A DNA stretch of 64,000 nucleotides from an uncultured Flavobacteriales bacterium (GCA_943842425.1 CALTBR010000002.1:408970-472969); one strand, 5' to 3'; shown: positions 1-64,000, counted from the stretch's first letter. Made by a program: numbers and translations. The notes: generated from the letters alone by a model not told the origin.

Positions 1-1
1 T

Positions 2-646
2 GCAACTTCCACCTCTAATATCGCAACAACTATACTGCTGAAAGGTTGGCAGAGTATCAGTGAAGATGATTTTGAGAATAGTTTAATTTGGTCTGAGTAC
101 TTTGAGTTTCCAGAGGGTGTTAACTCTTACGAATTGTTAAGATCTCCATCACGACTATCCGCAAACAGTCCGCTTACAACTTTTTCACACGAAGAATTTC
201 ACGCTGAAGACTACGTGGGAGATCTCACCCATCTACCTGGCGATTTTTGCTACACCATTATCGCAATCGATAATGATATGACAAACGGACTGAACGGAGC
301 GAGCTCAAATAGGGTTTGTTTAACTGAAGATCCACTGTTGTGGATACCCAATGCATTTACTCCGAACGGAGACCTTATTAATGATTGGTTTCCTTGGAAT
401 CCTGGTGAATCAACGCTGGGATTTATTTCTGCAGCTTCTGCTGTAAATGAGAGCTTTTACAAACTTACTGTTATGTCAAGATGGGGAGAAGTTATTTTTG
501 AGTCAGAAAATCCTGATGAATGTTGGGATGGTATCAATGACAATGAAATGGTCCCAGATGGTGTGTATACAGTTATTGCTGAAGTTTTAGACGGATCAGG
601 CAAATGGCACATGATCTCTAAAAATGTGCAAGTTATTAGGCCTTAA
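2..646 (+). CDS. C-terminal fragment of a secreted protein with a T9SS type-B sorting domain (gliding-motility-associated C-terminal domain). The 5' end lies off-window.
   Basis: The frame is open from nt 2 (ATSTSNIATT...), upstream of the TTG where the ORF track starts. The motif WIPNAFTPNGDLINDWF followed by a ~90-aa beta-rich tail is the hallmark of type-B CTDs. Confidence 0.7.
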   Translation, partial: ATSTSNIATTILLKGWQSISEDDFENSLIWSEYFEFPEGVNSYELLRSPSRLSANSPLTTFSHEEFHAEDYVGDLTHLPGDFCYTIIAIDNDMTNGLNGASSNRVCLTEDPLLWIPNAFTPNGDLINDWFPWNPGESTLGFISAASAVNESFYKLTVMSRWGEVIFESENPDECWDGINDNEMVPDGVYTVIAEVLDGSGKWHMISKNVQVIRP

Positions 647-651
647 ATAAG

Positions 652-659
652 TACCTTTG
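652..659 (+). promoter_or_regulatory. Bacteroidota -7 promoter box (TAnnTTTG) upstream of guaB
   Basis: TACCTTTG lies 56 nt upstream of the guaB ATG, in the only intergenic gap available. Confidence 0.4.
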
Positions 660-715
660 CTCGAATCGTTATCCGAAGTGTTGGACAGCGAATAAAACGG
701 TTCAATTATCTAAGC

Positions 716-2191
716 ATGCCTATTAAAGAGTCAAAGTTTTTTGGTGAAGGACTAACATACGACGATGTACTGCTTGTACCTGCTTACTCAGAAGTACTGC
801 CTCGCGATGCGCAACTAAAAACTAAATTTACAAGGAAAATAGAGCTGAAAGTACCCATTATTTCCGCGGCAATGGATACCGTAACTGAAAGCGCGATGGC
901 TATAGCTATAGCAAGAGAAGGAGGAATAGGTGTAATTCATAAAAACATGAGTATCGATCAGCAGGCAGCTGAAGTTTTGAAGGTTAAGCGCTCTGAGAAC
1001 GGTATGATTCAAGACCCCATAACACTCAACCGTGATGCAACTGTTCAAGATGCTATAAAAATAATGCGAGAGAGAGGAATTGGTGGAATTCCTATTGTAG
1101 ATTCTTCAAATATTCTTCAAGGAATTGTCACAAATCGAGATTTGAGATTTGAAAAAAGTTCTACCAAACCTATTTCAGAAGTAATGACAAGTGAGAATTT
1201 AGTTGTTACTTCTAACGGATCTAATTTTGACAATGCCGCAGATATTCTTCGCGAGCATAAAATTGAAAAACTTCCAGTTGTTAATCATGACAACAAACTA
1301 ATCGGATTAATTACATACCGAGATATTATCAAACTTAGTGAGTTCCCCAATTCTTGTAAGGATGAATTCGGAAGGTTACGTGTTGCCGCAGCAGTAGGTG
1401 TTACTTCAGACACTGTCGAGAGGGTTTCCGCTCTTGTTGAAGCTGATGTAGACGCTATAATAATCGATACAGCTCACGGCCACAGCAAAGGAGTAATCGA
1501 CGTTGTCAGAGAGGTAAAGAAGAAATTCTCCAACCTAGAGATCGTTTGTGGGAACATTGCAACAGGAGCTGCAGCTCTTGCTTTAGTAGAGGCTGGAGTT
1601 GATGCTGTAAAAGTGGGTGTTGGGCCTGGATCTATTTGCACAACAAGAATTATTGCAGGTGTAGGTGTCCCGCAACTTTCTGCTATTATGAATGTTTCAG
1701 TTGCATTAGAAGGTACTGGAGTTCCTATAATTGCTGATGGTGGTGTACGATATACTGGTGATATCGTCAAAGCTTTAGCAGGTGGTGGAGACAGCGTAAT
1801 GGTTGGATCAATGCTTGCTGGTACCGGCGAAAGCCCTGGTGCTACTTTTATGTATGAAGGACGTAGGTTCAAAGGATACAGAGGCATGGGGTCCATTGAA
1901 GCTATGGAAAAAGGATCGAAAGATAGATATTTCCAAGATGCTGAAGATGATGTGAGAAAGCTTGTGCCAGAAGGGATTAGCGGTAGAGTTCCATATAAAG
2001 GATCTGTTCAGGATGTGATGTACCAAATTGTTGGCGGATTGAGAGCTGGGATGGGGTATTGTGGCTCGAAGGATGTGCCTACTTTAAAGTCCGACGCTCA
2101 ATTCATGCGTATAACAAGCGCAAGTATGAAGGAAAGTCACCCTCATGATGTTATGATTTCAAGAGAGGCTCCTAATTATAGTATTAGATAA
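716..2191 (+). CDS. guaB: IMP dehydrogenase
   Basis: 491 aa. Has GLTYDDVLLVPAYSEVLPRD at the N-terminus, a tandem CBS insert, the catalytic loop GVGPGSICTTR, and GGVRYTGDIVKALAGG. Confidence 0.97.
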   Translation: MPIKESKFFGEGLTYDDVLLVPAYSEVLPRDAQLKTKFTRKIELKVPIISAAMDTVTESAMAIAIAREGGIGVIHKNMSIDQQAAEVLKVKRSENGMIQDPITLNRDATVQDAIKIMRERGIGGIPIVDSSNILQGIVTNRDLRFEKSSTKPISEVMTSENLVVTSNGSNFDNAADILREHKIEKLPVVNHDNKLIGLITYRDIIKLSEFPNSCKDEFGRLRVAAAVGVTSDTVERVSALVEADVDAIIIDTAHGHSKGVIDVVREVKKKFSNLEIVCGNIATGAAALALVEAGVDAVKVGVGPGSICTTRIIAGVGVPQLSAIMNVSVALEGTGVPIIADGGVRYTGDIVKALAGGGDSVMVGSMLAGTGESPGATFMYEGRRFKGYRGMGSIEAMEKGSKDRYFQDAEDDVRKLVPEGISGRVPYKGSVQDVMYQIVGGLRAGMGYCGSKDVPTLKSDAQFMRITSASMKESHPHDVMISREAPNYSIR

Positions 2192-2198
2192 AAAAGAC

Positions 2199-4220
2199 AT
2201 GATGAATAAAATTATTACCCTTTGCGGGGTAGCGTTTTTAGGCTTAAATATTAGTATTTCAGCCCAAACTAAAGAAGAAAACACTTCGGACGATTCAGTT
2301 ATCCTCACTGTAGGAGCAGAGGTTGTGAGCCTTGGCGACTTTAAATACATTTACAGTAAAAACAACCGAGATAGCATCATAACTTCTAAGGCATTAGATG
2401 AATACATGGAGCTTTTTATCAAGTTTAAGCTCAAGGTAATGGAGGCTGAAGCTCTCGGAATGGACACCATAGCTGAGTTTACAAAAGAGTTAGCTGGTTA
2501 CCGTAAACAACTAACAAGACCATATCTGGTAGACATGGAACTTCTAGATGAATTGGTCCTTGAAGCTCATAATAGAAAACAAGAGGAAATTCATGCTCGA
2601 CACATCCTTGTCAGTGTCAATCCCGAGGCATCCCCTTCAGACACACTGCGTGCTTGGAATAGAATCTCAAAGCTAAGAAATAGAGTAAATGCAGGTGAAG
2701 ACTTTACAACCGTAGCGAAAAGTAAGGGAGGTAGTGATGATCCATCTGTAGTTGATAATGGTGGTGACTTAGGTTGGTTTACTGCATTCCAAATGGTTTA
2801 TGCATTTGAGGACGCCGCTTACAACACTTCTGTGGGGGAACTTAGTGAGATCGTACGCACAAGGTTTGGCTACCATTTCCTAGAAGTTGATGGTAGAAGA
2901 GCCGCACGGGGCGAGATTCAAGTTGCTCATATTATGGTGAGGGTAGATGATGCATCTAAAAAAACCATGGTGCAAAGCGCGAAATCTACGATTGACGCAG
3001 TCGCTTCATTTCTTAAGAATGGGGAGACATTCGAGTCGCTGGCTCTGAAGTATAGTGATGACCCTACTACGGCGAGTAAGGGAGGTGTTCTACCTTGGTT
3101 CGGAACAGGTAAAATGGTTGAAGAGTTTGAAAACGCTTCTTTTAACCTTGAAAATAATGGCGACGTAAGTGAGCCTTTTCTATCGAATTACGGTTGGCAC
3201 ATAGTGAAGAGAATAGGATTTAAACCACTTGAGACATTTGATGATGTTGAGCGCCAACTTAGAAAAAAAGTGAGTCGAGATTCAAGAGCTGATATTACGC
3301 GTTCATCATTCTTAAATAAACTTAAAAAGGAATACGACTTCAAATTAGACAAAAAACGTGTCTCACATTTAGCATCTATTGTAACAGGGATTGACAGCGT
3401 ATTCTATAAAGGTCATCCTATTGAAAACGTTAAAAAATCTGAACTTAATCGAGTTTTATTTTCAATTCAAGAAAACGTAACCACAGTATCTGATTTTATT
3501 CTTTACACAAACACACAAAAGCCACAAGGACTTATGCGCTCTGCCCGAGCCATACTAGACGGAATGATTGATTCAATGATAGAAGAGGAATTACTTGCTT
3601 TTGAAGATTCAAGGTTGGAAGAGAAACACAACGAATTCAGAATGTTAATTGAGGAGTATCACGATGGTATTCTTTTGTTTGAATTAACCGATGAAATGGT
3701 TTGGTCTAAAGCTGTTAAAGACACAACTGGATTAGAGAAATACCACGAAGTGAATAACGGCCTATTTATGTGGCAAGAACGCTTAGAATTAGCTATTTAC
3801 ACCTGTGAAGATGAGGGGGTTGCTAAAACTGTGAAGAAAGCTGTAAAGAAAGGGAATGATATTGTGGCATTAAGGCGTGAACTAATCGCTGAAAGGCCTT
3901 TGGCTCTCAAAATGGAAGACGGACTATTTTCTATGGGAGATAACAACTGGGCTGACTCTGTATTTACTGCAATTTCAAATAAAACTTTAAGTCTTGATTC
4001 TAAATCTCCAAGATTTATGACTTTAAAAATTGGTGATAACGGGGTCATATTAATTGATGTTATAGCCGTAATTAAGCCTATGCATAAAACACTTGATGAG
4101 GCCCGTGGTCAAGTAATAGCAAGTTATCAAGATTTCTTAGAGAATGAGTGGATCGATCGCTTAAGAATGAAATATCCCGTTTCTATTAAGAAGGATGTCT
4201 TATACGAGTTAATCGATTAA
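2199..4220 (+). CDS. Periplasmic peptidyl-prolyl isomerase, PpiC/parvulin type (SurA/PpiD-like), with two parvulin domains
   Basis: Signal peptide present. Parvulin motifs occur twice: HARHILV...GGDLGWF...FGYHFLEV and VAHIMV...GGVLPWF...YGWHIVKR. Confidence 0.85.
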   Translation: MMNKIITLCGVAFLGLNISISAQTKEENTSDDSVILTVGAEVVSLGDFKYIYSKNNRDSIITSKALDEYMELFIKFKLKVMEAEALGMDTIAEFTKELAGYRKQLTRPYLVDMELLDELVLEAHNRKQEEIHARHILVSVNPEASPSDTLRAWNRISKLRNRVNAGEDFTTVAKSKGGSDDPSVVDNGGDLGWFTAFQMVYAFEDAAYNTSVGELSEIVRTRFGYHFLEVDGRRAARGEIQVAHIMVRVDDASKKTMVQSAKSTIDAVASFLKNGETFESLALKYSDDPTTASKGGVLPWFGTGKMVEEFENASFNLENNGDVSEPFLSNYGWHIVKRIGFKPLETFDDVERQLRKKVSRDSRADITRSSFLNKLKKEYDFKLDKKRVSHLASIVTGIDSVFYKGHPIENVKKSELNRVLFSIQENVTTVSDFILYTNTQKPQGLMRSARAILDGMIDSMIEEELLAFEDSRLEEKHNEFRMLIEEYHDGILLFELTDEMVWSKAVKDTTGLEKYHEVNNGLFMWQERLELAIYTCEDEGVAKTVKKAVKKGNDIVALRRELIAERPLALKMEDGLFSMGDNNWADSVFTAISNKTLSLDSKSPRFMTLKIGDNGVILIDVIAVIKPMHKTLDEARGQVIASYQDFLENEWIDRLRMKYPVSIKKDVLYELID

Positions 4221-4221
4221 C

Positions 4222-5088
4222 ATGCTGAAAAGTGAGAGTATTATTGTATTAATTGCACTAGTCTCTCTTCATGCTTGTGTTCTTTTTAGTGATGATACAA
4301 TCGAGAATAAAGTTGTTGTTTCTGCTTTCGGAAAAAACCTACTATTAGATAGTCTTTGCTCCAGAATCCCTGACGAATTGTCGTTTGAGGACAGCACACT
4401 TCTAAGCGAACGTATTATTGAAGGGTGGGTTAGAGAGAATGTATTACTTGCTCAAGCGGAGAAGAATATCAACGAATTTTCCTCAGCTTTTGAATCTTCA
4501 ATCAAGTCTTATAGAAATGCCTTACTTGTAACTCAATTCGAAAGGGAATTTATCGCATCTAGAGTAGATACTAAGGTTCAAGATGAAGAAATTGAGAAGT
4601 TTCACTCTGATTACCCTGAACTTTTTCAACTTAAGGAGCATGTTTTAAGAGCTGTGTTTTTTGAAATAAATACGGAAGAGGATATGTTGGACTCGGCCAG
4701 AATTTGGCTGACAACAGCTGACTCAAGTAGCGTGCCTAAATTAGAACAATGGTCTATAGAGCGCGGAGCTCACTTCGCCTTAGATGTAGATTATTGGTGG
4801 TTATTAAGCGATTTATTACAAACCGTTCCCATGCAAGTTTACCGCATTGAAGACCAGTTGCGAGACAGAAGATTAATTGAATTTACCGATGGCGATTCTA
4901 GATATTTATTGCGCATTCTAGAGCATCGATTAAAGGACCTCCCCTCCCCTATTTCAATTGCACGAAAAAGAATTGTCGATTTAATCATTCAGGAAAGAAG
5001 GCGTTGTATTTTAGAAAACTTAAGGGATGATCTGGTAAGTGATGCTTGGGCAAATGGAGAAATTATTCGAGATAGTATCCTTAATTAA
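4222..5088 (+). CDS. Hypothetical periplasmic protein, possibly a SurA-N-like chaperone module with no parvulin motif
   Basis: 288 aa with a signal/lipobox-like N-terminus (LHACVLF). It sits between two PPIase genes with a 1-nt gap. No FGYH-type motif was seen. Confidence 0.45.
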   Translation: MLKSESIIVLIALVSLHACVLFSDDTIENKVVVSAFGKNLLLDSLCSRIPDELSFEDSTLLSERIIEGWVRENVLLAQAEKNINEFSSAFESSIKSYRNALLVTQFEREFIASRVDTKVQDEEIEKFHSDYPELFQLKEHVLRAVFFEINTEEDMLDSARIWLTTADSSSVPKLEQWSIERGAHFALDVDYWWLLSDLLQTVPMQVYRIEDQLRDRRLIEFTDGDSRYLLRILEHRLKDLPSPISIARKRIVDLIIQERRRCILENLRDDLVSDAWANGEIIRDSILN

Positions 5089-5112
5089 TCTTAGCAGTTT
5101 ACCTTAGCAGTC

Positions 5113-6483
5113 ATGCTACGAATCACACTTTTATTTGCTTTTTTTCTAACATCTTCAGTTGTGACTTTTGCTCAACCTGGAAATTCGACAAACTTGAGTG
5201 AGAAGTATCAATTAATAGATGGGATTATTGCTGTTGTGGGTGATGAAATTATCCTCAATAGCTCAATTGAAGATCGAGCACTGCAAGAGAGGCTTCAAGG
5301 AAAAAAGTCAGGTCAAAATGATCGTTGTAAGTTTATAGAAGAGCTCCTTTTTGAAAAACTTTTACTTCACAATGCAAAAATTGACAGTTTAGAGGTAACA
5401 GACGGTCAAATCATGGATGAAATTGACCGCCGACTTGCATATTACGTTCAGATGCTTGGCTCGGTAGAGGCGTTTGAAGCTGAATATGGGAAAACGGTCT
5501 CTGAGTGGAAGGCGGATTTCACTGAGCCGATTAAGGATCAGCTTTTAGCCCAAAGCATGCAGCAGTCAATCTCCCAAGAAATTCGTGCCACCCCAGCAGA
5601 AGTTATGGAGTATTTTGAAAACACCCCTTTAGATTCACTGCCTCTTATTCCTGAAGAAATCAGTTACAGTGAAATCGTACTTCAACCTGAAATTTCTGAA
5701 GTTCAAAAACAAGCGGTCAGAACAACACTGGATTCAATAAGAAACTTAGTGGCTTCTGGTAAGCTTTCTATGACTTTAGCTGCAACAAGATATTCTGAAG
5801 ATCCAGGGTCTAAATACAAGGGTGGATGTTATGAGAACATTCGACGTGGAGCTTTCGTCGCAGAATTTGAGGCTGCTGTATTCGACACACCTCTCAATGG
5901 ATATTCTAATGTTTTCGAAACCGATTTTGGATATCATTTCTTGAGAGTTACAGATACAAGAGGTGAATTGTTTAGCGCATGTCATGTACTTATGAAACCT
6001 AAAGTAGATCTCTTCGCCTTGGAAAATTTAAAGTCTACAATAGACTCGCTACACGTAGCACTTGAAACTGGGGGTATCTCCTTCGACACTGCTGTTTTAT
6101 CGAATTCGACAAGAACTGAATCAAAAAATTCAAAAGGCCAAGTAGTCAACTCTCGAGATGGGGGTATTATGTTTGGCGTCGACGAGTTAGACCCAAATAT
6201 TTACTTCCTTTTAGAACCTTTAGTAGAAGGGGAAGTGAGCATACCCGTACAATTACTTGATGAAGATGACAATGGGTACTGGACCATCCTCAAGCTAGAT
6301 GGAAGAAGAGTAGCCCACAGAGCAAACCCTAAAGATGACTACGCACTTTTTCAATCTCAAGTAGAAAACAATATGAGATCTAAAGAGATGAATGATTGGA
6401 TACAACAACATATTTCGGATACTTACATTCGAATCATCCCCTCATACGAAGGTTGCCTCTATAATATGGATTGGGTAAAGTAG
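5113..6483 (+). CDS. surA: SurA-like peptidyl-prolyl isomerase/chaperone
   Basis: Signal peptide present. Has a SurA-N-like IDGIIAVVGDEIIL segment and a parvulin core KGGCY...FGYHFLRV. Confidence 0.8.
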   Translation: MLRITLLFAFFLTSSVVTFAQPGNSTNLSEKYQLIDGIIAVVGDEIILNSSIEDRALQERLQGKKSGQNDRCKFIEELLFEKLLLHNAKIDSLEVTDGQIMDEIDRRLAYYVQMLGSVEAFEAEYGKTVSEWKADFTEPIKDQLLAQSMQQSISQEIRATPAEVMEYFENTPLDSLPLIPEEISYSEIVLQPEISEVQKQAVRTTLDSIRNLVASGKLSMTLAATRYSEDPGSKYKGGCYENIRRGAFVAEFEAAVFDTPLNGYSNVFETDFGYHFLRVTDTRGELFSACHVLMKPKVDLFALENLKSTIDSLHVALETGGISFDTAVLSNSTRTESKNSKGQVVNSRDGGIMFGVDELDPNIYFLLEPLVEGEVSIPVQLLDEDDNGYWTILKLDGRRVAHRANPKDDYALFQSQVENNMRSKEMNDWIQQHISDTYIRIIPSYEGCLYNMDWVK

Positions 6484-6495
6484 GTTTTAAATATT

Positions 6496-7467
6496 ATGTC
6501 TGAATTAAATAACATGAACGATAAAGAAGCTCTAGATAATCTTAGGGAAAAGCACACGAAACTAATTCATGAGGTTTCAAAGGTTATTATAGGCCAAAAT
6601 CAAGTGATTCGCGAGGTCACAATGGCAGTGCTCGCTGGTGGACATTGCCTGCTTGTTGGAGTTCCTGGGCTTGCAAAAACTCTACTTGTAAATACTGTAT
6701 CACAAGCTTTAGGACTTTCTTTTAACAGAATACAATTCACTCCAGACCTTATGCCATCTGACATTACAGGTTCTGAAATCTTGAATGATGCAAGGAAGTT
6801 TGAGTTCATTAAGGGTCCATTATTCGCGAACATCGTTTTAGCTGATGAGATTAACCGAACTCCTCCTAAAACTCAAGCGGCACTACTTGAAGCTATGCAG
6901 GAAAAATCCGTTACAGTAAATGGAAAGAGTTCTGAATTACCTTCTCCTTTTTTCGTTTTAGCTACTCAGAACCCAATAGAACAAGAGGGGACCTATCCCC
7001 TTCCTGAAGCTCAATTAGATAGATTTATGTTCAACACTTGGGTTGATTACCCGACATTTGAAGAAGAGTTAAATGTAGTAAAACAAACTACAGGAAATGT
7101 TAGTGAAACTATTTCGCCTATCATGTCTGGTGAAGAGATCTTAAGCTATCAAAAACTCATACGCAGCATGCCCGTTGCTGAAAACGTTTTAAACTACGCT
7201 GTAAATCTTGCATGTAAAACACGACCTGGAAGAGATAAAGCTACAAAAGACGTGAACAAATATCTGAGTTGGGGAGCTGGTCCACGTGCCTCTCAATTTC
7301 TAATTGTCGGAGCTAAAGTTCATGCTGCTCTAGAAGGTAAATACAGTCCAGACATTGAAGATGTCAAAGCTGTTGCCTTGCCTATATTAAGACATAGAAT
7401 AGTTACCAATTATAAGGCCGAGGCAGATGGAATTACGGTTAGTCAACTGATATCAGATTTGACATAA
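6496..7467 (+). CDS. MoxR-family AAA+ ATPase
   Basis: 323 aa. Has Walker A GVPGLAKT, Walker B LADEINR, and the MoxR-typical motifs LEAMQE...FFVLATQNPIEQEGTYPLPEAQLDRF. Confidence 0.92.
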   Translation: MSELNNMNDKEALDNLREKHTKLIHEVSKVIIGQNQVIREVTMAVLAGGHCLLVGVPGLAKTLLVNTVSQALGLSFNRIQFTPDLMPSDITGSEILNDARKFEFIKGPLFANIVLADEINRTPPKTQAALLEAMQEKSVTVNGKSSELPSPFFVLATQNPIEQEGTYPLPEAQLDRFMFNTWVDYPTFEEELNVVKQTTGNVSETISPIMSGEEILSYQKLIRSMPVAENVLNYAVNLACKTRPGRDKATKDVNKYLSWGAGPRASQFLIVGAKVHAALEGKYSPDIEDVKAVALPILRHRIVTNYKAEADGITVSQLISDLT

Positions 7468-7474
7468 CAGGTTC

Positions 7475-8557
7475 ATGAAGCTGTTAATCATAATAGGAAC
7501 GCGACCTAATTTTATAAAAGTTACTCGTTTTAAAGAAGTGGCAAATACGATTGACGATTTCAACGTTGAAATCGTTCATACTGGCCAACATTACGACAGT
7601 AAAATGTCTGGTGTATTCTTCGATCAATTTAAACTCAAACCGGATTATTTTCTTTCTCTTAGAGGTGAAGATGCAGCAAGCCATTTTGGGAATATGATTG
7701 TCGATTTAGGACAGTTAATTTCGGAACTTAAGCCCGATATAGTGTTAGTTCCAGGTGATGTGAATTCTTCTTTAGCTGGTGCTTTAGCAGCACATCGATG
7801 TGGTGTTTCAATCGCCCATCTTGAGTCTGGGCTTCGCAGTAGAGATAGAGAGATGCCTGAAGAAGTAAATAGAATTCTTATAGACCAAATCTCAGATTTT
7901 CACTTTGTAACCGAGATTTCTGGAATGAATAATCTATTCGAGGAAGGATTGATTTCTTCTACAGATGACCCTAAAATTTTGGTGGGTAACACCATGATAG
8001 ACACCTTAGTTAAACACAGCTCGGAGATAGAGTTAAGTAGCATTTTATCCGATTTAGAAATTAGCGGTAAAGAATACTGCTTATGTACGATGCATAGGCC
8101 ATCAAATGTAGATAATATTGAGGGCGTAAATTTTATTTTAAGCATGCTTGAAGAGCTTGTGAAAAAATGTATTGTTGTTTTCCCTATTCATCCAAGATCG
8201 CGTTTAAATATTGAGTCGATTGGACTTTGGGATAAACTAACAGAAATAGAGGGGGTAGTGATTACTGAACCTTTAGGATACTTTGATTTTCAAAAACTCA
8301 TTAAAAACTCAGAGTACGTAATCACCGATTCAGGAGGCATTCAGGAAGAAACAACTTTTTGTAATATCCCGTGTATTACAATACGTGAAAACACTGAAAG
8401 ACCTATCACAATAGACAAAGGCACCAATCACTTAGTAGGACGTAATCTACCTGCAATCTTACATGCTTTAGAAAACCCCAAGACTTGTGAGGCACCAAAG
8501 TTATGGGATGGATATACTACTGAGAGGGTTGTGTCGACTTTACTCCAGAGAGGTTAA
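7475..8557 (+). CDS. wecB: UDP-N-acetylglucosamine 2-epimerase (non-hydrolysing)
   Basis: 360 aa. Has IIGTRPNFIK, VHTGQHYD, VPGDVNSSLAGALAA, HLESGLRS, TDSGGIQEE and RENTERP. Confidence 0.9.
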   Translation: MKLLIIIGTRPNFIKVTRFKEVANTIDDFNVEIVHTGQHYDSKMSGVFFDQFKLKPDYFLSLRGEDAASHFGNMIVDLGQLISELKPDIVLVPGDVNSSLAGALAAHRCGVSIAHLESGLRSRDREMPEEVNRILIDQISDFHFVTEISGMNNLFEEGLISSTDDPKILVGNTMIDTLVKHSSEIELSSILSDLEISGKEYCLCTMHRPSNVDNIEGVNFILSMLEELVKKCIVVFPIHPRSRLNIESIGLWDKLTEIEGVVITEPLGYFDFQKLIKNSEYVITDSGGIQEETTFCNIPCITIRENTERPITIDKGTNHLVGRNLPAILHALENPKTCEAPKLWDGYTTERVVSTLLQRG

Positions 8558-8593
8558 ATCGACTGTTGAAGTAGAATGGGCGAAAGAAGCGAG

Positions 8594-9877
8594 TTAGCTT
8601 GCTGGAAGTAATTTTCCCGAAACTTCACCGAAACCGATTGAGATTCCAGTGGTGGATTTTTTTGATCCTCGCATAGTTACTGTATCGCCATCATTGATGA
8701 ATCTTCTCTCGGTGCCGTCAGGCATAGCAACTGGCTTAGTGCCCTTCCAAGAAATTTCAAGCATAGATCCGAAAGATCCTTCTTTAGGGCCAGAAATAGT
8801 GCCTGACGCAATCATATCTCCTCCGCGAATATTACATCCGTTGACTGTATGATGAGCTAATTGTTGACGCATATTCCAATACATGTGCTTGAAATTTGAT
8901 CGGCACACTATTTTCGAATCTCCTTTAGGAGTTAAAATTTCCACTTCAAGATCGATGTCATAATGAGAGTGCCCGGAATACTCTAGGTAGGGAAGAACTT
9001 TAGGATCCTGAATCGGGCCAGAGACGCGATATGGTTCTAGGGCGTCAAGGGTAACTATCCAAGGTGAAATGCTAGAAGCGAAATTTTTACCTAGGAAGGG
9101 GCCGAGCGGGATATACTCCCACTTTTGGATATCGCGGGCTGACCAGTCATTGAAAAGTACTAGACCGAAGATGTAATCGTCTGCCTCTTCCGTTGAAATC
9201 GGTTGGCCGAGAGATTTTCCAGGGTGTGTAATAAACGCCATCTCGAGTTCAAAATCCAGTAGGCGGGATGGACCATAAACTGGGGGCTCGTTCTCTGAAG
9301 GCTTGAGCTGACCATGGGGTCTTGTAATAGGAGTGTCACTAACGACAATCGAAGAGGCGCGACCATGATAAGCAACCGGCATGTGCTTCCAGTTAGGTAG
9401 AAGTGCATTATCTGGGTCACGGAACATCTTACCTACGTTACGTGCGTGATCTTCTGAGGAGTAGCAATCTGTGTAGTCACCAACATTTACGGGTAGATGC
9501 ATTGTTACTGTGGAGAGGTCTATGATGCAAGCTGCATGAGAATCTGTGGCGACTCGCAACTCCGATGAGTCAGCATTAAGAAGCGTACTGATTCGAGCAC
9601 GTAGTAATCGAGTGGCCGCTTTCCCATGATTAATAATAGGATTTAGAGTTGATGCAGAATAATCTGACTCCGTGAAAGGAAGTTCCTTTGAAGTGCGGAG
9701 AAATCCCGCAGCAAAGAGTGCTGATAGATTGAGAACTTGATCTCCTATCGCAACTCCTACTCTAGCAGAAAGTGAGGCTGTAGAGAAAATTCCGAAGGGA
9801 AGATTTTGGATAGGGAAATCAGAATTTGCAGGAATTTCTAGCCAAGATCTAAGAGATGGGTTGTTTGCTTCAATCAT
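8594..9877 (-). CDS. fahA: Fumarylacetoacetase (tyrosine catabolism)
   Basis: 427 aa, collinear from memory with metazoan FAH. Shared segments include SDFPIQNLPFGIFS, GDYTDCYSS, NWKHMPVAYHGRASS, NDWSARDIQKWEYIPLGPFLGKNF and GSMLEISWKGTKP. Confidence 0.92.
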   Translation of the reverse strand: MIEANNPSLRSWLEIPANSDFPIQNLPFGIFSTASLSARVGVAIGDQVLNLSALFAAGFLRTSKELPFTESDYSASTLNPIINHGKAATRLLRARISTLLNADSSELRVATDSHAACIIDLSTVTMHLPVNVGDYTDCYSSEDHARNVGKMFRDPDNALLPNWKHMPVAYHGRASSIVVSDTPITRPHGQLKPSENEPPVYGPSRLLDFELEMAFITHPGKSLGQPISTEEADDYIFGLVLFNDWSARDIQKWEYIPLGPFLGKNFASSISPWIVTLDALEPYRVSGPIQDPKVLPYLEYSGHSHYDIDLEVEILTPKGDSKIVCRSNFKHMYWNMRQQLAHHTVNGCNIRGGDMIASGTISGPKEGSFGSMLEISWKGTKPVAMPDGTERRFINDGDTVTMRGSKKSTTGISIGFGEVSGKLLPAS

Positions 9878-9925
9878 AGTGCGAAATTACCTCAAGAAAG
9901 GCTGATAAACGAAGGAAGGATTCAG

Positions 9926-9933
9926 TAGATTTG
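9926..9933 (+). promoter_or_regulatory. Bacteroidota -7 promoter box upstream of relA/spoT
   Basis: TAGATTTG ends 18 nt before the ATG at 9952. Confidence 0.45.
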
Positions 9934-9951
9934 GGTTAAGTAAAAAGCACA

Positions 9952-12168
9952 ATGAAAATTAACCCCGAAGAAGAGAGTAAAGAAATCCTGAGAAGGTATC
10001 GGGGATTATTGCGTGCTGCTAACAATAGCAAGAGTCGAGAGGATAGAAAGAAGATTCGTAAAGCCTTCGATCTAGCGCTTGAATTTCATTCTGAACAGAG
10101 ACGAAAAAGTGGTGAGCCATATATCTACCATCCAATTAGCGTAGCAAAAGTAGTTGCAGGAGAATTAGGGTTAGATACTACGTCAATTGTGTGCGCACTT
10201 CTACACGATACGGTGGAGGATACAAAATTGACTTTGGAGGAGGTTGAGAATCTGTTTGGTGAAAAGGAGAAGGATATAGTCAATGGACTGACTAAGATGA
10301 GTGGAGTTTTCGAGCCCGGTACAAGTGCACAGGCGGAGAATTTTAGGAAAATGCTACTGACTTTGAGTAGCGATGTTAGGGTAATATTGATCAAGCTTGC
10401 AGATCGGCTGGACAATATGAGAACTCTTACGCATATGAGCCCAGATAAGCAGCAAAAGATTGCCAGTGAGACACTCTACATGTATGCTCCGCTTGCTCAT
10501 AGATTGGGATTACACGCAATAAAAAGTGAGCTTGAGGATCTTTCTTTAAAGTATAAAGAAGCTGAAGAATATGATTTAATACAATCCCGACTTAGAAAAA
10601 CCAAGGCGGTAAGGGCGAGATTTATAAGAAGCTTTTGCGCTCCCATTAAAAGGGAACTCGATGAGGCGGGAATTAAATATGAGATAAAAGGGAGACCGAA
10701 GTCTATTTTTAGTATTTGGTCTAAAATGGAGAAGCAAAAAGTATCCTTCGAAGAAGTTTACGATGTGTTTGCCGTAAGAATCGTGATCAATACTGAGAGG
10801 GCTAAAGAAAAAATGGAAATATGGAGGGCCTACTCCATTGTAACGGATTTTTACCAACCTAACCCAGACAGGTTGAGAGATTGGATAAGCTTGCCTAAGC
10901 GAAATGGTTACGAATCGCTTCATACAACCGTGATGTCGCCAACTGGAAAGTGGGTTGAAATACAGATACGCAGTGAAAGAATGGATGAAGTTGCGGAAAA
11001 GGGCTTCGCAGCTCACTGGAAATACAAGGAAGGGAAAGAGGAAAAGGCTGGTGGTTCTCAAATTGACAATTGGTTAGGCCAAATAAGAGAAATTTTAGAA
11101 AGCGGTGAAGACGACGCTCTTGCATTCATCGATGACTTCAAAATGGACTTGAAGACAAAGGACATCTACGTCTTTACCCCCAACGGCGACATGAAAACTC
11201 TCCCTAAAGGTGCGACTACACTAGATTTTGCATTTCTTATACACTCTAAAGTGGGGTCTGAGTGCATCGGCGGTAAGGTGAATCACAAACTTGTTCCTTT
11301 AAGTTATGAGCTTAAAAGTGGAGACCAAATAGAGATTATTACATCGCGCAAACAAACTCCAAAAGAAGATTGGCTTGGATATGTTGTCACCACAAACGCT
11401 AAGCAAAAAATACGACACAGTCTCAAAGAAGCTGAGCGTTCACAAGCTTTAGATGGAAGAGAAATCTTCAGTAAATGGGCAAAAAAAAATGGCCTTTTAC
11501 TGATCGATGGAAACATTGAGTCTCTATTTAGGAAGCACAAGTTCGATTCTGCACAAGAGATGTACTTTAGAATATCTGTCGGATCATTTGAATTGGATAA
11601 ATTAAAGGGTTATAAGCTAAGACAAGGGAAATTTGTTTGGGCTAAAGGACCTGATCCAGGTACCTCTAAGAAGACAGTCGTAACAGAAAAATTCGTTCCC
11701 AATGCCAAGGAGGATACATTGTTAATAGGAGAAAGCCTGCAGAAACTTGACTACACACTAGCAAATTGCTGTAGTCCTATTGCAGGTGACAATGTATTCG
11801 GATTTATAACTGTTAGCGGTGGAATTAAGGTGCATAGGAAGAACTGCCCCAATGCGACGAATATGCTCTCAAAGTATGCATATCGGATGATGAAGGCAAA
11901 ATGGTCGAGTATGGCGGCAGCTCAGTTTGAAGTGAAAATTGCGTTTACAGGGATTGACAATGTGGGACTTGTAAATCAGCTTACTACAGTGATTTCAGAC
12001 AATATGAAAGTGAATATGAAATCCATTAGTATGGAATCTAAAGATGGTATTTTTGAGGGTTCGATTAAAGCTCTTGTAACAAATACTTCACATTTGAAAG
12101 ATTTAATGACAAAGTTGAAAAATGTTTCAGGAGTTCACACAGTTGAGAGGGTGGACGAAGAGGTATAG
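9952..12168 (+). CDS. Bifunctional (p)ppGpp synthetase/hydrolase, RelA/SpoT family
   Basis: 738 aa. Has an HD hydrolase domain (HPISVA...LLHDTVEDT), a synthetase domain (RPKSIFSIWSKM...YESLHTTV), a TGS domain (VFTPNGD...LPKGAT) and a C-terminal ACT-like region. Confidence 0.95.
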   Translation: MKINPEEESKEILRRYRGLLRAANNSKSREDRKKIRKAFDLALEFHSEQRRKSGEPYIYHPISVAKVVAGELGLDTTSIVCALLHDTVEDTKLTLEEVENLFGEKEKDIVNGLTKMSGVFEPGTSAQAENFRKMLLTLSSDVRVILIKLADRLDNMRTLTHMSPDKQQKIASETLYMYAPLAHRLGLHAIKSELEDLSLKYKEAEEYDLIQSRLRKTKAVRARFIRSFCAPIKRELDEAGIKYEIKGRPKSIFSIWSKMEKQKVSFEEVYDVFAVRIVINTERAKEKMEIWRAYSIVTDFYQPNPDRLRDWISLPKRNGYESLHTTVMSPTGKWVEIQIRSERMDEVAEKGFAAHWKYKEGKEEKAGGSQIDNWLGQIREILESGEDDALAFIDDFKMDLKTKDIYVFTPNGDMKTLPKGATTLDFAFLIHSKVGSECIGGKVNHKLVPLSYELKSGDQIEIITSRKQTPKEDWLGYVVTTNAKQKIRHSLKEAERSQALDGREIFSKWAKKNGLLLIDGNIESLFRKHKFDSAQEMYFRISVGSFELDKLKGYKLRQGKFVWAKGPDPGTSKKTVVTEKFVPNAKEDTLLIGESLQKLDYTLANCCSPIAGDNVFGFITVSGGIKVHRKNCPNATNMLSKYAYRMMKAKWSSMAAAQFEVKIAFTGIDNVGLVNQLTTVISDNMKVNMKSISMESKDGIFEGSIKALVTNTSHLKDLMTKLKNVSGVHTVERVDEEV

Positions 12169-12195
12169 ACTACATTTGTGACTTGCTATAAGCTT

Positions 12196-12648
12196 ATGTC
12201 AAGCGACGAAATATTCATACAAGCAAAAGATATTTTCGAGGTGTACCTCGAACACAACGGGCACCGAAAAACGCCTGAGCGCTTTTCTATACTTGAAGAA
12301 ATTTACGCTATACAAGGCCATTTCGATGTTGAAACTCTATACGAAATCATGCAAAATGGTGAGTGTCGTGTTTCTAGGGCAACTCTGTACAACACGATGG
12401 AGCTGCTTCTCGATTGTAACTTAGTGAGGAAGCACCAGTTTGAAGAAAAAATTGCACAGTATGAAAAGTGTCACAGAGTAAGACAACACGACCATGTGAT
12501 TATTGCAGATACGGGAGAGGTAATCGAGTTTTGCGACCCGAGAATTCAACAAATAAAAGCGACTTTAGAAGAGCACTTCGGAATTGAAGTACTCCATCAT
12601 TCTTTGAATATTTATGCGCGCAAGCGAAAAACAAAAACTGAAGCATGA
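12196..12648 (+). CDS. fur: Fur-family transcriptional regulator
   Basis: Has a winged-helix segment RKTPERFSILEEIY...RVSRATLYNTMELLLDCNLV. The stop overlaps the purA start (ATGA). The track starts at GTG 12178, but I prefer the ATG at 12196. The start is uncertain. Confidence 0.8.
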   Translation: MSSDEIFIQAKDIFEVYLEHNGHRKTPERFSILEEIYAIQGHFDVETLYEIMQNGECRVSRATLYNTMELLLDCNLVRKHQFEEKIAQYEKCHRVRQHDHVIIADTGEVIEFCDPRIQQIKATLEEHFGIEVLHHSLNIYARKRKTKTEA

Positions 12649-13925
12649 AAGCTGATGTACTATTAGGCCTCCAATGGGGCGATGAAGGAAAGGGTAAAAT
12701 AGTAGATGTTCTGACTCCAAAATACGGTGTTATTGCACGATTTCAAGGAGGACCTAATGCGGGTCACACAATAATTTTTGACGGTAAAAAACACGTTCTT
12801 CATACGATTCCAAGTGGTATTTTTCGCGATGATATCTTAAACGTTGTCGGAAATGGTGTCGTGGTAGATCCTGTTATTTTTAAACATGAAATCGAAGGAT
12901 TACTTGAGAGCGGAGTGAGTCCATTCGATTCCCTTGTAATTTCTCGTAAAGCTCATTTAATTATGCCCACTCATGGACTTTTAGATGCTGCATCTGAAAT
13001 GTCCAAAGGGAAGTTAAAAATTGGCTCTACATTAAAAGGAATCGGTCCTGCTTATATGGATAAAACAGGGCGTAACGGATTGAGAATTGGAGATGTTGAA
13101 AGTACACGTTTCTTAGAAAAGTACACTTTATTGCGGGATAAACACGTTCATATGCTCGCGCAATTTAAAGATTACAAGTACGACTTATCAGAGTTAGAAT
13201 CGGAGTGGCTAGAAGCCGTCGAATATCTTAGGAAATTTAAGTTCATCGATAGCGAACACATCCTTAATAATGAGCTTAAAGAAGGGAGAGGGATTCTTGC
13301 AGAAGGTGCTCAAGGAACGATGCTTGATATCGATTTCGGAACCTATCCATTTGTAACTTCATCAAATACAATTACAGCAGGAGCTTGTACCGGACTGGGA
13401 ATAGCTCCTAATAAAATTGGAGTTGTATTCGGGATTTTTAAGGCATATTGTACAAGGGTTGGTTCAGGTCCATTTCCTACTGAACTTCATGAAGAAATTG
13501 GAGAAAAACTTAGAGTTGCAGGGTGTGAATTCGGAGCTACTACTGGCAGACCTCGAAGGTGTGGTTGGTTAGATCTTCCTCAGCTTAAGTATGCAATTAT
13601 GGTAAATGGCGTGACTCAGCTATGTATGATGAAAGCTGACGTTCTTGGAGAGTTTGACGAGATTGAGGTATGCACTCACTACATGCATAAAGGCAAAAAA
13701 ATCGACTATCTCCCGTATGGAATTAACCCTGAAGAAGTACAGCCCGTATACAAGACATTTGATTGTTGGCCTGGAGATCTAACTGGATTGCGTGATGTAG
13801 CAGATATTCCTGCTACGCTTAACGCTTACGTGAAGATGATTGAAGATGAAACAGGAGTTCCTATCTCAATCTTAAGTGTGGGACCCGATAGAGAGCAGAC
13901 ATTACTTTTGAAAAGTAATTTATGA
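12645..13925 (+). CDS. purA: Adenylosuccinate synthase
   Basis: 426 aa. Has LGLQWGDEGKGKIVD, GPNAGHT, TLKGIGPAY and GATTGRPRRCGW. Confidence 0.97.
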   Translation: MKADVLLGLQWGDEGKGKIVDVLTPKYGVIARFQGGPNAGHTIIFDGKKHVLHTIPSGIFRDDILNVVGNGVVVDPVIFKHEIEGLLESGVSPFDSLVISRKAHLIMPTHGLLDAASEMSKGKLKIGSTLKGIGPAYMDKTGRNGLRIGDVESTRFLEKYTLLRDKHVHMLAQFKDYKYDLSELESEWLEAVEYLRKFKFIDSEHILNNELKEGRGILAEGAQGTMLDIDFGTYPFVTSSNTITAGACTGLGIAPNKIGVVFGIFKAYCTRVGSGPFPTELHEEIGEKLRVAGCEFGATTGRPRRCGWLDLPQLKYAIMVNGVTQLCMMKADVLGEFDEIEVCTHYMHKGKKIDYLPYGINPEEVQPVYKTFDCWPGDLTGLRDVADIPATLNAYVKMIEDETGVPISILSVGPDREQTLLLKSNL

Positions 13926-13990
13926 AACTGAATATAATCTATTCTTTATTCTTTAGCTAAGTTCTTAAAATTCACAAAAATTTATTGCAG

Positions 13991-14140
13991 ATGATTTATT
14001 GGTTTACCGGTCAGCCCAGTCATGGTAAAACAGCTTCACCAATTTTAACTGACAGTTATCGCAAGAATCGTACGACTGGTGCGTTTATCTTAGTGGATCC
14101 CAGCACGCATTTAACTGTAGCGGCCGGAGTCGTTGGATGA
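13991..14140 (+). pseudogene. 49-codon ORF that resembles an in-frame deletion remnant. It joins a P-loop kinase N-terminus (APS-kinase-like) to a CysN-like C-terminus.
   Basis: My own translation is MIYWFTGQPSHGKTASPILTDSYRKNRTTGAFILVDPSTHLTVAAGVVG*. GQPSHGKT fits GxxxxGKT. D.Y..NR.TG.FIL.D..T..TV.AG matches the C-terminal end of sulfate adenylyltransferase subunit 1 as I recall it. Confidence 0.45.
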
Positions 14141-15645
14141 AAATAAACCTATACAAAGCTTCTACTATCAAGCACCTATTTAAGGCGTGCGTATTCGTTT
14201 TGCTCTTTATTTTATCGTCTTATTCTCACACAGCCCAAACAGATTCTACTTCCATAGCTGCATCTGAAAAGACTCGAATAAATATTTTAGGGGCATCGGT
14301 GATAGAACGCAACCCTAAAATTTCCGACGCCTCAAGACTTATCGGCGATGTTAAACTCGCTGTCGATGATGCAATTCTCACTTGTGATAGCGCTTATCGG
14401 TTTGACGATGGCCGATTTGAGGTCTTTAGCCAAGTTGTAATATCGCAAGAACCCTCAACGAAACTTAGTGCTGATTATGGTGTTCTCGACCCCGACATAG
14501 GTTCTGTATACATAAAAGGTGACGTGACTTTTAATCATGAAACACTAAACATTTCCTGCCCATCTCTAACCTATAACTTGGACACAAAACTTGTTTCATA
14601 TTACGAGAGGGCAACAATCATTGAGGGAGATCGGAGTTTATCTAGTAATCTCGGAGTTTACAGCTCTACAACAAATAGATTATATGCTGGAGACAATGTT
14701 GAAATTATAGAGCTCAAAGATGTTATTCAATCCGACTCACTTTCTATAGATAGAAATAGTAAAACGTTGCGGCTTTACAAATCATCTTATCTTGAAATCA
14801 ATGACGCTATTATTCATTGTGAGAAAGGAGAGTTTAACGGTAAAACTGGTGTAGGTTGGTTTTCTGGCGGTGCATCAATGATGGATGACCAAGGTCTAAT
14901 ATCTGGAGATAGCATTATTGTAAACAGAGAGAAGAACGAGGGTATGGCTTGGGGCCACGTCATGATAAGTGACAGTAGTAGAACGATGAACGTAAAGGGC
15001 TCCTTCGCTTCCCGTTCTGAAAATTCTGATTTAGTTACAGGGTTTTCTGATCATTTAGTCCAAATCGTGAATATTGAAGGAGCTGACACTCTTAGAATGA
15101 ACACTCTCAGACTTGAACGACGAGAAGAAATGTTATATGCATCAGGAAAAGTCGTATTTAAACAGGGTGCATTCTCTGGCAGCGGGGATTCGCTTTCTTG
15201 GGATAGGAGTGTTGATGAAATGTGGCTGTTGGGAAAACCTGTAGTTTGGTCTGAAGAAGATGAAATGACTGGAGACACGGTAAAAATGAACCTAAAGGAA
15301 AATAGGCCAACCAGCATGCAATTGATGGGGGATGCAAATGTCTTAAGTCCGGCAAATGACTCTCTAGATCACGTAATATCAGGCCGTGATTTGTTCGCGC
15401 ATTTTTCGAAGGGGAAACTTTCAAGTGTTGATGTAATAGGCAACGGAAGAGCAAATTATTACTCAATAGATGATTTGGATGACATTCGTTTAAACAGAGC
15501 TACTTGTTCCCAAATCCAAATGCTATTCTCAAAAGGAAAGGTGACTAGAATCACCCTTTTAGGTTTACCTGATGGGGAATTTAATCCATTAGACGATGGC
15601 GGGAATGAGGACCTTCCAGCAAGGAGAATTAAACCTCAATTATAA
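14137..15645 (+). CDS. OstA/LptA-like domain periplasmic protein (hypothetical)
   Basis: 502 aa with a signal peptide. It has repetitive beta-rich segments of the OstA-N type (GDVKL..DDAILTCDSAYRF, GDVTFNHETLNISCPSLTY). The family call is from pattern recall only. Confidence 0.5.
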   Translation: MKINLYKASTIKHLFKACVFVLLFILSSYSHTAQTDSTSIAASEKTRINILGASVIERNPKISDASRLIGDVKLAVDDAILTCDSAYRFDDGRFEVFSQVVISQEPSTKLSADYGVLDPDIGSVYIKGDVTFNHETLNISCPSLTYNLDTKLVSYYERATIIEGDRSLSSNLGVYSSTTNRLYAGDNVEIIELKDVIQSDSLSIDRNSKTLRLYKSSYLEINDAIIHCEKGEFNGKTGVGWFSGGASMMDDQGLISGDSIIVNREKNEGMAWGHVMISDSSRTMNVKGSFASRSENSDLVTGFSDHLVQIVNIEGADTLRMNTLRLERREEMLYASGKVVFKQGAFSGSGDSLSWDRSVDEMWLLGKPVVWSEEDEMTGDTVKMNLKENRPTSMQLMGDANVLSPANDSLDHVISGRDLFAHFSKGKLSSVDVIGNGRANYYSIDDLDDIRLNRATCSQIQMLFSKGKVTRITLLGLPDGEFNPLDDGGNEDLPARRIKPQL

Positions 15646-15689
15646 CTAACCTTTTTAACTAACCTTTTTAACTAACCTTTTTAACTAAC
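15644..15689. repeat. 13-bp direct tandem repeat (AACTAACCTTTTT), 3.5 copies
   Basis: Read directly from the sequence: aactaaccttttt aactaaccttttt aactaaccttttt aactaac. It covers the stop codons of both convergent genes. Confidence 0.95.
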
Positions 15690-16961
15690 AAGGGGGAAAG
15701 TTGACATCTTAGCCTTTACCTCGTTACCAATTTTCGCAAGAACCGACTCGTCTTCATGGTTCATAATAGCCTCGTCCATCCAAGCAACGAGTTGTTCCAT
15801 ATCCGATTCCACAAGTCCACGGGTCGTAACGGCAGGAGTGCCAACACGCATTCCTGAAGTCACAAAAGGTGAACGAGTATCGAATGGAACCATGTTTTTA
15901 TTCACGGTAATTTCAGCTTTTCCTAAAGCAATTTCAGCTGATTTACCAGTGATGTCCTTGTTGCGAAGGTCGATAAGCATCAGGTGATTGTCTGTTCCTC
16001 CAGAAATAAGGTGATAGCCTCGAGAAACAAAAGCTGAAGCCATGGCTTGGGCATTTTTCACAACCTGAATACAATACTCACGATATGATGGATTTAGAGC
16101 TTCGCCAAAAGCAACAGCTTTTGCTGCTATTACATGTTCGAGTGGACCGCCTTGCATTCCAGGAAAAACTCCGCTATCGAGTAAAGATGACATAGGGCGT
16201 ACAATACCTTTCATTGTTTTGCGTCCCCAAGGATTTGGAAAGTCTTGGCCCATCATAATCACTCCGCCTCGCGGTCCACGCAAGGTTTTGTGGGTGGTCG
16301 TTGTCACAACGTGACAGTGAGGCATAGGATCTGCAAGTAATTTCGCAGCAATGAGACCGGCCGGATGTGAAATATCTGCGAGTAAGATGGCTCCTGTGCT
16401 ATCGGCAATTTCACGGAATTTGGCGTAATCCCAATCACGGGCATAAGCTGAGGCTCCACAAATAATCATTTTAGGTTGTTCGCGTTCTGCCACCTCTGCT
16501 ACCTGATTCATATCCACTCTACCTGTCTTCTCATCAACTCCATAAAAAACAGGGTTATAAAGCTTGCCGCTATAATTTACAGAAGATCCGTGAGTGAGGT
16601 GACCACCATGAGAAAGATCAAAACCAAGAATCGTATCACCAGGAGAAAGACATGCGAGCATAACTGCGGCATTTGCTGATGCTCCTGAATGTGGTTGTAC
16701 GTTAGCCCAAACAGCACCAAACAGTTCACAAATTCTATCAATCGCTAGTTGTTCAACTCCATCAACGAACTCACAGCCGCCGTAATATCGCCTCTTCGGC
16801 AATCCCTCAGCATACTTATTTGTAAGGATGGATCCTTGAGCTTGCATTACGCTATCGCTTGTAAAGTTTTCTGAAGCGATAAGTTCTGCTCCCTCTATTT
16901 GTCGCTGAGCCTCACTATTAATGAGAAAGGAAATTTCAGGATCGGTAACTTTTAGTGGCAT
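15681..16961 (-). CDS. glyA: Serine hydroxymethyltransferase
   Basis: Has [28 protein letters not shown] and [14 protein letters not shown] (the PLP lysine). I place the start at [10 protein letters not shown] (16961), which has a -7 box 19 nt upstream. The track's 12-codon extension to 16997 is unlikely. Confidence 0.95.
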
Positions 16962-16980
16962 GGGGATAAGATTTATGGCG

Positions 16981-16988
16981 CAAATGTA
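16981..16988 (-). promoter_or_regulatory. Bacteroidota -7 promoter box upstream of glyA
   Basis: The minus strand reads TACATTTG, 19 nt upstream of the ATG at 16961. Confidence 0.45.
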
Positions 16989-17034
16989 GTGATGCATATT
17001 CTTTATTTTGTGTAATTTTTACTAACTTTAGATT

Positions 17035-17418
17035 ATGAAAAATCAAATATTTGTTTTAAGTCTGTCGATTGCAATGATTGTCTCAATTTTCGCTTTCAAC
17101 ACCCCTTCGCCTTCGTATGAATACATGGCATTTACTACTATTGAATCTATTGTTCCTGGAGGTGCAGGGCGTAGCAGAATGCTTATCGATGGAGGAGATG
17201 GAGAACTCGATGAACAGAAAATAAAAAACCTATATTCTATGATGGGAATTAAGATGGAGAACATCTTTGAAAATGATCAAGACGTGGTCTCTAAATTAAA
17301 TGACCTCAGCAATGAAGGTTGGGAACTTGCATTTTCGAATACAGGTGTTCAATCTCCTACTGACGGAGGTTCCGCAGGTATTTACTGCACCAGATATATT
17401 CTGCGCCGAGTTAAATAA
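17035..17418 (+). CDS. Small hypothetical protein with an N-terminal signal/TM segment
   Basis: 127-aa ORF with a hydrophobic N-terminus and a C-terminal GWELAF...YILRR segment. I do not recognise a family with any confidence. Confidence 0.5.
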
Positions 17419-17434
17419 GACCCTCAATATTTCA

Positions 17435-19657
17435 ATGCGTTTATCATCTTTTATATTCGCATTTACTGCCTTTTTAGCTTGCAGTTCGTGTTCAAATTCT
17501 ATGGCTCCTATGAGTGACACTACTTTGTTTAAACATACTAACAAGCTAATAAACTCATCAAGTCCATATTTACAACAACATGCCCATAATCCAGTTGATT
17601 GGATGGCATGGGGAGATGAGGCTTTTGAGAAAGCTGAGAAAGAAGGGAAGCTTGTCTTTATAAGTGTTGGCTATAGCGCTTGCCATTGGTGCCATGTTAT
17701 GGAACACGAAACTTTCGAGAATGAAGAGGCTGCAGATTATATCAATGAACACTTTGTGAGTGTTAAGGTCGATCGAGAAGAAAGGCCTGATGTTGATGCA
17801 GTGTATATGAATGCTGTGCAGTTGATGACAGGAAGAGGAGGCTGGCCATTGAATTGCGTGGCTCTTCCTGATGGCAGACCTGTGTTTGGTGGCACTTATT
17901 TTCCCAGAACAACATTTATTGAAAGACTTCAAAGTATTGTAAAGATCAAGGATAATGATATTCAAAAATTAGATCAATATGCTGCTCAGCTCTCAGAAGG
18001 GGTAGCATCTTCTGATTTACTTATTGCTCCAATTGAAGGTTTAGCGAAGGATGCTGCTGGGTTTGTTTGGTCTAAAAGTGAGAGAAATAAATTCGGAGCT
18101 GAAATAGATGCGAAAGTAGATAACTGGAGGAGGTCTTGGGACAGGGATAAAGGCCTTTCAAAAGGAGCCCCTAAGTTTCCAATTCCGACTAATTTAGATT
18201 TCCTTTTACATTATGGAACAGTTAGAAATGACAAGGATGCCCTTGCTCAAGTGAAGCTTACTTTGGACAATATGGAAAGAGGTGGGATCTATGATCAGGC
18301 TGGTGGTGGGTTTGCTCGGTATAGCACTGATGCAGATTGGAAAATACCTCATTTTGAAAAAATGCTGTATGACAACGGACAGCTTTTAACCACCTATTCT
18401 AATGCCTTTAGAGTCTTTTCTGAAGAGAGATATAAAGACGTGGCTCTAGGGATCATCGATTTTATAAATCAAGAGCTTGATGATCCTTCTGGAGGATTTC
18501 GCAGCGCCTTAGATGCTGACAGTGATGGGGTTGAAGGCAAGTATTATGTTTGGGATGAGGATGAGTTAGCTCTTGCTCTCACACCTGAGGATTTAAAGAT
18601 TGCATTAACTGCCTATGACATTCATGGCAAATCTTATTGGGAACACCATAACAGTGTTTTAATGCGTTGGGAAAGTGACGAAAATCTCGCAGATGCTGTC
18701 GGGTTGAGTGCTCAAGAATTTCGTGATAGGCTTAATATCATTAATCAGGTTTTATCCAACTACAGAGATGGAAAAAACGCTTTAGGTAAAAAGAGTCACA
18801 TTCCAAGGATTAAACCTGGATTAGACGATAAAGTTTTAATTTCTTGGACAGCTCTCACAGTTAGTGGATTGTGCGATGCGTACAGAACTTTTGGCAATGA
18901 AAAGCACCTCAATAGAGCGGAAAAAGCATTAGATTTTATTTTGAAAACTCGAAAAGCTGACGGTTCACTATTTCATGTTTATCATGAAAAAGACGGAGCA
19001 CATATCAATGCCTTTTTAGAGGATTATGCCTTTACAATTGCAGCTTGTATAGATATGTATGAAGCTACTTTTCATCCCAAATGGTTAATTGAAGCAAAGG
19101 AATTAATGCTCATCAGTTTTGATAAATTTTACGATACAAAAACAGGTGTATTTTGGTATACCTCAAATGAGGAAAAAGAGCTTTTTGCAAAAAAACAAGA
19201 AAATGACGACAGCGTGATCCCGTCTTCAAATTCAACTATGGCAGACAACCTTTTCCGGTTGGGTAGATATGATTCAAAATTTAATTGGATCGAGTACTCA
19301 GATAGAATGTTACTTTCAGCTTGGGAAAACAGCAATAATATAAGAAGGTCTACAAACTGGGCTCAGGTTTTACTGAAGCGCACATTACCCTTTTATGAAG
19401 TCGCTATTTCTGAAAGTATCCCTGAGAAAATAAACAATACAAGAAAAAAAATAGATTTAAAATATTATCCTCAAATCATCTTAGCAGGCGGCATTGATTT
19501 ACCTGGTCAACCCGAGTTTTTGAAAGGGAAATATCCATCTTCGAATACAGATAAATTATCTACCAGATTTTTTATTTGCCAAGAGGGCTCATGTAAACTT
19601 CCTGTGGAGTCACTTATTGAAGTTAATAACTTGCTCAAGGTCGGACACAGAGATTGA
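17435..19657 (+). CDS. Thioredoxin-domain protein of the DUF255/YyaL (SPATA20-like) family, with an (alpha/alpha)6 C-terminal domain. Probably a lipoprotein.
   Basis: Has the motif [43 protein letters not shown]. The start is set at [19 protein letters not shown] (lipobox), because the track's upstream extension overlaps the previous gene. Confidence 0.85.
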
Positions 19658-19681
19658 TTTCTGTGTTAACTTGGGCTTTGT

Positions 19682-20500
19682 ATGATTAATCATGTTTCAT
19701 TCTGTGCGAACATAATTAAACTTAAGTCTTCTGGATTTATTCCAAAAGTGGGGTTAATATTAGGATCCGGATTAGGATCCTTCGCACAGCAGGTTGAAGT
19801 TACCTCAAAAATTTCATTTGAAGATTTGTCCGGATTTCCAAAAGCTGGAGTAGGCGGTCATGCCGGACAATTGATCTTAGGATATATTGAAGGCACAAAA
19901 GTAGCGATACTACAAGGACGAGCTCATTATTACGAGCATGGAAAAGCTGATGCAATGTCTGTCGCCATTAGAACATTTAAAGAAATCGGCTGTGAATCTC
20001 TCGTTTTAACAAATGCAGCTGGAGCGATAAATAAAAACGTAAACCCAGGTGATTTAATGCTGATCACAGATCACATAAATATGACAGGAGTATCACCTCT
20101 TTTTGGAGAAATAGGCAACGACAGATTCGTCGATATGTGTGATGCATATAACGCTAAGCTCTCCGATAAAATGCGCTCAGCAGCTGACGAGAATAATATT
20201 AATATAACAGAAGGTGTATATGCTTGGTGGTGCGGCCCTCAATTTGAGACGCCAGCTGAGATTAATGCACTCGGAATTCTCGGTGCAGATGCCGTTGGAA
20301 TGTCAACTGTGCCGGAGGTTATCGTAGCTCGATATGCTCGGATTCCATTATGTGCACTGTCTATCTTAACAAATTATGCTGCTGGAATAGGTGATGTTAC
20401 GCTTTCTCATGAACAAACCCTGCTTATCGCAAAGCAAGCTGAGCAATCTGTAACCTTAATACTTAGTTCTTACTTAAAATCATTTTCTAATGAAGATTGA
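19682..20500 (+). CDS. Purine nucleoside phosphorylase (trimeric PNP/PunA type)
   Basis: 272 aa. Has LGSGLG, GHAGQLILG, RAHYYE, NAAGAIN, GPQFETPAE and GADAVGMSTVPE. Confidence 0.9.
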   Translation: MINHVSFCANIIKLKSSGFIPKVGLILGSGLGSFAQQVEVTSKISFEDLSGFPKAGVGGHAGQLILGYIEGTKVAILQGRAHYYEHGKADAMSVAIRTFKEIGCESLVLTNAAGAINKNVNPGDLMLITDHINMTGVSPLFGEIGNDRFVDMCDAYNAKLSDKMRSAADENNINITEGVYAWWCGPQFETPAEINALGILGADAVGMSTVPEVIVARYARIPLCALSILTNYAAGIGDVTLSHEQTLLIAKQAEQSVTLILSSYLKSFSNED

Positions 20501-21452
20501 AAAATTAGAAAGAAATCCTGGTGTAGATTTTCAACTAGAACTATTCTGCGATATTAAAATTAATCGCAGTTCAGTTGAACAGAGATGTGCTGAATACGCT
20601 AAGAGACGTAGTATAAAAAAAGACAAGCAAGCCGCTTGGCTTTTAAAGGTCTTAACTTTAATTGATCTTACAACACTCTCAGGTGATGACACGAATGCGA
20701 GAGTACGCAGACTTTGTCGCAAAGCAATAAATCCTATAAATAGCGTTTTAAAATCTAGGCTTTCAATTGACTCTTTAAACATAAAAACAGCGGCAGTTTG
20801 TGTTTATCATGAGATGTTAAGTGAAGCCTCAAAGCAATTAAAATCTTCTGGTGTTCATTTGGCTGCAGTTTCTACAGGATTCCCAGCAGGACTATCCCCA
20901 CTTCCGCTTAGAATAGAAGAAATAAAATATTCTGTTGCTGCCGGAGCTGATGAAATTGATATTGTTATATCACGTCGCCACGTTCTTGAAGGCAATTGGA
21001 AAGCTCTTTATGAAGAGGTTAAATCATTTAGAGAGGCTTGTGGAGATGCTCACCTGAAGACAATACTCGCAACAGGTGAGTTGGGTAACCTAACAAATAT
21101 AGCAAAGGCAGCACAGGTTTGCATGATGGCTGGCGCGGATTTTATTAAAACATCTACTGGAAAAGAACCTACTAACGCTACGCTCCCTGTGAGTTTAGTC
21201 ATGGTGAGAATGATCCGAGATTATCACGAAAAAACCGGCTATAAAATTGGGTTCAAGCCGGCGGGCGGAATTAGTGACACCAAGACGGCATTACAATTTA
21301 TGACTTTAATGCAGGAAGAATTAGGGCGAAGATGGCTTGAGCCTGATCTATTTAGATTCGGAGCTTCAAGTCTTTTAGGGGATATTGAAAGACAACTTGA
21401 TCATTTTACAAGTGGATTTTATTCTGCAGACTATAGACATCCAATATCTTAA
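20490..21452 (+). CDS. deoC: Deoxyribose-phosphate aldolase, long (metazoan-like) form
   Basis: 320 aa, collinear from memory with human DERA. Shared segments include QAAWLLK..LIDLTTLSGDDT, AAVCVY, GFPAG, HLKTILATGELG, FIKTSTGKE (Schiff-base Lys), IGFKPAGGI and RFGASSLL. Confidence 0.92.
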   Translation: MKIEKLERNPGVDFQLELFCDIKINRSSVEQRCAEYAKRRSIKKDKQAAWLLKVLTLIDLTTLSGDDTNARVRRLCRKAINPINSVLKSRLSIDSLNIKTAAVCVYHEMLSEASKQLKSSGVHLAAVSTGFPAGLSPLPLRIEEIKYSVAAGADEIDIVISRRHVLEGNWKALYEEVKSFREACGDAHLKTILATGELGNLTNIAKAAQVCMMAGADFIKTSTGKEPTNATLPVSLVMVRMIRDYHEKTGYKIGFKPAGGISDTKTALQFMTLMQEELGRRWLEPDLFRFGASSLLGDIERQLDHFTSGFYSADYRHPIS

Positions 21453-21468
21453 CTTTTAGCAATAGATT

Positions 21469-23832
21469 ATGAAATTAGATAAATCATTCGACAAACTAGA
21501 GTATAGCAAGGCGCTAGAGAGCGATAAAGAAGCCATGCAATGGCTTAGAAAAAACAACAATACATTTGGCCAATTTATTGGTGGGAAATTGATTTCAAAA
21601 AAGGATGCTGAGACAATAAATGTCATAAATCCCGCCGACAATAGCACTTTAGCTCACATCGAGATTGCTGACAAAAAACTGATCGATCTTGCCGTTAAGT
21701 CTGCAGGTGAAGCCCAGGAAAAATGGTATAAATCTGGTGGTCACTCTAGGGCAAAAGTCCTATATGCTTTGGCTAGACTTATTCAAAAACATGCACGGGT
21801 CATTTCTGTTTTAGAGACCTTAGACAATGGCAAGCCTATTCGCGAGTCAAGAGATGCTGATATTCCACTTGCGGTAAGACATTTTTACTACCATGCAGGT
21901 TGGGCTCAGCTTCAAAAGTCAGAATTAAAAAACTCCGAACCCGTAGGAGTCGTTGCCCAAATAATTCCTTGGAACTTCCCTTTCTTAATGCTGGCATGGA
22001 AAATTTCGCCAGCGTTAGCAATGGGAAATGCCATTGTATTGAAGCCAGCGGAAAACACTCCACTTACAGCAATGTTTTTTGCGGAGCTTTGTGAAGAGGC
22101 CGGAGTTCCTGCGGGTGTCATAAACATCATCAATGGTGCAGGAGAAACTGGAGCTGCTTTAGCAGCACATCCAGATGTAAATAAAGTTGCTTTCACAGGT
22201 TCCACATCTGTGGGTCGCGCTATACGTAAATCGACCGCAGGCCAAGGAAAAAAACTCACGCTAGAACTTGGTGGTAAGTCCGCTTTCGTGGTTTTCGAAG
22301 ATGCTGATTTAGATTCTGTTGTAGAAGGGGTGGTTGATGCTATCTGGTATAATCAAGGTGAGGTTTGTTGTGCTGGCTCAAGACTTTTAGTTCAAGCTAG
22401 TACCGAAGAAACACTCGTAAAAAAGCTAAAGGCTAGAATGGCCAATTTAAGGTTTGGAACTCCATTAGATAAATCTATAGATGTTGGATCGTTAGTGAGT
22501 TCACAACAGTTTTCTGAGATTTCAAAAATGGTGAAAGAAGGATTGAAAAGTGGGGGTGTATTATTTTCACATGAAAAACCTGATTCGACATGCAATTACT
22601 ATCCGCCGAGTCTTATTACAGATATAGACTCTTCTCACCCTTTAGTGCAGGAGGAAATTTTCGGGCCCGTGCTTGTTGTAAGTAGCTTTAGAACACAGGA
22701 GGAGGCTATTCAACTGGCAAACAATACAAGATATGGTCTTGCGGCAAGTGTCTGGAGTGAGAATATAAATCGTGCTATGCATGTTGCTCCGGGACTTATT
22801 GCAGGAGTGGTTTGGATTAACTGCCACAATAAATTTGATGCATCCTGTGGATTTGGTGGAGTGAAAGAATCCGGTTATGGAAGAGAGGGTGGAAAAGAGG
22901 GGCTTTTTGAATACCTTAAACCAGTAAAATCTGAATACAACAGTTCTATTTCACCTGTTAGTCCTAACGGCTTAGCTTCAAAACAAGACATAGACAAAAC
23001 GCTCAAGTTTTACATCGGAGGAAAGCAAACAAGACCTGATGGAGGAAACAGCTCTAAGGTTCTCAATGCTGATGGCAGTACTGCCGCTTTTGTTGGCTTG
23101 GGAAATAGAAAAGATATTAGAAATGCTGTAAGTGCGGCAAAAAAAGCTGAAAGCTGGAGTGGTAAATCCGGACACTTAAAAGCCCAAATACTTTACTTTT
23201 TTGCGGAGAATTTATCAAATAGAAAAGATGAATTTATTACACACCTTCAAACAAGTTGTGGCAGCTCTAAAAAAGAAGCTACATCCGAATTTGACGAGAC
23301 AATATCACGTCTGTTTAGCTATGCCGCTTGGGCGGACAAATATGATGGAGCTGCTCATAACGCACCATATAGAGGAGTTACGCTTGCTCTTCCTGAAGCA
23401 ATAGGTGTGATAGGAGTAATCGCTCCTGAAGAACAACCGTTGCTAAATGCTATTTCCTTAATCGCTCCTGCTATTGCAATGGGAAACTGCGTGGTTATTG
23501 TCGCTGGAGAGCGTCACTCAAACATTGTGTTTGAGTTGGTGTCAGTCATGGAGACTTCTGATATACCGGGCGGGGTGATTAATATCATAGCAGGAGATAT
23601 TAAAGAGTTGGCTCCTCATTTAGCTGGGCACGGTGAAGTGGGGTCGGTTTGGGCTTGGGCAAATAAAGAGGTGATTAAAGAGATTGAAACCCTAAGCGCT
23701 GAAAACTTGAAACGCACATGGTGCCATGACAATAACGATAGAAATTGGTTAAAAACTCAGGAGTGTGAAGGAGTAGAGTTTATAAGACAGGCAACTCAGG
23801 TTAAGAATATATGGACCCCATATGGAGATTGA
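21469..23832 (+). CDS. Aldehyde dehydrogenase with a C-terminal second, truncated ALDH-like module
   Basis: The first ~480 aa carry FTGSTSVGRAI, ELGGKSAFVVF and EVCCAGSRLLV. Residues ~500-787 repeat an ALDH N-terminal half (KFYIGGKQ..., GVIGVIAPEEQPLLNAISLIAPAIAMGNCVVI) but lack the Glu/Cys catalytic motifs. Confidence 0.88.
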   Translation: MKLDKSFDKLEYSKALESDKEAMQWLRKNNNTFGQFIGGKLISKKDAETINVINPADNSTLAHIEIADKKLIDLAVKSAGEAQEKWYKSGGHSRAKVLYALARLIQKHARVISVLETLDNGKPIRESRDADIPLAVRHFYYHAGWAQLQKSELKNSEPVGVVAQIIPWNFPFLMLAWKISPALAMGNAIVLKPAENTPLTAMFFAELCEEAGVPAGVINIINGAGETGAALAAHPDVNKVAFTGSTSVGRAIRKSTAGQGKKLTLELGGKSAFVVFEDADLDSVVEGVVDAIWYNQGEVCCAGSRLLVQASTEETLVKKLKARMANLRFGTPLDKSIDVGSLVSSQQFSEISKMVKEGLKSGGVLFSHEKPDSTCNYYPPSLITDIDSSHPLVQEEIFGPVLVVSSFRTQEEAIQLANNTRYGLAASVWSENINRAMHVAPGLIAGVVWINCHNKFDASCGFGGVKESGYGREGGKEGLFEYLKPVKSEYNSSISPVSPNGLASKQDIDKTLKFYIGGKQTRPDGGNSSKVLNADGSTAAFVGLGNRKDIRNAVSAAKKAESWSGKSGHLKAQILYFFAENLSNRKDEFITHLQTSCGSSKKEATSEFDETISRLFSYAAWADKYDGAAHNAPYRGVTLALPEAIGVIGVIAPEEQPLLNAISLIAPAIAMGNCVVIVAGERHSNIVFELVSVMETSDIPGGVINIIAGDIKELAPHLAGHGEVGSVWAWANKEVIKEIETLSAENLKRTWCHDNNDRNWLKTQECEGVEFIRQATQVKNIWTPYGD

Positions 23833-23835
23833 TTG

Positions 23836-25170
23836 ATGGCATTATTGAAATATTTACCTCAGGAGTTAATTCGCAAGAAACGCGATGGTAAAACACTTAC
23901 AAATTCTGAAATAGAATTTATTGTTAAGGGTATGACTGACATGAGTTTTACCGATTCTCAGCTTGCTGCCTTTGCGATGGCTGTTTATTTAAAAGGTTTA
24001 AACATGGAGGAGAGAGTCAGTTTAACACTGAATATGATGAACTCTGGGGATATTCTTTCTTGGAGTGATCTTGACTTAAACGGTCCAGTAGTTGACAAGC
24101 ACTCTACTGGAGGTGTTGGAGATAAGGTGAGTCTGATGCTTGCTCCTATTGTTGCCGCTTGCGGTGGATATGTCCCTATGATTTCTGGTAGAGGGTTAGG
24201 TCACACAGGTGGAACTTTAGATAAGCTCGAGAGCATTCCAGGTTACAACGCTATACCAGATTACGACCTTTTTAGGCAAACGGTTAAAACTGTGGGGTGC
24301 GCTATCATAGGCCAAACTGCACGATTAGCTCCAGCAGATCAAAGGTTCTACTCGATCAGAGATATTACAGCTACAATAGAATCTGTAGATATGATTACTG
24401 CTTCAATTTTATCTAAAAAATTAGCCTCTGGTTTAGATGCTTTAATCATGGATGTGAAAACCGGAAACGGAGCATTTAGCGCCACTTACGAAATGGCCCA
24501 AGAGGTTGCAAAAAGTATTGCAACTGTAGCTTCTAATGCAGGAGTCCCAACCCGGTGCTTAATCACAGATATGAATCAAGTGCTAGGGACAACTGTAGGC
24601 AATTCAGTTGAGATGCACGAATGCATTGAGTTTCTCACTAATCCATCTAAAGCTGATAAAAGGTTGTTAAAAATCACATTAGACCTTGCAGCGCATATGC
24701 TTGAAATAAGTGGCATTACTTCTGATCTTAAATCTGGATTTGCGAAAGCAGAAAAAGCGCTTGTAGATGGTTCTGCAGCAGAAGTATTCGAAATGATGGT
24801 GAGCACATTGGGAGGTCCCAATGATTTAATCACTTCCCCTCACAAACATCTTGCAGCAACGTCGATTTCAAAACCTATTGTTGCTGAGAAATCCGGAGTT
24901 ATAAACGCTATGGATGTAAGAGAAATAGGCCTTAGTATGGTAGCTATTAAAGCTGGGCGGGTAAAGTCTACCGATTTAATTGACCACTCTGTGGGCCTTA
25001 CAAAATTTGTTCAAATTGGAGATCACATTTCAAAAGGAGAACCAATTGCCATGGCACATGTAAGAAGTAATTCGGATTATGAAATGCTTCAGAAAAGAGT
25101 ATCAAAATCAGTAGTGATTGGTGAAACATCCCTTGAAGCACCTCTTACGTATCAGATTCTAAGCGTTTAA
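23836..25170 (+). CDS. deoA: Thymidine (pyrimidine-nucleoside) phosphorylase
   Basis: Has IRKKRDG, DSQLAAFAMAVYLKG, DKHSTGGVGDKVSL, SGRGLGHTGGTLDKLES and SILSKK. I prefer the ATG at 23836 to the TTG at 23833. Confidence 0.93.
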   Translation: MALLKYLPQELIRKKRDGKTLTNSEIEFIVKGMTDMSFTDSQLAAFAMAVYLKGLNMEERVSLTLNMMNSGDILSWSDLDLNGPVVDKHSTGGVGDKVSLMLAPIVAACGGYVPMISGRGLGHTGGTLDKLESIPGYNAIPDYDLFRQTVKTVGCAIIGQTARLAPADQRFYSIRDITATIESVDMITASILSKKLASGLDALIMDVKTGNGAFSATYEMAQEVAKSIATVASNAGVPTRCLITDMNQVLGTTVGNSVEMHECIEFLTNPSKADKRLLKITLDLAAHMLEISGITSDLKSGFAKAEKALVDGSAAEVFEMMVSTLGGPNDLITSPHKHLAATSISKPIVAEKSGVINAMDVREIGLSMVAIKAGRVKSTDLIDHSVGLTKFVQIGDHISKGEPIAMAHVRSNSDYEMLQKRVSKSVVIGETSLEAPLTYQILSV

Positions 25171-25182
25171 CTAGAATAATTA

Positions 25183-26457
25183 ATGGAGGTAAGAAGACCA
25201 AATCAAAAACAACGTGCCATCATTATTGTTCTTGACTCCTTAGGGATAGGCTCCAGCAAAGATGCAGTTCACTATGGCGATGAAGGGGCTGACACATTAG
25301 GTCATATCGCAGAATTGTGCGCTGCTGGAAAAGCAAATGGCAGTTGCCGATCCCAATCAGGACCGTTACACATTCCCAACTTAGCAAGATTAGGCCTCGC
25401 TGAAGCCGCAAAAGAAAGCAGAGGAAAACCCCTACCACATTCTTGTAAATCAAATGTAATTGATGGCGTATTTGGCTATGCCCAAGAAATCTCATCTGGA
25501 AAGGATACACCATCAGGGCATTGGGAAATATGTGGCTTACCAGTCCTATTCGATTGGGGGGTGTTTCCTAACACGCCCAACTGTTTCCCCAAAAGCCTAC
25601 TTGAAGAAATAATTTCAAAGGCAAACATTCCTGGTTGCCTTGCCAATTGTCACGCTTCCGGAACAAAGGTTCTCGTAGATTTCGGTGAGGAACATATGAA
25701 AACAGGCAAGCCAATATTCTACACATCTTCTGATTCTGTTTTTCAAATTGCAGCTCATGAAAAAACGTTTGGCTTAGAAAAACTATATGACTTGTGTGAA
25801 ATTGTACGGAAAACAATTGACCCCCTGAATATTGGTAGAGTAATCGCAAGACCATTTCTAGGTGATTCCGCCTCAAATTTCTTCCGTACATCGAACCGTC
25901 TCGACCTTACGACCCCACCTCATGAGCCCACATTACTCGATCATGTTTCCGAAGCAGGACTTCCAGTTATATCCATTGGTAAAATTAGCGACATCTTTGC
26001 TGGTAAAGGAATTTCTAAAAGCGTCAAAGCACCAAACAACGATGAAATAATCAACCAAATCTTAGACCAAATGAAGGTTGTTCATGAGGGATTGATTTTC
26101 GCCAATCTTGTAGATTTTGACAGTAAATTTGGACATAGAAGAGATGTTTCTGGTTATGCAAATGCAATAGAAGAGTTTGATAAGAGACTTCCTGAAATTC
26201 TAAAACTCACAGGTGACAATGACTTACTACTTATAACAGCAGACCATGGCTGTGATCCAACTTGGAAGGGGACAGATCATACGAGAGAACATGTACCGGC
26301 ACTTTTCTACTCTAAAAAAGTGTCTTCAAAAAACTTGGGATTTTTAACAACATTTGCTGATATGGGAGCTACAATATCTCATCATCTGAAAACACCGGCT
26401 CTTAAAAAAGGAGTTGTTTGCAACTTGTGGAGAAACAATACGAATATTTATCTTTAA
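25183..26457 (+). CDS. deoB: Phosphopentomutase
   Basis: 424 aa. Has IIIVLDSLGIG, KDTPSGHWE, NLVDFDSKFGHRRD and ITADHGCDPTW. Confidence 0.93.
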   Translation: MEVRRPNQKQRAIIIVLDSLGIGSSKDAVHYGDEGADTLGHIAELCAAGKANGSCRSQSGPLHIPNLARLGLAEAAKESRGKPLPHSCKSNVIDGVFGYAQEISSGKDTPSGHWEICGLPVLFDWGVFPNTPNCFPKSLLEEIISKANIPGCLANCHASGTKVLVDFGEEHMKTGKPIFYTSSDSVFQIAAHEKTFGLEKLYDLCEIVRKTIDPLNIGRVIARPFLGDSASNFFRTSNRLDLTTPPHEPTLLDHVSEAGLPVISIGKISDIFAGKGISKSVKAPNNDEIINQILDQMKVVHEGLIFANLVDFDSKFGHRRDVSGYANAIEEFDKRLPEILKLTGDNDLLLITADHGCDPTWKGTDHTREHVPALFYSKKVSSKNLGFLTTFADMGATISHHLKTPALKKGVVCNLWRNNTNIYL

Positions 26458-26643
26458 ACCCCAACTAAAAAACAGACGATATATACAATCAAATCTGTGA
26501 TTTAAAAGAAGATTTTATCATGACATCAAGTCTAATTATACTGAAAACAAAGTAGTTGAAATTAGCATTTCACATTTTTTCACATCCATGAATAAAACCT
26601 TATATTTACCCCTTCTATTGAACTGCCTGTAATACAACTGCGA

Positions 26644-29600
26644 ATGATTCGGTTTACCACATTTATTTTTGCCATTTTGCTTTTCGCAAGCACTGGTCTT
26701 GCCCAAGTCGGCTCTGGCACATTGAAAGGAAAAATCAGTGATTTCGACACTGGAGAACCTTTACCCTTTGCTAGTGTCGTACTATTTCTCAACGGGAACC
26801 AGGTTGCTGGTACAAACACAAATTTTGATGGTGAATACACCATAAAGCCTATTTCTCCAGGTACCTATGAGGTGCTTTTAAGTTTCGTTGGGTACCAGCC
26901 TAAGAAAATCACAGGAGTCAAAATCAATGCTAACAAAATACATTTTGTCAATGCCGAAATCTCTGCTGGAGTTATGGTACAAGAAGCTGAGGTAGTTGAA
27001 TATGCTGTTCCTCTAATCGATAAAGATGGTGGTGCTTCAGGTGGTACTGTGAGTAGAGAAGATATTGATAAACTACCTGGTCGTTCAGCTACTTCAATAG
27101 CGACAACTGTTGCTGGGGCTAGTACTGCGGGAACTGGTGGTGGTATCTCAATCCGTGGAGCACGAAGTTCTTCTACTTGGATATACATCGATGGAATTAA
27201 AGTGCGCGGATCATCAGCTCTTCCAAAATCTGCCATTGAAGAAGTACAGGTTGTGACAGGAGGAATACCTGCGAATATAGGAGATGCTACCGGTGGTGTT
27301 ATCAATATCTCACTTCGTTCTTCAAGCCGCAATTGGTTTGGTGGCGGAGAGGTTATCACATCAGGGGTTCCAATGGGGGAAACCGCTATTGGTTTAGATA
27401 AATTTGGTTACAACCTCGCTGAGGGAGTTGCTTCTGGTCCAATTCTTTTCCGAAAGGATGAGAACGGTGAAAAGACAGATCCTCTATTGGGTCTATTTTT
27501 AGCTGGTAACATCACATATCAAAAGGATCCACGTCCAACATTCGGCGGAGTTTACAGAATTACAGATGCAGCTCGTGACTCACTTATCGCAAATCCTCTA
27601 AGACAGAACGTGAGCGCTTCAGGAGTAATAAATGGGGCGCTTTATAATGCTGACTTCTTGTCGGGAGATGATTTCACGAAAGTTGACACTCGAATGAATG
27701 TCGGAACAACAAGTGCGAACATTGTAGCTAAATTTGACATTAACACAAATGAAACAACTACATTAACATTTGGAGGAACTGCTTCAGGAGGGCGCAGTAA
27801 CAACTTTAGTTACTCAGGATCTCTAATGAATTGGGACAACAATGCTCTCAGCACTAGCTACGATTGGAGGGCATATGCTAAGTTCAGCCAACGTTTCGTT
27901 AACGAGCAAGGTGAAAACGCAAGCAACCTAAATAATGTTTTCTACCAGATAATGGTTGATTACAGCCAAAGCTATTTTAATTCACAGGATGCAAACCACC
28001 GTGACGACTTCTTTAAATATGGTCACGTAGGAACGTTTAATGTGTACAATAGAAATTCTTACGATTATAATCCAATAACAGGTAGATTCGTTCACAACGG
28101 TTGGGAAGACACTCTCGTAACATTCGAGGCTTCTCAATTCAATCCGGAACTTTCTGCTATAAACAATCAATATTTCTCGCTTTTTGAACAAAAGCCATAT
28201 AACCCATTTGAAGACGGGCCTTACGAAAGTCTTTTAGAAGTGCAAAATGGAAATGCTTTGTTAAATGGTCAAGATCCGGCAGAAACCTATAACTTATATA
28301 GCTATTTAGGCACTCAAAGTGGTTCATACTATACCTCTAACAATACTCAATTCCGTGTAAGCGCTGCTGGTTCTGCTGATATTGGCGACCACGCTCTTCA
28401 GATGGGATTTGAGTACGAGCAACGGAAAGATGCTTTTTTCTCTTTAGCTCCAACAGGACTTTGGACCCTTGGCCGCTTACTTACTAACTCACATATCAAG
28501 GAGTTAAATTTTAATGATTCTACGATCACGAACATAGGAACCGAATACTACGTTACTTATGGAAGGTTGATTGGTGACAATCAATTTCTATTCGACAGAA
28601 ACCTTAGACGCGCTTTAGAACTTAATCCATTTGGCAACGATCTCATCAATATTGACGGAATTGATCCTGACTTCTTCACGCTAGATATGTTTGGAGCGGA
28701 CGACCTACTTAATCAGGGAAGTAACCTCGTAAATTACTCTGGGTATGATCCATACGGGAATAAACTTTCTGGAAGACCTACCATTGAAGACTTCTTTAAT
28801 GATACAAATGAAGAAGGATTCAATACAAGGCCTATCGGAGCCTATGAACCTATATATATCTCAGGATATATTATGGATAAATTCACATTTGATGATATCA
28901 TCTTCAATTTAGGTGTACGTATTGATCGATTTGACGCTAACCAAAAAGTGCTAAAAGATCCCTATGTTATCGCAGATGCATATACTCTGGGTGATGTAGC
29001 AAGTGAATTAATTGCAAGTGAAATAGATGGTGAAGTTATCATTCCTTCAAACATCCAAGATGACTTCATTGTTTATGTTGATGATTTAGAGAACCCTAAT
29101 GCTATTGTTGGTTACCGTGATGGAGATACTTGGTATAATTCAGTAGGAACTGAAATTACTGATCCAGACATTCTCGCTGTAAATGAGCCATATCCTGCAC
29201 CTTGGCTAGTTGAAGGTCCTGAAGCAGAGTTAAATGGAAGCGCTTTTAAAGATTTCGTTCCTGCGGTAAACATTATGCCGCGTATTTCATTCTCATTTAA
29301 CATCTCAGATGAAGCTGTTTTCTTTGCTCATTATGATGTACTAACACAGAGACCTACTTCAAATAACCGTTTTTCACCTATTGATTACTTATTTATTGAA
29401 AGCCGCAATGAGTTGATTTCAAATCCAGATTTAAAGCCGGAAAAGACGATTGATTACGAATTGGGGTTCCAGCAAGTACTTTCAAAGACTTCTAGTCTTA
29501 AAATTTCTGCATACTATAAGGAAATGCGTGATATGATTCAGGTGAGAAATTTCACTGGAGCATATCCACGTCCATATAGAGCATTTGGAAATCTTGACTT

Positions 29601-30333
29601 CGGTACAGTGAAAGGATTCACAATGGGTTATGATATGCGTCGTACTGGTAACGTTAGAATTAATGCTAACTATACGTTGCAATTCGCTGATGGAACTGGA
29701 TCAACCACAGAGACAGCACTCGCCCTCATTAATGCTGGACTTCCAAATCTGAGATCTATAAATCCACTTACTTATGACCAACGTCATAGAATTGTTACCA
29801 ACATAGATTACAGGTATGGTGCTGGTGAAAACTATAACGGTCCAATTGCTTTCATAGGTGGAAAAGAAAGACAGCTATTCTCTGAAATGGGATTCAATCT
29901 AATTGCAAACCTCGGATCTGGAACACCATACACGGCGTCAACAATTGCAACACCAATAACAGGTGAAATAAGCCCCTCAACTGAAGGCTCTATTAACGGT
30001 TCCCGCCTTCCGTGGCAGTTCAATATGGACATGAATATCGATAAGAACTTTACGTTAAACTTTGGAGGAGAAGGAGAAGCTGCAAAATCCGTTAACCTTA
30101 ATGTTTATTTGTGGATAGGTAACATATTGAACTCTCAAAATATCAATTCTGTGTACAGATTTACAGGTGTGAGTAATGACGATGGATATCTTGCTGCTGC
30201 TCAATACCAACCTTTAATTCAGAGCCAAACGAATCCAGACTCTTTTAGAAACTACTACCAGATGTATACAAATAACCCTTTTAACTTAGGTGTTCCGCGT
30301 ACAATTCGTTTAGGTGTGAAATTTGACTTTTAA
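26644..30333 (+). CDS. TonB-dependent-receptor-like outer-membrane protein with an N-terminal carboxypeptidase-regulatory-like domain
   Basis: 1229 aa with a signal peptide. Has a CarboxypepD_reg-like segment (GKISDFDTGEPLPFASVVL...GEYTI..ISPGTYEVLLSFVGY), plug motifs (GGGISIRGARS...YIDGIKV...IEEVQVVTGGIPANIGDATGGVINI), a long barrel, and a terminal ...RLGVKFDF. Confidence 0.85.
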   Translation: MIRFTTFIFAILLFASTGLAQVGSGTLKGKISDFDTGEPLPFASVVLFLNGNQVAGTNTNFDGEYTIKPISPGTYEVLLSFVGYQPKKITGVKINANKIHFVNAEISAGVMVQEAEVVEYAVPLIDKDGGASGGTVSREDIDKLPGRSATSIATTVAGASTAGTGGGISIRGARSSSTWIYIDGIKVRGSSALPKSAIEEVQVVTGGIPANIGDATGGVINISLRSSSRNWFGGGEVITSGVPMGETAIGLDKFGYNLAEGVASGPILFRKDENGEKTDPLLGLFLAGNITYQKDPRPTFGGVYRITDAARDSLIANPLRQNVSASGVINGALYNADFLSGDDFTKVDTRMNVGTTSANIVAKFDINTNETTTLTFGGTASGGRSNNFSYSGSLMNWDNNALSTSYDWRAYAKFSQRFVNEQGENASNLNNVFYQIMVDYSQSYFNSQDANHRDDFFKYGHVGTFNVYNRNSYDYNPITGRFVHNGWEDTLVTFEASQFNPELSAINNQYFSLFEQKPYNPFEDGPYESLLEVQNGNALLNGQDPAETYNLYSYLGTQSGSYYTSNNTQFRVSAAGSADIGDHALQMGFEYEQRKDAFFSLAPTGLWTLGRLLTNSHIKELNFNDSTITNIGTEYYVTYGRLIGDNQFLFDRNLRRALELNPFGNDLINIDGIDPDFFTLDMFGADDLLNQGSNLVNYSGYDPYGNKLSGRPTIEDFFNDTNEEGFNTRPIGAYEPIYISGYIMDKFTFDDIIFNLGVRIDRFDANQKVLKDPYVIADAYTLGDVASELIASEIDGEVIIPSNIQDDFIVYVDDLENPNAIVGYRDGDTWYNSVGTEITDPDILAVNEPYPAPWLVEGPEAELNGSAFKDFVPAVNIMPRISFSFNISDEAVFFAHYDVLTQRPTSNNRFSPIDYLFIESRNELISNPDLKPEKTIDYELGFQQVLSKTSSLKISAYYKEMRDMIQVRNFTGAYPRPYRAFGNLDFGTVKGFTMGYDMRRTGNVRINANYTLQFADGTGSTTETALALINAGLPNLRSINPLTYDQRHRIVTNIDYRYGAGENYNGPIAFIGGKERQLFSEMGFNLIANLGSGTPYTASTIATPITGEISPSTEGSINGSRLPWQFNMDMNIDKNFTLNFGGEGEAAKSVNLNVYLWIGNILNSQNINSVYRFTGVSNDDGYLAAAQYQPLIQSQTNPDSFRNYYQMYTNNPFNLGVPRTIRLGVKFDF

Positions 30334-33300
30334 TGTTGCATAGTAATAAAATTATGAAACGTATTCTTTCCATATTCGCTGTTGTACTAATAGCACAACC
30401 ATTATTTGCATATAAATATGTAGGGAATGGTGGCCCAGGAGCTACAGACAACTCTAACAATAACGGTTCTGTTGTTCAACCACAATTACGTTCAGCTGCT
30501 TGTGCTCCAGCTACCGCGCTCAGAAATATTGAGTGGAACAACGTAAGAGCGCTTATTGAAACCGGTGGATCACTTTGGCAAGATCGAGCAACGTCTTCAG
30601 CTTCTTATGAAGTGCCTAAAGGTGGAGGTGTGAGTTCTTTATACGCTGGAGCTCTTTGGATGGGTGGGATTTCACCAGATCAACAATTAAAATTAGCTGC
30701 CCTTACATTTCGGAACAGAGGTAATGATTACTGGACAGGGCCTTTAACGATAGATGGATCTGCAGAAATTGATGCTTCTACGTGCCAACAATACGATGAT
30801 TTCTTCGTTTCAACTAGATCTGACGCTCAACTTCATAGATCGTACTTTGATGCACTAAAAACTGGAACATCTGATGAAGAATTCCCTGATGGATACTCCA
30901 TTCCTTCCTATTTCTTCGATTATCCAGCTCACGGTAACACAGCGCTTAATCAAGATTTCTATCTTGCTCCTTTCAAGGATTATGATGGGAATGGATTCTA
31001 TGATCCTTCACAAGGTGATTATCCTTGGTATGATTTTGTATCTGAGATAGATTGTGGGAGACGTTTAAGGGAAGATATCGTACCTCTTTATGGAGACCGA
31101 AATTTCTATTGGATATTTAACGATAAAGGAAATGTTCACTCTGAGTCGCAAGGTGAACCTATCGGTATGGAAATTCGCTCTCAAACATTCCAGTTTTCAA
31201 CGAATGACGAGGTGAACAATATGACATTCCATAATTATGTTCTTATTAACCAAGGCACACAGACTTTAGGGGATACATACTTTGGAGTTTGGGTTGATGC
31301 AGATGTGGGAACTGCTACTGACGATTACGTGGGTTGTGATGTACAAAGAGGTCTTGGATACGCTTATAATGGTGACGCTTACGATGAGACTTCATCTAGT
31401 TCTGCTGGTTATCTGGAAAATCCTCCTGCTGTTGGTATCGATTTCTTCGAAGGTCCATATCAGGATGCCGATGAAATTGACAACCCACTAACTACGAACT
31501 TCTCTGACGCTGTTGATTCATTAGGGATTCCTTATGAAGGAATTGGTATAGGATATGGAGATGGAGTGATCGATAATGAAAGATTTGGAATGCGCCGCTT
31601 TGTTTACTACAATAACAGCGGGAGTAATTTAAATGGAGAGCCTTCAACACCTCTTCATTACTACAACTATATGAATGGTATTTGGCTAAATGGCCAAACA
31701 ATGTCACCGGGGGGTGATGGGACAACTCAATCTGACATCCAAGCTCAATATATGTTCCCTGGAGACACGGACCCATATAACTGGGGTACTCAAGGTGTTG
31801 ATATCGACTATTGGTCCGAAGTAGGTGAAGGAAATCCTCCGGCTGACCGTAGGTTTATTCAATCTGCAGGACCGTTTACCCTTGAGCCAGGTGATTACAA
31901 CAATATTACAATGGGTGTTGTTTGGGCTAGAGGAACCAATGGAGATCCAGAACAAAGTGTAAGCTTGATGAGACAGGCTGATGATAAAGCACAAGCCTTA
32001 TTTGACAACTGTTTCGAAATCGTGAGCGGCCCTGACGCGCCTGATGTTGCAATCCAAGAATTGGAGAATGAGTTGATTCTTTACCTTTCTAATGAAAACT
32101 CCCTTTCAAACAACTTCCACGAAGAATATGTACAATTCGATCCAGGTATTCCAAAATTGAATATTGATGGAGAAGAGTACGATAGTCTTACACGATCATA
32201 CACATTCCAAGGATACCAAATCTATCAACTTGCAGACAACACTGTTTCTGCAGCAGATCTTGCCAATGTGGAAATGGCTCGATTAATCTACCAATGTGAT
32301 GTTGCCGATGACATCGATGTAATCTTCAACTACGAAGAGGATGAAATTATCCCTGTTCCTGTTCCAAATTTAATGGTTAACGGAGAAAACGAAGGGATTT
32401 CTCACAGTTTTAGAGTGACTACAGATGTTTTTGCACAAGGTGACAATAAGCTGGTAAACTACCGTACTTACTACTTTATGGCCCTTGCATACGGATATAA
32501 TATGTACGCGCCATACGACTCGGGAGCCGGTACCGGCCAAGACTTACCCTACAAAGCTTCACGTAAAGGAGCGATAGGTTCTATCCGTGTTTACTCAGGC
32601 ACCCCTCACCTCCCTTCACCTGAATCAGGTGGTACGATCCAAAACTCTTCTTACGGAGACGGTGTGATCGTGACTCGTTTAGAGGGTAAGGGAAATGGTG
32701 ATAACATTATCGAGCTTTCTTCAGACAGTGAGACGGCTATATTAGAGAGTCCTAACGGTAGAGTATCTCAGCTGACTTACACAGGCGATGGCTCTCCGGT
32801 AAACATACGAGTTGTAGATCCACTCCGTGTTCCTGATGCCAATTTCGAGTTACAAGTTAATTCTAGTGATTCAGATCTTGAGGATGCTGATGAGTCGTAC
32901 TGGATTTTAACGAACCGTACGCTTTTAGATGCTACGGGAGATTCTACAAAAGCGATCCGCAACTCTACTAAAGCTTTAAACATCCTCAACGAGGAACTGT
33001 TACTTGATTGGGGTTTGAGTATTACTCTTCACCAGTATCAGTATCCCAATGGAGGTTCTTTCTCGGATCCATTAGAGTCTTCTATTACTTTTGACAACCC
33101 ATCTGCTCCTTGGCTGCAAGGTGTTCCTGATAAAGAAGGATTTGACCTTCTAAACTGGATACGTGCTGGAACTCAGGAGGGTGATGATGAATTAGAGGAA
33201 GAGATTGTATTTAACGACATCAAAGCTGGTAATCCGCTTGATGAGGATGAGAAATATGAGGGTGTACTTGGAGGCACATGGGCTCCTTATTGTCTTGTGA

Positions 33301-34529
33301 GTTTCACCGATGATGTTACCCTTGTAACAGGAGAGACTATTCAGATTCCGAATATAGCCCCTACAGTTAAAGGACTTGAGGGTGATCTAAGTCCTTTCTC
33401 AGGCATTAATGGATTGAATAATGTGGATGTCGTGTTGACGAGTGATAAGCTCCTTTGGACGCGTTGTCCTGTACTTGAGATGCAGCCCGTAGAGGCATTG
33501 GCCCAAAAGGCTTACGATGGAGATGATCCCGAAAAGATGCGCTTACGACGCCACCCATCGGTGGATAAGAAAGGCCGCAAACCGAGTGATGTAGGATATA
33601 ATGCTTCGGAGGCTAACCCTAACGGTGCTCAGCCTGTAGGAATGAGTTGGTTCCCGGGATATGCGATCGATGTGGGTACTGGAGAGCGTCTAAACATGGC
33701 CTTCGGAGAGGATTCATGGTTGGGAGCAGATAACGGAAACGATATGATCTTCAACCCTTCTAGCCGTATTTACAGCGGATCGGGAAACCAAGGTGGATTT
33801 ATCCAAAGTGGAGTCTACGCAGGTGGGCAACACTGGATTTACGTCTTTAAAAACTCTCAGTTCGAGGAAGGTTCATCCAACCGTATGCCTACATACGATA
33901 AAGGAAACTATATGTATGAAAATTTAGAGGCAGCACCTTCTACTACTACAGTGAGAAGAGTCTTTAGAGCCTGTACATGGGTTGGGTCTTCTCTTTCTAA
34001 TGACGATTTCCCTATGCTTTCAGTAGAAGATGGTCTCATCCCGAATGATGTGCGCATCAAGCTTCGTGTCTCAAAGTCTTACGAAAAGTACTCTCCACTT
34101 GTGGCTGATGTAGATGAGACTGATCAAGCGGAGAACAACTGGAACCCTCTTTACACCTTCTCAACGAAGTCTGTGGCGACGACTACTACAGACGACAGTA
34201 CGTTAACGAGCATACTGGATTTGATTGGCATTGTTCCGAACCCTTACTACGCTTACAGTAAGTACGAAACTAGCAAGCTCGATAACAGGGTGAAGATTAC
34301 GAATTTACCTGAAGAATGTACGATTCGTATTTACAACCTCAGCGGAACACTCGTGAGACAGTATAACAAAGCAGACCCTCTCACATTCCAGGACTGGGAT
34401 CTGAAAAACAATAAGAACGTGCCTATCGCAGGTGGTGTTTATATAATTCACATAGACGTACCAGATATAGGCCAAAAAGTCCTAAAATGGTTTGGAGTAA
34501 TGCGTCCTGTTGACCTTGATAATTTCTGA
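30333..34529 (+). CDS. Very large secreted protein of unknown function with a T9SS type-A C-terminal sorting domain
   Basis: 1398 aa. Has a signal peptide (MKRILSIFAVVLIAQPLFA) and an alternative start at 30354. The last ~95 aa are IVPNPYY...CTIRIYNLSGTLVRQY...WDLKNNKNVPIAGGVYIIHI...KWFGVMR. The start overlaps the upstream stop (TAATG). Confidence 0.8.
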   Translation: MLHSNKIMKRILSIFAVVLIAQPLFAYKYVGNGGPGATDNSNNNGSVVQPQLRSAACAPATALRNIEWNNVRALIETGGSLWQDRATSSASYEVPKGGGVSSLYAGALWMGGISPDQQLKLAALTFRNRGNDYWTGPLTIDGSAEIDASTCQQYDDFFVSTRSDAQLHRSYFDALKTGTSDEEFPDGYSIPSYFFDYPAHGNTALNQDFYLAPFKDYDGNGFYDPSQGDYPWYDFVSEIDCGRRLREDIVPLYGDRNFYWIFNDKGNVHSESQGEPIGMEIRSQTFQFSTNDEVNNMTFHNYVLINQGTQTLGDTYFGVWVDADVGTATDDYVGCDVQRGLGYAYNGDAYDETSSSSAGYLENPPAVGIDFFEGPYQDADEIDNPLTTNFSDAVDSLGIPYEGIGIGYGDGVIDNERFGMRRFVYYNNSGSNLNGEPSTPLHYYNYMNGIWLNGQTMSPGGDGTTQSDIQAQYMFPGDTDPYNWGTQGVDIDYWSEVGEGNPPADRRFIQSAGPFTLEPGDYNNITMGVVWARGTNGDPEQSVSLMRQADDKAQALFDNCFEIVSGPDAPDVAIQELENELILYLSNENSLSNNFHEEYVQFDPGIPKLNIDGEEYDSLTRSYTFQGYQIYQLADNTVSAADLANVEMARLIYQCDVADDIDVIFNYEEDEIIPVPVPNLMVNGENEGISHSFRVTTDVFAQGDNKLVNYRTYYFMALAYGYNMYAPYDSGAGTGQDLPYKASRKGAIGSIRVYSGTPHLPSPESGGTIQNSSYGDGVIVTRLEGKGNGDNIIELSSDSETAILESPNGRVSQLTYTGDGSPVNIRVVDPLRVPDANFELQVNSSDSDLEDADESYWILTNRTLLDATGDSTKAIRNSTKALNILNEELLLDWGLSITLHQYQYPNGGSFSDPLESSITFDNPSAPWLQGVPDKEGFDLLNWIRAGTQEGDDELEEEIVFNDIKAGNPLDEDEKYEGVLGGTWAPYCLVSFTDDVTLVTGETIQIPNIAPTVKGLEGDLSPFSGINGLNNVDVVLTSDKLLWTRCPVLEMQPVEALAQKAYDGDDPEKMRLRRHPSVDKKGRKPSDVGYNASEANPNGAQPVGMSWFPGYAIDVGTGERLNMAFGEDSWLGADNGNDMIFNPSSRIYSGSGNQGGFIQSGVYAGGQHWIYVFKNSQFEEGSSNRMPTYDKGNYMYENLEAAPSTTTVRRVFRACTWVGSSLSNDDFPMLSVEDGLIPNDVRIKLRVSKSYEKYSPLVADVDETDQAENNWNPLYTFSTKSVATTTTDDSTLTSILDLIGIVPNPYYAYSKYETSKLDNRVKITNLPEECTIRIYNLSGTLVRQYNKADPLTFQDWDLKNNKNVPIAGGVYIIHIDVPDIGQKVLKWFGVMRPVDLDNF

Positions 34530-34530
34530 T

Positions 34531-35568
34531 ATGAAAAAGCAATTAAGTATCATTTTAATAGCCACCCTCGGACTAGGTTCTGTTTGGGCTGGAAACCCTG
34601 ATCGTGCTGGTTCTGCCGGTGCAAGTCAGCTTCTTATTAACCCTTGGGCTGCATCAAACGGTCTTGTAGGAGCTAATATGGCTAGTGTACGAGGGTTAGA
34701 GTCGGTATTTACGAATGTAGCTGGGCTTGCTTTTATCGATAAGAGTGAACTAATAACTTCTAACTCTATCTATTTAAGTGGATCTGGAATTCGCTTAAAC
34801 TCAGTAGGTTTTGCTACAAAAATGGGGTCCTCTGGCGTCCTTGGATTGACTGTAACATCTGTGTCCTTCGGTGACATTCCTATTACAACTGAAGATTTAC
34901 CTGAAGGTGGAATCGGAACATTCTCTCCTAGCTTTTCTAACATAGGAGTCAGTTACTCTAAAGAGTTTTCTAATTCTATTTATGCTGGGTTTACTTTGAG
35001 AGTTATTGGGGAGGCTATTTCTAATGCTAAGGCTGGTGGAATCGCATTCGATGCAGGGATTCGCTATGTAACTGGTGAAAACGACAAGATGAGATTTGGC
35101 ATCTCTCTTAGAAATGTTGGGCCACCAATGAGATATGCGGGGGATGGTCTAACTGTAACCGCTACACCACAAGGGTCAGCTAATGCTCTTACTGTATTAC
35201 AGAGATCTGAGAGATATGAATTACCATCACTGGTTAACATTGGTATTGCTTATGATGTCGTGAAAGAAGAAAATATGGTCGTTGAGCTTAATGGTATGTT
35301 TACCTCTAACTCGTTTACAAAAGATCAGTTTGGATTTGGAGCAGAGACTAGAATTGGAAAGAATTTAGAGATTAGAGCTGGATATCTTTGGGAACAAGGG
35401 GTAGGTTCTGATGAAACAATTACTACAGCTTACACTGGCCCAGCAGGTGGACTTACAATTAAGTTACCTACCGGATCAAGCGGAACGGTATTAGGACTAG
35501 ATTATTCGTACAGGACGACGAATCCTTTCAATGGAACACATTCTATTGGAGTGAAAATTTCAATCTAA
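34531..35568 (+). CDS. PorV/PorQ-like (FadL-type) outer-membrane beta-barrel protein
   Basis: 345 aa with a signal peptide. The N-terminal segment GNPDRAGSAGASQLLINPWAASNGLVGANMA resembles the FL.I.PDAR..G.G-type motif of PorV/PorQ relatives. It shows an alternating beta-strand pattern and starts 1 nt after the upstream stop. The family call is tentative. Confidence 0.5.
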   Translation: MKKQLSIILIATLGLGSVWAGNPDRAGSAGASQLLINPWAASNGLVGANMASVRGLESVFTNVAGLAFIDKSELITSNSIYLSGSGIRLNSVGFATKMGSSGVLGLTVTSVSFGDIPITTEDLPEGGIGTFSPSFSNIGVSYSKEFSNSIYAGFTLRVIGEAISNAKAGGIAFDAGIRYVTGENDKMRFGISLRNVGPPMRYAGDGLTVTATPQGSANALTVLQRSERYELPSLVNIGIAYDVVKEENMVVELNGMFTSNSFTKDQFGFGAETRIGKNLEIRAGYLWEQGVGSDETITTAYTGPAGGLTIKLPTGSSGTVLGLDYSYRTTNPFNGTHSIGVKISI

Positions 35569-35598
35569 GAAAGAGTCCTCTTAAAACTTATATATATT

Positions 35599-35630
35599 GA
35601 GAGGGTCAGCAGTGGCCCTCTCATTTGTTT
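35599..35630 (+). terminator. Rho-independent terminator after the three-gene OM operon
   Basis: GAGAGGG-tcagcagtgg-CCCTCTC forms a 7-bp GC-rich stem and is followed by ATTTGTTTT. Confidence 0.6.
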
Positions 35631-35644
35631 TAGAACAACAGAAG

Positions 35645-36118
35645 ATGGGAGATATATCATACTATACAGAAGAGGGTTATAATTCACTAAAAGAAGAAGT
35701 ACACCAACTCAAATCAGTCGAAAGACCTAAAATCAGCGCACAAATAGGTGAAGCTATAGACAAGGGAGACTTAAGTGAGAATGCTGAATATGATGCTGCT
35801 AAAGACGCACAAGGTCTTTTAGAAGCCAAAATTGCTAAATTAGATAACCTGTTAGCAAATGCCAGGGTAATTGATGATAGTGAAATTGACAATTCGAAGG
35901 TGTTTATATTAAGTAAAGTGACGATACGAAATCAGAACAATGGCAATGAAGTAACCTATACTTTAGTAGCTGAAAATGAAGCTAACCTAGCTGAAAAGAA
36001 AATATACATAGACTCACCCATAGGAAAAGGCTTGCTGGGAAAATCAGTAGGTGATATTGCTATTGTTGAGGTTCCAGCTGGAGCAATTCCATTTGAAATA
36101 CTTAAAATTTCAAGATAA
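35645..36118 (+). CDS. greA: Transcription elongation factor GreA
   Basis: 157 aa counted from MGDISYYTEEGYNSLKEEVHQLK. Has GDLSENAEYDAAKDAQG and a C-terminal SPIGKGLLGKSVGD. The track's N-terminal extension covers the terminator hairpin. Confidence 0.93.
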   Translation: MGDISYYTEEGYNSLKEEVHQLKSVERPKISAQIGEAIDKGDLSENAEYDAAKDAQGLLEAKIAKLDNLLANARVIDDSEIDNSKVFILSKVTIRNQNNGNEVTYTLVAENEANLAEKKIYIDSPIGKGLLGKSVGDIAIVEVPAGAIPFEILKISR

Positions 36119-36120
36119 GT

Positions 36121-36525
36121 TTGGCTAGTATTTTCAGTAAAATCATCCGTGGAGAAATCCCATGTTATAAAATCTCTGAAAACGAAGAATTTTTTGCTTT
36201 TTTAGATATATCTCCACTTGCAAAAGGGCATGTTCTTATCGTCCCTAAAAGAGAAGTCGATAAATATTTCGATTTAAATTCAGAAGAAATTTATGGGATT
36301 AACCTTTTTGCAAAAAGAATATCCCAGGCAATAGAAAACGCGATTCCTTGTAAACGTGTAGGTGTTGCAATTATCGGGTTAGAAGTTCCACATGCTCACA
36401 TTCATTTAATACCTCTAAATTCTGTTGAGGATATTAATTTTGAAAGACAAAAATTAAAACTCTCTCATGAAGAGTTCGAAGGAATTGCAGAAGCAATAAG
36501 AAATGAGCTTAAAAATCTAAAATAG
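36121..36525 (+). CDS. HIT-family (histidine triad) nucleotide hydrolase
   Basis: Has SIFSKIIRGEIPCYKI and the triad HAHIHLIP. It appears to use a TTG start 2 nt after the greA stop, and there is no in-frame ATG near the N-terminus. Confidence 0.88.
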   Translation: MASIFSKIIRGEIPCYKISENEEFFAFLDISPLAKGHVLIVPKREVDKYFDLNSEEIYGINLFAKRISQAIENAIPCKRVGVAIIGLEVPHAHIHLIPLNSVEDINFERQKLKLSHEEFEGIAEAIRNELKNLK

Positions 36526-37825
36526 CGGTCATGATGGTAAGCACACCATCAACTTCTCTAGTCCAAATAGGTCGAACATGTCCGTCTACAGCTGAGATAT
36601 TGTTGTAATCTCCGAAGAATACTTTGCCTTCTGGCAGAAAGGAAGATTCTGATACGAGCTGATTCACAAATAGTTCTCCCCCGTCAAATGAACTTGCGAC
36701 ATAAACGTCTGTTGTTGCATCATCGTGATTACGTCTGTCATAAAAAACAATATGGATACCACCATTTGAAGGGTCAATCGCCATCCAAGTGAAGAACTGC
36801 TGCTTTCCGGGACCATCGTCATTTACTCGAATTGGGTTACACCATGAATCGCCGTTGTTATCAGAATAGCTTAGAAACACATCTAAATCATCTTCACCAT
36901 TTCTCTCATCGGTCCAATTGATGTATATACGACCATAGTGCGGAGAATCTGGAGCCAAGTCTACACCTGTGACTGGCATACCATTTACTCGACCTATAGA
37001 TTTCACTGTTTGATCCCATCCTCCAATCATATCTGTAGCTTTTATATCTTGATCTAACCATGTTTTACCTCCATCATAACTTCTATCGAACATGATAGAC
37101 TCGTTTACAGCCCAAGCAACATATAACTCGTCATTAGGCCCTACTGATGGAACTGCTCCTTCAGTTGTTTCGTCACCATCTAAACAATCTCCTGCTTTTT
37201 CACTAATTCTAACAGGAGTAGACCAATGAATTGCTTTTCGATCTGAGAAACTGCACAGTATGATTGTTGAATCTTCAGGGGAATGGCTATCGTATTTGTC
37301 AAATTGAGTCCAGCAGGCGTGAATCGTTTTACCGTCTGATGTAGCAACCGCCCATTCCTTATCTTGGTCTTTAGGGTGTTCTAGACCAATACTTCCACCA
37401 TCACTCCATGTCTTACCATTGTTTCTAGAGTGTTGGCATACAATCCGATCTAATAACATGTCACTACTCCACCCCTTGCCTTCTGGGTCGCTTAAATGGA
37501 GATAATAAAAATCGCCATTGGGAGAAGAAATAACACAGGGATCTCCGTAAACTCCTAAGCTAGATTTTAATGTCTTTTGCTTCCATGTGTGTCCACCGTC
37601 AGTTGATCTATAAACATTATCTAAGATGCTTCCCGCAATAATAATATTTGGATTTTTTTGACTGATTGCAATGCTCGGCTCACATGGTTGAAACCCCTCT
37701 GTAGTATGCTCTAAACCTATTCTTACATTCTTTGGTACTTGCGCTTCACCATTAGAAAGAGCGAAAACTAAAAAAGTAAACAGATATAAAAATTTAAAGA
37801 ACACTCCTCTTAGACAGTATCTCAT
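36509..37825 (-). CDS. BNR-repeat beta-propeller protein (sialidase superfamily), secreted
   Basis: Signal peptide present. Has four SxDxGxTW-type motifs: STDGGHTW, SRNNGKTW, SYDGGKTW and SDNNGDSW, plus SFDGGELF. Confidence 0.75.
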   Translation of the reverse strand: MRYCLRGVFFKFLYLFTFLVFALSNGEAQVPKNVRIGLEHTTEGFQPCEPSIAISQKNPNIIIAGSILDNVYRSTDGGHTWKQKTLKSSLGVYGDPCVISSPNGDFYYLHLSDPEGKGWSSDMLLDRIVCQHSRNNGKTWSDGGSIGLEHPKDQDKEWAVATSDGKTIHACWTQFDKYDSHSPEDSTIILCSFSDRKAIHWSTPVRISEKAGDCLDGDETTEGAVPSVGPNDELYVAWAVNESIMFDRSYDGGKTWLDQDIKATDMIGGWDQTVKSIGRVNGMPVTGVDLAPDSPHYGRIYINWTDERNGEDDLDVFLSYSDNNGDSWCNPIRVNDDGPGKQQFFTWMAIDPSNGGIHIVFYDRRNHDDATTDVYVASSFDGGELFVNQLVSESSFLPEGKVFFGDYNNISAVDGHVRPIWTREVDGVLTIMTAILDF

Positions 37826-38280
37826 TGCTTGTTACTTTCAATTAAAATGTCAAAATCTGAGATAAGTAATTTGAGTTCTTCTTGGATAGCATTTTGTAAT
37901 TTAAGCAGATCTTCATCTGAAAGTTCTGCCAATTTTTCTTCAGCAGCGTGATCATGAATATGTAACTCCCCCTCTTCATGGTTGCATTCTGTTCCAGGCA
38001 ACTTCACCATTGATTTACTCCAAGTCACATATCTAGAATCTAAAGAAACAAGCTTGATGAAAGAGCTGTCAGTAGTTGGTGTGTTGACAAATTCTCTAGC
38101 AAGTCTCACATGAAATTCTTTGGCTAATCTTCCGCTTTCTTCATGAACTGAGATTGCCATAGATTTTGCATTATTCTCACCTAATGCATCGTTATTAGTT
38201 TTGCTTTCAGAAGAATTTCCGCATGATGAAAAAAAGAAAAACGTAAGAAAGACTGCTAAAACTGAAGTTGAAATTTTCAT
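37822..38280 (-). CDS. Hypothetical lipoprotein
   Basis: 152 aa with lipobox FFFSSCGN and a His-rich patch (CNHEEGELHIHDHAAEE). The stop overlaps the start of the BNR gene (ATGA). Confidence 0.6.
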   Translation of the reverse strand: MKISTSVLAVFLTFFFFSSCGNSSESKTNNDALGENNAKSMAISVHEESGRLAKEFHVRLAREFVNTPTTDSSFIKLVSLDSRYVTWSKSMVKLPGTECNHEEGELHIHDHAAEEKLAELSDEDLLKLQNAIQEELKLLISDFDILIESNKQ

Positions 38281-38303
38281 AATTATATAATACTATTGGT
38301 TTA

Positions 38304-38528
38304 CTAATTTAAATCTTTTTTAGGGACTGGATCATCTCCAGAAGTGCCCCATGGATGACAACTTCCTATTCTACGCAAGGTCAACCATAAACCCTTGAAA
38401 GAGCCCCACTCCTCAAAAGATTGTATAGCGTACATAGAACATGTAGGGTTATGTCTGCAATTAGATCCAAGCAATGGGCTAAGTATGGCTTGGTATATTC
38501 TGACGAATGCAATAAAAACAAAACGCAT
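38304..38528 (-). CDS. yidD: Membrane protein insertion efficiency factor YidD
   Basis: 74 aa. Has YQAILSPLLGSNCRHNPTCSMYAIQSFEEWG...RRIGSCHPW. Confidence 0.9.
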   Translation of the reverse strand: MRFVFIAFVRIYQAILSPLLGSNCRHNPTCSMYAIQSFEEWGSFKGLWLTLRRIGSCHPWGTSGDDPVPKKDLN

Positions 38529-38552
38529 AGTCCAAAGATAGTCAGAGGTCGA

Positions 38553-39125
38553 TTAAATAGGCCAATTCTCAATGACCATCATCAAAGCTAGACTAAATGT
38601 TGCACCTCCAACAACTAGTTGTTGGGAACGCTCATGAATTCCAAATGACCGACCAAGAGAAAAAAGAGACAATGTGACTAGTAAAATGAGCAACTGCCCT
38701 ATTTCAATTCCTAAATTAAACTTGAGAAGAGGTATGATAAAATTCGAATCTCCTGAGGTAGAGATCCTATAAAATGATGAGAAACCCAGACCATGAATAA
38801 GACCAAACAGCATTGTAAATATATAAATGGACTTCTTAGCAAATTTTGATGAAGTGACTAGGCTAACTCCGCTTATTTGTAGCGCTGCCGTTATTACTAT
38901 CGTTAAGGGAATAAGAAATTCTATATACACAATAAATGATCGTACAACATCCAAGTTTGCGAGAAGAAGTGTGATGGAGTGTCCTAAAGTGAATGCTGTA
39001 GCAAGCAAAGCCATTCGGCCTAATTTAGTGAGATCGAACGATGCTGCCAATGCAATTAAAAAAAGAATATGGTCTAGACCTGAAAGATCAGTGATGTGAG
39101 ATGCTCCTAGAATAATATCCTTCAT
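38553..39125 (-). CDS. HupE/UreJ-family membrane protein (putative Ni/Co transporter)
   Basis: 190 aa and polytopic. Has GxDH-like GLDHILF, FTLGHSITL, GLIHGLGFS and GIEIGQL. Confidence 0.75.
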   Translation of the reverse strand: MKDIILGASHITDLSGLDHILFLIALAASFDLTKLGRMALLATAFTLGHSITLLLANLDVVRSFIVYIEFLIPLTIVITAALQISGVSLVTSSKFAKKSIYIFTMLFGLIHGLGFSSFYRISTSGDSNFIIPLLKFNLGIEIGQLLILLVTLSLFSLGRSFGIHERSQQLVVGGATFSLALMMVIENWPI

Positions 39126-39142
39126 CGCTAAGATTTAATGAA

Positions 39143-39676
39143 TTATTTAATGCGATGATATGCACAAATTGTAAAAGAGAATTCATGGCGTTCATCAGCT
39201 GGGTGATCATCAATAACTTGCATTTCCCATAGTGAAGAATCAAATTCAGGGAAGAAGGCGTCTCCTTCAGGCGTGCCGTGAACGTGAGTGATATACATCG
39301 TGTCTACAACATCTAATTCGAGCGCTAGTTTATAAATCTGACCACCTCCAATGATAAAGCAATCTGTTTCTCCCGCATTTCGTGCTGTGTCTAAAGCGCT
39401 TTCTAAAGAGGGTGATCGTTTAGCGGAAGATGCGTCATATTCTGCATTGCGACTTAAAATAATATTTGTTCGTCCAGGAAGAGGCCTGTATTTATGAGGA
39501 ATACTTTCGTAATTCTTTCTCCCCATGATAACATGCCTTCCTCTCGTTGACGCTTTAAAAAAAGACATGTCGTCTGGCAATGACCAAACCAAGTCGTTGT
39601 CCTTTCCTATTACTCCATTATCCGCTACAGCAGCAATTAAGCTAATGCGCATGACAGCATTTTCATTAACGTTCAT
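39143..39676 (-). CDS. folA: Dihydrofolate reductase
   Basis: Has [55 protein letters not shown] and IIGGGQIY. The ATG at 39676 overlaps the thyA stop (ATGA). An alternative start is MRISL at 39652. Confidence 0.92.
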
Positions 39677-40467
39677 ACAGCAATTGGAGCTTTGATGTGA
39701 GATTGTGGCTCGTAGTTTACAAGCGTGAAATCTTCGTGAGTAAAGTCGAAGAGATTCTTAACATCTGGATTGATGAGCATTTTAGGTAGCTCACCAGGCG
39801 TTCTAGATATCTGTTCTCTAGCTTGTTCGACGTGATTTGAGTAGAGGTGAACGTCGCCAAATGTATGAACGAATTCACCTGGCTTAAGTCCACAAACTTG
39901 AGCCATCATCATTGTGAATAAAGAGTAAGAAGCAATATTAAAAGGAACGCCTAAAAAAGTATCTGCAGAACGTTGGTACAGTTGGCAATTTAACTTACCC
40001 TCACTTACATGGAATTGAAATAAGCAATGACATGGAGGGAGTGCCATTTCATCAATAAAGCTTGGATTCCAAGCGCTTACTACATGACGTCTTGAATACG
40101 GATTGTTGATGATGGAGTCGATGACCTTTGAGATCTGGTCTGTAGAAGAGCCATCCGGATTAGGCCATGAACGCCACTGATAACCATAAACTGGACCGAG
40201 ATCTCCATTCTCATCAGCCCAATCATCCCATATTCTAACTCCGTTATCCTTGAGGTATTTTATATTCGTGTCGCCTTGAATAAACCAAAGCAATTCATGT
40301 ATAATACTTCTAAGGTGGAGTTTTTTAGTTGTCGTTACTGGGAAACCTTTAGAAAGGTCAAATCGCATTTGGTATCCAAAACAACCAAGTGTTCCAGTGC
40401 CTGTTCTGTCATCGCGCACGACTCCGTTTTCTAATAAGTGGTCAAGTAAATCAAGGTATGCCTTCAT
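39673..40467 (-). CDS. thyA: Thymidylate synthase (ThyA type)
   Basis: 264 aa counted from MKAYLDLL. Has [26 protein letters not shown] (catalytic Cys), QLYQRSAD and [11 protein letters not shown]. Confidence 0.96.
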
Positions 40468-40487
40468 AGAGCGAAGATAATAAACAA

Positions 40488-41246
40488 CTATTGCCAAATA
40501 CGCAGCTTCTCAACTATAGGACCAACTTCCCTTGCTCTGTAAATTATATTAATAACCAGCATATGCAAAAGGAGGGCGAAGTGAACTGGGACTAAATATA
40601 ATGGCCATCCAAGAGATGGGAATAAAAAAGGGTTTTTCACGTGTGGCGCTTCGGAAACAAACATATAGTTCGCTAAGACACCATCAGGGCTCTCGAAAAA
40701 ATTGATAAATCCATTTATAAATACCATGAGAGTTGAAATAACCGCAGCAAATAAATATGCTCTCAACCAGTCAAAAGAACTGAGTCGCATTCCATAGACT
40801 CGAATCATTACAATTGGAACAACAAAAAGCCCAGTGTGAACAAGAATATAATGAATCATCACAACCGGAGAATCACCAACAGTAAGTAGAGGGGTTAGTA
40901 ATGAATAAAAACCGCCAAGTATAGACATAAAGAAAGTATATACGAATAGCTTTCTATTTCTAATGAAGCAATTAAGTGCAAGCAGCCAGAAATTAAGTCC
41001 ACAAAAATGTAATGGGAGAGAGCGGTGAAAAGAAAAGGTTTGGTATGGATTTAAAACAGTATAAATGGGTAGAAATATCTGTATTGCAATAATCGCAAAC
41101 CCCAAGCGCTTCAAGTAATCATTTCTATTTTCTACACTAATATTATCGAAAGATTTAATGAAAACCAACCCCATAAAAAGTGCACATCCCATCATGATCC
41201 AATACCGCATCTCACTGGGCAGAATGGCTACATCGTAATTGTTCAT
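40488..41246 (-). CDS. Polytopic integral membrane protein, possibly of the YwaF/TIGR02206-like family
   Basis: 252 aa with 7-8 hydrophobic helices. The LPLHFCGL motif is reminiscent of TIGR02206. The family call is weak. Confidence 0.5.
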
Positions 41247-41278
41247 TATTGTAATTTAGACGATTTAATCAATAGTAG

Positions 41279-42331
41279 TTAAGGTGTTTCAGTAACAATC
41301 GTTTGAGTAGGAAAGGCAAAGTCTAGTTTTGCTTCATTGAATTTTTTCAAAATCTCCATATTAACTCCTCCTTGAGTATTGGCCCAGTGACCAGATTTAT
41401 TAATATAATAAGTACAGTTTACATTAAGACTGAAGTCCCCGAAAGAATGAAACCATACTGTAAATTCATCCTCAGTGTCAGTTCTATCAGATATAATTTT
41501 ATTTAATAGTTCTATTGCCTCCTGAATTCTTTCCGGGGAAGTATCATACGTAAGTCCCAATGCTATACTCACCTTGCGTGAAGGTTCTGCAGTAATGTTT
41601 TCTACGGGTGAACTGGTAAAGCTGTTGTTAGGGATTGTGACCATTCTGCCCTGAAGAGTTATGATTCGAGATGAGCGAATACCTATTTCTTTAACTGTTC
41701 CATCAATACCATTTACGATTATTCTATCACCTACTTTAAATGGTTTATCTACAAACACAGTAATTCCACCGAAAATATTAGCTACATAATCCTTCGCAGC
41801 CATAGCCAAAGCAAGACCACCTATTCCCACACCAGCAAGCATCGCCCCTACATCAAACCCAACATTATTCATTGCTGTGATGACACCTAATATCCAAACC
41901 CCAGATCTCAATGTTTTCCTTAATATCGGTCCAATTTGATTAATCATAGAGTCTTTCGATGCTGCACCAACGCTCAATATTACATTCGCTACAACCGCAT
42001 CGAGCAGCCTAGCCGCAAGCCATGTGAAGTCAAGAAGAACCACAACTTGAAAAATTGAATCTACGATATCACCTGAGCCTTCAAATTGCAAATGAGAGTA
42101 ACCTAAGTAAAAACCCAGTAACACAAATCCAAGAGCGATAGGCTCTTCTATTGAGTCAACGATAATATCGTCTAATTTACTATCTGTAGAAGCTGTAAAC
42201 TTTTTAAGAACTTTAGAGAAAAGTCTATACACTAAGCGTGCTACAACTACACTACCTATAATATATGCTAAGGCAATCAACCACTCCGTTATGGGATTCC
42301 CGAAATAAATTAATGAATCAAATCTTTCCAT
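41279..42331 (-). CDS. Mechanosensitive ion channel (MscS family)
   Basis: 350 aa with N-terminal TM helices. The MscS core is NIFGGITVFVDKPFKVGDRIIVNGIDGTVKEIGIRSSRIITLQGRMVTIPNN. Confidence 0.88.
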   Translation of the reverse strand: MERFDSLIYFGNPITEWLIALAYIIGSVVVARLVYRLFSKVLKKFTASTDSKLDDIIVDSIEEPIALGFVLLGFYLGYSHLQFEGSGDIVDSIFQVVVLLDFTWLAARLLDAVVANVILSVGAASKDSMINQIGPILRKTLRSGVWILGVITAMNNVGFDVGAMLAGVGIGGLALAMAAKDYVANIFGGITVFVDKPFKVGDRIIVNGIDGTVKEIGIRSSRIITLQGRMVTIPNNSFTSSPVENITAEPSRKVSIALGLTYDTSPERIQEAIELLNKIISDRTDTEDEFTVWFHSFGDFSLNVNCTYYINKSGHWANTQGGVNMEILKKFNEAKLDFAFPTQTIVTETP

Positions 42332-42357
42332 GCAGCTAAAGTCGGAAAACTAACTGA

Positions 42358-42365
42358 TATCTTTG
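42358..42365 (+). promoter_or_regulatory. Bacteroidota -7 promoter box immediately upstream of purK
   Basis: TATCTTTG ends 7 nt before the ATG at 42373, which implies a leaderless or near-leaderless mRNA. Confidence 0.4.
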
Positions 42366-42372
42366 CATAATA

Positions 42373-43530
42373 ATGAGAAATCTTCAAACAGGGCATTCTT
42401 TAAGGATTGGTGTTTTAGGTGGTGGTCAATTGGGCCTCATGATGATTCAAGCTGCAGGAGATCTAGATTTGAGGGTAGAAGTCATGGACCCTTCTGAAAA
42501 AGCACCATGTGCTAAATTCACGCATAGATTTATTACAGGGGATTTAAATGATGCTGAGGCTGTTTATCAATTTGGGAAAGAACTTGACATTGTGACGATT
42601 GAAATTGAACATGTAAGCGTTGAAGGACTTCGTAAATTAGAACAATCTGGAGTCAAAGTCATTCCTAAACCTGATCATATTGCACTGATTCAAGATAAAG
42701 GGCTTCAAAAACAATTTTTTGAAGATAAGAATATTCCTACATCAGATTTTATTCTCATTGAAGCTGATGGAAACATATCCTCTATAGGTCTTCCTATCGT
42801 ACAAAAACTAAGAACTGGAGGTTACGACGGACGTGGTGTCCAAATATTAAAAACTCCTGCAGACATTGTCGAAAAAGGTTTTTCCGAGGCTTGTGTATTA
42901 GAGAAAGCTGTTGATATTGACAAAGAACTTGGAGTTATTGTCGCTCGTAATTCATCAGGGCAAACATCTATTTTCCCTGTTGTTGAATCTGTGTTCGACC
43001 CCAAAGTAAATCTAGTTTCCTCATTAATAGCTCCAGCTAATATTGATGATAACACAGCTGATAAAGCCCAAGCACTCGCTTTGCAGGTTTTAGAGTCAAT
43101 GGATTTCGTTGGACTCATGGCAGTAGAGTTGTTTTTAGATTCTGATGGCGATTTGCTCGTCAATGAAGTAGCACCTCGGACACACAATAGCGGACATCAC
43201 ACCATTGAAGCAAACAAGACCTCTCAATTTGTGCAACACCTGAGGGCAGTCGTGGGGCTTCCACTTGGTGATGTAAGTCTTTTACACAATGCTGCAGGCA
43301 TGATTAATCTATTGGGGGCTGCTGATGCATATGGTACTCCAGTATATGAGGGGTTGTCCGAAGCTCAATCGATTCCTGGGGTTCACCCACACATTTATGG
43401 CAAATCAGAAGTGAAGCCTTACCGCAAGATGGGACATGTTACTGTGACTGGACAGGATCTTGATTTGGTACAAGAAAAACTATTGAAACTTCGTGAGTCT
43501 CTATGCGTAAGTGGTACAAAAGAAAAGTAA
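42373..43530 (+). CDS. purK: N5-carboxyaminoimidazole ribonucleotide synthase
   Basis: 385 aa with an ATP-grasp fold. Has IGVLGGGQLGLMM, GYDGRGV, NEVAPRTHNSGHHTIE and RKMGHVT. Confidence 0.93.
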   Translation: MRNLQTGHSLRIGVLGGGQLGLMMIQAAGDLDLRVEVMDPSEKAPCAKFTHRFITGDLNDAEAVYQFGKELDIVTIEIEHVSVEGLRKLEQSGVKVIPKPDHIALIQDKGLQKQFFEDKNIPTSDFILIEADGNISSIGLPIVQKLRTGGYDGRGVQILKTPADIVEKGFSEACVLEKAVDIDKELGVIVARNSSGQTSIFPVVESVFDPKVNLVSSLIAPANIDDNTADKAQALALQVLESMDFVGLMAVELFLDSDGDLLVNEVAPRTHNSGHHTIEANKTSQFVQHLRAVVGLPLGDVSLLHNAAGMINLLGAADAYGTPVYEGLSEAQSIPGVHPHIYGKSEVKPYRKMGHVTVTGQDLDLVQEKLLKLRESLCVSGTKEK

Positions 43531-43539
43531 ATTGTTCCT

Positions 43540-44544
43540 ATGAATAAACCCAATATCGCTGTTCTCGCTGGAGGTTATTCTGGTGAATATGACATCTCAA
43601 TTCAGAGTGCTGCTGAAATTTTAGAGCACATCGATACATCGAGGTTTTCTCCAATGATGGTAGTGCTTGAATCTGAAGAATCCTGGTGTGCAGTCCACTC
43701 CGATGGCAGGCGTTCAAATATTGACAAATCAAGCTTTACTTGGTTAAACTCCTCTGGCGATACACAAACATTTGATGTCGCTTTTATTATGGTTCATGGC
43801 ACTCCTGGTGAAGATGGATTGTTACAAAAGTATTTCGAAAACTTAAATATTCCATTCACTACAGGATCGTCAGATTCCGTCTCTACCACTTTTAATAAAT
43901 ATATCTCAAACAATAAATTGAGACAAGAAGGACTGTTCGTAGCGACATCCTATTTAATAGAAAAAGGAAATCTTTTAGATCAGGATGAATTGAATAATAT
44001 CTTACAGCTTATACCGCCACCTTGTTTTGTAAAACCAAATCACGGAGGATCTAGTCTTGGAGTCTCAAAGGTTTTAACAAAAGACGATATACTTCCCTCA
44101 ATTCATCATGCTTTTAAAACGGGGACTCCATCTGTTCTTATCGAATCTCTATTAACAGGTAAAGAGTTCTCTGTCGGAGTTGTCCCCGGAGATGACAGTA
44201 GTCCCATCGCAATGCCTGTTACAGAAATTATTTCGGAAAATGAATTTTTCGATTATGAAGCAAAATATGAAGGGGCTAGTCAAGAGATTACACCCGCTGA
44301 AATTTCAACTGAATTGGCTGATAAAATCCAGCTAAACGCCCTTCAAGCATATGAATCCCTTAACTGTAGAGGTATGGTTAGAGTCGATTTTATCGTCGTA
44401 GAGGAAAACCGCCCCGCGATTTTAGAAATCAATTCAGTCCCAGGGTTTACAAGAATGAGCTTGTTACCTCAGCAATTGGCACATGCAGGAATCAACGTTA
44501 AAGATCTACTATCGAGAATAATAGAATCGTCTATAGCTAACTAA
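43540..44544 (+). CDS. ddl: D-alanine--D-alanine ligase
   Basis: 334 aa. Has IAVLAGGYSGEYDISIQSA, HGTPGEDG, FVKPNHGGSSLGVSKV and LEINSVPGFT. Confidence 0.93.
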   Translation: MNKPNIAVLAGGYSGEYDISIQSAAEILEHIDTSRFSPMMVVLESEESWCAVHSDGRRSNIDKSSFTWLNSSGDTQTFDVAFIMVHGTPGEDGLLQKYFENLNIPFTTGSSDSVSTTFNKYISNNKLRQEGLFVATSYLIEKGNLLDQDELNNILQLIPPPCFVKPNHGGSSLGVSKVLTKDDILPSIHHAFKTGTPSVLIESLLTGKEFSVGVVPGDDSSPIAMPVTEIISENEFFDYEAKYEGASQEITPAEISTELADKIQLNALQAYESLNCRGMVRVDFIVVEENRPAILEINSVPGFTRMSLLPQQLAHAGINVKDLLSRIIESSIAN

Positions 44545-45104
44545 GATTTCACGCGAGAAGGATTGTCTTTTATAAATGCCTTCCAACCTCCCGAGCCTTT
44601 TTGCATCGTGGGGTTTGTCAGTTGGTAATGATGGCAAAGCGCAACGGCAATCCCATCTGAGGCATCTAGATTTTTTGGCATCTTTTCAGGAGGGATATTT
44701 AACAACCTTTGAACCATTCCCTGAACTTGTTCTTTTGATGCAGCACCAGAACCCGTTATCGATTTTTTTATCTTCCTGGGCGCGTATTCAGCTATATGTA
44801 AATCTCGACTTAAAGCTGCTGCAAATGCCACACCTTGAGCCCTTCCAAGTTTAAGCATGGATTGAACATTTTTTCCGAAGAAAGGTGCTTCAACTGCCAT
44901 TTCATCTGGCGAATGTGTTTCGATTAATTGCACACATTTGTCGAAAATTTTTTTTAATTTAAGTGCGTGGTCTTGATATTTAGATAAGTGTAAAGCACCC
45001 ATTTCAACCATCTCAACCTTCGATTTCCCCACAATGCGAATCACTCCAAAACCCATAATCGTAGTTCCGGGATCAATACCTAATATGATTCGCTCTGATT
45101 CCAT
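44541..45104 (-). CDS. ruvC: Crossover junction endodeoxyribonuclease RuvC
   Basis: 187 aa. Has ILGIDPGTTIMGFGV, AVEAPFFGKNVQSMLKLGRAQG and DASDGIAVALCH. Confidence 0.93.
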   Translation of the reverse strand: MESERIILGIDPGTTIMGFGVIRIVGKSKVEMVEMGALHLSKYQDHALKLKKIFDKCVQLIETHSPDEMAVEAPFFGKNVQSMLKLGRAQGVAFAAALSRDLHIAEYAPRKIKKSITGSGAASKEQVQGMVQRLLNIPPEKMPKNLDASDGIAVALCHHYQLTNPTMQKGSGGWKAFIKDNPSRVKS

Positions 45105-45116
45105 CTTATTATAAAT

Positions 45117-46214
45117 GTGAAAAATACAAACTGTTTATCATCTTCATCGTATTCTAGCAAAATGATTTTAATAACCTTCATCTTAATAATCCACGCCATT
45201 GTTGTTGGGGTGTGGAGTCGAGGTTTTAATCTGAATAACAAGGTCAGCAACAGTTCACTTGAGCCACTTACAGTAATCATTGCTTGTAAAAACGAGGAAC
45301 ACTCGCTCCCTGCCCTTCTCTCTTCCTTAAAAGACCAAACAACAAAGCCATTCGAAATAATTATTGTCGACGACCACAGTACTGATTTAACAAATAAAAT
45401 CGCTTCTGAATTTACAGTCATAAATAACTCCGGGGTTGGTAAAAAAGAAGCCATTCGAACAGGAATAAAACACTGCAAGACCAAATGGGCAATAACTACG
45501 GATGCGGATGTTAAAGTACCTTCAACCTGGATAAAGAGCATGTCATCTGCTGCTAGCTTCACGTCAGGATCAGCACTCATTGGCCCAGTAAAAATCACGT
45601 CACACACAAACTCTATTTTCAGTGGAGTTGAATGTCTTGACTATACTGCACTGATGGGTTGGGCAGCTTCAACTGCTATACATGGAAATGCCGCAATGGG
45701 AAGTGCCGCTAATTTTGCAATTAAAGTCAGTGACTACCCCAACGAAGACCAAATAAAATCTAAGATTGCATCCGGAGATGACGTCTTTGCGATACACAGT
45801 CTTGTGAGCTTAGGGAAAAAGGTATTTTGGGTTCATGACATGCAAGCATGTGTAGAAGCGGGAAGCGCAGGCAGTATAAAAAACTGGATCAAGCAAAGAG
45901 CACGTTGGGGAGCAAAAGCGATGCACTATACAAACCTGGAAGCTGTGAGAACTTCATATTGGATTGCCCTCATCGGGCTGACACAATTAACAACGCTCGG
46001 CTTTTTAATTGCAGATTTCAAATCCACAATTTTAGCCTTTAGTTTTTTATGGCTCGGACGAGCAGCAATTGATATCATCTTTACAAGAAAAGTCGCCGCA
46101 TGGTTTCAAATTTCCACTCCCACACTAAGCTGGCTCCTTCTCGCCATTACATATCCGTTCCAAATACCCGCAGTGTTCATATATTCTTTCTTTTTTAAGG
46201 CCAAATGGCGTTGA
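45117..46214 (+). CDS. Family-2 glycosyltransferase with C-terminal TM helices (processive-synthase-like)
   Basis: Has VIIACKNEE, IIIVDDHSTD, TDADV and KQRARWG (QxxRW-like). The start is uncertain, with an alternative at MILITF near 45162. Confidence 0.75.
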   Translation: MKNTNCLSSSSYSSKMILITFILIIHAIVVGVWSRGFNLNNKVSNSSLEPLTVIIACKNEEHSLPALLSSLKDQTTKPFEIIIVDDHSTDLTNKIASEFTVINNSGVGKKEAIRTGIKHCKTKWAITTDADVKVPSTWIKSMSSAASFTSGSALIGPVKITSHTNSIFSGVECLDYTALMGWAASTAIHGNAAMGSAANFAIKVSDYPNEDQIKSKIASGDDVFAIHSLVSLGKKVFWVHDMQACVEAGSAGSIKNWIKQRARWGAKAMHYTNLEAVRTSYWIALIGLTQLTTLGFLIADFKSTILAFSFLWLGRAAIDIIFTRKVAAWFQISTPTLSWLLLAITYPFQIPAVFIYSFFFKAKWR

Positions 46215-46232
46215 ATTTCCGAACTTCGAACA

Positions 46233-47093
46233 GTGAATATTTGGAGAGACCTCATATCAAACAAACTCGCTCTCATCGGGGGCATTTGGATTATGTTGTG
46301 GGTAAGCATTGCAATTGCTGGACCTATACTCCGTCCTGACCCTTCAGAAAATGCCAACAACCAACATCTAGATCTCAGCTTACTCCCTCCTGGAACAGAA
46401 GTTACTGTCGATGGAGAGTCTTTTACGTTTTTACTTGGTAGCGACAGGTACGGAAGAGACTTTTTAAGCCGACTTATGGCCGGAAGTGTTATTTCACTTT
46501 CTGTTGCCGGTATAGCTGTTGCAATCAGTTTGTTCATCGGGCTACTTCTCGGAGCATGGGCGGGATATAAAGGAGGTATTGTTGACGCAGTGGTGAGTTG
46601 GTTTTTACAGGTGGTTTGGTCTGTACCTACTTTATTAATGGTCTTGGCGATCACTCTGGCATTTGGGAAGGGGTTCTGGCAAGTATTTGTAGCTATAGGG
46701 CTCACCATGTGGGTGGAAGTCGCCAGAATAGTTCGAGGCCAATTTATCTCATTGCGTGAATTAGAATACGTCCAAGCGGCAAAAGCACTGGGCCTGTCCG
46801 ATTTTAAGATTATGTTCAAGCACATGCTACCTAACGCTATGGGTCCCATCATCGTCGTCGCTGCCGCAAATTTTGCTGCCGCCATCTTAATCGAAGCCGG
46901 ATTGAGTTTTCTCGGAGTTGGCGCCCGAATACCCGTCCCTTCTTGGGGCAACATCGTCAAAGAGCACTATCATTTACTCACCACAGACCTGGCTTGGCTT
47001 GCTGTATTGCCTGGAGCTTTAATTGCGAGCTTGGTCCTTGCTTTTACATGGCTTGGAGATGGATTCCGAAAAGCCTTTGATGTCGCAAAATAA
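46233..47093 (+). CDS. ABC transporter permease, DppC/OppC type, with no adjacent partner genes
   Basis: 286 aa with a GTG start. Has [19 protein letters not shown] and an EAA-like loop [27 protein letters not shown]. Confidence 0.85.
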
Positions 47094-47122
47094 ACAATGT
47101 ATTTTTACAGAAAAACAACCAA

Positions 47123-48052
47123 ATGGATAAGTTGATATACGTAGCTGGACATCGAGGCATGGTGGGGTCCTCAATCGTTCGTCAACTTAAAGCAAGAGGT
47201 GAAAAAAACATTGTTGTCAGAACTTCAAATGAATTAGATCTTCGAGACAGAAGTGCCGTAAATACTTTCTTTGAAAATACAAAACCAGACTTGGTGTACC
47301 TAGCCGCTGCTAAAGTTGGAGGTATTTACGCCAACGACACCTATCCCGCTGAGTTCCTTTTCGACAATCTCGCCATCGTCAGCAATGTGATCGATGCAGC
47401 TCACAAACACAAAGTCGAGAAACTTCTTTTCCTTGGCAGTTCATGCATTTATCCCCGACTTGCCCCTCAACCTATCTCTGAAGGAGATTTATTAACCGGA
47501 TCGCTGGAACCTACAAATGAGCCCTATGCACTTGCTAAAATTGCCGGCTTGAAACTGTGCGATGCCTATAGAAAACAGTATGGGTGTAATTATATTTCCG
47601 CGATGCCAACGAATCTTTATGGCCCAGGGGACAACTACCATCCTGAGAACAGTCACGTATTGCCTGCATTTATTAGACGATTCTATGAAGCTGTGAAAAA
47701 TGACGTTAATCAGGTAGAGTGTTGGGGTTCTGGAAGTGCCAAGCGAGAGTTCTTGCACGTAGATGATTTATCTACGGCGCTTATTTTTCTGATGGACAAC
47801 TACAACTCAGAAGGATGGGTAAATGTGGGTACGGGAGTGGACTTAAGTATTAAAGAATTGGCTGAGACTATTGCGGAAATAGCTGGATACAAGGGTGATA
47901 TTGTATGGGACTCTAGCAAGCCTGATGGAGCGCCTAGAAAGCTGCTTAATGTTGATAAAATGAGTGGCTTAGGTTGGTCTTCTAAAATAACATTTACAGA
48001 TGGGTTAAAGAGCGTTTATGAAGAGTATGCAAAATCTAGAGCTGATGATTAG
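47123..48052 (+). CDS. fcl: GDP-L-fucose synthase
   Basis: 309 aa. Has [51 protein letters not shown] and REFLHVDD. Confidence 0.92.
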
Positions 48053-49253
48053 ATTATTTTTAGTGGTGATGGCTTTGTGTATTTGCGTTTCTATACAAGC
48101 CCAAATCTCAACTACCTATTCCCTTCGTCATCATGCCATCACATTTAAATCAGACAGAGCTGAGATTGTTGTTGACCCCGCAATTACCTTTAAATACCTA
48201 AGCTCAGAGAGCTACTCTGGGGTTGACAATATCCGTGGCGCCACATTCACCGCAAAAGTTGATTCAAATTTTACAGCTGGGGGTGCCTTATTTGAAAGAC
48301 AATCTACATTAAGTCCCTTTCTTTCAGAGTTTGCCTTACAAACCTCCAGCATGCCTGGCTGGGGGAGGTTTAAGAGATTAGACTCATGGGAAGAAAATCC
48401 GAGAACAATAGATATCGCCAGGGCAATTGGCTTTTTGGCTTGGTCTAACAACCGCCTGTCTACGAAAATCGAAATTGGGGCTCAGAAATTTGGGTGGAGT
48501 AAATCACCCCTTATGCTCAGCCAGGAAGATGTTCCTTATCCCAGTGTGAAATTTGGATGGGTTAAATCTAATTATTTTGCTGATATTTCGATGAATCAAT
48601 GGGTGGGCAGTAAAAAAGATGGTGCCGTGGGAGGAGAGTATATTATCCGAAATATCAACAAAGCCATCATTTCTTCTGCCGGATTTTCTAATGAATATGT
48701 TGCAATCGCTTTTCTTTTTGGGCACACGTTAGAGCCAGCAATATCTGTCGTTTCATTGGCAGGACGATTTGTTAAAAACAGAGGGTTTATGAATTATGAA
48801 GCCGCCACTTCTTCAACATCAACTTCTGGGCCTTCATATCAAATCGGGGCTGGATACAATGGTGATCAATTTAGAACTGGACTGAATTTCATCCGTACTA
48901 AAGACGGACTTTATGGGGATGGTGAGGAGATGGTTTGGTCTAACGCTATGATACCTTTGGGAGTCATTACGGGAAATGATACTAAAATGTCATCCGTGTA
49001 TTTTACGTTTAAGAACTCCGATTCTGCGAAGTGGTACTTCAATTGTGAAGCAGGGCTTTTTTCAAACGATAATTACAACTTAAACGATGATTTCAGCAGG
49101 TTTACCAAGGGGTCGATCACGCGCGTCTTCTCCCAGGATTGGGATATGGGGCTCACACTTTCCGTTGAAGCATTCAAAGGGCACGATCCCATGTTGGGCA
49201 TAGGAGTGGTCCATGGAATTGTTCGTGGCTACGAAGAGTTACTCATACCATAA
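48045..49253 (+). CDS. Hypothetical outer-membrane protein, possibly a divergent Wzi-like barrel
   Basis: Has signal peptide [20 protein letters not shown], and its ATG overlaps the fcl stop region. It is beta-rich, and the [15 protein letters not shown] segment loosely parallels the next gene's HHWGPGIRSLYID. Confidence 0.45.
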
Positions 49254-49262
49254 ACGAGAAAC

Positions 49263-50861
49263 ATGACTATTTCTAAAATAAACGTATTGTTCTCGATTGT
49301 TGTAACCGCGCTGTCAACCACCTTCTTCTCAGCACAAACAATTCAATCTTCTACTTGGTTTACACCTCTCGAGGACGAAGCGATACGGGCTCGAGAAATC
49401 GCCGATTCACTCGGGGTTATGACTCCGAACAATCAACCATTGCCCGATTGGGCTGGCTATGTACACGGGAGTGGTAAAGATGGAGTTATGGGGATGGATT
49501 CAGAGTTGTTTAGCGGATTAAATGTCGATGGAGAATATCGCCTTATTCAAGGTGACAATCCAGGTAGTGCTACCACCATTGGATTGAGAGCGTTTGGAGA
49601 TCTGAGAGAACGCTTCCACTATGAGATCTCCGCAGAAAGATGGAAAATACCTGTTACCCAAAACCAATATGAGGAAGGAGTTATGTGGGGGTATTTTGAT
49701 GGAATTGGACGAGTAACAAGGGCAAATCCAGGCTCAAATTCTACGAGCGCACTGCAAGTAGATAGGCTGACGCTAAGACTCTCTGCTAAAATTTCTGAAT
49801 CTATTGAGCTTGCTGTTGGTCATGGGCAACATCATTGGGGACCTGGGATACGCTCGCTTTACATCGACAGATCAATGGCCCCTGCGAGCTACTTAAGATT
49901 ATATGGCGATGTTGGCGTACTTCATTATACACAATTGCTGGTAAGGACACTTCATCCTAGAGAATTAAATGACACCATCGATATCGGATGGATGGCATCA
50001 CATATGGTAGATGTTCATTTAGGTGCAGGGTTTACTGGATCTCTTTTTGGTGGTGTGAAGTGGCGAGATCAACAGGATGGTATAAATCACAGAATCGAGC
50101 CTGCTTATTTAATACCGTTGGTAGCATTCAGACCCACTGAATTCTCACTCGGTTCACCAGACAATGTAATGATGGGAGCACAATTGGTTTGGCGTGGAAA
50201 AGGAAGGTCGAGTGGGCATAAAAAAACATTTTACACACAGATTTTATTCGACGAATTTAAAATCGACAACCTGATGGAAGGGGGTTGGTGGGCGAATAAA
50301 TGGGGTGTCCTTTCAGGCGGATCCTTGGCATCGCGCAGTGGGAAATGGAGGGTTTCTTTTGAAGGCTCAGCCGTGAGACCATTCACATACTCCCACGGAA
50401 ATGCAATCCAAACATGGACACATGCACACAAACCCATAGGTCCTCCACTGGGGTCGAATTTTGTAGATCTGATACTCCGTGTACGGTGGAAGTTAATGGA
50501 AGACTATCTGGTAAGACTTTCTTTTGAGCGGGTTTACAGGGGGTTAGACTCTGAGAATAGCTTTTCAACAGGTTCTGATGTTTTTCGCAGTTACCAAGAA
50601 AGAAATCTCGAAAACGAGTTCGACAATGTGTTTTTTCAAGGAGTGGAGTCAGAGATGCAGAGGATTTCCATTGATATTGCGAGACCAGCAGGTGAGAAGT
50701 TTAACATCTCTGGAATAGAGCTGTTTGCAAGAGGTTCTATGAGGGTTGAATCACATTTTATGGACGTTGGTGAAGAAGCACCTGAAATTGAAGCATGGAG
50801 TGCTTTTAGAATCCAAGTTGGTATCAGAAGTTCACGCGTGTTAGAAGGCCGCGACTGGTGA
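49263..50861 (+). CDS. Capsule-assembly Wzi-like outer-membrane protein (tentative)
   Basis: 532 aa with a signal peptide. The segments GHGQHHWGPGIRSLYIDRSMAP and FTYSHGNAIQTWTHAHKPIGPPLGSN resemble Wzi-family motifs as I recall them. Confidence 0.45.
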   Translation: MTISKINVLFSIVVTALSTTFFSAQTIQSSTWFTPLEDEAIRAREIADSLGVMTPNNQPLPDWAGYVHGSGKDGVMGMDSELFSGLNVDGEYRLIQGDNPGSATTIGLRAFGDLRERFHYEISAERWKIPVTQNQYEEGVMWGYFDGIGRVTRANPGSNSTSALQVDRLTLRLSAKISESIELAVGHGQHHWGPGIRSLYIDRSMAPASYLRLYGDVGVLHYTQLLVRTLHPRELNDTIDIGWMASHMVDVHLGAGFTGSLFGGVKWRDQQDGINHRIEPAYLIPLVAFRPTEFSLGSPDNVMMGAQLVWRGKGRSSGHKKTFYTQILFDEFKIDNLMEGGWWANKWGVLSGGSLASRSGKWRVSFEGSAVRPFTYSHGNAIQTWTHAHKPIGPPLGSNFVDLILRVRWKLMEDYLVRLSFERVYRGLDSENSFSTGSDVFRSYQERNLENEFDNVFFQGVESEMQRISIDIARPAGEKFNISGIELFARGSMRVESHFMDVGEEAPEIEAWSAFRIQVGIRSSRVLEGRDW

Positions 50862-50870
50862 TTCCTGATG

Positions 50871-50878
50871 TAGTTTTG
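50871..50878 (+). promoter_or_regulatory. Bacteroidota -7 promoter box upstream of the ctaB/cox cluster
   Basis: TAGTTTTG lies 22 nt upstream of the ATG at 50901. Confidence 0.45.
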
Positions 50879-50900
50879 CGCTTCGAAGTAAGTATGTAAA

Positions 50901-51785
50901 ATGACTCTTGAAAAAAAGCCTTCTTTTCTCAAAGATATCGCCACCTTATTCAAGGTTCGCCTAGGATTTTTCGTGGTCTTGTCAGCCGTTTTAGGCTGGT
51001 TTATGGGCGTTGAGACGATAGACACAAAGTCCATGATGCTACTCGCTATTGGGGGCTACTTACTCACTGGAGCATCTAACGGCTTAAACCAAATCATTGA
51101 GCGTGATACTGATGCTATTATGTCGCGCACAAAAAACCGTCCACTTCCAACTGGGAGGATGAGTGTTAAAACAGCTCTTTTTCTGAGTATTTCAGCAGGG
51201 ATTGTAGGCATATTTTGCTTAGGCCTACTCAATTACATTGCTGCAATTTTAGGTGTTGTAGCACTCATTCTGTATGCATTTTTCTACACCCCACTAAAAT
51301 CTCGTTCTACGCTGTGCGTTTTTGTAGGAGCCATTCCAGGAGCACTACCTCCTATGATAGGTTATGTCGCTGCGACAGGGGAGCTGGGAATCGAACCATG
51401 CGCTTTATTCGCAGTCCAATTCATTTGGCAATTCCCACACTTTTGGGCAATCGCATGGCTCGCACACGAAGATTACTCAAAGGTGAACTACAGGATGTTG
51501 CCCTTTAATTCAGGCTTATCGAACAGATCAGCTTCTACAATACTCTTGTATGCTTTATTCTGCATTCCAGCTAGCCTTCTTCCTTGGGCTCTTCCAACTG
51601 GCCATCCCATGGTAGGTAACATTGCGCTAATTGTCTCCATCTTAGCTGGACTGGGGTTTTCATGGTATGCCTGGAAACTTTCCATTTCCCTTGACAGAGC
51701 AGATGCCCGCAAATTGATGTTTGCAAGTTTCTTTTACCTGCCAGTAGTCCAAATCATTTACGTCCTCGATAAAACTGCGATATAA
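50901..51785 (+). CDS. cyoE: Protoheme IX farnesyltransferase (heme O synthase)
   Basis: 294 aa in the UbiA family. Has NQIIERDTDAIMSRTKNRPLPTG, and FIWQFPHFWAIAW is typical. Confidence 0.92.
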   Translation: MTLEKKPSFLKDIATLFKVRLGFFVVLSAVLGWFMGVETIDTKSMMLLAIGGYLLTGASNGLNQIIERDTDAIMSRTKNRPLPTGRMSVKTALFLSISAGIVGIFCLGLLNYIAAILGVVALILYAFFYTPLKSRSTLCVFVGAIPGALPPMIGYVAATGELGIEPCALFAVQFIWQFPHFWAIAWLAHEDYSKVNYRMLPFNSGLSNRSASTILLYALFCIPASLLPWALPTGHPMVGNIALIVSILAGLGFSWYAWKLSISLDRADARKLMFASFFYLPVVQIIYVLDKTAI

Positions 51786-51804
51786 TCGTGAAAAAGATAC
51801 TCCT

Positions 51805-52578
51805 ATGGAAAAAGATTCATTAAAAGAAGTTGACCTCATCGTCCGAAATAGGTCGAAGCTAATGATTATGTATTTCATTCTTTTCTCTGTAACGATGTTG
51901 TTCGGAGGTTTGATCAGTGCATATATCGTAAGTAGCACCGGTCAATACTGGGTGCATGTTACTGCACCCGCAACACTTTGGATAAGCAACCTGTTAATTG
52001 TCGCTTCTTCATTCACTCTTATAGCATCAATAAAAGCTATGAAGCGTGGAGAGGTTTCAAAATCTAGATCTACACTTTTCCTGACCGTGGCGCTTGGAAT
52101 CGGCTTTGCTTTTACACAAATAGCAGGCTGGAATTCTCTTGCTGACAATGGTTCTGGATGGGGGACTGAAGCCAATGATGAGGGGTTGGTAGCGTATTCA
52201 TGGAATCGCATCGATGACCTTATAAAAAGTGATGCTGTATATGGAGAAGATTACGACGTTCGAATTAACAATTTAACACTGCTTTACAGCCCTGATTCGA
52301 AGGAACTTTACTCTCCTAACGATCCTCTGATGGTGAAACCTATTACTTCTAAGGTGATTCACATCACGAATTCCAGTGGAAGTTACCTATGGGTTCTCAT
52401 GATGATTCATATCCTTCACTTCTCCTTCGGATTGATATATTTATTTGTAAATATCTATCGTGTTTCGAACGGTACGATCAACCCTGAAGATACAATTAGG
52501 CTTAGAGTTTTAGGAATTTATTGGCATTTCTTAGGTGGGTTATGGCTCTTGCTTTTCACCATGCTTTTCTTATTGTAA
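51805..52578 (+). CDS. Cytochrome c oxidase subunit III-family protein (paralog a)
   Basis: 257 aa with TM helices. The C-terminal YWHFLGGLWLLLF motif is typical of Cox3. It carries an extended soluble loop. Confidence 0.7.
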   Translation: MEKDSLKEVDLIVRNRSKLMIMYFILFSVTMLFGGLISAYIVSSTGQYWVHVTAPATLWISNLLIVASSFTLIASIKAMKRGEVSKSRSTLFLTVALGIGFAFTQIAGWNSLADNGSGWGTEANDEGLVAYSWNRIDDLIKSDAVYGEDYDVRINNLTLLYSPDSKELYSPNDPLMVKPITSKVIHITNSSGSYLWVLMMIHILHFSFGLIYLFVNIYRVSNGTINPEDTIRLRVLGIYWHFLGGLWLLLFTMLFLL

Positions 52579-52678
52579 GAACAGGTAATTTTATTCAAAT
52601 AGTTAGGTAGAATCATTCTTGATAAGCCGCATAATGATGCTAGTTAAAAACAAGGTCTTTCTTTAAGATTTGATTCAT

Positions 52679-52686
52679 TAAATTTG
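52679..52686 (+). promoter_or_regulatory. Possible internal -7 promoter box upstream of coxIII-b
   Basis: TAAATTTG lies 27 nt upstream of the ATG at 52714, within a 135-bp gap. Confidence 0.35.
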
Positions 52687-52713
52687 CGCAACAAATTCGC
52701 AATTATTTGCAAC

Positions 52714-53694
52714 ATGTCAGGACATTCTAACGATAACGTTTCATCTAAAGAACTTTGGGGAGGAGGGCGCTCTCCTTACGGCATTTCCTACGGGAAAATG
52801 TACATGTGGTTCTTCCTCGTATCAGATGCTTTAACATTTGGTGGTCTACTATCAGCTTACGGATTTTCTCGTGCAGCAAGTGAGAGCCAATGGCCTATTG
52901 GTGAGCAAGTTTTCCGTGCTCTCCCAGGATTAGATGGTCAGTACCCACTTATTTATGTGGCACTTATGACATTCATTCTTATCGTTTCATCTGTAACGAT
53001 GGTTCTTGCCGTAGAAGCTGGACACAGAAACGATAAACGAGGTGTTGTTCGATGGATGCTTGCAACTATTGTTGGCGGTATGTTCTTCCTAGGTTCTCAA
53101 GCTTGGGAATGGTCTCACTTTATCCACGGAGGTGGCGGATCTTTCCTTCTCGCCAAAGAAGTCACTGTTACTGGTGAAAACGGCACTCAATACACATTAC
53201 CTGTAGGAGAACCGATCTTTATGGACCATCACTTTGGAGAATTAGCTGAGGGATACGCCAATGGAGACAGTAACGTTATACTTGAAAACGACCACGGCCA
53301 CATCAAGCTTGTTCAGTTTGGAGAGCACACCCACGAAGCAGAGCTTCACTCTCTAACAATCAATAAATATATCATAGGTGAACAAGAAGTTAGTGGAGCT
53401 GATGCATCTGCACTTTGGGACGCTCGTTCGGAATCATTCAAATTCGGAGCTAACATGCACGAGAACGAGTACGCAATGCAACAGAGCTACGCGAATTTTT
53501 TCTTCTTTATTACAGGATTTCACGGATTTCACGTATTCTCTGGAGTGGTAATAAATATTATTATATTCTTTATGGCTCTAAAAGGAGTTTTCGAGAAACG
53601 AGGACACTACGAAATGGTAGAGAAAGTTGGTTTATATTGGCACTTTATCGACCTCGTGTGGGTATTCGTATTTACTTTCTTCTACCTCATCTGA
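52714..53694 (+). CDS. Cytochrome c oxidase subunit III (paralog b) with a large loop insertion
   Basis: Has FLVSDALTFGG, FFLGSQAWEW, FFFITGFHGFHVFSGV and LYWHFIDLVWVFVF. The start is set at MSGHSND. Confidence 0.85.
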   Translation: MSGHSNDNVSSKELWGGGRSPYGISYGKMYMWFFLVSDALTFGGLLSAYGFSRAASESQWPIGEQVFRALPGLDGQYPLIYVALMTFILIVSSVTMVLAVEAGHRNDKRGVVRWMLATIVGGMFFLGSQAWEWSHFIHGGGGSFLLAKEVTVTGENGTQYTLPVGEPIFMDHHFGELAEGYANGDSNVILENDHGHIKLVQFGEHTHEAELHSLTINKYIIGEQEVSGADASALWDARSESFKFGANMHENEYAMQQSYANFFFFITGFHGFHVFSGVVINIIIFFMALKGVFEKRGHYEMVEKVGLYWHFIDLVWVFVFTFFYLI

Positions 53695-53707
53695 TAGCAC
53701 TGAAATC

Positions 53708-54085
53708 ATGGAACGCGACGATTTAATTGTAAACGATAATTACTCTTTAAACGCAACTCACAGCGAGGAAGCAGGAGTTAAGATTCGTAAAAATATCATA
53801 TATGTTACTGTACTTTTAACAGCTATCACAGCTGTAGAGGTGGCTATGGGTATTATCTTCAAAAGAGCTGAAACATATACTTGGGAAGCTATAAAGTGGA
53901 CTTTTGTAGCATTAACTCTAGTTAAAGCAGGATACATTGTAATGAGTTTTATGCACTTAAGTGAAGAAAAAAGTGTCTTGAAAAAGAGTATCCTAATGCC
54001 CTACATCCTGTTCATTATATACCTGTTCTACATTCTAGCTACAGAAGGGTTTGGGCATCTCTTTAACCACAATAGCTTACACTAA
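53708..54085 (+). CDS. Prokaryotic cytochrome c oxidase subunit IV-family small membrane protein
   Basis: 125 aa counted from MERDD, with three hydrophobic helices. It lies directly after coxIII. The track's longer ORF overlaps the coxIII end. Confidence 0.6.
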   Translation: MERDDLIVNDNYSLNATHSEEAGVKIRKNIIYVTVLLTAITAVEVAMGIIFKRAETYTWEAIKWTFVALTLVKAGYIVMSFMHLSEEKSVLKKSILMPYILFIIYLFYILATEGFGHLFNHNSLH

Positions 54086-54103
54086 GACTGGTTTATTAGG
54101 GCA

Positions 54104-55342
54104 ATGCTTAAAAGAATTATTCTGATATTCCTGCTCGTGGGAATACCTCTTTTCGGAATTGTAGTTCTTGGTATTCTTGGAGATCACAGGTTTAATACGC
54201 TGCCTTACTTTACTGAAGAGGGTCCTATAGATACACTTGTTCCAGGAGTTCTTCAGGTCGATGATTTTGAACTTATCAATCATTTAGGCCAACCTTTTGG
54301 ATCTCAAGATTTACAGGGCTCAGTCTGGATTGCAGCTTTTTTCGCTACAGATGCTGAGCATGTTGGTGTGATGACTCGACAACTGCTTTGGCCTAACTTT
54401 AGATACAGAGACAAAAAGGGGATATCTATCGTATGCTTTACCCTCAATCCAGAACACGACACACCTTCAGTACTTGAAGAGTACGTAAATATGAATACTC
54501 GCTATAACGGTGTGGATGACAAATGGCAATTCTTAACAGGCGAAAAAGAAGAAATTGATCGGATTATTCGGGATGAATTTAAAATCAAGCGCGACCCAGA
54601 AGATCCGGAAAATATTGCAACGTTATGGCTTGTAGATTCGAAAGGGTACCTGAGGGGTGTTTACCATGCCGCATCCGAGGATGCACTCAGGGATGCAACA
54701 GAAGATATTGCTCTTCTAAGAAAGGAAATGGACATTAAGGAACACGCTGCAAAAAAACGCGAGAAGGAATTTAAAAATAATCCCCCCACTCCATTGCCGA
54801 TTTTAGGACCGGAAGGACACACCATTCCTTCATTTGCGTTTACTACCATTGACAGTCTCGAGGTTTCTCACCGTGATGTAGAAGGGAAGATTAAAATAGT
54901 TGACTACTTTTTCACTCATTGCCCGACAATCTGCCCAATTCTCAGCTCTCAACTCTCAAGGACTCAGTCAATACTTAGCAAAAAAAGCGTGGGCAATGAG
55001 GATGTAATAATTCTAAGTCACTCTGTTGACCCTGTTCGGGACACACCTGAAAGACTCTCAGAATATGCTGAAAACATGAATGCTGACACATCGGGGTGGA
55101 AGTTTATGACGGGGAATAAAGATGATCTCTACGACCAAGCTCGATACGGATACTATCTTACTGCTATGGAAAGCGATACTGCTGCAGGAGGGTTCTTCCA
55201 TTCTGACACCTTTGTTCTTGTAGATAAACTCGATCGAATACGTGGATATTACGATGGAACATCAACCTATGAAGTTGATGAGATGATTTCTCACGTACTA
55301 CAGTTGTTAGAAGAGGAATCTTTTGAAGGAGGTGTTTATTAA
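54104..55342 (+). CDS. SCO1/SenC-family copper chaperone with two tandem thioredoxin-like domains
   Basis: 412 aa. The second domain has FFTHCPTICP...SVDPVRDTP...H. The first domain has FFATDAEHVGV at the equivalent position and TLNPEHDTP. Confidence 0.8.
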   Translation: MLKRIILIFLLVGIPLFGIVVLGILGDHRFNTLPYFTEEGPIDTLVPGVLQVDDFELINHLGQPFGSQDLQGSVWIAAFFATDAEHVGVMTRQLLWPNFRYRDKKGISIVCFTLNPEHDTPSVLEEYVNMNTRYNGVDDKWQFLTGEKEEIDRIIRDEFKIKRDPEDPENIATLWLVDSKGYLRGVYHAASEDALRDATEDIALLRKEMDIKEHAAKKREKEFKNNPPTPLPILGPEGHTIPSFAFTTIDSLEVSHRDVEGKIKIVDYFFTHCPTICPILSSQLSRTQSILSKKSVGNEDVIILSHSVDPVRDTPERLSEYAENMNADTSGWKFMTGNKDDLYDQARYGYYLTAMESDTAAGGFFHSDTFVLVDKLDRIRGYYDGTSTYEVDEMISHVLQLLEEESFEGGVY

Positions 55343-55358
55343 TTAGAAAAAAAATAGA

Positions 55359-55904
55359 ATGTCAATGAAACTTTCAGACTCTAAATTAAAAATAATTATT
55401 GCGGTAATAACCATCACTATCCCTGCTGTTGTTACACTACTTGCTTACCTTCCTCCTCTTGAATTAGAACCTGATACAGTAGCTAAATTTTACATACTTC
55501 CTAAGATTAATGCCATGATCAATGGGACAGCTTTCTTCGTTTTATTAGGCGCTTGGGTTGCGATAAGATCCGGTAAAATTCAATTACATAAGATGCTTAC
55601 TTCTACAGCAGTAATACTAAGCATTCTATTCCTCGTCAGCTACATTGCCTTTCATTTCACTGTTGCCTCAACTCACTATTGTGGAAGTGAAGAAATGAAA
55701 ATGTTGTATTTTTTCATCCTCATTACACATATCATACTTTCAGCACTTATTGTTCCTCTTGTGATGTTTACCTACGCTAGAGGTTATATGATGCAGGTAA
55801 CCAAACATAAAAAACTAGCACACATTACTTGGCCTTTGTGGCTGTATGTTACTGCTACTGGTGTCATTGTATATTTGATGATCAGCCCCTGTTACCCCGT
55901 ATAA
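55359..55904 (+). CDS. DUF420-family membrane protein (cytochrome-oxidase-cluster associated)
   Basis: 181 aa with four TM helices. It sits in the position after SCO that is typical of Bacteroidota cox clusters. The family call is from recall. Confidence 0.6.
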   Translation: MSMKLSDSKLKIIIAVITITIPAVVTLLAYLPPLELEPDTVAKFYILPKINAMINGTAFFVLLGAWVAIRSGKIQLHKMLTSTAVILSILFLVSYIAFHFTVASTHYCGSEEMKMLYFFILITHIILSALIVPLVMFTYARGYMMQVTKHKKLAHITWPLWLYVTATGVIVYLMISPCYPV

Positions 55905-56135
55905 ATGCAAACCTTCCGACACTTCATACTATTCGTACTTTTTGCGTTATTAGTGGCAGATTTTTATTCGGCTCAATGCGTGATGTGTAAGGCTGTAGGA
56001 GAAGAAAGTGCGAACCAAGGTGGGATAGGATCTGGTTTAAATCAAGGGATTTTTTTTCTTATGGCTGTGCCATACATATTGCTTGGAATAGCTGGCATTG
56101 TACTTTGGAAACATTTTAACAAAGAGGGGAGATAA
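55905..56135 (+). CDS. Small membrane protein (hypothetical)
   Basis: 76 aa with two hydrophobic segments and a CVMC motif. Its start abuts the upstream stop. Confidence 0.5.
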   Translation: MQTFRHFILFVLFALLVADFYSAQCVMCKAVGEESANQGGIGSGLNQGIFFLMAVPYILLGIAGIVLWKHFNKEGR

Positions 56136-56163
56136 TCATCTCTGATGCAAAGTCACGATTGAT

Positions 56164-56171
56164 TAGATTTG
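56164..56171 (+). promoter_or_regulatory. Bacteroidota -7 promoter box upstream of the TolC-family gene
   Basis: TAGATTTG lies 23 nt upstream of the ATG at 56195. It falls inside the track's TTG-extended ORF, which argues for the 56195 start. Confidence 0.45.
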
Positions 56172-56194
56172 TAGATAATATTTCTGCAAGCATC

Positions 56195-57667
56195 ATGAAC
56201 CGTATTTTATCGGCATTTATACTCATAACTGGGTGTTTTACTTTCGCCTCACTTTCTTTTGCCCAAACACCCTGGTCTCTACAAAAATGCATTAATCACG
56301 CATTCGAGCACAATCTTCAGATTAAACAAAGCGACTTGGGTAATGACCAGGCAGAAATAGGGCTTTTAAGCGCTAAAGGTGCATTTCTGCCTTCTATCAA
56401 CACTTCTGGCTCACTTGGGTACAACATCGGAATGACTCTAGATCCTTTCACCAATGAATTCGCTACGGATGCTATACAGTCGAATAGTTTTGGAGTAAGT
56501 TCAGGACTTACGCTGTATAACGGATTCAGGAATCATTTAAATCTCAAGAGAGCAGAAATAGGTTTAGAACTTGCAGCAACAAACCTCGAACGAACCCAAA
56601 ATGATCTTATTCTTTTGATCTCAAGTGCCTATCTCAATGTTCTATTCCAAGAAGAATTCGTGAATATCGCTACTCTTAATCTAGACGCTACGAAAAGGCA
56701 AGTAGATAGAATGACGAAACTCGTTGATGCTGGAGCTGCACCCGCCTCTAACCTACTAGATGTGCAAGCTCAACAAGCTGCTGATTACGCTACGCTCATT
56801 TCAAACGAAAATGCACGCTCTATCGCAAAACTCAATCTCACCCAACTTCTTCAACTCTCACCCGAAGAAGCATCAACATTCGAGATTGTACTACCATCTG
56901 ATTCAGACATGGAATCTTCATCTCTTCCAGCCTCAGCATCTCAAGCTATAAATCACGCCCTGAACTCCTTCCCTGAAATGCGCGCTGCGTCCCTCACCCT
57001 CGAGGATGCAAACGTCAATTTAGATCTTGCGAAAACTGGATATCTACCTCGTTTATTCGGTTCATATAACTTCGGATCAGGATACTCTGCAAATCGACAA
57101 ATCCCTGTAGGAGAACCCACTTATGACTTGGCTGAATTGGGACAATTAGAGGATGGAACTACCGTCTATTATTCAGGTGTCACAGCCGACGGTGCTCAAG
57201 TGATTCCCCTTGTTCCTAATTACTCTGAATATGAAGCTATTTCTTTTTCGGATCAACTTTCTATGAATATCAACCAAAGTATTTTCTTCTCTCTTAGCAT
57301 TCCTGTTTTAAACGGTTTTAATACTCGTTCAGGGGTAAAACAGGCTGAAGTGGGAGTACTTCAATCAAAATACGCTCAGCAGTCGACTAAGCAAGCTTTG
57401 ACTCAAACTATAGAAAGCGCTTGGGCTGATGCTATTGCCTCACAAAAAAACCTCTTAGCACAACAAGCAGCTCTTTCTTCAGCTGAACTTGCATTTGCAA
57501 ACACCAAATTACAATTTGAATCTGGAGCTATTTCCGCTCTTGATTATGCCGATTCAAGAACGCGGTTAGACAACGCTAAAGTGAATATGCTACGAACTAG
57601 ATATGATCTTTTGTTTAAATCGAAGATTTTAGATTTCTATCAGGGGAAGGCCATCACATTACGCTAA
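56195..57667 (+). CDS. TolC-family outer-membrane efflux protein
   Basis: Has signal peptide MNRILSAFILITGCFTFASLSFAQ and a TolC N-terminal segment LQKCINHAFEHNLQIKQ. It shows two-repeat coiled architecture. Confidence 0.88.
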   Translation: MNRILSAFILITGCFTFASLSFAQTPWSLQKCINHAFEHNLQIKQSDLGNDQAEIGLLSAKGAFLPSINTSGSLGYNIGMTLDPFTNEFATDAIQSNSFGVSSGLTLYNGFRNHLNLKRAEIGLELAATNLERTQNDLILLISSAYLNVLFQEEFVNIATLNLDATKRQVDRMTKLVDAGAAPASNLLDVQAQQAADYATLISNENARSIAKLNLTQLLQLSPEEASTFEIVLPSDSDMESSSLPASASQAINHALNSFPEMRAASLTLEDANVNLDLAKTGYLPRLFGSYNFGSGYSANRQIPVGEPTYDLAELGQLEDGTTVYYSGVTADGAQVIPLVPNYSEYEAISFSDQLSMNINQSIFFSLSIPVLNGFNTRSGVKQAEVGVLQSKYAQQSTKQALTQTIESAWADAIASQKNLLAQQAALSSAELAFANTKLQFESGAISALDYADSRTRLDNAKVNMLRTRYDLLFKSKILDFYQGKAITLR

Positions 57668-57678
57668 CAGATAGCACT

Positions 57679-58962
57679 ATGACTAAAAAACACATTTTTA
57701 TCATTCTTGGAGTGGTTCTTATATCACTACTTGTAGTTGCATCACTTTTTGGCGGGAATAGAGAACTTCCTGAGGTGAATACGACAATTGCTGAATTAAA
57801 CACTATCGTTGAAAGGGTTAGTGCTTCAGGTAAAATCCAACCTGAACTTGAAGTTAGTGTCAGTGCCGAAGTCAGTGGACAATTAATCGAGCTACCTGTA
57901 AAAGAAGGTGATGTCGTTGCTGAAGGTGACCTACTTGCCGTAATCAACCCTGACGTGTATATTTCTGCTCGTAACAGAGCTCAAGCAGCTGTTAATACAA
58001 CACTTTCTAATTTATCATCGGCTAAAGCGATGCTTGCATCAAGTGAGTCGGGATATTACGTGGCTGAGAAATCCTGGGATAGAAATCAAATCTTGTTTAA
58101 GAGCGGAGTTGTATCTCAGGCAGAATTTGATCAATCAGAATCTGCATTTAATGCTGCTGAAGCGAACTTAGTAAGTGCTGGAGAAAGTGTTAAAAGTGCT
58201 GAATATTCTATACTTAGCGCTCAAGCATCACTCCAAGAGACATTAGATAACTTATCTAGAACTACGCTACGTGCACCACAGGCAGGGATAGTAACTGCTC
58301 TAGTCAAAGAGGTTGGGGAAAGTGTTCAGGGAAATGGCTTCGTTGCGGGAGAAGTGGTTATGAAAATAAGCAATCTTGGCCTTATGGAGGTAGATATTGA
58401 AGTGAATGAAAGTGACATCGTCAGGGTAAAGATTGGCAACGATGCAGAAATTGAAGTTGATGCATATTTAGACGAAACCTTTAAAGGTCACGTCAGCGAA
58501 ATAGGCAATACTGCTTTAAATGCAGGCGTGAATGGATTTAACCTAGATCAAGTGACTAACTTCTCGGTAAAAGTTAGGATTAGCCCTAATAGCTATGAAC
58601 ATCTATTCAACGATTCTTCAAAATCACAATCACCATTTAGACCTGGAATGAGTGCCACTGTAGATCTGTTAACCAGAAATGTAAAGGATGTTGTCTCAAT
58701 TCCCATTCAATGTGTATCAACACGTAAATCTGAGGACAGTGACGATGCTGAATTAGGTGTTTTTCTGATGGGAGAAGGAGATGAAGTTGTTTGGGGTAAA
58801 GTTAAAACTGGAATTCAAGATAATTTTAATATTGAAATCATATCCGGGTTGAAAGAGGGTGATGTAATCGTGAGCGGACCGTATGATATGGTTTCCAGGA
58901 AGCTCGAAGACGGTGATAAGGTGGAGGTGAAAGAAGATGAAGAAGAAGAAGAATTTGACTAA
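57679..58962 (+). CDS. Efflux periplasmic adaptor subunit (HlyD/MFP family, MacA-like)
   Basis: 427 aa with an N-terminal TM helix. Has a lipoyl-like segment VSAEVSGQLIELPVKEGDVVAEGDLLAVI, a coiled-coil hairpin and a beta-barrel domain. The tail is acidic. Confidence 0.88.
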   Translation: MTKKHIFIILGVVLISLLVVASLFGGNRELPEVNTTIAELNTIVERVSASGKIQPELEVSVSAEVSGQLIELPVKEGDVVAEGDLLAVINPDVYISARNRAQAAVNTTLSNLSSAKAMLASSESGYYVAEKSWDRNQILFKSGVVSQAEFDQSESAFNAAEANLVSAGESVKSAEYSILSAQASLQETLDNLSRTTLRAPQAGIVTALVKEVGESVQGNGFVAGEVVMKISNLGLMEVDIEVNESDIVRVKIGNDAEIEVDAYLDETFKGHVSEIGNTALNAGVNGFNLDQVTNFSVKVRISPNSYEHLFNDSSKSQSPFRPGMSATVDLLTRNVKDVVSIPIQCVSTRKSEDSDDAELGVFLMGEGDEVVWGKVKTGIQDNFNIEIISGLKEGDVIVSGPYDMVSRKLEDGDKVEVKEDEEEEEFD

Positions 58963-59666
58963 TGGGTGTTATTCTTCATTTAGAAACGACAACTCATCAG
59001 TGTGCTGTTGCTCTCTCAAAGTCGGGAAAACTTCTTGCAAACAGATGTGTTCGAGAAAATGGCTATAGTCACGCCGAGAAACTTCAGACGTTTATAGATG
59101 AAGTTTTCATCGAAGCAAACCTAACGCCAGAGGTTCTTTCAGCCGTTAGTGTTTCGGGTGGTCCTGGGTCTTATACCGGGTTAAGAATAGGTGTGGCTGC
59201 AGCTAAAGGACTTTGTCATGCTCTAGGAATTCCTCTTATTTCAGTGGATACGTTGACTGTTCTTGCTATACAAGCGATGGCAAAACAGCCTGGTTTTGAT
59301 GCATACGTACCAATGTTAGATGCAAGAAGAATGGAGGTCTATTCTCGTTGCTTTGACGCTCGACTCAACCACGCTAGTAATATTGAGTCAATCATCGTAG
59401 ATGATAAAAGGAATTTTCCTTGGGATGGGTTGGATAAAATTTGTTTTTCTGGAGATGGGGCGCTAAAGTGCTCTGAAATTCTTTCAGGAAATAACAGAGT
59501 GTTTATTGAAGATTGGCCAACTGCTGAGGCTGCAATTGAGTTAGCTAGCGATAAGTTTAAAAAGGAAATATTTGAGGATATTGCTCTGTATGAACCGACC
59601 TATCTAAAAGAATTTATAGCTGGGAAAGCTAAGGATCCGCTAGGGCTTAGAGGTAGTATACTTTAA
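58962..59666 (+). CDS. tsaB: tRNA t6A biosynthesis protein TsaB
   Basis: 234 aa. Has ILHLETTT, VSGGPGSYTGLRIGVAAAKGL and P.I.V.TL. Confidence 0.88.
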   Translation: MGVILHLETTTHQCAVALSKSGKLLANRCVRENGYSHAEKLQTFIDEVFIEANLTPEVLSAVSVSGGPGSYTGLRIGVAAAKGLCHALGIPLISVDTLTVLAIQAMAKQPGFDAYVPMLDARRMEVYSRCFDARLNHASNIESIIVDDKRNFPWDGLDKICFSGDGALKCSEILSGNNRVFIEDWPTAEAAIELASDKFKKEIFEDIALYEPTYLKEFIAGKAKDPLGLRGSIL

Positions 59667-59676
59667 TTAAAAAAAG

Positions 59677-60105
59677 ATGAGAAAGTTAAAAATTCCACTT
59701 TTGATTGTTGGAGCGTATTTTTTAATGCAATCCTCTTGCGATCAGAATAACCAAAATATTCCATATGTCCCTGTGAATTTTGATATTAATCTGAACCTAC
59801 CTTCATACACCTCCTTAAATTTTCCCGGTGAGCACCTGATTGTTCAAGGAGGTTCTAAGGGAATTATTATTTACAGATACACCATGGATGAATTTGTGGT
59901 ACTCGATAGACACTCAACTTTTGATGTGACACTGGGATGTCATGTGGCTGTTGAGTCAGATGGAATTACCCTTTCTGATGAAAGCGAATGTTCTGATTCA
60001 AAATGGATCATCCTTGACGGATCAGTAATGCAGGGGCCAGCAACTCTACCTCTTCATAGATATAGAACCAATTGGAACCCACCAATACTTCACGTTTACA
60101 ATTAA
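59677..60105 (+). CDS. Small lipoprotein with a Rieske-like fold but degenerate cluster ligands
   Basis: Has lipobox LMQSSC. GCH-x15-CSDS occupies the position of CxH-x15-17-CxxH, and it is followed by the Rieske-typical DGSVMQGPATLPLHRY. Confidence 0.5.
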   Translation: MRKLKIPLLIVGAYFLMQSSCDQNNQNIPYVPVNFDINLNLPSYTSLNFPGEHLIVQGGSKGIIIYRYTMDEFVVLDRHSTFDVTLGCHVAVESDGITLSDESECSDSKWIILDGSVMQGPATLPLHRYRTNWNPPILHVYN

Positions 60106-60121
60106 ATAGTCGCGATAGCTT

Positions 60122-61441
60122 TTAGTATCTGTACTCGTCAGACTTATAAGGACCGTCTACTGGTACTCCTATGTAATCCGCTTGTTGCTGAGATAAAACT
60201 TCTAGAACAACTCCAACTTTTTCAAGGTGAAGCCGCGCTACTTTCTCATCAAGGTTTTTAGGTAGTGTGTAAACTTTGTTCTCGTATTGATCGGCTCTCA
60301 ACCAAAGCTCCAATTGTGCAAGCACTTGGTTAGAGAATGAATTACTCATCACGAAACTGGGGTGCCCTGTAGCACAACCTAAGTTTACCAAACGACCCTC
60401 AGCAAGAACAATAAGGTCTTTTCCATTAATCGTATATTTATCAACCTGTGGCTTGATCTCATCCTTGGAATTTCCATGGTTTCCGTTGAGCCATGCCATA
60501 TCAATTTCATTGTCAAAGTGACCGATATTGCATACAATCGCCTTGTCCTTCAACGCCTCGAAGTGAGCGCCAGTAATAATATCCTTATTTCCAGTTGCAG
60601 TAACAATTATATCTGCTTCAGCACAAGCTTCAAGCATAGGCTTGACTTCGAAACCTTCCATTGCAGCTTGTAAAGCACAAATAGGGTCGATCTCACTTAT
60701 TATAACCCTGCAACCAGCGTTGCGAAGAGATTCAGCTGAACCTTTACCCACATCACCAAAGCCAGCAACAGCTGCAATTTTACCGGCCATCATAACATCA
60801 GTAGCTCTGCGGATAGCATCTACTAAAGACTCGCGACAACCATACTTGTTGTCGAACTTAGATTTAGTTACTGAGTCGTTAATATTGATGGCTGGCATAT
60901 GAAGTGTGCCGTTTTTTTGACGATCATGAAGTCTCAATACTCCAGTGGTAGTTTCCTCAGAAATACCTTTTATTCCTCCTGCTATTTCAGGGAATCTATC
61001 CAGTACCATGTTCGTTAGATCTCCTCCATCATCTAAGATTAAATTAAGGGGCTTGCGGTCTTCTCCAAAGTGAAGAGTTTGTTCTATACACCAATCAAAC
61101 TCCTCCTCAGTGAGTCCTTTCCAAGCATATACAGCAACACCCGTAGCAGCGATTGCGGCAGCAGCGTGATCCTGAGTAGAGAATATATTACATGAAGACC
61201 AAGTGACATCAGCACCCAACTCAACAAGAGTTTCGATAAGAACAGCTGTCTGAATGGTCATGTGTAAGCAACCCGCTATGCGAGCTCCACTGAGAGGCTT
61301 TGAAGGCCCAAATTCTTTACGAATAGCCATTAAACCTGGCATCTCAGCCTCAGCTAAACGTATTTCTTTTCTACCCCAATCAGCAAGGTTAATATCCTTC
61401 ACTTTATATGGAAGATAGGATGTATTAGTTGATAAATTCAT
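60122..61441 (-). CDS. ahcY: Adenosylhomocysteinase
   Basis: 439 aa. Has [49 protein letters not shown] and HFDNEID. Confidence 0.96.
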
Positions 61442-61445
61442 GGTA

Positions 61446-61453
61446 CAAATTTA
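61446..61453 (-). promoter_or_regulatory. Bacteroidota -7 promoter box abutting the ahcY start
   Basis: The minus strand reads TAAATTTG-tacc-ATG, so only 4 nt separate the box from the start codon. Confidence 0.35.
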
Positions 61454-61489
61454 CGAAACGAATTGCTATCTTGGACTTAACTTTACATT

Positions 61490-62098
61490 ATGGGAATAGT
61501 CCTAGCAACAAAGTATGTTAATGTTTTCGAAAAGACGAATGAAGATGTCCTTAAGCGTGTGAGCAAACACTATCCCAAGAGAGATACACGGGGGCTTTCG
61601 AAGAATAAAATTGCAGAGCACGAGGCTGTTATCAATTGTCTTCACGAGCTACTAGGAAGCAAAGATTGGTGGATTGAGCACGAGGAGAGTGGAAAACCTG
61701 TTCTATATATAAGTGGAGTTCGTGGAAATTTATCGATTTCAATAAGCCACGTAATTGATCAAGTGAACAATACTAAGAGTATAGCTCACGCAGCGGTAAT
61801 CTTACTTAGGGACACAACTCAAGAGAGTTCGAGGATAGGTGTTGATCTCGTCATTCAAGGTGACCCTAGATTAGAGCGCATAGCTGGTAGGGTGATGAGA
61901 AAAGAGGAAATAGAGGGGGGAAGATTGGAAGAGGTTTGGGCTTGTAAAGAAGCCATGTATAAAGCTTTCGGTCCAGGCCTTGACTTCGTGAAAGATTTAA
62001 AAGTGGACTTTCTATCAAAAGATTTAATAAGTGGAATGGGGAGGAAATGGGAAGTGATACGAAAGGGAAACACAGTGGTGGTGCTGGGGCCAGTGTAA
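61490..62098 (+). CDS. 4'-phosphopantetheinyl transferase superfamily protein
   Basis: 202 aa. Has IGVDLV and WACKEAMYKAFG (W/F-x-x-KEA-x-x-K). Confidence 0.75.
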   Translation: MGIVLATKYVNVFEKTNEDVLKRVSKHYPKRDTRGLSKNKIAEHEAVINCLHELLGSKDWWIEHEESGKPVLYISGVRGNLSISISHVIDQVNNTKSIAHAAVILLRDTTQESSRIGVDLVIQGDPRLERIAGRVMRKEEIEGGRLEEVWACKEAMYKAFGPGLDFVKDLKVDFLSKDLISGMGRKWEVIRKGNTVVVLGPV

Positions 62099-62108
62099 AC
62101 GCTTAACG

Positions 62109-62140
62109 CAACAAGGGAACCCCATGTGGTTCCCTTGTTG
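62109..62140. terminator. Perfect 13-bp hairpin between the convergent PPTase and rpmH genes (candidate bidirectional terminator)
   Basis: CAACAAGGGAACC-ccatgt-GGTTCCCTTGTTG. There is no strong U-tract on either side. Confidence 0.55.
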
Positions 62141-62183
62141 TAATAAGCTGTTTTAGAACTACTCTAGCTCTGGATAGAATGTT

Positions 62184-62354
62184 CTATCTCTGGATACCTT
62201 TGTGACGACGCTCAGTAGAAACACTAAGTTTCATGCGGCCTTTTCGTCGACGGGCGTTTAAAACATTACGACCGCTAGCAGACGCCATACGTTTACGAAA
62301 ACCGTGCTTGTTGCGGCGCTTTCGAACTGAAGGTTGAAATGTTCTTTTTGGCAT
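62184..62354 (-). CDS. rpmH: 50S ribosomal protein L34
   Basis: My own translation of the minus strand is [56 protein letters not shown]. It is below the ORF-track size cutoff. Confidence 0.93.
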
Positions 62355-62385
62355 GATTTCTATTTTTCCCTTTTATAGAGGAGGG

Positions 62386-62393
62386 CAAAGATA
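62386..62393 (-). promoter_or_regulatory. Bacteroidota -7 promoter box upstream of rpmH
   Basis: The minus strand reads TATCTTTG, 31 nt upstream of the rpmH ATG. Confidence 0.45.
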
Positions 62394-62445
62394 GTGAACT
62401 CTTTCTTTACTCACAACCCCTTTTTAGTTGCTAAATTCGCACTAT

Positions 62446-64000
62446 ATGAAGAGCCAAACTACAACGACTACCGAAAAGAAGAAGAAGAAGCGACTTAAAA
62501 TATCGGATCTGCGTGGTTTTGCACAGATGGCACCCTATTTAAAACCACACAGACTAGGTTTTGCGTTGGGGATTGTATTAATCACGATTTCCAGTATTCT
62601 TACACTTTTTGTAACGAGATTATGGGGACAGCTAGGTGGAGTAGGTATCATGGGAGGAAATGAAAACATTTCCGCAAGTGACCTTGAAACAGGATTCTTA
62701 GCAAACTTCAACTTTAACAACCTAGAGGCAATCGGAGTGACAATTGCAATCGTCCTTGTTGTACAGGCTTCTCTAAGTTTTATACGCGTTTATCTTTTTG
62801 CGAATATGACTGAAAAAATGATGCTCACAATGCGACGCGATGCCTTCGAAGCTGTGATAAGTATGCCCATGAACTTCTATCACGACAAGCGAGTTGGTGA
62901 TGTTAACAGTCGTATTTCTGCAGATATAGCATCAATTCAAGACACTTTCACTACAACTTTAGCAGAGCTGATACGCCAAACAATCATGCTCGTAGGTGGC
63001 ATTGCCGCACTCGCTTATTTTTCAGTCGATTTAACCTTAATGATGCTTATGACTCTCCCTGTAGTGGTTCTTGTCGCAATCGTATTTGGGAAATTTATCA
63101 AGCGCTTGTCTAAAGAAACGCAAGATGAAATTGCCTCGTCAAATGTCATCGTTCAAGAAGTGCTAACCGGCATCATTAACGTGAAGGCTTTTGCAAATGA
63201 GTGGTACGAACGAAATCGATATGCAAATAGTATCAGAACAGTTAGAAATCTTGCGATGAAAGGTGCTATAGGGCGCGGAGCTTTCGCAAGCTTCATCATT
63301 CTATTTATTTTCGGAGCCATCACGCTCGTGATTTTTAAGGGTGCGGCGCTTATGCAATCCGGTGAGTTGGCTTCGGAGCATTTTTTTACGTTCCTTTTGA
63401 TGACGGGTCTTGTTGCTGGAAGTGTTGGTGGGCTTGCGAATCTATTCGGGATAGTCCAAAAAGGCTTAGGTGCTGTTGAATCTCTTATGGATCTACTCAA
63501 TGAAAAACGTGAGATAAGAAGTATTACTAAAGAAGTCAAATCATACGATTTACGAAAGCCTTTAAAGTTTGAGAATGTCCATTTTCATTATAACTCACGT
63601 AAAGAACTCGCCATACTTTCAAATCTCTCGCTTGAGATGAAAGCCGGAGAACAAATCGCTCTTGTTGGACCAAGTGGAGCTGGTAAGTCAACGATTGCTT
63701 CCCTCCTTCTTCGATTTGAATCTCCCGTATCAGGATCGATTACAATTGACGGAGAGGATGTCAGCGAAATGGATCTCCGCGGATTTCGAAAAAGAATAGG
63801 GTACGTACCACAAGAAGTAATCCTTTTCGGAGACGATATCAGATCTAACATTGCATATGGAAAACTAGATGCCACAGACTCAGAAATTCACGATGCAGCA
63901 AAACGAGCTAACGCCATAGATTTTATCGAATCCTTTCCAGAAGGCTTCAGCACAATTGTTGGTGAGCGTGGAATCCAACTATCAGGTGGGCAAAGACAAC
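62446..64000 (+). CDS. ABC transporter, fused permease/ATP-binding exporter (MsbA-like). The 3' end lies off-window.
   Basis: The ORF is open from the ATG at 62446 to the window edge and is missing from the track because it has no stop. My translation gives MKSQTTTTTEKKKKKRLKISDL..., six TM-type segments, Walker A GPSGAGKST, and the signature LSGGQRQ at the very end. Confidence 0.9.
   Translation, partial: MKSQTTTTTEKKKKKRLKISDLRGFAQMAPYLKPHRLGFALGIVLITISSILTLFVTRLWGQLGGVGIMGGNENISASDLETGFLANFNFNNLEAIGVTIAIVLVVQASLSFIRVYLFANMTEKMMLTMRRDAFEAVISMPMNFYHDKRVGDVNSRISADIASIQDTFTTTLAELIRQTIMLVGGIAALAYFSVDLTLMMLMTLPVVVLVAIVFGKFIKRLSKETQDEIASSNVIVQEVLTGIINVKAFANEWYERNRYANSIRTVRNLAMKGAIGRGAFASFIILFIFGAITLVIFKGAALMQSGELASEHFFTFLLMTGLVAGSVGGLANLFGIVQKGLGAVESLMDLLNEKREIRSITKEVKSYDLRKPLKFENVHFHYNSRKELAILSNLSLEMKAGEQIALVGPSGAGKSTIASLLLRFESPVSGSITIDGEDVSEMDLRGFRKRIGYVPQEVILFGDDIRSNIAYGKLDATDSEIHDAAKRANAIDFIESFPEGFSTIVGERGIQLSGGQRQ

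What the first reader, a model, noticed from the sequence alone, without database searches (positions are those of the whole stretch)
26644..35630. Self-contained three-gene outer-membrane operon: TBDR-like barrel, 1398-aa T9SS cargo and a PorV/PorQ-like barrel
What the sequence shows:
- A 186-bp AT-rich spacer lies upstream.
- The TBDR stop overlaps the next start (TAATG at 30331-30335).
- Only 1 nt separates the giant gene's stop (34529) from the next ATG (34531).
- A hairpin plus T-tract sits at 35599-35630.
The three genes therefore look like one translationally coupled unit.
Composition: a CarboxypepD_reg+plug+barrel receptor that is not followed by a SusD-like lipoprotein; a huge signal-peptide protein whose only recognisable part is a type-A T9SS CTD; and a small FadL-type barrel with a PorV/PorQ-like N-terminal motif.
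The order of a large CTD protein followed by a PorV-like barrel echoes porU-porV. However, I see no gingipain/C25-like motif, and a TonB-dependent barrel is attached.
I know of no characterised system with this composition.
Hypothesis: a T9SS-delivered surface protein acts as the substrate-capturing partner of a TonB-dependent transporter (an analogue of SusCD), and a dedicated PorV-family shuttle or anchor serves it.
Basis: partly seen in the sequence, partly recalled or inferred. Interest (0 to 1): 0.72.

Follow-up and report, generated by a model that had tools for sequence, protein, structure and literature searches.

The report
TonB receptor, T9SS giant, PorQ-like anchor

Summary
Three tightly packed genes lie between a conserved promoter-like box and a strong terminator:
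- a TBDR, 26644-30333;
- a 1398-aa protein ("GIANT"), 30333/30354-34529;
- a PorV/PorQ-family barrel, 34531-35568.

Family tests:
- The TBDR passes the Pfam thresholds for NTE, Plug and barrel, but is not SusC/RagA.
- GIANT has no Pfam domain. AlphaFold models are confident (pLDDT 88-90), and its passenger has no real PDB match.
- GIANT's C-terminus is a T9SS CTD. It is closest to those of PorZ and PorU, the two cargos that keep their CTD and sit on PorQ and PorV.
- The barrel passes the PorV/PorQ family model, but none of the PorV, PorQ or PorV2 equivalogs.

Conservation: the order TBDR-GIANT-PorV-like-greA-HIT recurs in about 38 genomes down to 43% identity, including cultured Salibacter halophilus. 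A terminator follows the barrel gene in 22 of 22 loci checked.

Many genomes hold a second GIANT copy. The N-terminal "heads" fall into two old types. The C-terminal 550 aa plus CTD are 99-100% identical within each genome (concerted evolution), which suggests a shared docking partner.

No paper describes the trio. The same gene order is drawn, uncharacterised, in the Rhodothermus marinus alginate locus.

Function (a surface partner for TonB-dependent uptake) is inferred, not shown.

The parts
26569..26608 (+). Promoter-like region: direct repeat TTCACA (26569-26574 and 26579-26584) and a Bacteroidota-type -7 box, TATATTTA (26601-26608), 43 nt before the TBDR start
   Evidence: Invariant in six close relatives. 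The -7-like box (TATATTTA/G or TATTTTAG) lies about 44 nt upstream of the start in most orthologous loci. Promoter function is inferred.
26644..30333 (+). TonB-dependent receptor, 1229 aa: signal peptide, CarboxypepD_reg-like N-terminal extension (aa 26-99), candidate TonB box (AEVVEY, about aa 113-120), Plug (aa 135-219), large barrel ending in ...KFDF
   Evidence: PF13620 53.9 bits, PF07715 39.1 bits and PF00593 47.4 bits, all above their cut-offs. No SusC/RagA model at E<=0.1. The N-terminal extension matches the SusC N-terminal domain 9hfj_A. 43-87% identical orthologues lie in the same position.
30354..30470 (+). GIANT N-terminus: probable true start (Met8), Sec signal peptide without a lipobox, and a low-complexity linker. 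An alternative upstream ATG is at 30333.
   Evidence: Orthologue N-termini align from Met8; a 1391-aa database entry exists; sequence.
30471..32870 (+). GIANT 'head' (aa 47-846): a conserved roughly 520-aa N-module plus beta-sandwich domains. It has no known family and comes in two old paralogue types.
   Evidence: AF2 pLDDT 88.5 with a linker at aa 846-849. Only weak local Foldseek hits, to beta-sandwich parts of GH15-like, GH94 and GH116 enzymes (E 4e-6, TM <= 0.2). The N-module also occurs alone as a roughly 600-aa T9SS cargo. Heads cluster by paralogue type across genomes.
32880..34217 (+). GIANT 'base' (aa 850 to about 1295): a conserved region with invariant motifs (WFPGYAID..TGERLN.AFGEDS, GGxHWIYVF) and no PDB match
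   Evidence: AF2 pLDDT 89.8, pTM 0.80. No Foldseek hit outside the CTD at E<1e-3. 99-100% identical between the two paralogues of one genome.
34218..34529 (+). GIANT C-terminal domain (aa about 1296-1398): a T9SS type-A-like CTD of PorZ/PorU flavour, with a near-invariant tail MRPxDLDNF; stop at 34527-34529
   Evidence: NF052228 PorZ C-terminus E 8e-6; TIGR04183 20.3 bits against a cut-off of 23. PorZ-CTD hit in 14 of 16 orthologues. Foldseek: PorZ 5m11 E 1.8e-5 at 25% identity; NucA and RemZ CTDs TMt 0.72 and 0.65; PorU 6za2. Tail conservation.
34531..35568 (+). PorV/PorQ-family outer-membrane barrel, 345 aa, with a signal peptide and the N-terminal motif AGNPDRAGSAGA
   Evidence: NF033709 127 bits against a cut-off of 90; PorQ 57.2, PorV 39.6 and PorV2 29.6 bits, all far below their equivalog cut-offs. 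The orthologue profile hits F. johnsoniae PorV 6h3i_F at E 1.9e-10 and no other barrel.
35598..35631 (+). Intrinsic-terminator-like hairpin (11 bp, 6 G-C pairs) plus a T-tract, before greA (35645-36118)
   Evidence: An equivalent hairpin with a U-tract is present in the PorV-like-to-greA gap of all 22 orthologous loci examined, with different sequences.

Best explanation
The three genes form one operon that builds an outer-membrane complex.

Proposed steps:
1. GIANT crosses the inner membrane by Sec.
2. [quoted passage not shown]
3. GIANT keeps that domain, as PorZ and PorU do, and uses it to sit non-covalently on the PorQ-like 14-strand barrel encoded next to it. That barrel serves as GIANT's private anchor.
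4. GIANT's conserved C-terminal 'base' is the docking module. Its N-terminal 'head' is the working part.
5. Held beside or over the co-expressed TonB-dependent transporter, the head binds, and perhaps processes, an extracellular substrate. The transporter then imports that substrate using TonB energy.

This would be a SusD-independent counterpart of SusC/SusD.

Shown: gene order, co-inheritance, family membership of the TBDR and the barrel, the CTD fold, and concerted evolution of base plus CTD.
Inferred: T9SS export, CTD retention, physical contacts, the import function and the substrate.
For: - Operon: conserved promoter-like box, gaps of -11 to 69 nt, and a terminator in 22 of 22 loci.
- Co-inheritance: TBDR-GIANT-PorV-like-greA-HIT recurs in about 38 loci. 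The three proteins diverge in step, for example 45/43/44% identity to Salibacter halophilus.
- TBDR: it passes the Plug and barrel thresholds, carries a SusC-type N-terminal extension, and has a TonB-box-like EVVEY.
- CTD: closest to PorZ and PorU in sequence (14 of 16 orthologues) and in structure. PorZ and PorU are the cargos whose CTD is not cleaved. They are held by PorQ and PorV in 1:1 subcomplexes (PMC5445135; PMC5562754).
- Barrel: a PorV/PorQ family member. It is closest to PorQ, is not any of the named equivalogs, and hits only PorV in the PDB.
- Shared partner: in six genomes with two GIANT copies, base plus CTD are 99-100% identical at the DNA level up to the stop codon. The heads keep two old types. 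This pattern is expected if both copies must fit one partner.
- Nutrient link:
  - The same order (TonB receptor, T9SS type-A protein, PorV/PorQ protein) sits inside the Rhodothermus marinus alginate utilisation locus (PMC9530828).
  - PorV/PorQ genes also appear in haem- or iron-responsive loci of Porphyromonas and Prevotella.
  - Distant relatives are flanked by Reg_prop/Y_Y_Y histidine kinases with LytTR regulators.
- T9SS is present in this organism: a CHU_C (type B CTD) protein ends at window 1-646.
Against: - No direct evidence for any protein-protein contact, for secretion, or for CTD retention.
- GIANT's passenger has no informative homologue. 'Binding or processing' rests only on weak local fold hits to the beta-sandwich parts of glycoside hydrolases (TM <= 0.2).
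- The window shows no glycoside hydrolase, regulator or riboswitch that would point to a substrate.
- The locus lies among housekeeping genes and is as conserved as greA. That is unusual for a nutrient system and would also fit a structural or biogenesis role.
- The solo paralogue has no TBDR or barrel of its own.
- In a few genomes the barrel gene follows the other paralogue (L003/L006, L074), so strict cis-coupling is not required.
- Homogenisation of the 3' halves could be neutral gene conversion.
- TIGR04183 is sub-threshold for this protein.
Confidence: 0.5

Rival explanations
1. The trio is a structural or biogenesis module of the cell surface, not an importer. Examples would be a lineage-specific T9SS accessory or attachment complex, or an abundant surface coat. 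The TBDR-like barrel would then serve as a platform, as the TonB-receptor-like T9SS component PG0534 may do in P. gingivalis.
For: - The three proteins are about as conserved as GreA, and the locus is embedded in core genes next to greA in every lineage.
- PG0534 is a TonB-dependent-receptor-like barrel required for T9SS function (PMC5445135).
- The GIANT-then-barrel order mirrors porU-porV. The CTD is PorZ/PorU-like.
- No catabolic genes or regulators lie nearby in the window.
Against: - GIANT has neither the C25 domain of PorU nor the propellers of PorZ.
- The TBDR keeps a Plug, a TonB-box-like motif and a SusC-type N-terminal extension, which are features of gated import.
- Two differentiated head types on a common base suggest two specificities.
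- The analogous module sits in an alginate utilisation locus.
Confidence: 0.22
2. The genes are co-transcribed but do not form a complex. GIANT is an ordinary T9SS cargo: a secreted or LPS-anchored enzyme or adhesin handled by the general PorV. The barrel is simply this clade's divergent PorQ or a general shuttle. The TBDR imports something unrelated.
For: - The current view is that all type A CTDs use the PorV shuttle (PMC12618676).
- Solo GIANT paralogues, and the roughly 600-aa N-module proteins with canonical Por_Secre_tail, lack their own barrel.
- The barrel gene can be separated from the TBDR-GIANT pair by inversion.
Against: - The three genes have stayed adjacent, with gaps of at most 69 nt, from 87% down to 43% identity.
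- The barrel fails the PorQ equivalog by a wide margin (57 bits against 220).
- The CTD of full-length GIANT has drifted from the generic type A model toward PorZ/PorU: TIGR04183 hits 2 of 16 orthologues, the PorZ CTD 14 of 16.
- Base plus CTD are kept identical between paralogues.
Confidence: 0.18
3. The two-copy pattern with identical 3' halves, and part of the synteny, are artefacts of metagenome assembly or binning.
For: - Nearly all loci come from MAGs.
- Several records carry plainly wrong organism labels: Methanobacteriota, Comamonadaceae, Chryseobacterium gleum.
- One assembly has a split TBDR (L001).
Against: - The pattern recurs in six genomes from independent studies, including a closed 2.97-Mb chromosome (OX044365.1, L028). 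Both copies lie on one contig, either in tandem or 40-47 kb apart.
- The copies are 98.9-99.7% identical, not 100%.
- Identity drops to about 55% exactly at the stop codon.
- The trio is also present in isolate genomes: Salibacter halophilus GCA_008806325.1 and CP073749.1.
Confidence: 0.04

Closest known systems
PorZ-PorQ and PorU-PorV subcomplexes of the P. gingivalis T9SS attachment complex
   Same: - A T9SS cargo that (by inference here) keeps its CTD and is held at the surface by a PorV/PorQ-family FadL-like barrel.
- The cargo and barrel genes are adjacent, as porU and porV are.
- The CTD here is closest to those of PorZ and PorU, and the barrel scores closest to PorQ.
   Different: - The passenger is unrelated: no C25 sortase domain and no double propeller.
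- The barrel fails the PorV, PorQ and PorV2 equivalog models.
- A TonB-dependent receptor is part of the unit.
- There is a second paralogue with another head.
SusC/SusD (RagA/RagB) pairs and utilisomes of Bacteroidota
   Same: - A TonB-dependent transporter with a CarboxypepD_reg-like N-terminal extension.
- It is co-transcribed with a large extracellular partner encoded immediately downstream.
- The proposed logic is the same: a surface partner feeds the transporter.
   Different: - The TBDR does not match the SusC/RagA model.
- The partner is not a SusD-fold lipoprotein. It is a 150-kDa T9SS cargo with no lipobox.
- A third gene supplies a barrel anchor.
- There are no glycoside hydrolases or a hybrid regulator in the window.
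Type B CTD cargos with cognate PorP/SprF-like shuttles encoded next to them (F. johnsoniae; PMC12618676, PMC9143113)
   Same: The principle of a private outer-membrane barrel, genetically linked to its cargo, that determines the cargo's final location.
   Different: - The CTD here is type-A-like (PorZ/PorU flavour), not type B (CHU_C).
- The barrel belongs to the PorV/PorQ family, not PorP/SprF (TIGR03519 E 0.007, below its cut-off).
- Type A cargos are currently thought to share the general PorV.
tonB-hypA-hypB module of the Rhodothermus marinus alginate utilisation locus (PMC9530828, Fig. 2 legend)
   Same: - The same three annotated products in the same order: TonB-dependent receptor, T9SS type A sorting-domain protein, PorV/PorQ family protein.
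- There they are embedded in a proven polysaccharide-degradation locus.
   Different: - Known only from annotation and not characterised.
- The cargo is half the size (about 727 aa), and the receptor is about 935 aa.
- Homology to GIANT was not tested, because the sequence could not be fetched here.
- It is in a different phylum.

Membership tests
TonB-dependent transporter | Plug domain (PF07715) above the gathering score | tested here: met
   39.1 bits against a cut-off of 23.9, aa 135-219
TonB-dependent transporter | TonB_dep_Rec beta-barrel (PF00593) above the gathering score, with a C-terminal aromatic residue | tested here: met
   47.4 bits against a cut-off of 27, aa 544-1064. The protein ends in ...GVKFDF. 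No solved TBDT is reached by sequence profile, so the barrel is divergent.
TonB-dependent transporter | TonB box between the N-terminus and the plug | tested here: inconclusive
   AEVVEYAVPLID (consensus VEVVEYKVPLID, with E116 and P123-D126 invariant in 11 orthologues) resembles Bacteroidota TonB boxes. This was judged by eye only.
SusC/RagA subfamily | Match to the SusC/RagA family model (TIGR04056) | tested here: not met
   No such hit at E<=0.1 in NCBIfam
SusC/RagA subfamily | SusD/RagB-like lipoprotein encoded immediately downstream | tested here: not met
   The downstream protein has no Pfam family at E<=0.1 and no lipobox; its first Cys is aa 57.
SusC/RagA subfamily | CarboxypepD_reg-like N-terminal extension | tested here: met
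   PF13620 53.9 bits and PF13715 49.1 bits. The profile hits the SusC N-terminal domain 9hfj_A at E 1.5e-3.
T9SS type A CTD cargo | CTD model (TIGR04183 / PF18962) above threshold at the extreme C-terminus | tested here: not met
   TIGR04183 scores 20.3 bits against a cut-off of 23, and there is no PF18962 hit. Only 2 of 16 orthologues reach E<=1e-3. [quoted passage not shown] Short relatives built on the same N-module carry PF18962.
T9SS type A CTD cargo | CTD beta-sandwich fold as the last roughly 80-100 residues | tested here: met
   AF2 model with pLDDT 89.8. Foldseek hits: PorZ 5m11 E 1.8e-5; the substrate CTDs bound in SprA-PorV complexes, 8glk_D (TMt 0.72) and 8gl8_D (TMt 0.65); PorU 6za2.
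T9SS type A CTD cargo | Sec signal peptide, and export that depends on the T9SS | not testable with these tools
   A signal-peptide-like N-terminus (MKRILSIFAVVLIAQPLFA) is visible. Showing export needs experiments.
PorV/PorQ family (NF033709) | Family HMM above the curated cut-off over the full length | tested here: met
   127 bits against a cut-off of 90, aa 30-344 matched to model positions 3-325 of 326. The profile of 14 orthologues hits PorV 6h3i_F at E 1.9e-10.
PorV (NF033710), PorQ (NF033711) and PorV2 (NF052325) equivalogs | Equivalog score above the cut-off | tested here: not met
   PorV 39.6 bits against 250; PorQ 57.2 against 220; PorV2 29.6 against 325
PorU sortase | Peptidase_C25 / gingipain-like catalytic domain | tested here: not met
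   No Pfam hit. NF033707 matches only the CTD, at E 0.081 and 10.5 bits against a cut-off of 420. Foldseek matches PorU only over about 109 C-terminal columns.
PorZ | Two beta-propeller domains; equivalog NF052228 | tested here: not met
   24.5 bits against a cut-off of 260, restricted to model positions 671-744. The Foldseek match to 5m11 covers 103 columns only.

The most novel reading that the evidence does not exclude
This is the type example of an unrecognised class of SusD-less TonB-dependent uptake systems, found in Bacteroidota and Rhodothermota.
- The extracellular partner is delivered by the T9SS.
- It is retained through an uncleaved PorZ/PorU-like CTD on a private PorQ-like barrel.
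- It is modular: interchangeable 'heads' give different specificities, and they sit on a 'base' that gene conversion keeps identical so that every copy fits the same anchor and transporter.

If true, this would overturn the view that all type A CTD cargos are served by the single general PorV. It would also give a function to a family of more than 2000 sequence clusters that has no Pfam domain.
Probability: 0.33. Interest if true: 0.82.

Novelty: new variant of a known kind. Interest (0 to 1): 0.7.

Why it matters
TonB-dependent transporters of Bacteroidota are understood mainly through SusC/SusD. T9SS cargo handling is understood through one general shuttle (PorV) for type A signals. This locus joins the two systems in a way that has not been described.

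Scale and conservation:
- GIANT's family is very large: 7334 clusters at 50% identity with E<=1e-3, and 2022 with E<=1e-30.
- The family has no Pfam domain and no solved relative.
- It is conserved to about the same degree as GreA in abundant aquatic (marine and freshwater) Flavobacteriales.

If the complex is real, it would give three things:
- a route by which these streamlined bacteria capture substrates without SusD;
- a second example, after PorZ-PorQ and PorU-PorV, of CTD-mediated non-covalent anchoring;
- a clean natural case of domain-limited concerted evolution.

Cultured carriers exist (Salibacter halophilus and strain SCSIO 12741), so the idea can be tested directly.

Tried and rejected
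- GIANT as PorU or PorZ: rejected. There is no C25 domain and no propellers; only the CTD matches.
- GIANT as SusD-like or as any Pfam family: no hit at E<=0.1, also none for six distant family members apart from FlgD_ig-like tails.
- Sequence searches of the PDB with GIANT alone and with a 16-sequence profile: nothing.
- Foldseek of the 1200-aa model:
  - PDB: only weak local hits to the beta-sandwich parts of dextran dextrinase, GH94 and GH116 (TM <= 0.2).
  - Viral library: only FN3-type noise.
  - Neither is enough to assign a function.
- Barrel as BamG-like: the profile hits only PorV in the PDB at E<=1. I read the two Bacteroidota BAM papers, and neither names anything like this trio.
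- Riboswitch or other RNA element that might reveal the substrate: none in 26300-36300 at E<=1.
- Upstream nucleoside-catabolism (deo) cluster as a functional clue: it is linked only in close relatives (7 loci), so it is not part of the unit.
- Y_Y_Y histidine kinase plus LytTR regulator as the trio's regulator: present only next to two distant loci (L084, L085) and absent from the window and from the 79 GTDB loci.
- TBDR against solved TBDTs by sequence: no barrel hit even at E<=10.
- A second GIANT copy in the window's own genome: none with an identical C-terminal half among the 31 closest non-identical database hits compared (P0009-P0039).
- I could not fetch the Rhodothermus hypA and hypB sequences.

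Full report
**1. What is in the sequence**

Three same-strand ORFs fill 26644-35568: 1229 aa, 1398 aa and 345 aa.
- The upstream spacer, 26458-26643, is 186 nt at 29.6% GC. The window average is 40.5%.
- TAATG is at 30331-30335.
- The second ORF stops at 34527-34529. One base later comes the ATG at 34531.
- An 11-bp G+C-rich hairpin at 35598-35623, followed by TTTGTTTT, is the strongest terminator-like site in the surrounding 10 kb.
- greA follows at 35645.

One correction is needed. Orthologues align from Met8 of the middle ORF (ATG 30354; MKRILSIFAVVLIAQPLFA). One database entry is 1391 aa long. The overlap is therefore probably not the real junction, and the real gap is about 20 nt.

**2. 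The three proteins**

(a) The TBDR.
- CarboxypepD_reg (53.9 bits), Plug (39.1) and TonB_dep_Rec barrel (47.4) all pass the Pfam thresholds.
- No SusC/RagA model hits.
- The N-terminal extension resembles the SusC N-terminal domain 9hfj_A.
- No solved TBDT is reached by sequence, even at E<=10. The barrel is divergent.

(b) GIANT. Its passenger (everything upstream of the CTD) is unknown.
- No Pfam family at E<=0.1 and no PDB relative by sequence or by profile.
- With a 68-sequence alignment, AlphaFold2 models aa 47-1246 at pLDDT 88.5 and pTM 0.70. A clear linker lies at aa 846-849.
- Aa 850-1398 model at pLDDT 89.8 and pTM 0.80.
- The passenger finds only weak local Foldseek matches to beta-sandwich parts of glycoside hydrolases and phosphorylases (best E 4e-6, TM <= 0.2). 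In the viral library it finds only FN3-like noise.

GIANT's last roughly 100 residues are a T9SS CTD.
- TIGR04183 scores 20.3 bits, just under its cut-off of 23. The PorZ C-terminus matches at E 8e-6.
- The PorZ-CTD region is hit in 14 of 16 orthologues. The generic type A model is hit in only 2 of 16.
- The best structural match is PorZ 5m11 (E 1.8e-5, 25% identity). Next come the substrate CTDs seen inside SprA-PorV complexes (TMt 0.72 and 0.65) and then PorU.
- The family ends in a near-invariant tail, MRPxDLDNF, beyond the last strand.

(c) The barrel.
- It passes the PorV/PorQ family model (127 bits against a cut-off of 90).
- It is far below the PorQ (57 against 220), PorV (40 against 250) and PorV2 (30 against 325) equivalog cut-offs.
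- A profile of 14 orthologues hits only F. johnsoniae PorV in the PDB (E 1.9e-10).

**3. Conservation**

- GIANT has more than 4300 close database relatives.
- In the all-against-all library it matches 7334 clusters (50% identity) at E<=1e-3, and 2022 at E<=1e-30. All are unnamed, or named only for the sorting domain.
- The source is an uncultured aquatic Flavobacteriales lineage.
- Across 79 species-level loci and five further contigs, about 38 show TBDR-GIANT-PorV-like, nearly always followed by greA-HIT.
- The gaps are -11 to 64 nt and 1 to 69 nt.
- The same order holds in:
  - cultured Salibacter halophilus (45/43/44% identity for the three proteins);
  - the closed genome CP073749.1;
  - a 3.2-Mb genome;
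  - a Tara contig.
- A -7-like box (TATATTTA/G) lies about 44 nt upstream of the TBDR start in most loci.
- A hairpin with a U-tract follows the barrel gene in 22 of 22 loci, with unrelated sequences.
- The three proteins diverge at about the same rate, only slightly faster than GreA.
- The surroundings are housekeeping genes. The upstream deo cluster is linked only in close relatives.
- A CHU_C (type B CTD) protein at the start of the window shows that the organism uses a T9SS.

**4. Two paralogues and concerted evolution**

Many genomes have a second GIANT copy. It lies either directly after the barrel gene (L024, L028, L038) or 40-47 kb away, in inverted orientation. In the second case it sits between a UvrD/PD-(D/E)XK helicase gene and RND efflux genes.

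In six genomes the pattern along the gene is the same:
- the first roughly 2.3 kb of the two copies are 55-85% identical at the DNA level;
- everything from about aa 800 to the stop codon is 99-100% identical;
- identity falls to about 55% right after the stop.

Heads (aa 60-780) cluster by paralogue type across genomes. Base plus CTD (aa 850-1398) cluster by genome. The boundary matches the AlphaFold linker and the homology break seen in the library search.

This is domain-limited concerted evolution. The simplest functional reading is that both copies must fit one partner, which would be the single barrel, the TBDR, or both. The heads would then have different jobs.

In MAG NAT165 the downstream flanks are swapped: TBDR-GIANT1-efflux, and helicase-GIANT2-barrel-greA. 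That is what a crossover inside the identical inverted tract would produce. So the trio can be broken in cis without loss of any gene.

A more distant clade (L088) shows uniform divergence of about 80% between its copies.

The N-module of the head also exists as stand-alone cargos of about 600 aa. These carry a canonical Por_Secre_tail, sometimes with a PKD domain.

**5. Mechanism**

Established knowledge:
- PorZ and PorU are T9SS cargos whose CTDs are not cleaved (PMC5445135).
- They are held on PorQ and PorV in 1:1 subcomplexes (PMC5562754).
- Type B cargos use private PorP/SprF shuttles encoded next to them. Type A cargos are said to share PorV (PMC12618676).

Here a cargo with a PorZ/PorU-like CTD is encoded next to a PorQ-like barrel that is none of the named orthologues. 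I therefore infer export by the T9SS and non-covalent retention on this private barrel.

Three things suggest that GIANT is the extracellular partner of a TonB-energised importer, functionally analogous to SusD and its accessory surface proteins:
- the co-transcribed, co-evolving TBDR;
- that TBDR's Plug, its TonB-box-like motif and its SusC-type N-terminal extension;
- the two-heads-on-one-base design.

Independent hints for a nutrient role:
- The same three products, in the same order, lie inside the Rhodothermus marinus alginate utilisation locus, where they are uncharacterised (PMC9530828).
- PorV/PorQ and sorting-domain genes are drawn beside hmu-like haem loci in Porphyromonas (PMC12106395).
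- An iron-induced operon in Prevotella intermedia contains a PorV/PorQ gene (PMC10434189).
- Y_Y_Y sensor kinases flank two distant GIANT loci.

The substrate is unknown. No riboswitch, glycoside hydrolase or regulator is present in the window.

**6. Rivals**

- A structural or biogenesis role, with the TBDR-like barrel as a platform (compare PG0534), fits the housekeeping context and the strong conservation (0.22).
- Three independent functions that merely share a transcript is possible, but it fits the long-term adjacency and the CTD drift poorly (0.18).
- An assembly artefact is unlikely. The pattern appears in isolate genomes and in a closed chromosome, and the repeats are 98.9-99.7% identical rather than 100% (0.04).

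**7. Novelty and verdict**

Each part belongs to, or resembles, a known kind: TBDT, T9SS cargo, PorV/PorQ barrel. The following are not described in the searchable literature (ten searches):
- the combination of the three;
- a private PorQ-like anchor for a type-A-like cargo;
- the passenger fold;
- the head/base concerted evolution.

I class it as a new variant of a known kind and score interest at 0.70. Confidence is high for the anatomy and the operon. It is moderate (about 0.5) for the anchored surface partner-plus-importer mechanism.

Noticed in passing
L008/L017, L007/L023, L003/L006, and the two copies each in L024, L028 and L038 (no counterpart seen in the window): Two GIANT paralogues per genome. 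Their 3' 1.8 kb (aa ~800 to the stop) is 99-100% identical at the DNA level, while the 5' 2.3 kb is 55-85% identical. Heads cluster by type across genomes and bases cluster by genome: domain-limited concerted evolution.
   Followed up: yes
PACT01000037.1 (L003 at 84528-102721, reversed; L006 at 40949-59013): In MAG NAT165 the downstream flanks of the two inverted copies are swapped relative to other genomes (TBDR-GIANT1-efflux, and helicase-GIANT2-PorV-like-greA). This is consistent with a roughly 40-kb inversion by crossover inside the identical tract. L074 and L062 show similar swaps.
   Followed up: partly
L069:11254-13179, and proteins P0421-P0522: The N-terminal roughly 520-aa module of GIANT also exists as stand-alone T9SS cargos of about 600 aa with a canonical Por_Secre_tail, some with a PKD domain. 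They occur in Flavobacteriales, Saprospiraceae and Fluviicola, and all are unannotated.
   Followed up: partly
window 26569-26584: Direct repeat TTCACA-N4-TTCACA about 17 nt upstream of the -7-like box. It is invariant in close relatives and partly kept (TTCACA...TTCGCA) in more distant ones. It could be the -33 region or a regulator site.
   Followed up: partly
window 19682-26457: A complete nucleoside-catabolism cluster lies directly upstream: purine nucleoside phosphorylase, DeoC, a 787-aa aldehyde dehydrogenase, thymidine phosphorylase and phosphopentomutase. It is linked to the trio only in close relatives.
   Followed up: partly
window 1-646: The 3' end of a gene for a protein with a CHU_C (type B T9SS) C-terminal domain. 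So the organism has type B cargo as well.
   Followed up: no
L001:6311-10001: In one metagenome assembly, the TBDR gene of the otherwise identical locus is split into products of 342 and 895 aa. This is a frameshift or an assembly error. A second assembly (L002) has the Aldedh gene split instead.
   Followed up: no
L009, L025, L069, L070, L011, L045 (record titles): Contigs carrying this Flavobacteriales locus are deposited under implausible organism names: Methanobacteriota archaeon, Comamonadaceae, Chryseobacterium gleum. This is likely mis-binning or mislabelling.
   Followed up: no
L084:198-3783 and L085:2601-7342: Reg_prop/Y_Y_Y sensor histidine kinases with LytTR response regulators flank the trio in Salibacter halophilus, and flank a solo GIANT paralogue in a 5.9-Mb genome. 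They are absent near the window's locus.
   Followed up: partly
window 36509-38280 (minus strand): A 438-aa protein with only a faint BNR_2 signal and a 152-aa protein with no family lie downstream of greA-HIT. Both are conserved in a subset of the related loci that carry the trio (438-aa protein in 13 loci, 152-aa protein in 5). Function unknown.
   Followed up: no
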